A stretch of 64,000 nt of DNA from Strigamia acuminata (Eukaryota), in the NCBI GenBank assembly GCA_949358305.1, contig OX442314.1, forward strand, positions 5,456,001 to 5,520,000. The letters are read 5' to 3'. The translations under genes were made by a program, and so were the position numbers. Shown here piece by piece: positions 1-64,000 of the stretch (its first letter is position 1; each line of letters opens with the position of its first letter). The notes under the pieces are model-generated. The model was not told the DNA's origin. It did not search any database and worked only from the letters and a program-made list of their open reading frames with translations.

Positions 1-1738
1 AGTAGCTGAAACTCAGCAGAAATAATATCATTGGGTATTCCTGTAACATAAAATAGTGTGTTTATAAATAAAGCTTATAAGTTAGAATTCATAATTACTC
101 TACCTAATGTATTATCACAGCAAGTAGATTCAGCTTGACTTGTTAGAATAATGTTATTATCTGTAAATTTTGTAAAATTATTATTGTTTTGAGTTATCAG
201 TTAAACAGAAAAATTAATAATTAAAATTAAAATTAATAATTTACCAGTACTCTGATTAATATCTCTATCGGACTGCTCATTTAATTCCTCTGTGTTGCCA
301 TTGTTGTCATTAACAATACTTGTACACGGTGTTTCTATACTTGTACACGGTGTTTCTTCTACATTAGGGTTTCAAAAAAATATATTATTGATAAATTATT
401 TTTTTTAAATAGCAAACCTAAATCGTAATAATGTTGAAAATAAGCACTTGTTGATTGGCAACGTTGAAATAATTTTAAACGTGCTTCTACATTCATTTGA
501 TCCCGATGTTGCGGTGCTCTGGGATCATAGCAGTCTGTTGTAGGTTTTTTTGTTTTGGCACGTTTAACCTGGCCCTATAATAACAGGTAATTTTAATATT
601 ATTGAAAAATAATTTAGAGGTCGTCCATAAGAGGGGGTTTCAAATTTTGTTACAGGTTGTTACGATGGAAAGGGGGGGCTTCTTAAAAATGTTACGTAAC
701 AAAAAGTGAAAATTTTACTTTTATTGTTTCAATGTATTATTATTGTAAATTTTAAATTTTTGTAAAAAAATTTAAAATTTTTCAAAATTTTTTTTTTACA
801 TTTTTGAAATTTTTTTTTCAATTTTTGAAATTTTGTTGAAATTTTTGTAAAAATTTTGTTGAAATTTTTGTAAAAATTTTTAAATTTTTGTAAACATTTT
901 TTTAATTTTTGTAAAAAATTTTTAAATTTTTGTAAAAAATTTTAAGTTTTTGTAAAATTTTGTATTATAAGCTTGGATCAAAATTTTTTTTTTTTGGGGG
1001 GGGGGGGGGGGTGGTAAGTTTTGTTATGTAATATTCTAGGGGGGGGGTTTGTGGATTTGTTACGACCTTGTTACAGGGGGGGAGGGGGTCTAAAAATCTA
1101 AAAATCAGCATTACATAATTTATGGATGGCCCCTTATAAATAATTACAAAAGTACAAAAGTAAATCAAACCTGGTCATGTCTCTGAACTGTAAGTTCACT
1201 TATCCTCTTCCCAGTGCCACTGCCTGTTGGTGCAACCCACTTACATAAAAGCTCTGTACAGCTTTTATCATCAGGAATAATTTCAATTTTTTTTTCTAAA
1301 AGAAATGCTAAAACTTCCAGTATTCCTCCAATGTGATGGCAAGATCCTGATAATCTTTTAAAAATTAAAAAACAAGTTATTAAAATTATAATTAGAGAAA
1401 AAAGTAGCTTAAAAAACTTACCCAGCTGGACAAGAACAGTGTGCATCTAAAATTTTTTCATGTGTTAAAGACACACACACACTGTGGGGATGTGGTCTTT
1501 GTGATGGCAGGACATCACATTTAACTACAGCATTTATTTGCTCATGTGGATTGTGCAAAATTAAAATTTTTTTTACATATCCACCATATGCATATTTGTA
1601 CCTCTTTTCTGAATTAATGAGTAGAAATTTTTCAATCCATTCTTTATTTAATGGTGGAAAATTTAAAAGACTTTTCCCCCAAATACCCTGGAATGACTTT
1701 AATAAAAGTGCAGTTGGAATATTTATCAAAGTTGTCAT
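1..1738 (-). CDS. Spliced SWIM zinc-finger protein, probably DNA-transposon-derived (type found with YqaJ-like exonuclease in ISL2EU/Kolobok-like elements); runs off the left edge
   Basis: GT-AG exons 1738-1422, 1354-1171 and 574-418 plus further small exons join in frame to give ...AHCSCPAGLSGSCHHIGGIL...KSCTELLCKW...YDPR (SWIM CxC-xn-CxH). No YqaJ domain is visible in the window. Confidence 0.55.
617..1133. mobile_element. PIF/Harbinger-like MITE in an intron of the SWIM gene
   Basis: Imperfect TIR GAGGTCGTCCATAA / TTATGGATGGCCCC flanked by TTA on both sides (614-616, 1134-1136); internal A/T-tract repeats. Confidence 0.7.
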
Positions 1739-2179
1739 CTTATTGTGAAATCCCACAAATGTAAGTTAGTAATTTTGTCTTCTAAAATGGTTCAGTGAAT
1801 TTGCAAACAGTGAATTTCTCAGATGTAAAATAACAAGACTTTCCTAGTTGAAGTAAAAATGTCAACTGATTTTATTCTATGTGAAAATCTGGTTATAACC
1901 AAAAAGGTGATAGTTTTCTCAGAAACGAGATCAAAAAGATAGAAAAGGGTTCAAAGAACTTTATACAATAAAAAAACGTCACTATATCTGGAGGCAGTTA
2001 CAAGTTTGGGGAGGAACACCAAATTGCATCAACCCTTTTCCCCCAAAACATGCAAAGGCAATACAGTTATCGTGGGACACACGACCCAAGTTGTGGTTAT
2101 GTATGTCGCCACCAGGTCGCGCTAAACAACTGCGCATGCGCAGTTTGGGATCGCGCAAATCGTGAATTCGCAGGCACTC

Positions 2180-3008
2180 CTCATTTGCAATTCTTGGGTT
2201 TTTGCCGCCATATTGGTTTTCACCAGGTCCCAAAGTGCCTTTGCACCTTTTGTGTTTGAGTATTTCAAAACTTGTGGTGCCGTCATGGTGCTGATCATCG
2301 TGAAGTGGGCCGCCGCGTTTTTATCATCCCAATCGTTCCAAGTTTTCTCTTTTGCGTCATAATCTGCTGCTCTTTGGACTCCACGCTGCGGTTCGGCTCC
2401 AATTATCACCTCTTTCCACAATTTCTTGGCCCTGAGGACTCCCTCCACTCTCGATTCCCATAGGAAATAATTCGCATCGTTTAATGGCTCAATGTTTGCC
2501 AAGCTCCAATTACCGGTGTCGCTCATCTTTGTTGGTTTCGTCTCAATTTGCACGTATTGTTCAACTTTTTCCTCCGTCTCGGTTCTGTGGCACAATCTCA
2601 ATATTGTTTAATTCACCTCGAATTGAATTGTTGCTCACAGTCTTTGTTAAAGCTGTTTCTCATCGTCTCGTATCGTGCACTTCAAGATGGCGCGTCGTTA
2701 CTCTCGGTTTTCGCCTCGTGGTTGCTCTCAACCGTCGCCTCGAATCTGCTCAAAACTTCTTGTTTTTCGGTCTCAATACCGTTTTTCTTCTATTCAGTGT
2801 GGCTGATGATTGTTCAACCATCCTCTGCTACCATTTGTTATGAATCAAGTAAAAACGGTTGAAGTTTAATACAGTTTAGAGCAACCTCACTGTTCTACAT
2901 CAAGTGAATGAGTGGGGAAAAAACACAGGAAGGATGTTCACTCCATATATGGTAGGAGTGTCACCACAGGATATAAAAAACTCAAACTACATTAATTACA
3001 CAATGACA
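2180..3008 (-). mobile_element. 5' fragment of a Ty1/Copia LTR retrotransposon (LTR 2836-3008, PBS, truncated gag)
   Basis: 173-bp TGT...ACA LTR followed by an 18-nt PBS; ORF IEPLNDANYFLWESRVEGVLRAKKLW...AKALWDLVK resembles Copia gag; similarity stops abruptly at ~2180. Confidence 0.85.
2816..2833 (-). promoter_or_regulatory. Primer-binding site complementary to the initiator tRNA-Met 3' end
   Basis: Plus strand AACCATCCTCTGCTACCA equals the 3' 18 nt of animal tRNAiMet; 2 nt from the LTR end. Confidence 0.9.
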
Positions 3009-3039
3009 TCAAGTGGTGATTTTCCACATCAAATATCCC

Positions 3040-5596
3040 AACACATTTGACATGCAGGTGAGAATGGGTGATGTATAGTAACAGCAATCAGAAAAATAAG
3101 AAAACATTTTCTTTGCAAGCTTTCCTTTTACAAAGACCAATTTACCACTTTGTAATTGTTCGGCTAAGACACACGAGCTATATGGTATTGCCAATCGTTT
3201 GATAGAAACTACCGATCCAACTGCTGATTGTCTGTGTCGACGTCCATGCGAACATTTAATATTTATAACATACACTGATGCGGGCATAGCAGATGGTAAA
3301 AACATTATATCTGTGTCACTAGCGATAACTAATGATAAAATCAACGTGTATGAAGAACGGTTCACGTATGACGTTATTGCTTTACTATCAGATTTAGGAG
3401 GCAATCTGGGCCTATTTCTCGGTCTATCTTTAACCTCGTTGCCTGAAATCGCTTGGTATCTAGCAAACATTCGGGAAAATAAAACGGTTAATAAGATTCA
3501 CCGTGTTTACGACAGATGCACAAAGAAAATAACCCAGAGTCAAGAGCTAATTAAAAGAAATGAAGTTTCACCTATTCTTAAGACAATTCTGGTTATAATT
3601 TGCTCGGGAGTAACTTTGTATTGCTTGCAAATTCGTTTAAACTACTACATTGAAAAACCGATAACAAAAATAGTGAGTGTAATTCCACGACACTTTACCC
3701 AATATCCAACGGTCACGGTCTGTGGCGAAACACAAGATGATGGTATTGATGAAGCCAGATTGAATTGGTTGAAACAAACTAAGAAGACCTGCAATCATGT
3801 ATCACCGTGGCAATTTTTCAATGGCAACCTGTCATTGGAAGACATCTGGAATACCCTCAATGTCCACGAAACAGTCTCTTTTGATAATGACGTAACTTAT
3901 ACGGTATATTCCTAAATATAATCATGACAAGAAAATTAGACTGAATTATTTTATATTTATAGCATTTTCTTGGATACAAAACAATACTTAACACATCAAA
4001 AATTCTCATTCCCCTTTTCTTTGGCCATTGTACACAAATAAATTCAGGCATGTACAGTACACGTAAAGCAGGTAATTTCACAAACACTTGGATTCAATCT
4101 CCTTTTCTCCAGAAAAATCAACCAACTTAAAGGTTCCCCTCCATGTTGCGTTTGAATTCCTAACTCCTCCTGAAGTATGTTACCAGCATATAAAGGTAAG
4201 CTAAAATCAATTGGATTTCTGTCAACCGGCAATGATGCACTGGATGGAATGAATCAATTTCATCTAACCTAAAACACCAGGTCACATGTTTTTAATTTTT
4301 TTTATTGTTCAGTTATTTCTAAATAACCCAGAAGAGGAAGTGAATCTTCTGGAACCATTAGATGTAATGTATGGATGGTCGAATGAAGCAACACTCCGAA
4401 TATTTAAAGTAACAAAACAAACAATTTACTGTGTACGAATACGGTAAATCATGTTTATACTGACCTTGATTTTATCAATTAGACTGTACGAATAAATACA
4501 AAGCGCAATCCATGTGAAGAAAACAAAACTGCTTATTTCAAGTGTAAAAATGCTTGCATGCGAAGCAATTTATTTCACAGTATTTACTGCAGGTATGGCA
4601 GATACGACACATTGCATGTTTGAATAATAGAGACAGGGACTTCGGATTGTTAGTTGTTGGCCTTTAATCCGTTGTCTAGGGGTCGGGGGTTCCCATCACC
4701 CGTGTCGACAATACCAACGGGTATGCCACACCAGCACGGTTGCTGGTGTGGCATAGGGTGTCAGCCCCTGAGTGGAGTGGTCGGGTAACACACAACAATC
4801 TGCTATACTCACCAATCCGACAGCCCATGTTGCTGCTGATGGAGGGTGCAACAGGCACATCGCCATGTTACTGAGCGTCACAGTGGTGAATGGGAGGAGA
4901 GCGAAGTCAGCACAGGGCACTGCTGCCCTTGCTGGCTGCAGGACCTGCCTAGTACATGTCTTGTCCCTGTGCAGCCTAAACTCTCTCTCTGTCTGTCTCT
5001 TCACCACACCACTCAGCTCCCTCCTTCTCTTACTGGGTCAGTCTACCCCGCAAGGGGGATGACCTTAGGGCCAGTGAGCAGTGTGTGGAGTGATGCAGGT
5101 CACCGTGGGTGGCCAAGCGGTCACGTTTATTAACATTTGCTTATTTTACACAAATTTAGATTTATATATTTTGTTGTCATCTCTCCATTAATGTATTATT
5201 TTTGCTTTTCAGATTACCCTATATGTCAGCATCAAATTTGCCATATTGCAACACTACAAGCGATGTTACTACTGCTCATAAAATGTACTTGAATAACTAC
5301 GACTCTAATCAAAAACAGTGCAAATGTAAACAACCTTGTGAAATTTTTTTTACCAAACTATTTTGCATGGGGCTAAGTTACCAGTCGATTTTTACACTTT
5401 TGTCACCTTTCGATTAGCTGACAGTTTCACCCAAACCATAGAAGAAAAACAGAAATATCCAATGTCTCAATTGTTAAGCGATATTGGCAGCATTCTAGGA
5501 TTAGGTTTGGGAATGTCATTACTATCTCTCTACATTTGCATTTTAAACAGCTTTAATTGGTTCAGAGTCGGCTTGGGTAGTCAATTTGAAAATTAA
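3040..5596 (+). pseudogene. Tandem double-domain DEG/ENaC channel, copy A (5' part absent or disrupted; frameshift in last exon)
   Basis: Exons ~3040-3057 (remnant), 3120-3903, 3963-4047, 4113-4195, 4313-4408, 4483-4592, 5213-5596 match copies B/C. Two TM2 motifs (LLSDLGGNLGLFLGLS; LLSDIGSILGLGLGMS). 1-nt deletion in the A3T8 run at 5341-5351; upstream homology lost at ~3040. Confidence 0.8.
4655..5125. mobile_element. Interspersed GC-rich repeat (putative solo-LTR family), copy 1, in last intron of copy A
   Basis: Colinear similarity with 40740-41215 (GGCCTTTAATC...TAGGGG; CTTAGGGCCA...GTGTGTGGAGTGATGCAGGTCACC...GTGGCCAAGCGGTCAC). Confidence 0.6.
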
Positions 5597-6855
5597 AAAC
5601 TCGCATAAAATTTTTTTAACTTTCTCCAGCCTGGAACGGGTAGGGGAGCACAGGTGTTACAAAAACGATGTTTCGGAATTGACACACAATAACGCACCCA
5701 TTGAAGAAATGCAGGAAGCATATATGGCGCACTACTATCTCTTTATTCACCATTAATTGACTATACGACATGTAATAGTAATTTTAAGTATCAATAAATC
5801 AGCTTCGTTTCCATGGTGTACTCGTTGGAATATTTGTGTGTCAAACAAACAGGTCAGTGCAAAGTAAACAAGTATTAATTCAAATTCAATTTCGAGCTTA
5901 AGCATTACTACAGCAGGTTTTTATGCAAAAAACAATTTGTTTTTATGCACATAAAATATGCACCAAAAATTTCATTTTATGCAATAAACAGTATAAAAAT
6001 ATGCAAAATAAAATAATTTAAAAATTGAGGATTAGCTTGCTTGCCTCAATAGTTTAGGTTGCAAGCTGAGTAGACTAACATTTCAAACCTTTTTTTCTCA
6101 AAACTTTTCAGTAAGAAATAATTCTTTTAAGAGCAGTTCTAGACTAATTAGATGGTCCTCTACAACTTTGCAATTGACATTTTTTTGCGTAGCATTGTTG
6201 GTTTAAAAGTTACGAGTTGCAAAACAGTGATGCAACAATGTCACATGAATTTAACATGTTTCATTGAGTTTGTCACATGTCGTTTACTTAAATTCATAAT
6301 CAAAAGTTTTTTTGAATTAACATGATTATAAAATAATTCACCTAGTAGGTGTTCGGCGATACACTCTGTATGCATACAGTATAGTACATTATTGCACATT
6401 TATTATTTAGTCATTCAAAATTATTAAATTATTATTTTCTCAATGGGTCATTATGACCGGTTTTGGCCGTTTGTAGGTAGGGGGAAATTCCAGCCGTTCT
6501 AGTGTTAACTAATTGACCTGAAAATTTGTCTCTAAACGCGTAATGCCTAATACCAAAACTTTACATTTTACACTTCATGCCTCTGAGAATTAATAAAATA
6601 TTATTAAAACGCTCAAAGGAAAAATTCTAAAAAAAAAAAACCGAGAAAACGAAAAATGCCCAAAAAAAAACAATAAAATTAAAAAAAAGGCCAGACATTA
6701 AAAACGCTGGCATGATACTGACCAGTTTATTTGAGGAACCACGGTACTGATATGTATTCCCTTCGTGTATGTTGGTTCCAAGTCAACCTATGCATATTAA
6801 TAGCTGAAAATGAGCAATAATAAAATAATAAAACAATAATAAATAATAAATAGGT

Positions 6856-7440
6856 CAGCGTTTCCCAAATGGTGAGGCGCGAGCTGATTTTTGGTGGGGC
6901 GCGATGCATCGCTCACAAAAAAAGTTTGTTTTTTTAAATTTTAACAATCAAACTAACTTATAGACATATGCCCTCCACCTAGAATAGTGCACTTGTCTTG
7001 TCGTCTAGAACAGTCTATTCTATCTAGACAATACACAACTGCTAAATTCAAATCTCTTTCAGTTTGTGTGCTCAATTCTATTATGGATAAATGGCTGATA
7101 AATAAGCCTTCATGCTCATAAAATTATATGTAAAATTGTATAAAATTTTATCCAATATATTTAGTACTGTACTGCCTCATTTAAACGCCCGGGCCTTTAA
7201 TTCTTTTTTTGGACCGACCCCCTCCCGGTAAAGTCGGTTCGGGGCGGCGCACGGTGCAATAAACGCCGCCCAAGCCCCGGCGTTTATTCGAGCCCGGCGT
7301 CTAAATGAACCCGGGCGTTTAAATGAGACAGTACGGTAGTTCATTTTTGAAAAATTTTTTGCACCGGGAGATGAAGTGGGGCGCGGAAGATCGCCTTGCT
7401 TAAAAATGGGGCGCGATGCTAAAAAGTTTGGGAACCCCTG
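6856..7440. mobile_element. hAT-type MITE
   Basis: CAGCGTTTCCCAAA / TTTGGGAACCCCTG termini with a perfect 8-bp TSD AAATAGGT (6848-6855, 7441-7448). Confidence 0.85.
7167..7336. mobile_element. Tc1/mariner-pogo-type MITE nested in the hAT MITE
   Basis: ~25-bp TIR CTGTACTGCCTCATTTAAACGCCCGG, TA on both sides; related copy at 42218-42386. Confidence 0.75.
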
Positions 7441-7661
7441 AAATAGGTAATAAATAAATAAAAAATAATAAAACACTAGACCGGTTCAGTTATCAGATGC
7501 TTTTCACGCTCTTCCTATTACCAATCTGTAGATATTAAATTACATTTCTATTAAACTTTTTCTTTTCTTAATTTATTTCCTATAGATTATTAGGTTTCAA
7601 ATTTATTTACATTTTTTAAAGTACACAATTTGTTATTTTTGTTATTTTTTTTAAAAAATAA

Positions 7662-11767
<4,106 letters not shown>

Positions 11768-12129
11768 GTCGGACGCCAGCGTTTTATGTATTTTTTTTTT
11801 TTTACACCTAATTCGAGTCAAGCACCATCATCCGCAGCGCCGTTGTGCCTAAATCAGAAAAGAAAAGCGATAGAAATTAGAAGTAAATTCGTTTTTCGGC
11901 CCCGATTTTCGCATCCCAAACGTCAAACCTTTTCCACGTCTTATTTTTCTTGCACAGCTGCATCACGGAGCGGAGTCGACTACAGATAGAATGGAGCCGG
12001 CTTTTAACGTGGGGTATCGTCCTGCGCGGAGATTTGTTTTCGATTGGTTCCATCTGGCGGCGGGGATTGGAAATATGTTTTGGCGCAAAATTCATCGATA
12101 AAGGGAGACACTTTTGGTTGGTTTTTAAC

Positions 12130-15100
12130 ATGGGGATACAAGGATTGATTCCGTTTTTAAAGAAGGCGTCGAGGAGGGTTAATTTGAAGGAGTTTTCGGG
12201 CTGCACAGCGGGGATCGACGCGTATTGCTGGCTGCACAAAGGCGCTTTTGGGTGCGCGGAGAAATTGGGCAAAGGACAAGCGACGGACGGGTAAGAAATG
12301 ACGAAAAAATGACGAAAAATCGACGAAAAGTCGTGAAAATTGGCGATTTGAGACTCGTATTTGATGGATTTATGTTTCAGATACGTTCGTTACTGCATTA
12401 AAATGGTTAATCTGCTGATTTCGATGAAAATCACGCCGATTTTGGTGTTTGACGGACGTCGTCTCCCCGCGAAACGAGGCGTGGAGCGCAGTCGGAGAGA
12501 GTAAGTTGGTTGGAAAGTGTTTTAAGATGTTTTTTTAAGGTTTTGTTTGTTTTAGGCAGCGAGAGAAAAATAAGAGAAAGGCGAAGGACTTTCTTAAAGA
12601 AGGGAAACTGAAGGAGGCGCGCGAATGTTTTCAGAGAAGTGTGGACATCACTCCCGAGATGGCGCTCGAAGTGATAAAAGTAAAATTGAATTTGATTTTG
12701 ACTGAAATTTAATATTTAGGTTAATTTTTTTTTGTTTCTTTTTAATTAGGCGTGTCAGTTGATCGGAGTGGATTGCATCGTGGCGCCGTACGAGGCGGAC
12801 GCGCAGTTGGCGTATTTGAATAAGGAGAAGATAATTCAACTCGTTATAACGGAAGATTCCGATTTGGTTTTATTCGGCTGCGATTACGTAATTTAGATTC
12901 ATAATTAAAAAAAAAAATCGAAATTTGATTTATTTTTCTCAAATTTTTTAATTTTTTAATTTTTTTAAATGTAATTTCGATTTTTTTTCCGATTTTTTTC
13001 GATTTTTTTCGATTTTTTCTCGATTTTTTCGATTTTTTTCGATTTCACACGATTTTAACTCTTTTTAGATACTATTCAAAATGGACGCGATGGGTTTCGG
13101 CGTTTTAATGGAGAAATCGCGTCTGCATTTGTGCATGGACGCGAATCCAGCCAACTTTACGTTCGACAAGTTCCGTTACATGTGCGTCATGTCCGGCTGC
13201 GACTATCTGCCGTCCCTGCCGGGCATCGGGCTGGCCAAATCGTGCAAATTCTTCATCCGCGTCACGAATTTAGACTTGAAACACGTAAAACAACCAAAAA
13301 TATTATTCAATTTTTTTAAATTTTAAATTTATTTCTTTATAGACACTCGGGAGGATTCCGTCGTACCTTCGAATGCCGCAGCTGAGCGTGAGCGACGAGT
13401 ACAAGGAGGGTTTCGAGCGTGCCGTCAACACGTATTTGCATCAGCTGGCCTTCGATCCGCGCTCGAGAAAACTGGTTCCGCTTAATCCGTATTCCGATGG
13501 TGATTCGGCTTCGGATTTCGATTACGCCGGACCGTAATGGATTTCATTAATTTTATTTTTTTGATTTTATTTAACAAAAATTATTATTTATTATTTTTTT
13601 AGGTATTTTTCGGACGACGTTGCTTATGAGCTGGCGCTGGGGAACGTTAACGTGGAAACGATGGAAAAAGTGGCGGGTTTCGATCCGAGGAAAGATGTGG
13701 GTGGATGAAATCAGTGATGCAGCACGGGTGGTGCTGGAACTCGGTGCCAAGATTTTTACACGCAAAATAAAAGTGCACTTTGTGCATAATAAATGCATTT
13801 TGCACATAAAATTTTGACGTAGAACTTCGTCCTAAGAGAACAGTTCTTTTTTAATGCTCTTTTGCAACCAAAGAATGCACTTTTGCAACTAAATAATGCA
13901 TTTCTTCGATAAAAAAGTGCATTTTTGTGTCTAAAAGTGCATTTTGTGACTAAAAAGTGCATTTTTGTGACTAAAAAGTGCATTTTTGGGACTAAAAAGT
14001 GCATTTTTGGGACTAAAAAGTGCATTTTTGGGACTAAAAAGTGCATTTTTGGGACTAAAAAGTGCATTTTTGTGACTAAAAAGTGCATTTTTGTGACTAA
14101 AAAGTGCATTTTTGGGACTAAAAAGTGCATTTTTGGGACTAAAAAGTGCATTTTGTGACTAAAAAGTGCATTTTTGGGACTAAAAAGTGCATTTTTGGGA
14201 CTAAAAAGTGCATTTTTGGGACTAAAAAGTGCATTTTTGGGACTAAAAAGTGCATTTTTGGGACTAAAAAGTGCATTTTTGGGACTAAAAAGTGCATTTT
14301 TGGGACTAAAAAGTGCATTTTTGGGACTAAAAAGTGCATTTTTGGGACTAAAAAGTGCATTTTTGTGACTAAAAAGTGCATTTTTGTGACTAAAAAGTGC
14401 ATTTTTGCAACTATAACGGCGTTTTTGTTTGAAAGTAGTTTGGTTTTACGTTAAAAAAGTTCACTTTTTACGAATAAAATGTGCGGACCCGCTCTGCACG
14501 CACCGGCTTATCCAAAACCACAACTGTGACTCCGATAAAACCAGTGCGAATTAAATATTCATTAAATATTAATTTTATTCACCCAATTTCAGTTGGTGAG
14601 TCAGAAAACGACTTCGTGGAACGACAAAAACTGCAAATCGACGCACACCAACAGCATCTGGAGCCCGAATTTCAGCAGAAACGCGTTCGACATGTCGCAA
14701 TGTCCGATCGAAGTGAAGAAATCGCCGACCAAGGGCAAAGAGGTCGTCGTCAACACCAAACCGTTCACGCTCATTTCCCGCAAGAAAATTGGTAAAAAAA
14801 AAATTAATTAAAAAAATTAATTTAAATTAAATGATTTTATTTAATTTTAATTTTTTTTTATTTTTTAGAGACGAATAATGTCGAAAGCGACGAGAAATTG
14901 CTCACCCAGTTCTACACGTCGACTCCGTCTCCGCCCAAGAAACGGAGCAGAACTGAATTCTCTCCGGAAAAAATAACCGACGACGAAAGAGTTCCGTCGA
15001 CCAAGTCGCTCTTGGATCGGATTTTGTCGGCCAGTAAGCAGACGCCGAATCGAGACAACCCGAAGACCCAAATTCCAACGCCGGAGCGAATCACTAGCAA

Positions 15101-16336
15101 GTGCGGAACAGAAAAATTTATCAAAAAATTTAAAAAAAAAAATGATTTATAAAATTTGTAACATTGTTTTAGGTATTTTTCAACGCCGACGAGGACCGAG
15201 GAACCGAAAGTCAGTTGGTTCGACGAAATCGCGAGCGAATACAACCAAAAAACACCGAAAAATGACAAAAACGGACAAAAATCGCCGGATAAAGGACAAA
15301 AATCGCCGGATAAAGGACAAAAATCACCGGGGAAAGGTCAAAAATCACCGGAAAACGTCGAGAACGGACGAAAACCCGTCGAAAACCGGCCAAAATCACC
15401 GAATAAAGTGGAGAACGAGGCGAGAATTGCGAAGAACGAGTCACCCGATAAGGAAAACGAGAGGACACCGATGTCGAATTTCGCTTGGAAGAAAATGACG
15501 ACCGCGAGCGAATGTTATTTCAGCCAAACTCCGTTTAAATCGCCGCGGTTCGTTCGTAAATTCTCGCTGGATTCGTCGCAGGGCTCGACCTGCTCGTCTG
15601 TTGTGAGTAATTCCGTCGACGACGATTCGTGCGAGTTGAGTCAAACATTGGACGATGAGTCCCTCAATACGGGAGATTTGCAAACCCCAAGACGGACGAA
15701 TTTCCTTCAACAATTCAGAAAAACAAACTCTGCGACTCCAAGTAAGTTTCTTGATTCTCAGAGATGTAAAAAATTTCACATTTTTGTTCAAAAATGCATT
15801 TTATGTGGAAAAAAATTGTATAAAATGCGTTATCAAGTGCAAAAGATGCATTTTATGCTCAAAAAATGCATTTCAGGCATAAAAAAGGCATCTTACGTCC
15901 AAAAAAATGCATTTGTACACGCAAATTTGTATTTTACGGGCTCAAAAAATGCATTTTTTTTAGCATAAAATGCAATTTTTTCATAAAATGCATTTTTTTC
16001 ATAAAATGTATTTTTTGGTGAATAAAATGCATTTTACATGCAAAAAATGCATTTCGTGCACAGAAAATGCTAGTTCTGCTCACAAAAATGCATTTTAAGG
16101 CTCATAAGATGCACGATTGTGTGTAAAAATGCATTTTCAAGTGCAAAAAATAAATTTAAATCACGTAACAACAACACTCGATTAAAATAACTAAAATAAC
16201 CCATTCAGAGAGAAAAAACACCCCGAAAACGTGTCGACAAACGGGCCTAAGCAAAACCAAACAAACCGATAAACGCCAGCTCAGCATCATCGACACCCTC
16301 AACAAATTCCGCTACGTCCCATCCCAAGCCAGCTAA
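12130..16336 (+). CDS. EXO1: Exonuclease 1 (XPG/Rad2 family), multi-exon
   Basis: [11 protein letters not shown]...[51 protein letters not shown]-terminal [16 protein letters not shown]-like motif; stop 16334-16336. Confidence 0.95.
13930..14405. repeat. 21-bp minisatellite (GGGACTAAAAAGTGCATTTTT)n in EXO1 intron
   Basis: About 22 near-identical units, bracketed by a decayed hAT-like inverted repeat (13712 CAGTGATGCAGCACGGGT / ~14487-14505). Confidence 0.95.
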
Positions 16337-16724
16337 GACAAAACAAAACCAAACTCCACTTGAAAACAACAACATTTATTCAAATAAATAATAAACTCAT
16401 CATTATTTATTTATTTCAAGCTTTAGATAATCACGTCATCAAAGTGGCCACCATCATCTTTTTTTTAATATTCATTCATAACAAATTGTGTAAATATAAA
16501 AAAAAAATAATAATACAAAACGCTTCGACAATAAATATTTTATGAACGATAACAAATGCATCCTTTGCCATTAAACGTTAATGAGCGCGATAAAAACCAG
16601 CGTTTGGGGCCTGCGTCAAGAGATCGAAAACAACTGAAAAAACGTCGTTAATGGGCGGATTTTTGCGTTGCGCATGCGTCAAAATCATAAAAAAGATGTC
16701 TTGATTCTTTTTTTTTAATAAAAA

Positions 16725-19700
16725 TTATAATTCCGTAGCGAGTGGAGCTTTTGCAGATTCTTCGTCGTCGTTAGCGGTTATTTCACGTACTGGGTTGACG
16801 GTTCGGTCGATGCCAACCACTGACGCTCGCGCTGGCGGCGGCTGGGCCACGAAATCGACGGTCAGACAACAGCGGAGCAAGCCGATGCCGAAAATGGCGC
16901 ACCATCCGGCCACACTGATCCAACAGCCGATCTAAACGCCAAATAAAATCAAATGAAACACATTTTACGAGGACTGAACGAAGCACTGGGTGCAGCCAAA
17001 GACCGACCGTCATCAAGACTGTCTTGACTCTGTCTGGACACAGACTGACCCCATGTTAATGTAATGACCAAGAGCAACACCACGCACAGCATGGCAGTGT
17101 TTCTGTCAGTTAGTAGACAAACCACACACCGGCCTTGTCCTGTGGCTTGATTATCGCCCTCATCCTGATCCTGATCCGATTCCACACGGGCTAGGTCTGC
17201 CGCGACGGCCACTACCTCGGTGGGCACAATATTCGCAGGGCGCCTAGCAGCACACGCAGCTGCCTGTTGGCCGTGGATAGTACCGCCAAAGCTTGGTGTC
17301 ATGAGCATCATCCGGAGGAGTACATCTGGGATATCGCTGGATATACCCCAAAATGCGGTAAGTATTGTTGCAGTACAAAAATTGAAAGACGTGGTACCAG
17401 AATATCTGTGAGAGGAGGCAGGTACAAATCCTGGATGGGCCCCCAATTGTGAGTGTTCGGACGGACAGCATGTGGTCAGGGGAGGGCCACGAAACACGTT
17501 CCTTGAACATGGCCTAACGAAGGACACATAGGTGCCGGTTTGGTGAGAGACTCGCCAAACCGTGAGGGGCGCCACTTAGGGAGATATGTTCAGATGCGAT
17601 CGTTCGCCTTGCTGGTCCGAAAATGGGCTCTTGTTACGTGACACACGACTTCCGGTTTTCCATCCACGGGCCCAAGTGCCTTATCCGGGGCCGCAGTTCC
17701 ACCTGGTTGCAGGGAGCTGTGATTCTGATTAGGCGCACGGGTTGTGCAGGGCAGTGACTTGCAGAGGGGCAACTGGTCATATACCGGTACCCGTGAAGGT
17801 TATGCTGAAAAGTACCACGCACAGAGCGATCCAGCGCCGGCAATAAATCTCTACAACTTTGTAATTGGAAATTTTGCTCTATCTCGACCAGTTAACGGGT
17901 TAGCAAATGAAAAGTGCATTGTTGAATGTCTGGCATAAAATTTGATTACACTATTAGATTCGCCATCCCTACTTTGGGGGCGCACATCTAGCGCGACACA
18001 ATGTACCGCGACAAGCCAGCTCAAAAAAATGGTTTTTTATCAAAAAACCAGTAAGGTTAGGTTCGCGGGAAGGTCAAAGGAGCTGCGCCCCCCCCCCCCC
18101 CCTTGTTAGCCCTTCTTAGGAATTAAACCTACTTTGCTATAGGCTAGTCTACTTGGTATTTTGAAAAAGCAAATACTTATTCTTGAAATTGACTGTAATG
18201 TCTTAAAAGAAACACACTGTGTACCCAGGATTTTGTTCAGAGCCTGTTTCGAGTGAAATTCGAGGGATCGGAAGACTTAATCCTTCCGCCATTTTGTCTC
18301 TAGTTACCAAGTTACGAAAAAGACGATTCTCATTCTCATCAGCCAACCCAAACATCGAAAGAACAGAACAATTCTCACCTCGGCCAGGACTAAATTTTCA
18401 TAGAATTTCCTCATGTTTTGATAATTCTCCCACGTGACATCCTGTAAACTCTGACAGCTACAGGAAACGGAGAGAAAACAAAACTTTTGATTAATAGTCT
18501 ATTAATCTATTCAAAACCTTATTTTTAGTATTTGCGTCACATCCACACACAAAATAGTTCAAAACAAACAAACATGACGTCATCGCTCACGTAAGGCACA
18601 ATGGCGGGAATCTACTCAAGGCCTTATAAAGCAATAGAGTTAGGGGGGGTGATAAATGCGAGAAAGAAGAGCCCAAACTGTCATTTAATCGCTTTAATTC
18701 GAAATATAAACGTTTAAAAAACCCGAATTTTTATAACCAAACCAGAATTTTGATTAAAAACAAACAAAATCTCACTATAAATCGGTTAAATCCAAATATT
18801 TTCAACTATTTCCGTTAAATCTCAACTATTCCCAACTATTGAACTCCCTCCCCCTCCCCAACTTTGTTTTGTCAGTTCGTCCTACCTGAGTTCGGTTTGA
18901 GCCGTTAATCCTTTACAAAACTCGGCCACCCCGTTGACCATCAGCGTGCTGACCACGGCTAAAACGATGGCGAAATTGCAGCTAAAAACCAGCGAAGGAC
19001 ACACCAATCTCCACGGTTTTCTCGGCGATAATTCCCTACATCAGAAAAGGACACATTAAACCCGTTGCCATGGCAACCGAACAACAAGACAATGGCGGAT
19101 TAATTTACTCGCGCTACATCTAATTAAATACAAATTAAAAATAAAAAAAACAACTGCAACTCGATACCAATTTGATAATGGCTATCTACGGAAACATCTG
19201 TTGCCATTAGAGGAAGCGAAATAAATCTAGAAATAAAAAAACAACGAAAATCAACAAAAATCAACAAAAATCAACTTACACAGACGAAAGTTGAGTAACT
19301 TCCTTTCCATGTTTTACCAAAACTTCCTTTTCAACTGCTTGTGGCGAATCAAAACTCCTAAAAACAAGAAAAACACAAAAAAACACGCCCTATTTTAAGA
19401 AACAAACATCTAGGCCAATCAAATTGAACAATTTTCAAATCCCAGCACAGTTGTGAACACCAATGACATCGTACCTGACATCACCGCCTCTACACAACTA
19501 TACTAGAAAGAGTGAATGTTTTGTTTTCGAGTATTACCATGTCGCTGGTCGCCCACCGTGGGGGCACACGGCGTAGAACCATCCGAAAACGAAGGAATAA
19601 ATGGCCGAGGCCACTAGACTGTATAAACAGAATGAACAACTGGTGTTTGAGCCCCATTTGGTGTGGCCTGGATCCTCGTTGACTCGGACACGGCCCTCTT

Positions 19701-19881
19701 GGAACGTGAGCGATAAATTGGCGTTGAGCACACAGTTGCCATGGAAAGTGCTTCGAACTCTCTCGAAGGGAATGCACGATATGATGCTGCCTAAAAACGC
19801 GACGAGGTGGAATAGGATTTGGGAATATTTCCACAAACGTGACACTTGCGACGACTCCCGTTCGAGCAACACGATGGGCAT
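16725..19881 (-). CDS. TMEM179-family (TMEM179B-like) four-TM protein
   Basis: Exons 19881-~19539, ~19035-18886, 18458-18379, 16931-16725 give FHGNCVL...WGSNTSCSF, PWRLVCPSL...GVAEFC, CQSLQDVTW...FYENL, W..IFGIGLLRCCLTVDF. Confidence 0.75.
16945..18060 (-). mobile_element. Degenerate GC-rich insertion with a decayed RING-like motif in the last TMEM179 intron
   Basis: Sharp GC shift; acidic stretch followed by GRCVVCLLTDRNTAML and HPVLRS (decayed CPVCRS?) in different frames; termini not resolved. Confidence 0.35.
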
Positions 19882-20119
19882 GTTGCGTCCTTGAGCGGAG
19901 TGTGCAGACGACAGTTCTCGCGCCTTATCGCTGCGCCACGAGAACGAAACGAGACTGGCGGAGAAAAGAGAGGAGATTGGTCTGAAAGAGATTTCTGTGC
20001 TTGGAAAATTCTTTTTTTGCACATGGATCTTTAGTTTTTTGATGAAATTTGTTTACGCTTTAGAAATAAGTTTTTGCACATAAACATATTCATTTAAAGT
20101 GAAATAAAAGCCTTTAAAA

Positions 20120-20670
20120 AATGCAGATTTATACTGCAAAAAGTGCACAATATACAGATTTATGCTGCAAAAAGTGCAAAATACGCAGATTTATACAGCA
20201 AAAAGTGCAAAATATGCAGATTTATACAGCATAAAGTGCAAAATATGCAGATTTATACAGCAAAAAATGCAAAATATGCAGATTTATACAGCAAAAAGTG
20301 CAAAATATGCAGATTTATACTGCAAAAAGCGCAAAATATGCAGATTTATATGACAAAAGTGCAAAATATGCCGATTTATACTGCACAAAGCACAAAATAT
20401 GCAGATATACTGCAAAAATTGCAAAAATGCAATTTATCCTGCTAAAATTGCAAAAATGCAATTTATACTGCTAAAATTGCAAAAATGCAATTTATACTGC
20501 TAAAATTGCAAAAAATGCAGATTGAAAGTATAAAAACTGCAAAATATGTAGATTTATACAATAAAAAATACAATAACCGCAGATTTATACAGCAAAAAGT
20601 GCAAAAAATGCAGATTTATACTGTAAAAAGTGCAAAAAATGAAGATTTAAACAGCAAAAACGCTGCAAAA
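20120..20670. repeat. 31-bp minisatellite (GATTTATACAGCAAAAAGTGCAAAATATGCA)n in the probable 5'UTR intron of the TMEM179 gene
   Basis: GATTTATACAG recurs at 20188, 20219, 20250. Confidence 0.9.
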
Positions 20671-21010
20671 TGAAAATTTAACAAAAATCAGTTACAAACA
20701 ACGTTTAAGACTTACAACTTTTACCTGAATCTTCCAGAGTTGTTTCTTCTACCAGCTAACACAAATCCAACAACACTTCAGTATATTCCGAACCAATCTT
20801 CGCCGCCCCCATTTTCTTTTGCATTTGACAAACCCAAAACCCAAAAAAAAACCACGATTGGTGGCACCGACAAAACCACTTCCCTAACTCCATTCAAAAT
20901 ATTTTATTTACATAATAATCAAAGAGCAATTAACACAAAATTCCACTCAATAAATATGACAAACAAAATAAAGAAATCATCCTCTAATTTAATATATTTA
21001 CACTCATTCG

Positions 21011-21787
21011 TTATTCGGCGCACCCCAGAATTACAATCTTAACCCCGGTCGCACCCGTCCGCGCATAAAACTCGTATCTACGATCGGTCTCCGGAACCCA
21101 GATTTCCGTTTCCGGCTCCTCGCCAATCTCCATCTCATTCACCCACGTCTGAGAATTCACCTCGCCATCGCTATCGTTATCGTCGCTATCGTTATCCTCG
21201 TCATCAGACCCAAAATAAGGCCCCGGATCAACCTCCGAGTGCACCTCCGATCTCTCGTCGTCGTCGCTGCTCTCGCTGCTCAAACTCCGCGGAAACTCGT
21301 TCATCGTTTTCGAATTCTGCACCAATTTCTCGTCCGATTTCATCTCCTCGATCTGCGGTGGAAATCGGCGCGACTCGTATATCCGCACGGGTTTATCGAA
21401 CGCGAATTTCTCCTCGTTGATCGCAAACAGTTTCGTCGATTTTTCCGCCATCTTGTCTTGCTTCAGTTTCAGTTTCGGCGAGTGCAAAATCCGCTTTGCT
21501 TTCTGTTTCGACGACCCGAAAATGTCGTCGTCGGCGTCGCTGTCCGTGATGCACACAACTTCCGGCGGAAACAGTCTCGTCGGCGCGGTTTCTTCACTTT
21601 GGTTTGGCAGTGTTGGTGGACTATTGTTATCAAAATTTATGACGTCAATGTCGCTGTCGCCGTCCGAGTCATCGCTACTAAAAAAGTCCGTTCTCTTCTT
21701 TTTCAACGTCACGAATGTGTCCATTAGTGTTTGTCGCTTTATGCCAGCTGTTGCGACCATTTCCTTCGCTTTTTGCTGCATCGCCAC

Positions 21788-21822
<35 letters not shown>

Positions 21823-24800
21823 ATTTAAATAAATAATAATAATAAATATTTGTTGACGTGGGTTTAAATTAATTAATTTTGTAGTAATTACATCGTAATC
21901 AGAAATGACACAATCAGTCGTAAATTAACTTAAATCCAATGTAATTAATCATATTTATAATGTAATTCGGTTGAATTAGATCAAATTAACACATTTTTCT
22001 TGATTTGTTGGAAATTAACACAAATGAACACATAATTCGTCGCAATCAACATAAATTTTGTGATAAATCTCGTTATTACAGTGTAATACCCTGTTCACAC
22101 TTAAACCCCCATTCTGTCATGTGACTGATCGTAGGAAAATCCAAAATCCAAAATATAAAATGGATGCTAATTCACTACTTTTGGCATCAAAATAAAGTAC
22201 TTTTAAAAGCATGTAAAAATTAATAAAACACATCAAAATGCAGAGAAAAAAACAAGCTTTCTTTTAACCCTAATGGTTCATGAAATACGAACGAAAATGC
22301 GTTTCGGTCGTACAGATAGAGTGGAAACAAGATCACGCACTTTACGAAACTGGCATCCCTCTTTCTTTTAAAACAAAGTTTCTATCTTTTATGGATCATT
22401 AGCTACAAGTAGAAAAACAACCCCTACCTTTCAGTATTTCTTTCTAGCCCTAATCAAACAATCTACCAGCATTGTTGCGTTATTGCATTATTGTGTCACT
22501 GATTTCTACAAAACTAATAAATAAGTGTGAACAGTCTAATCACACTTGTAGAAATTAGACTTTCTAAAAGTCACAACTTCTACATAAGTGGTTCAAGTGT
22601 GAATATCAAGAAAACTCAAATTTCAGGCCTAAATTCCAACATAATTATTCATGCAGGCTCTTTAAGCAATTTTAAGCACCAACTGACGTATCAAATCACC
22701 TGGTTTTCGAACATCCAGACAATTGTTGCACTCCCATTCTCGTTTGATCCAGTTGATGTTCCCGCACTTCACATGGCAACCTTGTGACCCGCACGATTTG
22801 CACAAAATGATTTCCCACCGACTGTAAATACGTATTTAAAACTTAAAATTTAAAAAATTTGAAAAATAAATTAAATTTAACTAAAACTCCACCTTCCATC
22901 TTCATTAAATTCGCTCCCATTGGGACATGAGCACTCGACGTCGCAGTTGTTGTGCCTATACAACAAATCTTGAAACGCTCCAGTCTCCATTTCCCAAGAG
23001 GCATCCCTGGAATTGCAAAAAAAAAATTATTAAAATTTAAAAATAAATAAAATAAAATATGAAAATTTTTAATAGGGATTATAACCACTAGTTCACACCA
23101 ACTTTGAAACACAGACGGAATTTTTTTAAGAAAAAATCGAATTTTTTAAAAAAAAAATCGAAATTTTTAAGAAAAAATCGAATTTTTTAAGAAAAAATCG
23201 AATTTTTTAAGAAAAAATCGATTTTTTTTTAGAAAATATTGATTTTTTTTGAAACCCTATAAATACAATTAACACGCAAATGCGTAGGAAAACGTTGGCA
23301 CCACCTAGTGTCCAAAGTTGACGTTAACTAGAAATTATAATTCCTATTAAATATTTAATTTTTTTAAAAATTATTTTACTGTTCAGGGATGTAAATTCCG
23401 TGAATGAGCATTTCTTTTTGGAAGTCTTTGTTGTTGTTGCATAGAGGGCACCGGAAGAAGTATCCGGCGTTGACGGCTAGCTGCTGTAGACATTGGCGAT
23501 GAAACCAAGCGTTTTTACAGCAGGGGGCACGAAGGGTTGTGTGTTTACATAAATTCTCGATGGGGAATAAACAGATGGCACACACGTCGTTTTTGGCTGC
23601 GAGGAAGATCCGTTGGTCCTGGAGTGTCACTCTTTGAACGGGTTTATGATTTTCACAGTAGGAACTAGAGAATTTAAAACAAAAAAGGTATTTTTATGCC
23701 CAAAAAAGTATTTTTATGCCCAAAAAAGTATTTTTATGCCCAAAAAAGCATTTTTATGCCCAAAAAAAGCATTTTAGTGGCTAAAAAAGCATTTGTGGCT
23801 AAAAAAGCATTTTAGTGGCTAAAAAAGCATTTTAGTGGCTAAAAAAGCATTTTAGTGGCTAAAAAAGCATTTTAGTGGCTAAAAAAGCATTTTTGTGGCT
23901 AAAAAAGCATTTTTGTGGCTAAAAAGCATTTTTGTGGCTAAAAAAGCATTTTTGTGGCTAAAAAAGCATTTTTGTGGCTAAAAAAGCATTTTTGTGGCTA
24001 AAAAAGCATTTTTGTGGCTAAAAAAGCATTTTTGTGGCTAAAAAAGCATTTTTGTGACTAAAAAAGCATTTTTGTGGCTAAAAAGCATTTTATGCCTAAA
24101 AAAAGCATTTTTCCCACATTTTTATGTCAGATAAGGCGTTTTCCGTGCATTTTTATGCAATTTTCTAAAACAAAGCCAATGTTTTTACATATAAATGCAC
24201 TTTTATGCCAGAAAAAACACAATTTCCTCGACGTAATGCATTATTATGCTAGAAAAAATATTTTCCGTGTCTTAAAATACATTTTTTTAACATAACAACT
24301 TGTCTGAAGGCTAAAAAGGCGTAAAAAACCTACGGAAATTTATCAGTAAACTGATGCAAACTTCTTTCGACAACGGCGCACGGAAGATGAAATTTCTTCT
24401 GACACCTTTTTTCCGCACAACCAATCGTAGCGCCGTTATGCTTACAATAACAACATCTCTAAAAAAAAAGAAAAACATTAATTAAAAATTAAATTTTCCC
24501 ATTTTTAATAATCTTACCAATTTCTGTCCTCTTCGAATCTCGCACTGAATATCCTTCAACAAAAAGCCCAAAATTCCTTCGTCGTCGTCACCATTTTGCG
24601 ACAAACCGCTGGACAGCAACTGCCAAACAATGCCAATTAATTTATGCGCGCATAAATTATCGTAATCAACCAATACTAACCATACAGAAGTAATGAACGT
24701 TAATGTTGCCCTTAGATTGGAATTTACCCAGATTTAATTCGTCCACATTGCGGGTCAGACAAAACGCGCAGGCGTCTAGCGATAAAATAAAGAATTAATT

Positions 24801-24886
24801 CAAAATTTTCAAATTATCAGTTGGTAATATTCGCTTTGTTTACTTTCCGCTTTGGCATCCGGCTTTGACTTGCTGGTACTTGTCAT
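21011..24886 (-). CDS. G2E3/PHF7/pineapple-eye-like PHD/RING protein without HECT domain; acidic low-complexity C-terminus
   Basis: CAFC...VHYFCM, LLSSGLSQNGDDDEGILGFLLKDIQCEIRRGQKL, GATIGC, CAICL...APCCKNAWFHRQCLQQLAVNAGYFFRCPLCNN...GIYIPEQ; last exon ORF 21011-21787. Confidence 0.85.
23690..24110. repeat. 20/21-bp minisatellite (AAAAAAGCATTTTTGTGGCT)n in the G2E3-like intron
   Basis: Direct tandem units. Confidence 0.95.
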
Positions 24887-25294
24887 GTTGTTGCGTGGAC
24901 GTCAAATACGATGACTAAAACTTTCATTTGATGTCGGTGAGTGTGGCGGGTCCGGAAAATCGGAGTTACGGCAACCGAATTCGGTCGATCCGCTCGGATT
25001 TTATTCGCCAACTCCACTTAACGGTCTCTTCAAAACGACGCCTATTGTACACGGCGGTGGCGCTGTCTGCTGTGGAATTTGTGCAGCGCGGTTGTAAATA
25101 AGATGATAATTTGAAATAGATGGTTTAATTATTTAGGATATTAAATTTGATGTGTAAAATAAGAATTATTTTTTAAATATAAATATTATTTTGGGTTTTT
25201 AAGAAGAATTAACATTGGATGGTTAAAAATTGTCATAGTTATGACGTCATAAAATGTCAAGTTTATGCTTGTGGCTGGATTTGTTTGGTTAAAG

Positions 25295-25677
25295 ATGGCC
25301 GCGCTCTCTCCGTTCGCGAAATCTGTTTTTACGTCCGTTTCTTCGCTGCTCAGGTAAATTACTCGATTGTTTTGATGTTTTTTTTGTGGTTTAATGTTTA
25401 TTGTATTTGCAGACCTGTGTGCGGGATTCAACAGACTGCATTAGGACTAAAAAATGTAAGCACGATGTCTTCGGCGGCGTTTGGTTTGGGTTTATTTCGG
25501 ACGTGTTTTCTACCGATGCATCAGTCGGTTCGTACGACCGTGCGAAACCACTTCCCGAAACCGAGCGAATACAAACGAGTCAGTCGACACGGCTATAAGA
25601 AGCGAATGTCGACTATTTCTGGACAGAAAATTATCATGAGGCGAATTTTGAAAGGAAGATTTGTTCTCTCTCACTAA
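25295..25677 (+). CDS. MRPL34: Mitochondrial ribosomal protein bL34m (exons 25295-25353, 25413-25677)
   Basis: N-terminal presequence-like region, then PKPSEYKRVSRHGYKKRMSTISGQKIIMRRILKGRFVLSH, the L34 signature. Confidence 0.92.
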
Positions 25678-25929
25678 AAATGTGACAACAATAAGCTTAA
25701 AATAGAAAGATTTCCTTTATTTCATTAAAAGATTGAAAAAAATGTGAAATATTATTTCAAGAAAATGTGAATAAATGTAATTATGTTATGAAACATTGCA
25801 TATTCACTATAAATGATTTTTTAACACATGCTGCATTTTTCAAGTACAAAAAATCTCTTTTTTAGTGCCAAAGATGCATTTTAAGGTGCGAAATGCACTT
25901 CTTTTGTGCAAAAATCGACTTTTGAGCAT

Positions 25930-28900
25930 TTACGGTCCGTCAGATCCCACTGACAGTACGGGCTCCTCGTTTGCATTGTATTTAGTTCTCTGCTGATACC
26001 AATTGTAACTGTTTATGATCCAAAGGTAGAAAGACAGTAAGGACATTCCCAAGCCTAGTCCTACGATGCTGCCTACATCGCTTATAAATTGAGATGTCGG
26101 GTATTTTTCTTTCTCGACTATCGTCTCTACGAAACTATCCACCACGACGAGTTGTAAAATTGTCATATGATTCAATGGCATTGCTCTTGCAACCATCATG
26201 GTAGTGTGATAAAAAATATTTTCACAAGCTTGTTTACATTTGCATTGTTTTTGATTAATTTTATAATTGTTTAAGTATGTGAGATGGGCGCCTTCAACGT
26301 CTTTTACAGTGTTGCAAGGTGGTAAGTTAGATGTTGACATGTACGGTAATCTGAAACAAGAAAGTTTGGTTAAAACCAAAATTCAGCCAGTTTAAAACGG
26401 GGAATATTATTGACACCCCCCAAATGTACTGTATTTAAAGGTCATGGGAAGAGAAAAATAAAAATTGACAAGAAGATTACTTATGTCTTTATTAGACCAA
26501 ACCGTTGTTCGTGATGGATCAATTGTTTCCAGATTATTATATCGTTTGTTTAAACTTTGAAAAATTATTAAACGTCCTCCATTTTTAGTTTACGAAAGTT
26601 TAAAAAATTTGCCATTGGTGGCGCTTTTTATGACGTTATCGATGACAAACGAACAGCTTTTTAGCATGGGCTTGGCTTCATTTAACCACAGTGCATTTAA
26701 GAGTTCTGAAAATTTTTTTCCATTAATTTGACAGTACTCTTAGGTTATTGGCTTTTAATATTCAGTAAATTATTATTTACTATTTGGTGCATGCGTATAT
26801 GTTCAAAATAACTTGTCACGGTTAATTTTGGATGTACTAATTAATTATAACAAACATCGCACAAAAGCTAATTTGGCGCAATGAGTTTGGGCAAAGTTTG
26901 TAGATTCCTCTAAACAATTGTCTCCTTCAAATGTGGACATCCGGGGACTCAAAGAATCTAAACTCGTGGTGACTAAACATTATTTATATTAGACAGTCTT
27001 CTTACTTACAGGTGGGTGTTGTAGATGTAAAATAATGAAGATGCGCAATGATATTGACCTCAGGGGGGGGGGAGGGCGAGGGATATCAACGAGGAGTGAA
27101 ATATAAAATATGTCGGCATGAAAGTAGCGCAATAGGGTTATTAGTATGAGAGAGCATTTTTAAGGGCGCAAATAATAAGTGACATTCTCCTAATGTTAAC
27201 TAAGGGAGGTGGTTCCTATCAGAAGACAAGAAGAGAAGTGATTTTAGTTGGTCTGAATAAAAACAAGTAAACTTAGTCATGTAACTGGTCAACTTAAGAT
27301 GGGTGAAGGGATGAAAGGTATAAATAAAGATCCGATTGTTGGAAATAATCGTATTCGCAACATCTTGCTTGCGCATCAATTAACAGAAGATGAATCATCA
27401 GATAAGAAAGAATGAAATCAGAAAATAATATAAGAAAATAGGATGGAATAGTCTAAGTTAAATCAAATGAAAAAAGAGGGTGGGTAGCCTGCCCGTGATA
27501 AACTAATAAAAAATTTTCATAGCTCTTAACGAAGCTAAGCCCATGGATCGTTTGTCGTCGATGACGTCATAAATAGCGCTACCAACGGCAAATTTTTTAA
27601 ACTCTCATAAACTAAAAATGGAGGACGTTTAATAATTTTTCAAAGTTTAAACAAACAATATAGAATTCATTTAAAACAACTGCCCTACCTGCAATTTATC
27701 ATTCGTAGTAAATTATTTTGCTTGCAAGCATTTCTACACTTGGAATAAGCACTTTTGTTTATTTCACATGGATTACGCTTTGTATTTCTTCGTGTTGTCT
27801 ATTGCACGAAAATAAAATAACACCGGATCAGAATAAGCCAATCAGATTACTTGCATAATTTTTGTTTACCTTAAATATTCTAATCATTGCTGTATTTCCC
27901 AAACCGTAGTGTAAATTGAGTGGCGCCAAAATGTTATCTTCCTCTGCTGCTGGATTACTTAGATAAACCTGTAAAGTGATATTCATTGTCCAAGCTGTCT
28001 AAACCAAACAATTTGTTTTGCTAGGGTCATGCTAGCAGTAACAGTAATGCTTAGTAATAGTCTCATCATCATCAATAAAATTTGAAATTGTTTTCTTTAC
28101 CCATAGATGTTGGTCACATCCTTCTGGTGGAAAAAGAGATTGAAGTAGAATTATAATACTGGGTTTTAGGAGATGTGTTTTATCTGGAAAATTGAAGAGA
28201 GGTGGAATTAATATGGAAAATACCAGAAGTATGTGGGTCAAGATAGTTTTTATTATAGTTAGTCTTGGGAAAACATGTTAGATTACTTTCTGCTTTAGGA
28301 GAAGCCAAATATCATCAAAAACATGTGTTAATTACCTATTACTATTCGAGTGCAATGACCAAAAGGCAGTGGAATAATATGTTTTGTTGCATTTAGTGGT
28401 ATATCAAATCCTTTCACAACCTACAAATACAAAAGAAATTTCTGTCATTGTCACTATCATTAGGCTTTATGGTCACTGGTATTACTTTATTATTTATGTT
28501 GCTCCTGAGATTAATCTTTTCATGGATGTTGCGTGTCTTCCATATTTCTTCCAAAGACAATTTATTACTGAACAATTTCCAGGGTGACATGTCACTGCTG
28601 CAGCTTTTGTTGTCACGTTTAAGCAAATGTAATCTGGCTTCTTTCATGCCATCATTTTTCGTTTCCCCGCAGATTGTTGCAGAAGGAAATTCGGTATACT
28701 GCCGTTGAACTATTGTAATGACTGTCGTTACTGGTTCATCAATGTAGTAGTTGAAGCGAATGTGCAAGCAATATAAAGTAAATCCTGCACTAACTAATAC
28801 TGGTATTAACTTAATCTTTTCTAAGACTCCGTTTGTTTTTGTTTTTGTTTCCTCACGCGTCACCTTCTTCTTGCACGCTTTGAAGAGACGGTGAATCTTA

Positions 28901-31228
28901 TTAACGAGTCTCTTTTGGTGGTTGTTTGATGCAACATAATATAAATTCCAAATGATTTCAGGTAATGAGATTAAGGATAAGCCAAGAAACAGGCCCAGAT
29001 TGCCTCCTAAATCTGACAGTAGGGCAATAACATCATAAGTGTACCGTTCTTCATACACGCTAATATTTTCGTTGGTCATTGCAAAAGATATAGATAATAC
29101 ATTTTTATCATCTGCTAAGCCTGAATCAGTATGTTGTGTAAAACTGATTTGTTCACATGTCCGTCGACATAAACAATCAGCAATAGGATCCGTGGTTTCA
29201 ATCAACTTGTTTGCAATTCCATATTGCTCCTGTGTGTCGTTTGAGCATTGACAAGGTGGTAAATTGATCTTCATATTAATAAATGGCAATCTTTGAAGAA
29301 TGCAATATTATTTATATTAAATATGGATGGCCAGGGTTCTAGAAACTCTGTAGTGAGTGACTATTGTTCAGTGGACTGTCAGCCAGAACAGCACATTATG
29401 ATGGAATGTGAAATCTTCGATTGGGTTAAATTTATACTCACCAGGGCGGCGCAAGTGTGCAAAAGGGGCAAGGAGGATACAAGGAGCATTTAATTACACA
29501 GAAATTGTTTTGTTACAAAAGGCAGACATTGAGGTCAAATTCATTCTTAACTAGACTTTGACCGATATCAATATTTTGGAGTATCGCCGATTCCGATAAT
29601 CGGCAACCGAATATCGGCCGATACCGATACCTGCGCCGATATTAAAATTAAAATGTCCGACCCCCCCATCCCCCAAAATAAAAAAAATTTATTATTTATT
29701 AATTTATTTTATGTTTTAAAAACATTTTTGAAGCAGTATCGTTTTAGACTAAAACGATATGCAGTATATGTATACTGTATACTGCTTAAAGCGTTTCTAA
29801 CGATACGTTTTAGAAACGTGGCAATATCGGTATCGGCCTCGCAAAAAAATATCGGATCCGATATCGGTGAATACCGAAATATCGGCCGATAGCTGATACC
29901 GATACCGGTATCGGTCAAAGTCTATTTTTAACTCATGTTTATGGCTTTAAACGTCTTTTAATTGCTGAAAAGTTAATGTAAATTTGAACTTTCTTGTTCT
30001 GTTGATTGTTTGCACCCTTAGCACACTAGCGCCATTCACTGTAATGGCGAGTGTCTGAACTACAGAAGCCTCCTCATTATCTACTTGGTTGGTCTACTTA
30101 CCTGCAGGTTAAATGGGTCTGAAACATTCTTGTCAAGCATCTGCGGTAGCAGGATTCGTATTGATCTTGAGTGGAGCACGAATTCATCGATGAATTCAGA
30201 AATATGAACTGAAATTTAAATGATAAAAAATTAATGAAACAGTAAAATTGTACATTTTTACAACTCCAAATTATAACTTTGTTGTAATTTAAATCGATTT
30301 TTAGTGTTGTCCCAGTCTGTTTTGGTATAAGAAAATTATAGTATCCAAAATCATATACGGATAAAATAATCTAAATAAAAAGAGAAAAAAATTACTCCCT
30401 CGGTTTAATTAAATTTACTTATTTAACTTTACAACGTATGAGGCTTGAGGACATGTATCTTCATACATTTTCTTGATCTTCACTGTCAGTAGTTTTCCAA
30501 CAAACCAGCTGCTTGAATGCAATTCTAATCATAAGACAAACATTTTATTTCATATTTATTTGAATGTACAGAGTACAACTTACTAAATTGAAATGCTTTG
30601 CATATTCCATATGGATTGTCAATTTCCTTCTGCATCACAGTTTTATTTGAATATCCCTAAGCACAGAGTTTGTTAAAATTGTTTTAGTTTATATGTAAAA
30701 ATGTATTTTAACCAATTTTACTTTCATTTCGATGTTAACTATCTCTTTGGATATATTGGTCGCTTTCCAAAGTTCATCCATATCATAAGTTGGGATTGCC
30801 ATGAGCGCTTTCACCATGTTTAAGCAATTAAATAAATGTGTCTTGACTTGACCTGATTCATTGGCGTCAAGCTTTGGATAAGTTTTATTCCAAAGCCTGG
30901 CCATTTCTTTTGTATTGCCACTACAGATCATCAAATTTGGTAAAGCTACTTCATCTGATTTCGACATTACGTCAACAGTCGTAGGATAACTTAAGTAATA
31001 CATTACTCTATCACACGTCTGATATGTGAGCATGCACGTGCAAAATAGGAGTAGAAATAACCAAAATCCATGACGCCTGCTCCAACGTTTTCTACTGTTT
31101 ACGAAATCATCCAAACCAATTAAATCGCAGTTTGGTTTGTTGGCGTCATCTTTTATCACGCGTTGAATTTCTGTACGTAGTTTGCTTAATCTTTGCATGT
31201 TTCTTCTCATCAAGTAATTTTTTTGCAT
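25930..31228 (-). CDS. Tandem double-domain DEG/ENaC (amiloride-sensitive channel family) protein, copy B, intact, 824 aa
   Basis: 11 GT-AG exons: 31228-30722, 30656-30584, 30524-30433, 30370-30278, 30208-30102, 29290-28486, 28420-28336, 28183-28101, 27968-27870, 27798-27689, 26350-25930 (2475 nt, open). Two copies each of TM1 + PxxxIC, GxC, Cys-rich thumb (CxCxxxCE) and TM2. Confidence 0.9.
26538..27662. mobile_element. Non-autonomous DNA element with long (~120-160 bp) TIRs in the last intron of copy B
   Basis: TTTGTTTAAACTTTGAAAAATTATTAAACGTCCTCCATTTTTAGTTTA... at ~26545 is inverted at ~27547-27660; TATA at both ends. Confidence 0.75.
29552..29924. mobile_element. hAT-type MITE in intron 5 of copy B
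   Basis: TIR TAGACTTTGACCGATA / TATCGGTCAAAGTCTA; 8-bp TSD TTCTTAAC/TTTTTAAC (7/8); CCGATA subterminal repeats. Confidence 0.85.
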
Positions 31229-31344
31229 TACGTATATTTCTTCCTTAAATCTACAGCAAGACGAATCGTGGCAAACGGAAACTATGCTTGAGAAACATAG
31301 TGATCAATGTGAGCAGTGGTAACACCAGAAACTACACCTACCAT

Positions 31345-31490
31345 TCTGACATCAGTTTTGATAAGTTTGCCATCAGTTTTTAGACAAGCTTGACATCAGT
31401 TTTGACATAAATTTAGTTGGACCATCAATTTTGACATTACTTAGCCATCAGTTTTGACATAAACTCACCATCAGTCTTGACATTAGTTTC
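31345..31490. repeat. Short degenerate CATCAGTTTTGACA repeats in the copy B/CCS divergent intergenic region
   Basis: About 6-7 spaced copies of CATCAGTTTTG. Confidence 0.7.
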
Positions 31491-31745
31491 ACATATATTC
31501 GTACATTGTTTATTTACTTATATCTTTTGTTTACTTAAAAATATTCTCGGAAGGCAAATATTATCGAAATCTGAAGCAAACATACTGGTGTATGTCCCTA
31601 ACAAACAAATGTTTTTAAAAATAAATCAATAACTGAAAACTTTTTTCTCCTGCAGCATTGTCGTCTTGGACACAAAATAACATGGCATTCAAACAGCGGT
31701 TGTTAATGGATCTGTCACTAGATGTCGCCCGACTGTATTTACAAA

Positions 31746-34485
31746 ATGGAGGCCACTGCTAAAGTTAGAAAAAATTAATAATTTGATAAAATCATTACAC
31801 ACAAATGAAATACTAAATATTAATTTCTCTATTTGATATATTTACCCTCTAGATCGAATTCGCCGTAAAAATGACGTGTCAAAATTGCGTAGACTCGGTC
31901 GACCGCGCGCTGTCGAAAATCCCCGAAATCAAAAATATTTCGATAAATTTGCAAAACGAGCAAGTCATCGTCGAAACGTCGTTGTCCGTGGCGGAAACAC
32001 AAAACCTGATCGAAAGCAGTGGCCTGAAAGCAGTATTCAAGGGTTTCGGAGCTGCAGGTGTCAATTGACATCGAATTAAAATTAATTTATTAATTTAATT
32101 ATTTTTTAATTTTTTTAAGAAAAAGAAAATTTTAGTGCCGCCGTGGCAATGTTGTCTGGTTCTTCTCCGGTGATTGGAGTCGTGAGATTTGTCCAGATTA
32201 AGCGAGATAGATGTCTGATTGATGGGACTATTGATGGGCTTTCGCCGGGGGAGCATGGGCTTCATGTTCATGAATTGGGAGACCTTTCCAATGGCTGTTA
32301 TAGGTTCAATTATACGTGTTTTTTTCGGAGTAGATTTTTATTTTTTTAAATTAAGAAATTCACTTGGACTAGAAAAAATTAATAATGGTTTTTCATCTAA
32401 ACAAAATTCAAATTTCGTCTGAAAAATTCAAATTTTGTCTGAAAAATTGAATTTTTTAACTAAAAAATTCAAATTCTTGTCCAAAAATTCAATTTTCGTC
32501 TAAAAAATTCAAATTTTGTCTGGATAATTAAACTTTCGTCTAAAAAATTGAATTTTAGTCTGAAAAATTAAATTTTAGTCTGAAAAATTGAATGTTAGTC
32601 TGAAAAATTGAATGTTAGTCTGAAAAATTGAATTTTAGTCTGAAAAATTGAATGTTAGTCTGAAAAATTGAATTTTAGTCTGAAAAATTGAATTTTAGTC
32701 TGAAAAATTGAATTTTAGTCTGAAAAATTGAATTTCTGGCTAAAAATTGAATTTAACTAAAAAATTCAAATTCTTGTCAAAAAATTTAATTTTTACTAAA
32801 AAATTCAAATTCCTGTCAAAAAATTTAATTTTTACTAAAAAATTCAAATTCCTGTCAAAAAATTTAATTTTTACTAAAAAATTCAAATTCTTTCCAAAAA
32901 GTTTAATTTTTACTTAAAAATTCAAATTCTTGTCAAAAAATTTAATTTTTATTAAAAAATTCAAACTCTTCCCAAAAAGTTTAATTTTTACTTAAAAATT
33001 CAATTTCTTTTAGTGTTGGAAACCATTACAATCCATTCAACAAGAAACACGGAGGCCGACAAGACGACGAAAGAGTATTGAAATAACTTTTTTGTTAAAT
33101 AATAAATTAATACATAAACAAGATATTAATAAAGTTGTAAACTTGCAGCACGTCGGGGACTTGGGAAACGTGACTGCGGATAAACGAGGCCGAGCCGCGT
33201 TTCGATTCGAGGACCAATTGGTTTGCGTTCCCAACATCATCGGCAGATCGCTAGTCGTGACCGCTGATCCGGACGATTTGGGCAAAGGGAATTCGGGCAC
33301 TTCGCGCAAAGATGGCAATTCAGGAGCGAGGTGAATGTGACAATCGGTGGCGTAACAACCGCTCGTGGTGCAGGGATTCCCCCCACTATGAAATTTCACG
33401 TTTTGACATGGAGTTGTCATGTTATTCGTGAAAACTTTGCCAATTTCAAACGAAATTTCTCCAATTTTTCATGAAATTCGTCGGAAATTGTGAAATTTTT
33501 CATGAAAATCGTCAGAAATTGTGAAATTTTTCATGAAAATCGTCAGAAATTGTGAAATTTTTCATGAAAATCGTCAGAAATTGTGAAATTTTTCATGAAA
33601 ATCGTCAGAAATTATAAAATTTTTCATGAAAATCGTCAGAAATTGTGAAATTTTTCATGAAATTCGTAGAAATTGTGAAATTTTTCATGAAAATCGTCAG
33701 AAATTGTGAAATTTTTCATGAAAATCGTCAGAAATTGTACAAATTTTCATGAAAATCGTCAGAAATTGTGAAATTTTTCATGAAATTCGTAGAAATTGTG
33801 AAATTTTTCATGAAAATCGTCAGAAATTGTACAAATTTTCATGAAAATCGTCAGAAATTGTGAAATTTTTCATGAAATTCGTAGAAATTGTGAAATTTTT
33901 CATGAAAATCGTCAGAAATTGTCAAATTTTTCATGAAATTCGTCAGAAATTGTGAAATTTTTCATGAAAATCGTCAGAAATTGTGAAAATTTTCATGACA
34001 TTCGTTAGAAATTGTACAAATTTTCATGAAAATCGTCAGAAATTGTGAAATTTTTCATGTAAAATCGTCAGAAATTGAAATTTTTCATGAAATTTGTCAA
34101 CAAATTCTAAAATTTCTCAACAAATTCTAAAATTTCTCATCAAATTCTGAAATTTCTCAACAAATTCTGAAATTTCTCATCAAATTTTCCACTAAATTCA
34201 CCAAAAATTCTCCATTTTCCACCAAAAATCTCCAAAATTTTCACAAAATATTCCCAAAACCACCGAAATTTCTCTCATCAAATCCTTCCGATTCTGCCCA
34301 CCATCGATTAGTCGTTACACCACCGACAAAAACGCAAACTCTTATAAACTTCACTTCTCTCCCGTCTTTCCGTTAGCAGATTAGCGTGCGGCGTGATCGC
34401 TCGCTCCCCCGGCATCTTCGAAAACCCAAAGAAAATCTGTCTGTGCGACGGAAGATCGATCTGGGACGAAACGACACCCGCCTAA
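31746..34485 (+). CDS. CCS: Copper chaperone for superoxide dismutase
   Basis: Domain I MTCQNC; SOD-like domain ([20 protein letters not shown], fourth Cu ligand replaced in [12 protein letters not shown]); domain [11 protein letters not shown]. Confidence 0.93.
32400..33010. repeat. 20-bp and 39-bp A/T-tract minisatellites in CCS intron
   Basis: TGAAAAATTGAATTTTAGTC units, then 39-bp units. Confidence 0.9.
33470..34200. repeat. 31-bp then 20-bp minisatellites in the last CCS intron
   Basis: CATGAAAATCGTCAGAAATTGTGAAATTTTT recurs at 33501, 33532 and onward. Confidence 0.95.
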
Positions 34486-34537
34486 CCTCTTTCTTAACAT
34501 GAAAATACTTTAATACATATGAAATTATAATCCGACA

Positions 34538-37500
34538 TTACATGGCAAGTGTTTTCTTCGTCTTAACACTCAACATTCTCTGAATGAATTTCGGCAGATC
34601 TTTCCAGTATGGGCGCAAAACGTGTTTGTTGTGCGCAGCCGCGTCTAATGCAATTCTGAAAAAACAATAAACATTAAATTTATGTATACACAAAAAGAGA
34701 CTCGATATTTTTGTTCGAACATGAAAAAATGCATGGAAATATTGGAAAAGATTTTTTTTTTTGGTCTTAGGATCAGTTTTTGCAACTAAAAATGCAGTTT
34801 TACAACAAAATGCAACATTTACGAGCCTAAAATGCAAATATTTTGTCTAAAAACGTTTGTTTCTGTCTAAAATTCAATTTTCAGCTAAAAAAATAAAGTT
34901 TTGTACATAAAATATGAATTTTTAGCATTTTTTTAACTAAAAAATGCGTTTAGTAGAGCATTGTTAGGCTTAAACCAGCATTTGTTTTGCTTAAAGTGCA
35001 TTCTTACACTTATAAATGCATTTTTTGGCTTGAAAATGCATTTATGCACATAAAGTGAATTTTTTTGGCCTTAAAAGCATTTATTGCACAATTTGACACA
35101 TTTTTATGCTTAAATGTGCAATAATTGCACAATTTGACACATTTTTATGCCTAAATATGCAATAATTGCACAATTTGACACATTTTTATGCCTAAATATG
35201 CAATAATTGCACGATTTGACACATTTTTATGCCTAAATATGCAATAATTGCACAATTTGACACGTTTTCATGCATATATATGCAATAATTGCACAATTTG
35301 ACACATTTTCATGCCTAAATATGCAATAAAAGGCTTTTTTTCCATCTTTTTTTCAATTTTGCATGCATTTTCAGTCGATTTACAAACCTAAATAATGATT
35401 TCGGTGAAAAAACTAAAGATAAACATCGATTTGCGTAAACCTAAAAAAAAAAATGAAATAAAATAAAACAAAACAAAACGACAAAAAAATCGTGAAAAAG
35501 CCACAAATTTACCGTTTCCGTGTGACCTAAAATATTATTACAACATCCACCGACGACGACCAACTCTCCGTAGTCGGAAACGCAACTCGTGTGCCAAATT
35601 CGCGGCTCCAGACCGGACATTTGAATCAGTTGCCACGACACGGACCTCGTGTCGAAAATCCAGCAATCGCCTGCGAAAAAAATCGATTTTTAATCAAATT
35701 AAACGACCGATTCCTCCGATAATCGATATTATCTACTTAAAGCTTTTCTTTCCTGGCTAAATCCGCCGAACAGGACTAATTTCGTGTCGGACAAAACGTT
35801 TAAACTGTGCCACGATCGTCCTTCAGGCATCGGTTCGGCGATGTTTAAGCTAAGATATTGAAAGAAATATATTAAGTAATCATCGTAAATGTTTGAATTG
35901 GTAGTTTATCGAATGTCATTTTATCGCATTTTTGTATTTCTAGTTCAATTTATTATCTGATTAAGGTATTACTACGACTAAATTCGCATTTCGGCACTCG
36001 AAAATGCATTTTTATACTTAAATTTAAATTTTTTTTTATACTGAATATGCATTTTTTGTACACAAATGTACATAATTATTGATTTTAAGCATAAAAATTG
36101 CATTTTTTGTACACAAATGTACATAATTATTGATTATAAGCATAAAAATTGCATTTTTTGTACACAAATGTACATAATTATTGATTTTATGCATAAAAAT
36201 TGCATTTTTTTGTACACAAATGTACATAATTATTGATTTTAAGCATAAAAATTGCATTTTTTGTACACAAATGTACATAATTATTGATTTTAAACGTACA
36301 AATTGCATTTTTTGTACACAAATGTACATAATTATTGATTTTAAGCATAAAAATTGAATTTTTTGTACAGAAATGTACATAATTATTGATTTTAAAAATC
36401 AAAATTGCATTTTTGGTACACAAATGTACATAATTATTGATTTTAAACATAAAAACTGCATTTGTACTCCCATTTATGTATGTTTTGCACTGTATAAAAA
36501 TTTATTTGTGTTTTTAACATATACGATAAAACGTCATTCGATAAATCAAGCGGGACTGGTTAAAATCGATTACCATCCAGACCAAGTCATAGTTTTCAGG
36601 TCTAGACAATGCATGTCGTTCATTCGCACCGACTGGTGCCGTCCACCAAACGTATAAACAATATTTCCTATTCTAACACTAGCGTGAGCAGCTCTCGGTA
36701 GCGGTTTAGGCCCCTAATTGTTTGTAAAAAAAATTAATTCGTTACATTTAATTCGAATTTTGGATAATTTAAACGATTTACTTTGCATTTCGGCCAAACC
36801 CACGTTTTCGTATTTGGGTCGAAAATGACCAGTTGATTATTCCATCCGCGGGACGATGTCTGAATATTAAAGTTAGAAAGAAATTAATAATAAAAATTGT
36901 AATAATTGTTATTATTATTTGACTGACTGGATCAGCAGTGTCGTTGGCGAAATCAAAATTATCCCGGGCTGGCGTTGACAACGAATGGTGTCCGCCGATC
37001 TGATGCGGATTTAATCCGAAACCACCAAATAAATAAATTCTGAAAAATAATTTCACATTCGTTGAATTAAGAGTGAGGAAGAATTGAAATTTACATCCAA
37101 AATTGAATTTTTACCTCCAAAATTGAATTTTTACATCCAAAATTAAATTTTTACATCCAAAATTGAATTTTTACATCCAAAATTGAATTTTTACATCCAA
37201 AATTGAATTTTTACATCCAATATTGAATTTTTACATGCAAAATTGAATTTTTACATGCAAAATTGAATTTTTACATGCAAAATTGAATTTTTACATGCAA
37301 AATTGAATCTTTACATCCAAAATTGAATTTTTATGTGCAAATTGAATTTTTATGTGCAAAATTGAATTTTTACGTGCAAAATTGAATTTTTACGTGCAAA
37401 ATTGAATTTTTACGTGCAAAATTGAATTTTTACGTGCAAAATTGAATTTTTACGTGCAAAATTGAATTTTTACGTGCAAAATTGAATTTTTACGTGCAAA

Positions 37501-38527
37501 ATTGAATTTTTATGTGCAAATTGAATTTTTATCTGCAAAATTGAATTTTTATCTGCAAAATTGAATTTTTATCGGCAAAATTGAATTTTTATGTGCAAAA
37601 TTGAATTTTTATGTGCAAAATTGAACTTTTCTGTGCAAAATTGAACTTTTCTGTGCAAAATTGAATTTTTACGTGCAAAATTGAATTTTCATGTGCAAAC
37701 GCATTTTAATGTGCAAAATTGTATTTTAATGTGCAAAATTGTTTTTTTACGAGCATAATTGTATTTTTCCAAGCAAAATTGCAAATTTACGAGCAAAAAT
37801 GCATTTTTACGTGCAAAATTGCACGTAAAATGCAATATTTATGTACAAAACGCATTCAAAATGTCATTTTTAATTAAAAAAAACCATTTCAACGTGAAAA
37901 TCCCATCAAAATTCCCCTAAAATCAACTCATAAATCCAAACTATCCACCCAAAACACACTTCTCTTCGTATATCCAACTCGACATCTTATCGCACGAAAT
38001 CGGCTGCACGCCTTTAGTCTCAATCTCAAACCACTCTTTGCTTCTAATATTCAACTGGAAAACCGCATTCGTAGGCCTCGGCATCAACCAATCATCGTCT
38101 TCGCAATATCCCCCAAGAACATACAAATTCTCCTCGATCAATGCACCCGCACTGCCCGACGTCCCCGGTGGAATTTTCCCTTCAGTCGTCAAAACTCGCC
38201 TGCAAAAAAATCGAAGAACAATCGATTAAAAATCGAATAAAAATCACTCTTCGCCTCCAAAACACGCACCAAACGTCCAACAACGAGTCGTAGAACCACA
38301 CTTGAGTTGCAGGCAAATAACGGCTGTCTGGGTGACCGGAAAATTCCTAAAATAACGTAAAAATAACGTAAAAATTAACGTTTTTCACGTTTTTCCACCG
38401 ATTTTAATCGATTTCTTACTCGATAACCGCCCCAGACCAAAATATATCGTCCATCGCACACTGCAATGTGCCCGGTTCGTTTCAACGGGCTCGTTGCGTT
38501 TATTGCAACCACATTATTCGTTTCCAT
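34538..38527 (-). CDS. KLHDC2: Kelch domain-containing protein 1/2-like (CRL substrate receptor)
   Basis: RTGHIAVCDGRYILVWGGY, TEGKIPPGTSGS, CDKMSSWIYE, GWNNQL, PRAAHA, GRSWHS, PRIWHTSC, and C-terminal FSPKSL BC-box-like motif; KLHDC1 vs KLHDC2 not resolvable. Confidence 0.82.
35085..35330. repeat. 41-bp minisatellite in KLHDC intron
   Basis: ATAATTGCAC recurs at 35121, 35162 and onward. Confidence 0.9.
36040..36460. repeat. 51-bp minisatellite in KLHDC intron
   Basis: CACAAATGTA recurs at 36061, 36112 and onward. Confidence 0.9.
37085..37820. repeat. 20-bp minisatellite (AATTGAATTTTTACRTGCAA)n in KLHDC intron
   Basis: Tandem units with gradual sequence drift along the array. Confidence 0.95.
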
Positions 38528-38860
38528 CGACACTAACGTTGACAAACTCACGCCATTTTTCACGAAACCAACTTTACAAGCGAGAGCTCTTCCAGCCGTG
38601 ATTAATAACGCCTAGTGGTGAAACCGCGAAACATTTCTCAACGTCACACCAACGAAATGAAATGTAATACTTAAATAATTAGCTATTTAAATAAAAACTA
38701 TTCTATATAATACTCCAATTTGTATTTAAAAAATAAATAAATAAACAATTCATTTTGAAAATCTATTTTTATTGATTCGACCAACCGCGCGCGTCGATTC
38801 GAGTCACGTGGCGCCAATAATCGTGCAATCTCTTTGTTTTGTTCCAGAAAAGCAATTTAA

Positions 38861-39243
38861 ATGTTAGGCAACTTAAAATTAAATGTATCACACCAATTCA
38901 ACTGGTTTAGACCGATTCCTCCACCTCCACCAAAGCCGAATTTCTTCATTCAGAAAATTAAAATTTACTCCTCAGCTGCCGGTCTATTCACTCTGTTTGG
39001 CGCTGCAATTCAGTGAGAACACAAAGAAAAATAAGCCTAGAAATTTTGATCCTGGCCGCAATTTAAAATTTCCCTTTTAATTGTAGTAATTTTGTAATTT
39101 TTTTTTGCAGTGGGGCGCAAATAATTGAACCTTTCCTGACATTTGTGAAGAACCAAGACTGTTTCAAGAGACCAATTGCCTTCAAGCGATTTCGAGATCC
39201 AGAAACCATCAAGAAAATTAAACAAAGGAAAAGAGGCCTCTGA
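38861..39243 (+). CDS. Unrecognised 94-aa putative single-pass microprotein (exons 38861-39012, 39111-39243)
   Basis: GTGAG donor and polypyrimidine-CAG acceptor join in frame (285 nt): MLGNLKLNVSHQFNWFRPIPPPPPKPNFFIQKIKIYSSAAGLFTLFGAAIHGAQIIEPFLTFVKNQDCFKRPIAFKRFRDPETIKKIKQRKRGL; divergent from KLHDC; AATAAA at ~39432. Confidence 0.65.
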
Positions 39244-39797
39244 CTGCTTGAGAGCTTGTCTGCTTGATTGCTGGAACCAAGCAGGGTCCACACACCACCA
39301 TGAAGGAAGAAGATTCAACTAATAATTGTCGTTATTGCATTTTAACTCTAAAAGAGAAGTGTTTTTTTTTCCTTCTGTTTTTTTCAATCTATTTCCAGTA
39401 CCAATGGCTATATAAGTATGTAAATTCATGAAATAAAAAATGAGTTAATCTTGATGTGAAGGCTTGGTTTATTGTGTTGGCTAGGTTTGACAAATGACAA
39501 ATTCAAGAAGAATTTAGAGAAATTTTAGATGTTTTGTGGAAAAATTGGCAAATTCATGAAGAATTTGGAGAAACTTTAGATGGTTTATGGAAAAATTGGC
39601 AAATTAATCGAAAATGCAGAGAAATTTTAGGAATTTATTAGGAAATTTAACAGATTTCTTAAAATTACAGAATTATCAGAAATTTAATAAAACTGAAAAA
39701 TTTTCTAAAATTTAGTCAAAATGTATGAAAACTTAATGCAGCACCATTTGTCCATTTTGAGACTGATTGCTGGTCACTGCAATACACGCACCCACAT

Positions 39798-40432
39798 GGA
39801 GAAATTTTTGGCAAATTGGATAAATTTTTGGCAAATTGGAGAAATTTTTGGCAAATTGGAGAAGTTTTTGGCAAATTGGAGAAATTTTTGGCAAATTGGA
39901 GAAATTTTTGGCAAATTGGAGAAATTTTTGGCAAATTGGAGAAATTTTTGGCAAATTGGAGAAATTTTTGGCAAATTGGAGAAATTTTTGGCAAATTGGA
40001 GAAATTTTTGGCAAATTGGAGAAATTTTTGGCAAATTGGAGAAATTTTTGGCAAATTGGAGAAATTTTTGGCAAATTGGAGAAATTTTTGGCAAATTGGA
40101 GAAATTTTTGGCAAATTGGAGAAATTTTTGGCAAATTGGAGAAATTTTTGGCAAATTGGAGAAATTTTTGGCAATTTGGAGAAATTTTTGGCAAATTGGA
40201 GAAATTTTTGGCAAATTGGAGAAATTTTTGGCAAATTTGAGAAATTTTTGGCAAATTGGAGAAATTTTTGGCAAATTGGAGAAATTTTTGGCAAATTGGA
40301 GAAATTTTGGGCAAATTGGAGAAATTTTTGGCAAATTGGAGAAATTTTTGGCAAATTGGAGAAATTTTTGGCAAATTGGAGAAATTTTTGGCAAATTGGA
40401 GAAATTTTTGGCAAATTGGAGAAATTTTTGGC
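39798..40432. repeat. Highly homogeneous 20-bp minisatellite (GAGAAATTTTTGGCAAATTG)n, ~31 units
   Basis: Direct tandem units; explains the long repetitive ORFs in several frames. Confidence 0.97.
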
Positions 40433-40630
40433 GATCATGATTTGTTCTATAAGTTCACCGAACTTGTCCAATGCGTCTGGAACTTGGCGAAGGTTCATCT
40501 AACACTACTGGATGTGGTACTGTAGAACTTTCAGTGAAAGTGAATGGTGTAATGAATGTTATTGAACTGAAAAATGTGTATTATGTGAAAGATTTCAAAC
40601 GTAATTTAATTTCTATTGGTAAGATTTATT
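40432..40630 (+). mobile_element. Ty1/Copia pol fragment (protease-adjacent region)
   Basis: GCGTVELSVKVNGVMNVIELKNVYYVKDFKRNLISIGKI resembles the Copia GxGTV...LxNVYYV...NLISxGK segment. Confidence 0.65.
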
Positions 40631-40664
40631 GTTCTAAATTTCACATTCATATATTCACTAATGT

Positions 40665-41215
40665 TGTGACTGCATATGGTCTTTCCCACTGCAGTCTGGG
40701 GATTGACTTCCATGGGAGGGACGCATTCTCCTGTAATGATTGGCCTTTAATCGTTATCTAGGGGTTGGAGTCTCCCCTCTCTCTATGCGTGGCAGTGCTG
40801 TTAGGCTAAACACCACTAACCGTCCCGTCACACAGAGCACGAGCCCCATGGGTGACTTGGTCGAGTAGCAAAGGACATTCTATAGTACTCACCTCGTATG
40901 ATCCATGTAGCCGCTCATGGAGGCTGCAACAGGCACAATGCCATGTCACAGTGATAAATGGTGAGAGGAGCAGAGTCAGCAGAAGGCACAGTTGCCTTTA
41001 CTGGCGTCAGGACCTTTGCCGCACATGTCTTCGCCTTCTACTGCACACCCTTCCTCTCACAAGTCAGTTCTCTCAACTCCGTCTCTCTCTCACCACACCA
41101 CTCGGCTCCCTCCCTCCCTAGCTGGGCCAGTCCACCCTGCAAAGGGGGACAGCCTTAGGGCCACTGGGCGGTGTGTGGAGTGATGCAGGTCACCATGGGT
41201 GGCCAAGCGGTCACA
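40665..41215. mobile_element. Putative solo LTR (same family as 4655-5125)
   Basis: TGTGAC...GTCACA ends; diverged homology to 4655-5125; no clear TSD. Confidence 0.55.
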
Positions 41216-41461
41216 TAACAATAGACACTGAATTGGTTACATGACATAGTAGGTGGCAAATTAGACTTTGACATTGACTTTTGATGGTTGAAGATACAAA
41301 CTTGCTTTGGTGAAAAAATAGAAGACAGTTGTGGCCTTAAAAAATAGAAAAATGTTATCTGGTGTCTAAATTACTTCTACGCTGACATAAAAAAAAATGT
41401 TTTTTCTTATTGTCGTAATAGCACTGTCCCAAGGTACACAAGTCTCCCCTACTTACCGTAT

Positions 41462-42023
41462 TGTCACGAGTACAGATCGTCCCGATTGACGGCCGGTTCG
41501 TAGCGCTCGATTAGGCATTATTCTTGTTAAACGTTGCTAAATTTCGGCCATAGATGGCGCTGACGAACATCATTCGTCATCGCCATGTGATTCGACCGAT
41601 TAATTCGAGAATGGGGGTTATGGCAGATTTGCTATAAAACCGCCCGCTTTGAGACAGAGCTCTCTTCTCTGATGTCGCTCGATACTGAGTACGGCTGACG
41701 ATTCTATTTGTTTGATTTGATTGTTGATTTGAAAGGTGTTACAGTGTTTCGAATTCATTTGTAATAATAGAAATGTGAATGTCAATTCATCCAAGTTTTG
41801 TTAATGATAACTTGATAATAAATAGACCATTTGTAATTGTTCAAATTAAATGTAAATTGAATAAGGAATCGAACAAACACTTTGTTTGTCCGGTTAATAA
41901 AACCCATTGAAACTTGAAATAAAACTCTGGCTCCATTTAATGCAAACACTCACTCATCCTCCTATCATTAGGCAAAACACACGTTGCATGGTAAACTGAT
42001 TGGCACCCAGGAACCACGTAACA
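41462..42023 (+). mobile_element. Solo LTR (562 bp)
   Basis: TGTCACG...CGTAACA termini, 4-bp TSD GTAT, TATAAAA at ~41633 and AATAAA at ~41897/41918. Confidence 0.85.
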
Positions 42024-42217
42024 GTATACAGATTTGTTTTTTATTTATGAGAAAGAAAGGATGCTGCCACGATAAAGAACATAATGTGAAAATGAATGCT
42101 GATTTATTAATAACAGTACTTAAAATTACAATTATACATCATGCGGTTTAAATATCATACTCCATTGGTTCACTAATTCCTACTTGTTCCAGGCCTAATA
42201 ATTACTGAAGTGATTTA

Positions 42218-42386
42218 CCGTACTGCCTCGATTTAACGCCGGGCGTATCTAAACGCCGGGCCTCGATTAAACGCCAGGTGCTAGGAGGCGTGTAGTGCAC
42301 TAAATGACGCCGAAAGCCGACCCGCCCGTGAGGGGGTTGGCTTGGAAAAATTAATAAACGCCCCGCGTTAAATGGAGGCAGTACGG
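42218..42386. mobile_element. Tc1/mariner-pogo-type MITE
   Basis: CCGTACTGCCTC...GAGGCAGTACGG TIR, TA TSD; related to 7167-7336. Confidence 0.8.
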
Positions 42387-42916
42387 TATATTGTTGTTTA
42401 AAAGTTCATGCAAACGGGTTTTAACGACCGTTTATGTGTTTTTGAATGCGCCTACTGTTTACAATGAAAATGTAGAAAGATAGTAATGACATTCCCAAAC
42501 CTAATCCTACAATGCTGCCGATATCGCTTAATAATTGAGAGATTGGATATTTCTGTTTCTCTTCTATGTTCTCGGTGAAACTATCAGCGAATCGAATATT
42601 TACATACGTGAAGAAATTAACTGGTAAGTTAGCCCCGTACAAAATGGGATGGTAAAATATATGTTCACAAGGTTGTTTACATTTGCACTGTTTTAGATTC
42701 GAGGCGAAATTCTTGAAGTATGTTGTATGAGATATAGAAATATCTTTTGCGTTGTTACAGTCAGGCAAATTAGAAGTTAACATATACGGTAGTCTGAAAA
42801 ATAAAAATAACATCTCATTAATGAATAAATGACAACGAAATGTGAAAATAGATAAAAATAAATGTGGAAAAAGCAAATATAGTTGTGTGAATTTTAAACA
42901 AGCATGTTAATATGTA

Positions 42917-44197
42917 TACTCTTTCCACACTCAAAAGGCCACCCTCAAAGCTTGGCTCCCATTGGCCAAGTCTGATCACTCAGAACTGCAGTTGAACTTG
43001 TGGTCACCCAGTTGGGTGATTATTCCCCCCTCCCGGTGGATACCATCCTTCTGAGTCACTGCAAAGACGGGTCGTTCCCCTCGCGTTGGCTCGGCCTTCC
43101 CCCCCTGGGAAGCGCGTGCCCGAGGGAAGTGAGGTGACCGGTGGCCAGCCCCCATTGGCTGTCTATGGCCCCTCACTCTAGTGCATAAAAGGTGGAGTTT
43201 CCCGCCTGAAATCAGAACTTACACAAACGACACCAAGAACACAGCAACTACCTCACTATCAGACCAACTTCAAGTACAAGTTAGGATTGATTGAGGATCG
43301 CTGAGTAAAGTGCAATTGTAACTCTCACGAATTTACTTGAGAACAATTACGGCGTAAGCAAGCGAATAGTCCTTGTGGATTCACACTGAATAATCGTCCC
43401 CACGATTATTCCACCAAGTCAGCGTTTGAGCGCTTTGTAAGGAACCCCCTGTTCCTGGTCAAGGCCTCTGCGACGCTAAACTTAACTCCTAGACAACAGG
43501 CACGGATAGAAGACTCGAAAGAGCATTCCACCGCGTCCGTGAACGACGAATCCGTGACGAATTAACGACAACTCGAGACGCCACCATTGTTCCGTTGACC
43601 ACTCGGAACTGAGGACGCCATCTTGAGAAATCCTTTGTTCGACTGTGACCAAGTCGACTCTAGAATTATTACTAAGTGTATTTTAAGGCATAATGCCTGT
43701 TGAATAAATTACTTGTTCATTTACTTACATTTGGTATTCATTTGGGTATTAACATAATAGATCACAGGTAAAGTATAACATGTTAGCTCGCTTAAGTAGT
43801 ATTTTAACCTATACGAAGTAGGACGTGACAAACTACTGCTATGAGGAAAAGTAGTTCCCTTTGATTTTGAGTCTTTTCCTGAATAATAATGGTTGAAATG
43901 ATGTACATTTAATGGTATTGTGTAATAAAATATGTTTTCTAGTTTGAAAATAAAATTTTATGTTGTTTTTAAATAAATTGCATTTATTTTAATTTTATTG
44001 CTTGCTATGTCTGGAGAGCAAACAATTTCTAAACAATGGGAAATCGATTGCAATGTCTGTACTTCTATTTATATCTGTATGTCTGTGTAATGCATTTCTG
44101 GTGTTTTGGATCTTCTTTTTGTATCAGTACACAAGTGAAATGGCTTGGCCAATGGGAGCCAAGCTTTGAGGGTGGCCTTTTGAGTGTGGAAAGAGTA
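42917..44197. mobile_element. Non-autonomous TA-TSD DNA element with 54-bp perfect TIR in the last intron of copy C
   Basis: TACTCTTTCCACACTCAAAAGGCCACCCTCAAAGCTTGGCTCCCATTGGCCAAG is exactly inverted at 44144-44197; TA on both sides. Confidence 0.88.
42999..43830 (+). mobile_element. Solo LTR (832 bp) nested in the TIR element
   Basis: TGT...ACA termini, 4-bp TSD AACT (42995-42998, 43831-43834), CATAAAA and AATAAA motifs. Confidence 0.8.
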
Positions 44198-47017
44198 TAG
44201 CAATCTGCACTAAGGTGTAAATAAAATGAAAAAGTGTCAAGCAGTTACCCTACCTGCAGTTAATGCTTCGAAATAAATTGTTATGCATGCAAGCCTTTTT
44301 ACACATCAAATAAGCAGTTTTGTTTTCTTCACATTGATTGCGCTTTGTATTTCTTCGCGCACTCTATTTTATAAAATCAAGGTTGGTATAAAGTTGATGT
44401 ACTGTAGTCAACATATTGTTTAATTAACTACCTTATATATTCTAAGTATGTGACGGTGACGACCACAACTCCCATTTAACAATGGTACCGGGAAGAGATC
44501 GCGATAAATAACAGTGAATACAATACGAGATAAATACAAGACAATTTATTGTTGGCAAACAATATGCAGTGAGCTAAATTATACATAAGACTAATGCCAA
44601 CATTTGGCAAGTTAACTGACTATTAAACTATACAAAGCATAGGCCAATTGGTCCTAAAATAATATCATTACGTGTCTGGGATAAGGGAGCGGTTTCCCCA
44701 TCGCTCGACCTGATTTACAGATGTCATCTAAGCCGGATGGCTGTGTCCTGGAGTCCGATATGGCTTCGCTGGTTTCCTTGGTTCGCTGTGTAAATTATCG
44801 CACGTCGATAAATCGAATGATCTGAGCATTGCGGTTGACTTTGTCTGCACCGCCACAACTTTGGGAGGATATTGGTATAAGTAAATGTATTCATTTTACT
44901 TATCAATATTCCGCTTATGAATTATATTTAATTCATATCGTTGTGAATTCTTATTTAGATATTTTTGTGGATAAGTTGTCATCAACTTATCAGTTACATT
45001 TGCGTCTTTGATGTAATCGTGATCGTAATTAAGTCTTCTGACTTGGTTAATCAACTTGTCGCCAAGTTAATATTTAGCTGTTATAAATAAAATGAAGATT
45101 AGGCTTCCCGTCGCAACACACAATTGCCGTCGAAAGAAAATATACGCCTTGCAATGCAGAACGGTATCAAGCGTCCCCTGCGTCGCGACACGGTCGTTCG
45201 TCTGGCGATTGACGGTATCACGTACACAGGAGTCGATAGCTCGCGGCTCCGCACAGCAGTATAATCTCTCGCGGTACTAATAATAGACCGACTACTTTGG
45301 CATCGAATACCATGAGAATCAGCTTGCCAAACACTTGGTGCTACTCGTGGTTACTGTAAAACAGACTGCTTTGGCACCATCCGGTGAAGGAACTAATTCT
45401 CAACAATACCGATGCTACTCGTGGTAACGGAATACGTTCATACCGAAAAAGACAACTTGGTCCTGTCCGGAGGATACTGAATTGCACAACGGCGGGTTCT
45501 CCCTCGGCGTCGCAACCGTAGACTGTAACATTTATGCAACATAATGATCCCAGCACTTCGACTTCAATTGCCGGCGGTGGCATGATTCTGTAGAATCATG
45601 CAACGGTTCTTTGTGAATAAATCAACAAAGAACCAAAAGGTTTTTTTACGTGAACAACGAATCATATTTCTTAAGTAACAATACCAAACAGAAAATAATC
45701 AAACAGAGCTGCAGAATGGCCGGTTGTTTGGGTTTATATAACCTGACTGGATTAAGGATTAATCCAGTTATCCAATTGGAACATGGGTTCCACGAATCCC
45801 TCCAATCCCGTATCACCGGAAGTGGATACGGAGGAACAATGTGCTAATTCTCACCACAACCGGAACTGGATACCCAGGACCGGAAATGGATCCACCAATC
45901 AGATCTATTGGTTGATCGATTGATCACCAAATGTCCTGTCCCGCAGAAAATGGAAGTTACATTGTATTTAACATCACAAGACATTAATATATCTTTATAT
46001 TAATGTTCACAAAGCTTCGTTTCATTCTAGTAAATATAGTTTTATATTTATTTACATGTTTTATATTCATATCTTGAATTTGCCGCTAAATCGTAATCGC
46101 GCCATCTTGTGGCAACATTGCGCATTGACAAATGCGGTTTTAGCAGACGACTCTTCGTGATTCGGCCGGAATCCTTTGATATCAAGTAGGAATGAGTGTT
46201 TATTCTTAATAAACGAACATCTTTGTATTTGAAACATCATAAATAACTTTATTCCAGACATTTATCAGTTTTACACAGAATATCTTCGAGATATCATGAT
46301 AATGGCGCAACAGCGCTTCTTTCTAAGAAAATAGGCATTTATAGCCATTGTAAACCGTCACACATCCCCCTTAATAACACAATTATATAAAATTTTATAG
46401 AGTTTTCGTTATTCTCCTAATTAGCATAAATGCTATTTTCGGACTTGATGTATCTTGGAGATACCGTGACTTCCAATTTCGAATTTGAGCTTACATAAAC
46501 TAACTTGAATTATCTAAGTTCTGATTTTCTGCCGAAATAATCTTTTCTAATAGCCTAAATTCAAGTCCAGAATTTATTTCCAAGTCTTCTTTTTGAAGAA
46601 ACTTTCGTCATACATAAAATCATCATTTGTGTTATCACAAAATATTTATTTCATATGCCTAGTCAGATGTATCGCTATAAATATACAATAAATAGCTTTT
46701 AGATGATAAGAGTTGACAATTAAGAAATCATAATTGTCCCCCTTAATTGTCATGACCGGAGTCACTTGGTATTCTTTGTACAATTGACTAATTTAATTAA
46801 ACTAGTTGTCTTAATAATGTAGCATTACTTTTCAAAATTTTGTTAATTCTAACTTTTATATTTTGTCCCCCTTTTCTTTAGAAGAGAGGTCATGATTTTT
46901 AGAAGAGGATTTTCTGTTTACACTATAATCGGGGAATCTTTGTGTATCATATCATGTTAATCAACATGATTCTTTGCTAAATATTGAGCTCGCATATTTG
47001 CAAATTTCCGAGATCTC

Positions 47018-48439
47018 TCAGCCTGCTGTACTGATTTCTTTCGACGTTTTTTTCTTTGGGCAGTTACACACAGTGTACTCACTTGGCAGTGTAAATGACC
47101 GTGACGACCCAACTTTTTGTTTTAGGTCATCTCTGGAAAACCATACATGAATGGGACCCTCATTGGAAAACCATACGTGGAAAGGACCCATATTTGGAAT
47201 TGTGAAATCCCGCAACAAACGAGGGGATCTATATTTGACTCTAAGTCGTGGAACTGATGATTGGAAACCTGGGTTTTCAGTCAGTTTTTGAACATGTTGG
47301 TTTGTACTTGAAGTTTCTTCATCACCAGCTGGACTTGGTGACCGAAAACGCTTTTTTGAAGTTCTTAATTCCTCTCGTTGAGATGAATTATTCTGGATAT
47401 TGCAGGGTTGCTTTCCAGACGCAAATTGTTGTATCTCCGTCAGATTGACGACTGGGACGGGTTTTAGTCGTTGGTTACGGTATTGATTTCGAAATACGAA
47501 TTGTTGCGCTTCGTTTATATTTTTAAATTCAGCTGAATTTAACTGGTATTGTTTACAATACTGTTCGAATTGATACCGGATCTCCCGTGGGTTAGTCAAA
47601 AAACTTTCTTTTTTAGGTTTAAAATCATTCTCATTATCGTGTTGGTAATACTTTTTCAAGGGAAAAGTTTGCTTGACCTTTTTTCGATTTGAAATGGGCG
47701 TTAGGTAGAATTGTCTTGGCTGGGGACTCTTCTTGGTAGACAAATCATACGTCCGCAAACATGAGTTTGTGATCGGCGATCGGGCACGTTGTTGTACGTT
47801 ATTTGACTGCAAATGTTTGTTTGGAGTCCGAATATCTTTCCTTTGCGTTGATATTGGTGGCCCAAAACTTTTGTTTACGGTTCCCAATTCTTTTGATAGC
47901 GGTAGGTTAATCGACAGATTAAGGCTAGCCACATATCGTTGTGCTTCAGCTGGATTAGCATATCGAACTGAAATTAGCTGATCTCGATTGTAAACGAGTT
48001 TTAATTTGTTCTGAACAACCGACTGGTTAGTTAACGAACTCTCTGGACGAGAATTATTAGGTTTATAATTCTCTTCCCCCTTATCTACCGAATTAGGTGG
48101 TTTAAACTTTTCTAACTTAGATCCCCTACTGGATGTTTGAAACATAGTATGAGAATCTTGATTCACTAAGTTTCGGCTGTATGTTTGTGGATTCCGTACT
48201 GGATCTTGATGTGAAGATTGAGATTGGGTACGATCTCGCCAGTTCCTAGCTTTTACATAGTCTGAAGCTTCGATTATATTTTTAAACTTGGTTTTATCCA
48301 GTCCATGACGATTACAATACAGAGTAAAATGATCGGGAATCTTTTCTGTTTGATCGCCAAGTGGTACAGAACTTAAATTTAAGTTTGTCTGCTTATTATT
48401 TCCTTTTGGATCGATCATATTCAATGGTTTTTGAGCCAT
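47018..48439 (-). CDS. Orphan ~473-aa ORF inside the LTR element
   Basis: Only long ORF in the 5.8-kb internal region, sense to the element; duplicated motif FxxYCxxxxLxxxxFKNIxEAxxxV and duplicated GPxHVWFS; otherwise low-complexity N/Q/S/K-rich. Confidence 0.7.
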   Translation of the reverse strand: MAQKPLNMIDPKGNNKQTNLNLSSVPLGDQTEKIPDHFTLYCNRHGLDKTKFKNIIEASDYVKARNWRDRTQSQSSHQDPVRNPQTYSRNLVNQDSHTMFQTSSRGSKLEKFKPPNSVDKGEENYKPNNSRPESSLTNQSVVQNKLKLVYNRDQLISVRYANPAEAQRYVASLNLSINLPLSKELGTVNKSFGPPISTQRKDIRTPNKHLQSNNVQQRARSPITNSCLRTYDLSTKKSPQPRQFYLTPISNRKKVKQTFPLKKYYQHDNENDFKPKKESFLTNPREIRYQFEQYCKQYQLNSAEFKNINEAQQFVFRNQYRNQRLKPVPVVNLTEIQQFASGKQPCNIQNNSSQREELRTSKKRFRSPSPAGDEETSSTNQHVQKLTENPGFQSSVPRLRVKYRSPRLLRDFTIPNMGPFHVWFSNEGPIHVWFSRDDLKQKVGSSRSFTLPSEYTVCNCPKKKTSKEISTAG

Positions 48440-51400
48440 AAAAAAATTCAAAATCTGACGATTTTAATTCTTTAATTTATAAAGAAGACGAATATAATAC
48501 ACTTTTCAACAAGAAACACTTCTAAACTTTACTTTTGACAAAATAAAATTAAACTTCGCGTTTGTTTGACACGTGTTAGCTTTTGCAGGTTACACGGCAC
48601 ACAAAATTCGAATCGTGACTGAAATCGGGACGGCGTGGTCAAGATGACTCTGGAACACGTCTTCTGGTCTGGTCTGGATGCGAATGATCAGTATCTGATC
48701 TGGTCCTCCTTTAATAGCAGGGGGCTGGGGATCCCTAGATCTCCCAACTTCTGATTGGCGGATGTTAGTGTCGGCCAATGGTATAAAGGACGTTACATCT
48801 ATTTAGTAGTTCTCTACTAAGTCCGTTCCCTTCGAGATTCAATTTTACCGATAAAATAAAATTCCTTCGGGAAGACATTCGTAAAATATTGTATTTTTCA
48901 AATGAAAATAAAATAAACTTACTTCAATCTTCTTGAACTTTGGGATTTTTACCAATCCAAATAATTAAATAACTTTTCTTCAAAAAATATTTTTCTTTGA
49001 TTATTCCGTTTAGTGTGTAATATCATTACAACCACAGTTTTAATAAAGTTTTCTCAAACTCTCAATTTTTCTTATTCTTATTCAATTATCGTTCAAATAA
49101 TCATTCCTTTGTAATTGAAATCTATTTTCGATTCCCAACATTGTGTATTCATTTCCAATAGGAAGAATAATTTGACCAAGTCTTTACTTTTTCGGGTTTA
49201 AATTCCATTTTTCGAGTGTGAAAAAATAAATTTTCACCATCCATCTCCCCCTTTTTTAACAAATTTTTTTAACAAATAAAAATTCGTTAAAATTCTTTAA
49301 ATTTGTTTTGCGAGAAAAATTATCTAATTCTCTAATCTTCCAAAAGAAAATATTCGAAATTTTACTTTAAACGATAAAGTTATTGGTACAAATGTGTACT
49401 TGTTTTTCGGGAGAAAACTATTCGACAATCCTTTAGACTTTTGGGTAAAAATTATTCATCAAATCTTTCTTTTTTGATGACAATTGCTTTGATTTTTCGA
49501 AAGAAAATATCTAGCTAAATTCCACTTTTCCTGAGCGGACAATTGTTTTCACAATTAGTTATTCCTTTGCGATATTTACGAAGGACGTGTCTTTGATTAT
49601 TCGTTTTAATAATTTTCGTCCCCCTTATCTCTAATAACGAGATGTTTTTGCAGAGATCTTTTATCTTTTGAATGAAAGAATATTTAAATCTCAATTGTCG
49701 TAAATACCTTCATCTGCTGCAGCATTTCCTCAATTTGAACTTTTCAAATGAAAAGACAAATCTGGAGAACTTTCACTGTCAAACTTCTATTCCTATCGCG
49801 CCAAAATTCGTAATTCACTGGTTTGGAATTCCGTATAACACGTGACACAATAACAGTATCGATGTCACAATTAAGCAGTTTACTACTCGGTCCGCGCGAG
49901 GACATGTAAATTACTTTTTTCCGATAAAAATAATTTTTCTTTGAAAAATATTTGAAATTGATTTTTCACAACTACTTTTGAATGAAATAAAATGAAGTTA
50001 TTCCAACTTTTCGTTAATTGCTCACACATAACATTCCCTTTACTGTGGGATTTGCATCGAAATTCCATTTTTAAAGAACCTTTCTTTTACTTATCGCAAA
50101 TAAAACATATTCAATCGTTTTTCTGATTAAACTTTAACACGTAAATTACGAACGAAATATATGATGACATTCCATTAACCTTTAGGAAAATTGACTAAAT
50201 TCTTAATTTTTAGAGAAAAATAATGTATCTAGAATCTTTCCTTTTCCGAATAAAATCTATGTTCAAAATAGAAGATAAATCTTGTGCAATTCTTAGTTTT
50301 TTCGAATGGAAAAATACAACTTTTCATCAGCGGTGATTTATTTGATTTTTCCGAAAGAAAAATAATTACTTTGAAACTTATTTTCTTCGTTTAAATCAGC
50401 TATCTGATTTTAAAGCTTCAATCCAATTAAAAAATATTCGCTCCGTAAATATTTCATGTGGCAAAGTTCATAGCCACAAATGGATTTGTTATTCCGGTTT
50501 TAAGAAATCATGTGGGAAAATGTCCGATTAGATTACTAAAAATATTCGTTGTTTTTCAAACAGCTAAATTTCATTTAGAAATTCTCAAAATTTGGGAGAC
50601 CCAAATATCGTTGGAAACTTAAAACACTGTTAAATTTCCGAAAGGAAAGATTGAATGAAATCCTTTTACTTTTCCGAGGGAAAGCGTTTATCGTGATTCG
50701 TAACTTTCAATGTAAAAAATACTATTCTACGTGGTCGGCAACTTCATTCGCCGCCATTTTATATTTTCTTAATTTCCATTGTCCCGAAGGAAAAAATGTA
50801 CTTTTTGTGAAAATAGTTAATTCCTTCAAATAAAGGTAATATTCATTTCGATTTGCAAATCTTTTCTGCGAAATGGAGTGTGTTGTTTTTCTCCAACAAC
50901 TAAATTATCTTTGGTACCGATGGCAGTGGAAAAATTAGTTCGCGACACTTAAATAAATCTCTACGAACCTTCTGTAACATTTCTCCGCTGTCTTTTATCT
51001 GTTGTCCGCCATAATTTCCAAGCATTCGTTCGCACCTTGCGTTGAAGGTTTGAGTAGCTTCCCTGCTGCGTTTGATACGGAGATCGACGCGTATTGCTAT
51101 GGCGCGTGGTCGCTGGCTATCGGTGTCGACGTACAGTTACAAGAAACTTAATTTCTTGTAAATATTTCCAAATAGTTGCGGTGTTTTCTTCGTTTTAACT
51201 TTTCAGGTGGAAAGATAAATTCGTAAGAAGTCCGCCTTCTAAACTTGTATGTTTTTAGCTTTTCGAAATAAAACAAACTTCGAAAAAAATATCTGTATTC
51301 TTATTTCACTCGAAACTTTTTTTTTGATTTCTTATTTAAAATACTTCGTATTCCTTAAATTGTCGAACGAAAATAGTAAAGAGAGTTCACTAAACGTTTC

Positions 51401-51489
51401 CATTTCGTCAGTTTAACTTTTCACATGAAAATATAAACTGAAAATCTATTTGTCTGTTTTAACTAAAATTTTTTAGTTAATATCGGATT

Positions 51490-52200
51490 CAAGATTCGCT
51501 TTTGCAATTCGATCGAATTAATTTGCAACCTATTTCAGTGATCGTGTGATAGGTCTATAACTTCCGAAATTCCTAGTTAAAGGACTGTTTTGGTGTTTCT
51601 CAAGAAAATAAACATGGTTTGAAACTTGTCTGTTTTTTAACTAAATCTTTTAGTTAAATATTTATCTCAAAATTCACTTTTACAATTCTATCGAATTTAA
51701 TTGCAACCTAATCTCGGTGGGACCTCCACGTGTGAGATTAGGTGGTAGTCTTTGAAATCCCTAAAATCTTCAAACGAAAATAATGAAGGAAAATCTACTA
51801 CGTATTTCTATTTCATCAGTTTAACTTCTTCACATGGAAATATAAACTGAGAATTTAATCTGTCTATTTTTAACTTAAATCTTTTAGTTAAATATTTATC
51901 TCCAATATTCACTGTTGCAATTCAATCGAATTTAATTGCAACCTAATCTCGGTGGGACCTCCACGTGTGAGATTAGGTGGTAGTCTTTGAAATCCCTAAA
52001 ATCTTCAAACGAAAATAATGAAGGAAAATCTACTACGTATTTCTATTTCATCAGTTTAACTTCTTCACATGGAAATATAAACTGAAAATTTAATCTGTCT
52101 ATTTTTAACTTAAATCTTTTAGTTAAATATTTATCTCCAATATTCACTGTTGCAATTCAATCGAATTTAATTGCAACCTAATCTCGGTGGGACCTCCACG
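51490..52200 (-). repeat. 235-bp tandem repeat carrying three perfect tRNA-Gln PBS copies (51710-51728, 51945-51963, 52180-52198)
   Basis: AATCTCGGTGGGACCTCCA (3' end of animal tRNA-Gln) at 235-bp spacing; degenerate fourth unit near 51525-51555. Confidence 0.9.
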
Positions 52201-55200
52201 TGTGACGGTGACGACCACAACTCCCATTTAACAATGGTACCGGGAAGAGATCGCGATAAATAACAGTGAATACAATACGAGATAAATACAAGACAATTTA
52301 TTGTTGGCAAACAATATGCAGTGAGCTAAATTATACATAAGACTAATGCCAACATTTGGCAAGTTAACTGACTATTAAACTATACAAAGCATAGGCCAAT
52401 TGGTCCTAAAATAATATCATTACGTGTCTGGGATAAGGGAGCGGTTTCCCCATCGCTCGACCTGATTTACAGATGTCATCTAAGCCGGATGGCTGTGTCC
52501 TGGAGTCCGATATGGCTTCGCTGGTTTCCTTGGTTCGCTGTGTAAATTATCGCACGTCGATAAATCGAATGATCTGAGCATTGCGGTTGACTTTGTCTGC
52601 ACCGCCACAACTTTGGGAGGATATTGGTATAAGTAAATGTATTCATTTTACTTATCAATATTCCGCTTATGAATTATATTTAATTCATATCGTTGTGAAT
52701 TCTTATTTAGATATTTTTGTGGATAAGTTGTCATCAACTTATCAGTTACATTTGCGTCTTTGATGTAATCGTGATCGTAATTAAGTCTTCTGACTTGGTT
52801 AATCAACTTGTCGCCAAGTTAATATTTAGCTGTTATAAATAAAATGAAGATTAGGCTTCCCGTCGCAACACACAATTGCCGTCGAAAGAAAATATACGCC
52901 TTGCAATGCAGAACGGTATCAAGCGTCCCCTGCGTCGCGACACGGTCGTTCGTCTGGCGATTGACGGTATCACGTACACAGGAGTCGATAGCTCGCGGCT
53001 CCGCACAGCAGTATAATCTCTCGCGGTACTAATAATAGACCGACTACTTTGGCATCGAATACCATGAGAATCAGCTTGCCAAACACTTGGTGCTACTCGT
53101 GGTTACTGTAAAACAGACTGCTTTGGCACCATCCGGTGAAGGAACTAATTCTCAACAATACCGATGCTACTCGTGGTAACGGAATACGTTCATACCGAAA
53201 AAGACAACTTGGTCCTGTCCGGAGGATACTGAATTGCACAACGGCGGGTTCTCCCTCGGCGTCGCAACCGTAGACTGTAACATTTATGCAACATAATGAT
53301 CCCAGCACTTCGACTTCAATTGCCGGCGGTGGCATGATTCTGTAGAATCATGCAACGGTTCTTTGTGAATAAATCAACAAAGAACCAAAAGGTTTTTTTA
53401 CGTGAACAACGAATCATATTTCTTAAGTAACAATACCAAACAGAAAATAATCAAACAGAGCTGCAGAATGGCCGGTTGTTTGGGTTTATATAACCTGACT
53501 GGATTAAGGATTAATCCAGTTATCCAATTGGAACATGGGTTCCACGAATCCCTCCAATCCCGTATCACCGGAAGTGGATACGGAGGAACAATGTGCTAAT
53601 TCTCACCACAACCGGAACTGGATACCCAGGACCGGAAATGGATCCACCAATCAGATCTATTGGTTGATCGATTGATCACCAAATGTCCTGTCCCGCAGAA
53701 AATGGAAGTTACATTGTATTTAACATCACAAGACATTAATATATCTTTATATTAATGTTCACAAAGCTTCGTTTCATTCTAGTAAATATAGTTTTATATT
53801 TATTTACATGTTTTATATTCATATCTTGAATTTGCCGCTAAATCGTAATCGCGCCATCTTGTGGCAACATTGCGCATTGACAAATGCGGTTTTAGCAGAC
53901 GACTCTTCGTGATTCGGCCGGAATCCTTTGATATCAAGTAGGAATGAGTGTTTATTCTTAATAAACGAACATCTTTGTATTTGAAACATCATAAATAACT
54001 TTATTCCAGACATTTATCAGTTTTACACAGAATATCTTCGAGATATCATGATAATGGCGCAACAGCGCTTCTTTCTAAGAAAATAGGCATTTATAGCCAT
54101 TGTAAACCGTCACAAGTACTACTTCATTCGACCAACCATGTATTAAATCCAATGGTTCCAGAAGGTTAACTTCCTCTTCCTGGTTATTTAGGAATAACTA
54201 TATGAATAATATAGTTCAAAATTAAGTGGCTTTGTGTTTCAGTTTTCTTTAGTTAAAATTGATTTATTTAACTGAATGAGAGAATTTGCTTCATTGAAAT
54301 GATAAGTTATTCACAAACCTTTTTAACAGCCCAAAATGCATCACATTGCTGGTTGACAGATATTCAGATCCAGCTGACTACATTGCTTGTCGTTCAACTC
54401 AATTCCTGTCAACTGGATTCTAGCCTGACGAATCTGGTACACCTTAGCGACCAAACCTTAGCATTTATCACCCTGAAGACAAAGCCAAACAATTGGTAGC
54501 CATTTGCTTAAATTATTTCTTGGTCGCTAAGATGGGCGTCGCTAAAACGTACCATCTTAGGTCAAAGTCGCTAAGATTGGCGACGTATAGTCACTTAATC
54601 CAAGCCTGACGAGATTCAGGTGTTTTACTGTCCATTGATTTTACCTTACCTTCATAGGCTGGTAACACACTTCTGAAGGAAATAAATTTTCAAATACAAA
54701 TTCGAGAGGAACCATTTGGTTATTTGTTTTTTCTGAAAAACAGTGGAAAGATCTGCATCAATTTTCAAACGCATCAGCAATTTTAATTACAGTTAAATAC
54801 GAATTTGAAAAAGGCATTCAACTGCTTTATACACAATCGCCTTAAAATGAAGGAATGAACTTTACACAATTTTTTACCTAAAAACTGATCGTCCAATAGG
54901 ATGATTCGGCTGCTAGGGATAATTCGGGAAAATCATTTTCTATTAGTCTTTTCAGACCTTTAAAAAATTGCCAATTAATCTCATGCTGAAATGGTGGCAA
55001 AACTAAGCAATATCATCAATGGGCTGGGCAGTTAACTCAATTCACTTTATCAAAACAAATTTGACACCTTGTCCAAAAAATCCCAAAAAATTCCCAAATC
55101 ACCTAACTTTATAAGTTTCATCAACATCCAAGCAATAGATTTCGAGATACAAACTTTAGACACCATTGTTGACTTAGCACAAAAACCACAAGATCTAGAT

Positions 55201-56433
55201 GTCTGGAAGTTAAAGCTTAGTCTTTAAAACTTAAGTATAACCTCTCCATATTAGTTTTATCAACATCCAAGCAAAAGATTTTGAGAAACAGACTTTTAAG
55301 GACATCTGACACCATTGTTGACTTAGCACAAAAACCGCAAGATCTAGATGTCTGGCAGTTAAAACTTAGTCTTTAAAAGCTTAGTGTTTGTGAAATTACC
55401 TGTTGCTTTACATGCTTTTAAGATACGTACCTGTATTGATCTGTGTACAATGTCCAAAAGGAAGAGGAATAAGAGTTTTTGAAGTGTTTAATATAGCTTT
55501 AAATCCACGAATATACTATAAACGTCAAATAATTTAATATAATTTTCTAGTCCTGATTATATTTGAGAATGTACCTTATCAGATTTATCATCATCCAAAT
55601 TAAGTGTTTCGTGGACGTTGAGTGTGTTCCATATTTTTTGCAATGACAATTCGTTGTTGAACAATTGCCATGGTGATATATTATTGCAGGTGTTGTTAGT
55701 TTGGATCTCTAAATTCGATCTGGCCTCATCAATATCATCATCTTGTGTTTCACCACAGACCGTGACAGACGGATATTGCGTAAAGCGTCGTTGAACTACG
55801 CTCACTGTTTTAGTTATCGGTTCTTCAAAGTAGTAGTTCAAACGAATTTTCAAGCAATACAAAGTGAAACCTGAGCAAATTATAACCAGAATTGTCTTAA
55901 GAATAGCTGAAACTACTGTTAAACTTGAAGTAAATAAAAAGATATTCAAAGTTTACCAATCAATTTCTAAAGTCCTTGACTACAAGTGGATGTAACAGTT
56001 GAAAATCGCGTTGAAGTCCAAGATGGCGTTGGAGTATAAAGGAGCACGACCACACAGTTTTAGTTGAAAAAGTACACTGAGTTTTCTCTATTCATAAAAG
56101 GAAAAGGAAATGCAAATGACACGGTTCACAGAACCAATCACAAGCATCCGTAAGATAGGGGAATGACGTGTTCAGGCAGAGGAATGCGAAGGGATTAAAA
56201 GGGATTAACAAGTTAAGATTCCAATAAAAGAACAGGTCAACACATCTCAATGGAAATACAAAACACATTATAATATAAAAATGTAACATCGAAATCAAAT
56301 GCACAAATCAAATAAAATCATAAATTCAATATTAAAATTCACAAGTAAAAAATAGAAATATAAATCAACAATACTAATTTAAACAATATAAATGAAACTC
56401 AAATAATAATTCACGCGTAAAATCATCCGATTT

Positions 56434-59400
56434 TCACACTGCCGGGCGGGGATCACTTGACTCTACTTCCAAACGCACAAGACGTTGTATCGGTCGACGT
56501 AAATGTTCTCCATTAGCGAGCACCATCTCACATGATCTGATTTTATTATCTCGACCCTGCTTAACTTCGACCACTCTACCCATTTTCCATTTTAGACGTG
56601 GTTTGAATGGTTCCTCAATTATAACGACGTCGTTCAACTGGAGTTCTCGCACGCCTGGTTTGCCCGTTTGAATTTTCAGATCCGTCAAATATTCCCGAGA
56701 CCAACGATTCCAGAATGAGAGTAATACACGTTGTTGGTAGCGCCATTGTCGAATAAACTGTTGCTGAGTCGGTTCGAGGTTGTCTGTTGCTCCCGAGTCG
56801 GGCAGGTGAGTCAACATCACGCCAGTCAAAAAGTGTGCGGGCGTAAGTGGCTCAATTTCGTTTGGGTTGTCATACACGTAGGTGATCGGTCTGCGATTTA
56901 TTACTGCTTCAGTTTGCACAAGAAAAGTTCCGAGCTGATAGAAGTTCAAGTGCGCCGAACCGATTGCTTTCCTCAAACACCTCTTGACCGTCTGCACCAT
57001 CCTCTCCCAGAACCCGCCCCACCACGGTCCGTTTTCGACGATGAACTTCCAATCGATGCCCTTTTGGGCCAAGTAATTTCGAAACGTCTCGTCCTTCGTG
57101 TGATTTAAGAGTGAGGCGAGCTCTTTGTGGGCGCGGTGGAATGTAGTTCCGTTGTCGCTGTACATCGTTTTCGGAAGCCCTCGGCGACCAATAAAGCGCT
57201 CGAACGCTCCCATAAAGTCTGTTGTTGCTAGCGAGGGCACCAATTCCAAATGGACGGCTCGAATTGTCGCACATGTAAATACAGCTACGTACGCTTTAGT
57301 TTTCCGTCCCTTCACTATTATTGGTCCCGCGAAGTCGACTCCGGTGACTGCAAACGGTTGGGTTTTTGACGTCCTGTCGGCTGGAAGGGCGCCTGGCATT
57401 TCCCGCATCAATCGTCCGTTGATTTTTTTGCAGACGACGCAACGATCCAACATGGTCTTCAAGGTCCTCCTTGCGGATGGAGTCCAGTAGTTTTCCCGAA
57501 ATTTGGATAGCGTGGATGTCAGTCCGCAATGGAGGACCTGTAAATGTGAAAATTGCAAAATTAGTTCAGTCAGTTTGTGTTTAGGGGGTAAAATTAAAGG
57601 TTGAGTGGCAGTAGGCAAATCTCGCGATTCATGCAGTCTGTTTCGCAGCTCGATTAATCCCATTTCGTTTAGTCGTGGATTCAGGTCCCGTAGCTTTGAT
57701 TCTCCATGAACTGGTCTGCCATTCCTCATTCTTTCGATTTCTCGGCCATAAACCTCCGTTTGCGCAATTTTAATCAAACTGAATTTCGCGCGTGTCAGCT
57801 CGGCTGCTTTCAATGGGCCTCGATCTCGTCGACTGGCATCTGTTTGCCGTTTCCCAGCGTTGTCTGCGAACCTGAAAACCCATGCCAGCGTTCGGATTGC
57901 CTTTGACAGCGATCCAAACCTGTCAAACGGAAAAATATTAGTGGTTGTTTGCACTGCTTCGACGTGAATTTCTGCAATTTCTTCATCGTCTTGCTCTTCG
58001 ACCGTTTCTGACGGCACTTTCGGCCATTCTTGGCGACTTCCGCGCAACCAGTCCGGCCCTTGCCACCAAAGTTGGTCGGATATCATGGCTTCCGCGTCCA
58101 TCCCCCTCGTCAGACGGTCAGCTGGATTTTCTATTCCAGGCACGTGATTCCATTCTTCCACTCTCGATTTTTCTCTTATTTCCAAGACTCGATTATGCAC
58201 GAAGGTCGGTGGTCGTTTGGACGTGTTTCCAATCCAGTGGAGGCATATTTGCGAATCTGTCCAAAAAAATATTTCACCTGGCGTCACCAACTCCTTAATT
58301 TGGTCGGAGAGGCGCACAGCAATCAATGCTCCCATGAGTTCAAGTTTTGGTAGAGTTAGTGGTTTGACAGGAGCTACACGACACTTTGAAATTATAAAAT
58401 TTGTTTTGATCAAATCACCAGTACTGTTCTGTATATAGGCCACTGCCCCGTATGCCTTCGGACTCGCGTCGCAAAATATGTGCACTTCACACTGGTCGAA
58501 CTCGTCCAATCCTAACCATCGTGGAATTTGAATGTATCTCAACGTGGGAATTTGGTCGGTCCATTTTTTCCAGTCGGTGAGCAATTCGTTGCCCAATTCG
58601 TCGTCCCATGGCAGGTTCTTGAGCCACAGGGATTGGAAGAACATTCGTGCAGTCACCGTGAATGGCGTGGCAAATCCTAAAGGGTCGAATATTTGAGACG
58701 TTATTTTTATTACTTCTCTTTTTGTTGTTTTCTTGCAAGATGGGCAAGTTTCTTCGACCGCTAGACCCAACTCGTCCGAGTTTGGGTTCCACTTGACTCC
58801 CAACACTTTGGTCTCTTCATCTGACATCAGCTGAGAGTCAGTGGGATTTTCCTCGCGAAATTTTGTTCTTAGTTCTGGCGAATTGGTCTGCCACTTGGCG
58901 AGTTCCATGCCGGCTGCTACAAAAATCAGATTAGCTTGTTGGAATGTTACCAGCGCTTCAGCGTCGTTTTTGAGCGAAGAGATGAAGTCGTCCACGTACA
59001 GGCATCGCAATAGCAACTTCACAGTGTTGGGGTACTGTTTCTCGAATTTGCGCAGGTGGTGTCGGATGGTCGCGCTCAACAGAAATGGGCTCGGAGTAGC
59101 GCCAAATAATACTCGAGTTTGTCGTAGTATTTTCAGCAGTGCCTTTCCTACGCCGTCCCAGTGTTCATCAATCCAGAAGAATCTCGTTGCGTCGCGGTCC
59201 TTCAAGGCGATTTCGATCATGTGAAACGCCTTTTTGATGTCTCCCACGATGGCCACTCTTCCGATACGAAATCCCAACAGCACCAATATTAATGACGGCA
59301 AAAAATTGATACCTTTCGACAAGCAGTCGTTCAAGGAGAGATGTCCCTTTCGATGTGAAGATGCATCAAATACCACTCTCAATTTCGTGGTTACGCGTTC

Positions 59401-61704
59401 TTCCTTGATGACTGGGCTGTGTGGCATGTAGTAAATGGGTCCTGTTGCCGTTTGATTCGGAATTTCTTCAACAATGCCTGTTTTCAGTTGTTCGTCGATG
59501 ACTTTCTTGTATTCCAAATACAGGTTGGGTTGTTTTCTGAAACGACGGATTAGTGACATGATACGTTGCTCGGCGCCTCGATAGTTGTCGTCCAGCTCGT
59601 TGCTATTCACAATCCACGGCAGCTCCACTGAATAATTCGATCCCGTCCACTTGATTGCTTTTTCGAACTTTTCCAACGTCTCAGCGTCGTCGTTCGTTTC
59701 GACCGACTCGTGGCGGACTCCGATCGGTTCCAGCTCCCACATCCGGCGCAAAAGATTATCTGTTGATGGGGTAAGTGTTATTTTGTTAATTCTCACCGGT
59801 GCAGCAATGACTCTCGTTCCGTTTGTAGTCTGTCCGTGTAATGTCCAACCAAATTTCGTTTTTACTGCAATTAAGTTTTCTTCCAAAAATTCTGTTTGTC
59901 CAGTCATCACTCGCCAGTAATGGTCCACTCCAATTAGCAGGTCCACTTCCTTCGAATGCAACGCAACTTGCTTGCAGGCCACTTCGGTTTTTCTTCGTTG
60001 TAGTTCCGCTTTGAGTTGTTTGTTCGGTTGTTCTCCAGGAGTGGACGTGACGTGGTCAGCTTCGATGGCTTCAATTGTGACTGCTGGCGACTTCGAGTTG
60101 GCGGGGCTGAGGACTAACTCGACTCTGTTGCGAACTTCTGATCTGGGCTCTTGCCCAAACACGGCCAAATTTATCGTTTCAGTGCCTAAAATTCTCAAAT
60201 TCAATTTTTTAGTCAATTCAGAGCGTATGAAGGTACGTTGGGCTCCCCCATCGATATAGCACACTCCCAAAGCTGAGTGCGTTGGTCCGGCCATCTTCAC
60301 CATCTGCACCATCAAAAATTCGGACTTGGGTGGACAGGTGGTAACGACTGCGTTGGTGTGGGTGATTCCCTCGCCGGCTTCTGTAGCTTTTGGTGTGTCG
60401 CACACGTGGGTGTGATGCGCTCCCTCGCAGCTGTAGCATTTCATGCGAGTCCTACATTCTTCCGTCTTGTGGGGCACTTTCCCCAAGCATCTCATGCAAA
60501 TCCCTTTTTTCTGCCGTCTTTTACGTCTCTCCTCCATCGTGAGCGGGCATCTTTTCCGATTGTGTTCTGTGGAATCGCAAAATTGACATTTCATTATTAA
60601 TACTGACAGTTGCGACGCCGATCCCGATCGAGGTTCCTTTTCTTTTCGACTAAATCGTCCTTTGTTGGGGAGATTGTTGTCCGACGTTTTGTTGTGAGAC
60701 GTTTCTGGCTTCGATTGGGTTTTTAGCATGTCGTATTTGGCGTGTTTAGCTATGTGATCACTCAACCAGTCCATCAACCTTGCTATCGACCTCTCTCCGT
60801 CGCAGTCTTTGTCATATTCCATGATTATACTGCGCGGAACAGCCGACGACAGCACGGGGAAAATGGTCCGCTGTATTTCTGCCAAAGGCACGTCAATGTT
60901 GGCTAAATTTTCTATGTTAACTTCCACGTGTCTGTGGAGTTTTTGTAAACCCATTCGATCTCGCTCGCTGCTAACAGATGGCAAATTTATGAGATTAGAC
61001 AGGTATTTATTTTCGAGTACGATTTTATCGCCGTATTTCTTCTGCAGACGTGCGATTGCGACGGTGTAATTTCCTGCGGTGATTTCGAGTGCCTTTATAT
61101 CGTCGAGCGCCTCTCCAACCAGGTAATTTCTTAAATATAAAAGTTTATTTGTTCCATCCAATTGTTCATCGTCTCCGACTTGGATAGAAAATGTCTTCCA
61201 AAACCCTCCCCATTCTTCTGGCTTACGCCCGTCAAACTTAGGTATTTCTAGCGGCTTACGTTTGATGAATGGCTGGCCGTTCGTCGGGGTCGTGCGTGGT
61301 GTTGCCGCCGTCACTGCTGCGGTAATAGCCGCCGCTAGTGCGTCGATGTCTGCCGGTTGCGCGTCCGCGTTCGGTCGTGGATTCTGGGGTAAATTAGGCG
61401 GGTAATTCATTTGAGTGTACCTGCTTAGATCGGCTCTTGATGCGGCCAAGCGGTCCTCCAATGCGTCGAGTGCTATTACGGTCTCGTCAATCTCCTGGTC
61501 GTTTTTTGCTTGATCCAGTGTGGCGTCGAACGTTTGTTGCACTCGCTTCTGTTTTTGTTCGAGCTGTTGCAGCCATAATTCGATTGTGGCTTGCGGAATT
61601 GCAGCTCGCCCATTCAGCGCAGTGGTTATCGTGGTCAGGAGTGTTTCCGTGACCATCATGGCCGCTCGGAATGCTTTGTTCTTTAACTCGAAATTTCTCA
61701 CCAT
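56434..61704 (-). CDS. BEL/Pao gag-pol polyprotein, 1756 aa
   Basis: Gag (LEIPKFDG...W..FW..F), three Cys/His knuckles, protease [23 protein letters not shown], RNase H FCDAS/LPKLEL, integrase HHCC, GVDFAG, SDNG, WERMV. Confidence 0.97.
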
Positions 61705-61742
61705 TTTAGTAGATTTTTAGATGAATTCGGAATTTAAAATGT

Positions 61743-61760
61743 TCCCGGGTTTCGGCACCA
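61743..61760 (-). promoter_or_regulatory. Primer-binding site complementary to tRNA-Phe 3' end
   Basis: Plus strand TCCCGGGTTTCGGCACCA, 1 nt from the 5' LTR. Confidence 0.9.
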
Positions 61761-63691
61761 ATGTTAAACTTGAAGTAAATAAAAAGATATTCAAAGTTTA
61801 CCAATCAATTTCTAAAGTCCTTGACTACAAGTGGATGTAACAGTTGAAAATCGCGTTGAAGTCCAAGATGGCGTTGGAGTATAAAGGAGCACGACCACAC
61901 AGTTTTAGTTGAAAAAGTACACTGAGTTTTTTCTATTCATAAAAGGAAAAGGAAATGCAAATGACACGGTTCACAGAACCAATCACAAGCATCCGTAAGA
62001 TAGGGGAATGACGTGTTCAGGCAGAGGAATGCGAAGGGATTAAAAGGGATTAACAAGTTAAGATTCCAATAAAAGAACAGGTCAACACATCTCAATGGAA
62101 ATACAAAACACATTATAATATAAAAATGTAACATCGAAATCAAATGCACAAATCAAATAAAATCATAAATTCAATATTAAAATTCACAAGTAAAAAATAG
62201 AAATATAAATCAACAATACTAATTTAAACAATATAAATGAAACTCAAATAATAATTCACGCGTAAAATCATCCGATTTTCACAACTACAATTCTTTTAAT
62301 TTTCATCTGACTATGAGTTATTTTCTTTGTGCATTTGTCGTAAACTCGGCAAATCTTATTACCCGGTTTTTTTCCCCGAATGTTTGCTAGATACCAAGCG
62401 ATTTCAGGCAACGAGGTTAACGATAGACCGAGAAATAGGCCCAGATTGCCTCCTAAATCTGATAGTAAATCAATAACATCATATGTGAACCGTTCTTCAT
62501 ACACGTTGATTTTATCGTTAGTTATTGCTAACGATATAGATACAGTGTTTTTATCATCTGCTGGGTTTGCATCAGTGGATGGTGTAAACATTAAATATTC
62601 ACATGGACGTCGACATTGACAATCAGCAATTGGGTCGGTAGTTTCAATTAAACGATTTGCAACACCATATAGTTCGTGGGTGGTATTTGAACATTTGCAA
62701 AGTGGTAATTCTATCTTTGTAAAGGGAAATCTTGCAAAAAGATGTTTGATTAATACAGTATTTTGATTGTAGTTACTGTATGCATATATCATGCATTCTT
62801 ACCTGCATGTCAGATGTTTTTTCAATTTATTCATTAAGCATCCACGGTAGCATTCTTTGTATTCGTTTTTGCTGGAGCATGAACTCGTGGATGAATTGAG
62901 AAATATGAACTAAAATTTAAAAGTTTATCTCTGTGTGTGATAATTTTCATTTAAGACTAAAAAATTTACTTTCTTAAAACTCAAATTTAATTTTAATATT
63001 TCACCAAGCTTTGGTATTGTTACATCAATGTTCCTGCCGAAATCGGAGAATGACATGTAAAGCTAAGTCAAAATAGAAAAAAAAATAAATAACAAAATTT
63101 TTATTTTCTGATTCATTAGTAATAATTTAGTAAGCTTACTATGTACGGAGCGATAAGGCATACGTAATCATATTTATTTTCAATATTTACAGTCAATAAA
63201 TTCCGAACAAATGATTTACTAGAAGCTGTAGCTGTAACAATAAATGATACTTGTTATCAAGTAGGTTAGAAGACATGTTTTTTGTCTATAGTTACAAAAT
63301 TGAAATGTTGAGCAGATTCCATACGAAGTGTCAGTTTCCGTGAGAACAACTGTTTTGTTGGAAAATCCCTAAATAAATTAGGTTTAAATCAGTTTTTAAA
63401 AAAGAAAAAAAAAATTATTTTTACTTTTTTTACCTTTATTTTAATGCTGACTATCTCTTTGGTTAAATTCGTCGCTTTCCAAAGTTCATCCATATTATAA
63501 GTTGGTATTTTCATCAGACTTTTCACCATATTTGCACATTCATAGTTGGGTGAAAACGGATCAGCCACAATATTCGGATAAGTTTTATTCCAAAGCCTGA
63601 CCATTTCTTTTGTGTTGCCACTGCAGATCATCAAGCGTGGTAACACAATCTCTTCCGATTTGGTCGTTACGTCAACAGTTGTAGGATAACT

Positions 63692-64000
63692 TGTGGTGAT
63701 TCAGCATCACCTGAAGAAGTAATTAGCGGTGATTATTGTGTTACTAATACTCGCCACTAGAGCGCGCTAGAAATACCGACTAGACTGACTAGTCGCGTGT
63801 TTCTGCGAACCTGCATAATCAGAAGGATTTGCATATGACGTCATTTCCGGTTAATATATATAGCCAATGCTTGACCGGAAACGACACTACAGTTACCACA
63901 TTTCAGCAAGAGCACCATTTACCTCACCTTTCAGGCCGTTTCACGGATTGATCGAGGACCGGTGCCCGCTGACCATTTCAACTGTACAACAGCCACATTT
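63692..64000. mobile_element. Insertion (putative LTR) interrupting exon 1 of copy C; runs off the right edge
   Basis: Homology to copy B exon 1 (SYPTTVDV) ends abruptly at a TGTGGTG start; TATA-like run at ~63855; possible inverted end TTACCACA at 63893-63900. Confidence 0.6.

What the first reader, a model, noticed from the sequence alone, without database searches (positions are those of the whole stretch)
25930..31228. Natural two-subunit concatemer DEG/ENaC channel in a family that assembles as trimers
Seen: one spliced 824-aa ORF holds two full subunits. Unit 1 has TM1 (FWLFLLLFCTCMLTY), SYPT, LPNLMIC, PYGIC, Cys-rich thumb and TM2 LLSDLGGNLGLFLGLS. A ~39-aa basic linker follows. Unit 2 has TM1 (LIPVLVSAGFTLYCL), FPSATIC, PFGHC, thumb and TM2 FISDVGSIVGLGLGMS. 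The TM2-to-TM1 junction lies inside one stop-free 805-nt exon, and is also contiguous in copy A (3120-3903) and in copy C once the BEL insertion is removed. Established: ASIC/ENaC/degenerin/ppk channels are trimers of 2-TM subunits with cytoplasmic termini, so the linker topology is feasible, as in engineered concatemers. Inference: the protein must form 2+1 heterotrimers with a partner, paired trimers from three chains, leave one unit unassembled, or be cleaved at the basic linker. I do not recall a characterised natural example, but could not search.
Basis: partly seen in the sequence, partly recalled or inferred. Interest (0 to 1): 0.92.

Follow-up and report, generated by a model that had tools for sequence, protein, structure and literature searches.

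The report
Natural two-subunit sodium channel chain
This intact gene, likely from a centipede, joins two different subunits of a sodium-channel family that normally assembles from three separate subunits into one reading frame; it likely borrows a third subunit to close the pore, and shrimps and crabs carry predicted three-in-one versions.

Summary
Confirmed. An 11-exon, all GT-AG model gives 824 aa with two complete DEG/ENaC units (24% identical, same five intron phases). TM2 of unit 1 runs into TM1 of unit 2 inside one 805-nt exon. Short-read contigs span the junction unchanged, and the linker holds no in-frame ATG, acceptor or polyA signal. This is not a one-off. Twelve named Strigamia maritima proteins belong to the same tandem family. 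Unit-1 and unit-2 sequences form separate clades, which points to one old fusion followed by expansion. A complete relative folds into two ENaC-type units, nearest to the centipede antennal sensors BRTNaC1 and PDPNaC1. Unit 2 keeps GxS but lacks the 18' glutamate and the pre-TM1 motif. Best reading: a pre-linked two-thirds channel, likely sensory, completed by a single-subunit partner (about 50%). Self-assembly without a partner is the main rival. Cleavage at the linker is unlikely. No RNA evidence exists here, and assembly is untested. In passing: decapods hold a separate three-unit single-chain family. Ten literature searches found no description of either family.

The parts
25930..31228 (-). 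Copy B: intact 11-exon gene, 824-aa two-unit DEG/ENaC
   Evidence: flanked by mRpL34 (Pfam) and a CCS-like gene; no third unit in the window
30722..31228 (-). Exon 1: N-terminus, TM1 (about 31022-31072) and finger of unit 1
30584..30656 (-). Exon 2 (unit 1, GxC motif)
   Evidence: 62% match in copy C
30433..30524 (-). Exon 3 (unit 1 palm)
30278..30370 (-). Exon 4 (unit 1 palm); weak GTTATA donor, placed by the matching intron of unit 2
30102..30208 (-). Exon 5 (unit 1 thumb)
28486..29290 (-). Exon 6, 805 nt: thumb end and TM2 of unit 1 (about 28948-28998), linker, TM1 of unit 2 (about 28759-28809) and finger
   Evidence: two ASC stretches; spanned by contigs
28810..28935 (-). Basic cytoplasmic linker, about 42 aa (12 K/R, 3 D/E)
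28336..28420 (-). Exon 7 (unit 2, GxC motif)
28101..28183 (-). Exon 8 (unit 2 palm)
27870..27968 (-). Exon 9 (unit 2 palm)
27689..27798 (-). Exon 10 (unit 2 thumb)
25930..26350 (-). Exon 11: thumb end, TM2 of unit 2 (about 26017-26067; GMS, no acid at 18') and stop; AATAAA/ATTAAA at 25721
3040..5593 (+). Copy A: broken paralog; junction exon open, exons 1-5 not recovered as matches, frameshift in the last exon near 5342-5351
42421..63691 (-). Copy C: broken paralog; TM1 of unit 1 missing, BEL/Pao element (55917-62283) inside the linker, a further insertion between exons 9 and 10

Best explanation
The gene encodes two diverged DEG/ENaC units in one reading frame, likely made as one four-helix chain that is predicted to fill two neighbouring places of a three-part channel, with a separate single-subunit ENaC likely filling the third place to form a likely sensory cation channel. 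Shown: the frame, the two complete units, the shared intron pattern, selection on both units, and a family with position-specific units. Inferred: an ancestral six-exon ENaC gene duplicated in tandem, and the last exon of the first copy fused with the first exon of the second. The linker looks like a shortened N-terminus of unit 2 that lost the pre-TM1 motif. The fusion fixes which two units sit side by side, much as ENaC beta-gamma forms a dimer that awaits a third subunit. The many tandem paralogs would act as variable tuning parts. With a partner carrying E18', two of three pore positions are acidic, which would keep some Na+ preference. The stimulus is unknown; protons, heat or a chemical are likely by kinship with BRTNaC1 and PDPNaC1. 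Odds by step: one chain 0.88; channel-forming 0.8; 2+1 with a single-unit partner about 0.5 overall.
For: Frame and splice model. Intron phases 0,1,0,0,2 at matching alignment columns in both units. No in-frame ATG, acceptor or polyA signal in the linker. dN/dS of B vs A 0.23/0.62/0.34 and B vs C 0.28/0.29/0.35 for unit-1 end, linker and unit-2 start. S. maritima T1JEH2 and T1JGJ4 have the same junction spacing of 83 residues. Spacing is 78-106 in 20 of 20 family rows matched. Unit-1 rows (12) and unit-2 rows (14) each form one side of a branch, SH-aLRT 89 and 95; sisterhood of the window's two units is rejected. AlphaFold of relative T1JD34: pLDDT 79.7, pTM 0.72, four long helices; unit 2 matches BRTNaC1 (Z 21.4, rmsd 4.0, 319 aligned) and unit 1 matches PDPNaC1 (Z 20.3, rmsd 3.5, 316 aligned). 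PDPNaC1 is a trimer (PMC12714832). 18' is acidic in 14 of 20 first units but 2 of 9 second units; losing two of three E18' collapses selectivity in ASIC1a (PMC5449180). Single-unit relatives with E18' lie next to the clade (P0078, P0073, P0040). ENaC beta-gamma dimers leave position 1 open (bioRxiv 10.1101/2024.05.28.595834).
Against: No transcript supports the model directly. No partner gene is identified, and the species of P0078, P0073 and P0040 was not looked up. Engineered ASIC1a dimers give currents when expressed alone, though with lower-mass bands (PMC4529235), so a partner may not be needed. Linker dN/dS in B vs A is high (0.62, only 39 codons). The S. maritima proteins are automatic gene models, several incomplete or mis-spliced (P0021 lacks the linker; P0001 lacks two exons). 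The folded protein is a relative only 24% identical to the window's. Tree support is SH-aLRT from a quick search with long branches. One GTGAGG donor-like site lies in the linker (28856). Fused gene models are often artefacts in other animals (PMC12964723, abstract).
Confidence: 0.5

Rival explanations
1. Self-sufficient trimer: tandem chains assemble alone. A second chain lends one unit to the third place and its other unit dangles or seeds a second pore (three chains, two linked trimers; U1-U2-U1 and U1-U2-U2).
For: Engineered ASIC1a dimers conduct without a partner (PMC4529235). Unit 1 is canonical in TM2 and could fill two places. No partner gene lies in the window.
Against: The linker is about 42 aa, and in the relative's model only about 15 residues are unstructured, which is short for bridging two pores (inference). 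A U2-rich pore would have one acidic 18' of three.
Confidence: 0.23
2. Non-trimeric assembly: two tandem chains form a four-unit ring or a dimer of dimers.
For: An even unit count fits this. A tetramer has been claimed for ASIC1a at the cell surface (PMC4529235), and ENaC beta-gamma was seen as a dimer of dimers.
Against: The nearest solved relative PDPNaC1 is a trimer, and reviews state three subunits. The decapod family stops at three units.
Confidence: 0.1
3. Polyprotein or split message: the chain is cut at the linker, or the units are made from separate transcripts, giving ordinary subunits that mix 2:1.
For: The linker is basic and partly flexible. Engineered concatemers show lower-mass bands. 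One donor-like site lies in the linker.
Against: No furin motif in the window and in 23 of 25 junctions, and the linker is cytoplasmic. No in-frame ATG, acceptor or polyA signal. Unit 2 has lost its own N-terminal motif.
Confidence: 0.09
4. Not a conducting channel: the chain is a scaffold, a dominant-negative or a ligand-binding regulator of other ENaCs.
For: Unit 2 has lost E18' and the pre-TM1 motif; unit 1 has IG in place of HG.
Against: Both units keep the upper-gate Asp, the pore glycines and GxS. HG-type motifs occur in only 43.4% of insect PPKs (PMC8438182).
Confidence: 0.05
5. Artefact: two adjacent paralogs with a chance open spacer, or a misassembly.
For: No transcript evidence; merged models of adjacent paralogs likely exist among the hits (units sister to each other in Polypedilum, Asbolus, Oedothorax, Helobdella).
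Against: The junction lies inside one exon, is spanned by short-read contigs, is conserved at synonymous distance of about 0.9 and has position-specific clades.
Confidence: 0.03

Closest known systems
BRTNaC1 (heat-activated; PDB 8ymr/8ymw; PMC9974506) and PDPNaC1 (proton-gated; PDB 9jf7; PMC12714832), centipede antennal ENaCs
   Same: Best sequence hits in the PDB (E 3e-12 and 2e-9) and best fold matches for each unit; similar compact ectodomain; neighbouring group in the tree.
   Different: One unit per chain (421 and 431 aa); PDPNaC1 is a homotrimer; only about 20% identity, so not orthologs.
Mammalian ENaC alpha/beta/gamma (and delta), with the beta-gamma dimer intermediate (PDB 9btu)
   Same: Heteromeric logic: two fixed subunits plus a third in position 1.
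   Different: Separate genes and chains, activated by luminal furin cuts (recalled); here two units share one chain.
Engineered ASIC/ENaC concatemers (PMC4529235, PMC5449180)
   Same: Head-to-tail TM2-to-TM1 linkage on the cytoplasmic side works.
   Different: Artificial, with whole termini plus a Gln linker; here natural, with a trimmed linker and units 24% identical.
Decapod three-unit DEG/ENaC proteins (e.g. KAK7013173.1, KAK7028032.1, XP_050723734.1, XP_053632225.2, XP_069977668.1; annotated as hypothetical or uncharacterized)
   Same: Natural concatemer with position-specific units.
   Different: Three units, so likely self-contained; a separate clade, so likely an independent fusion.
Internally repeated channels such as four-repeat Nav/Cav, two-pore channels and K2P (recalled)
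   Same: Subunit fusion lets pore positions diverge.
   Different: Other folds. There the repeat number divides the symmetry (2 or 4 into 4); here 2 does not divide 3.

Membership tests
DEG/ENaC superfamily (each unit) | Pfam ASC PF00858 domain | tested here: met
   Exon 1, exon 6 (2 stretches) and exon 11 pass the curated cut-off; two domains with an own profile
DEG/ENaC superfamily (each unit) | Two TM helices around a large Cys-rich ectodomain | tested here: met
   Hydropathy; 14 and 12 ectodomain Cys in the ranges counted
DEG/ENaC superfamily (each unit) | Post-TM1 F/LPxxxxC and GxC motifs | tested here: met
   LPNLMIC/YGIC and FPSATIC/FGHC in the model; motif names as in the table head
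DEG/ENaC superfamily (each unit) | TM2 upper-gate Asp and GxS belt | tested here: met
   D..GLS and D..GMS
DEG/ENaC superfamily (each unit) | Palm/thumb/finger fold | tested here: met
   Tested on relative T1JD34, not on the window's protein: both units Z above 20 to centipede ENaCs
DEG/ENaC superfamily (each unit) | Pre-TM1 HG motif (common, not universal) | tested here: not met
   Unit 1 has IG in register by eye; unit 2 has none. Present in 43.4% of insect PPKs
Canonical DEG/ENaC channel subunit (whole chain) | One subunit, two TM helices, per polypeptide | tested here: not met
   Two units and four TM helices in one frame; filed therefore as a tandem variant, not a canonical subunit
Canonical DEG/ENaC channel subunit (whole chain) | Trimeric assembly | not testable with these tools
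   No complex was folded; needs cryo-EM or subunit counting
Canonical DEG/ENaC channel subunit (whole chain) | Amiloride-sensitive Na+-preferring current | not testable with these tools
   Needs electrophysiology; E18' present in unit 1 only
BRTNaC1/PDPNaC1 orthology | One clade with the solved centipede sensors | tested here: not met
   Rows P0097 and P0044 (taken as BRTNaC1 and PDPNaC1 by length and matched range) lie in a neighbouring group
Insect pickpocket subfamilies I-VII | Placement within the PPK clade | not tested
   No named Drosophila PPK set was in the tree; the insect-named rows fell far from the centipede clade

The most novel reading that the evidence does not exclude
Arthropods have repeatedly turned the trimeric DEG/ENaC channel into multi-repeat single chains. 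Centipedes use a large family of pre-linked two-thirds receptors that plug into a shared single-subunit co-receptor (a tuning-receptor plus co-receptor code), and decapods use complete three-repeat, asymmetric single-chain channels: the ENaC counterpart of four-repeat Nav/Cav channels.
Probability: 0.4. Interest if true: 0.9.

Novelty: new variant of a known kind. Interest (0 to 1): 0.8.

Why it matters
The reviews I saw define DEG/ENaC subunits as two-helix chains that form trimers. A natural, conserved two-unit chain does not divide into three, so it forces an unseen assembly rule: an obligate partner, linked pores or a non-trimeric ring. It offers a native test of subunit order and of the beta-gamma-plus-one assembly idea, and a natural short-linker template for defined concatemers. 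It also exposes an expanded, uncharacterized candidate sensory-receptor family in centipedes, beside the heat and proton sensors already solved, and points to single-chain three-repeat channels in farmed shrimp, crab and crayfish.

Tried and rejected
No whole genome is held for this window, so paralogs and partner genes could not be counted. RNA search: no RNA holder listed; this is no evidence on expression. Summed contig depths and dozens of variant contigs at both TM regions suggest many paralogs but are no copy number. Word-indexed homolog searches were weak: 1 hit, 0 hits, only the query itself. The spliced 824-aa protein itself was not folded or scanned against Pfam; a relative stood in. 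The Atlas gave only single-unit-length clusters for T1JD34 and did not answer for the decapod protein. Foldseek and VIA compare single chains, so they do not show how the two units pack. A third unit near copy B was sought and not found. Rejected: furin cleavage; a recent tandem duplicate with merged models; shared origin with the decapod family (separate clades; limited support). P0138 was left out of the second tree because it matches the start and the end of P0011 and drew that protein's units together. Literature: searches listed no paper on natural multi-unit DEG/ENaCs; the S. maritima genome paper's main text has no ENaC term (supplements not searched). The library lacks most subscription papers. 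Drosophila ppk18 remains an open precedent: a neighbouring model CG13121 belongs to the locus and the gene spans 5639 bp, but the listed protein is 553 aa with 2 TM; that CG13121 was itself once listed as an ENaC is recalled and untested. Earlier scan notes held nothing on this architecture (the 8 of 33 shown).
Full report
Observation. The gene lies on the minus strand. Pfam ASC hits exon 1, exon 11 and twice the ORF over exon 6. A profile built from 48 single-length hits finds two domains, aa 8-441 and 452-792. The two units are 24% identical. Their five introns have the same phases (0,1,0,0,2) and fall at matching alignment columns, 135/132, 161/163, 191/190, 232/232 and 269/269. The gene is therefore a tandem duplicate of a six-exon ancestor whose last and first exons merged into exon 6 (inference). 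Neighbours are mRpL34 and a CCS-like gene, and a six-frame profile search of 2006 ORFs finds ENaC pieces only in copies A, B and C.

Is the junction real? Contigs of two DNA runs (one study, perhaps the source sample) span it with no difference. At lower likeness, one paralogous contig crosses it with compensating gaps and four joints carry both sides. The linker is open only in the coding frame; 7.0% of intron windows and 6.6% of shuffles would be open. Copy A keeps it open at a synonymous distance near 0.9. dN/dS (Nei-Gojobori) is 0.23, 0.62 and 0.34 for unit-1 end, linker and unit-2 start against copy A, and 0.28, 0.29 and 0.35 against copy C; the last exon gives 0.27. Between TM2 and TM1 my patterns find no in-frame ATG, no acceptor and no polyA signal, but one donor-like site. 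No RNA run was available, so the single transcript is inferred, not shown.

Relatives. A search with the junction ORF gave 263 hits, of which the best 150 were listed. The top hits cross the junction in one stretch. Of 31 proteins for which I obtained source records, 16 are Strigamia maritima UniRef entries; 12 of these belong to the window's family and 4 to a younger group. The best match is 50% identical over 696 columns, so the window is likely a related centipede; this is inferred. In 26 proteins tested, my pattern found 25 junctions in 24 proteins (P0003 and P0021 missed); the 20 rows of the window's family space the GxS glycine and the post-TM1 proline by 78-106 residues, exactly 83 in the window, T1JEH2 and T1JGJ4. 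Nine of those 20 rows are unnamed. T1JD34 (791 aa) and T1ITL7 (805 aa) look complete with four hydrophobic peaks.

Tree. In a quick IQ-TREE of 66 units, 14 second units form one side of a branch (SH-aLRT 95) and 12 first units another (89); the window's units sit with their positional counterparts. Forcing the window's two units together costs 281 log-likelihood units (p-AU 3e-122; hypothesis named after seeing the trees). I left out P0138 and set the younger group apart after the first tree; long branches are flagged. By contrast, multi-unit models from a midge, beetle, spider and leech have units that are each other's sisters, as expected for merged neighbours. Position-specific clades argue for one old fusion kept through a family expansion.

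Structure. AlphaFold of T1JD34 on 51 sequences gave pLDDT 79.7 and pTM 0.72, with long helices at 42-71, 359-407, 423-452 and 755-790 and a loop of about 15 residues at low confidence in the linker. Each unit matches a centipede antennal ENaC: BRTNaC1 Z 21.4 (rmsd 4.0, 319 aligned) and PDPNaC1 Z 20.3 (rmsd 3.5, 316 aligned); these are also the best PDB sequence hits. No listed solved chain covers more than one unit. How the two units pack was not measured.

Mechanism. Both units keep the upper-gate Asp and GxS. Unit 1 has E18'; unit 2 has Leu. Across the family 18' is acidic in 14 of 20 first units and 2 of 9 second units. In ASIC1a concatemers one lost E18' keeps the Na>K>Cs order and two lost collapse it (PMC5449180, passages). 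Unit 2 also lacks the pre-TM1 motif in most members, though P0010 and P0022 keep a PGL-like one in the linker, which suggests the linker is a trimmed N-terminus. Single-unit relatives with E18' lie beside the clade. PDPNaC1 is a homotrimer (PMC12714832, passages), and ENaC beta-gamma forms dimers lacking position 1 (bioRxiv 10.1101/2024.05.28.595834, passages). I therefore favour a pre-linked two-thirds channel plus one single subunit (0.5). Against it, engineered ASIC1a dimers conduct alone (PMC4529235, passages), so self-assembly gets 0.23, a four-unit form 0.10, cleavage or split messages 0.09, a non-conducting role 0.05 and artefact 0.03. A sensory role is inferred from kinship (PMC9974506, passages) and from gene turnover: two of three local copies are broken.

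A wider pattern. The same search returned three-unit proteins from decapods: Halocaridina (1244, 1289, 1053 aa), Eriocheir, Cherax and Penaeus. Their units form position-specific clades apart from the centipede clade. Ten related ORFs of 960-1272 aa fill 68-96% of contigs of 3.0-4.7 kb, which looks like transcripts but is not shown to be RNA. One (1029 aa) folds with six long helices, pLDDT 70.6, pTM 0.58; its third unit matches ASIC1 at Z 18.2 (rmsd 4.0, 313 aligned). This shows that concatenated DEG/ENaCs recur, though it does not prove the centipede assembly.

Novelty. Ten searches listed no description. I read passages of PMC8438182 (plus table rows), PMC5203786, PMC3583452 (plus 4 of 5 supplements), PMC7067487, PMC7510291, PMC9822975 and PMC10148893; none of the passages mentions fused units. 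PMC8438182 notes 46 insect PPKs with three to five predicted TMs without comment on fusion in the passages seen. PMC4244043 has no ENaC term in its main text. For PMC12964723 I saw the abstract only. The sequences sit in UniRef as uncharacterized. Subscription papers and unseen supplements could hold a precedent, and ppk18 is an unresolved lead. Verdict: real, a new architectural variant of a known channel family, interest 0.8.

Noticed in passing
Database proteins P0028, P0059, P0136, P0039, P0047, P0055, P0079, P0081, P0084, P0102, P0108, P0152, P0155: A three-unit single-chain DEG/ENaC family, named members all from decapod crustaceans, with position-specific clades; in the roughly 1000-aa subfamily the middle unit has lost finger and most of the palm but keeps thumb and both helices. 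No description found.
   Followed up: partly
S. maritima P0005, P0006, P0013, P0007 (T1IU28, T1IZL2, T1IL99, T1ITG7): A second, younger centipede group with units 40-60% alike; overlapping models suggest three units in a row with a conserved 49-aa linker. Could be a real three-unit gene or merged neighbours.
   Followed up: partly
window 55917-62283: Young BEL/Pao LTR element (522-bp LTRs 99.8% identical, 1760-aa ORF, 5-bp target duplication) sitting in the linker of copy C.
   Followed up: partly
window 44449-46362 and 52201-54114: Two identical 1914-bp direct repeats flanking a 481-aa ORF without Pfam hit (47018-48463, minus), inside copy C between exons 9 and 10; possibly long LTRs of another element.
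   Followed up: no
window 2122-2850: Copia-type gag fragment where the 5' exons of copy A would be expected.
   Followed up: partly
window 26538-27662 and 29549-29927: The two long introns of copy B each hold an element with terminal inverted repeats (115 and 26 nt arms), abundant in the DNA runs; likely non-autonomous DNA transposons.
   Followed up: partly
window 11887-25677 and 31850-38620: Ordinary neighbours: XPG_N/Exo1-like start (11887), mRpL34 (to 25677), CCS-like gene (from about 31850) and a kelch-like gene (34.5-38.6 kb, by eye); MULE transposase piece at 8296-8865.
   Followed up: no
window 13756-14445 and 39709-40525: Tandem repeat arrays that give long spurious ORFs.
   Followed up: no
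Database proteins P0020, P0131, P0132, P0049, P0016, P0027: Multi-unit or mixed-domain ENaC models from a midge, beetle, spider, leech and unnamed sources that look like merged neighbouring genes; the Polypedilum three-unit model (1460 aa, short linkers) deserves an RNA check.
   Followed up: partly
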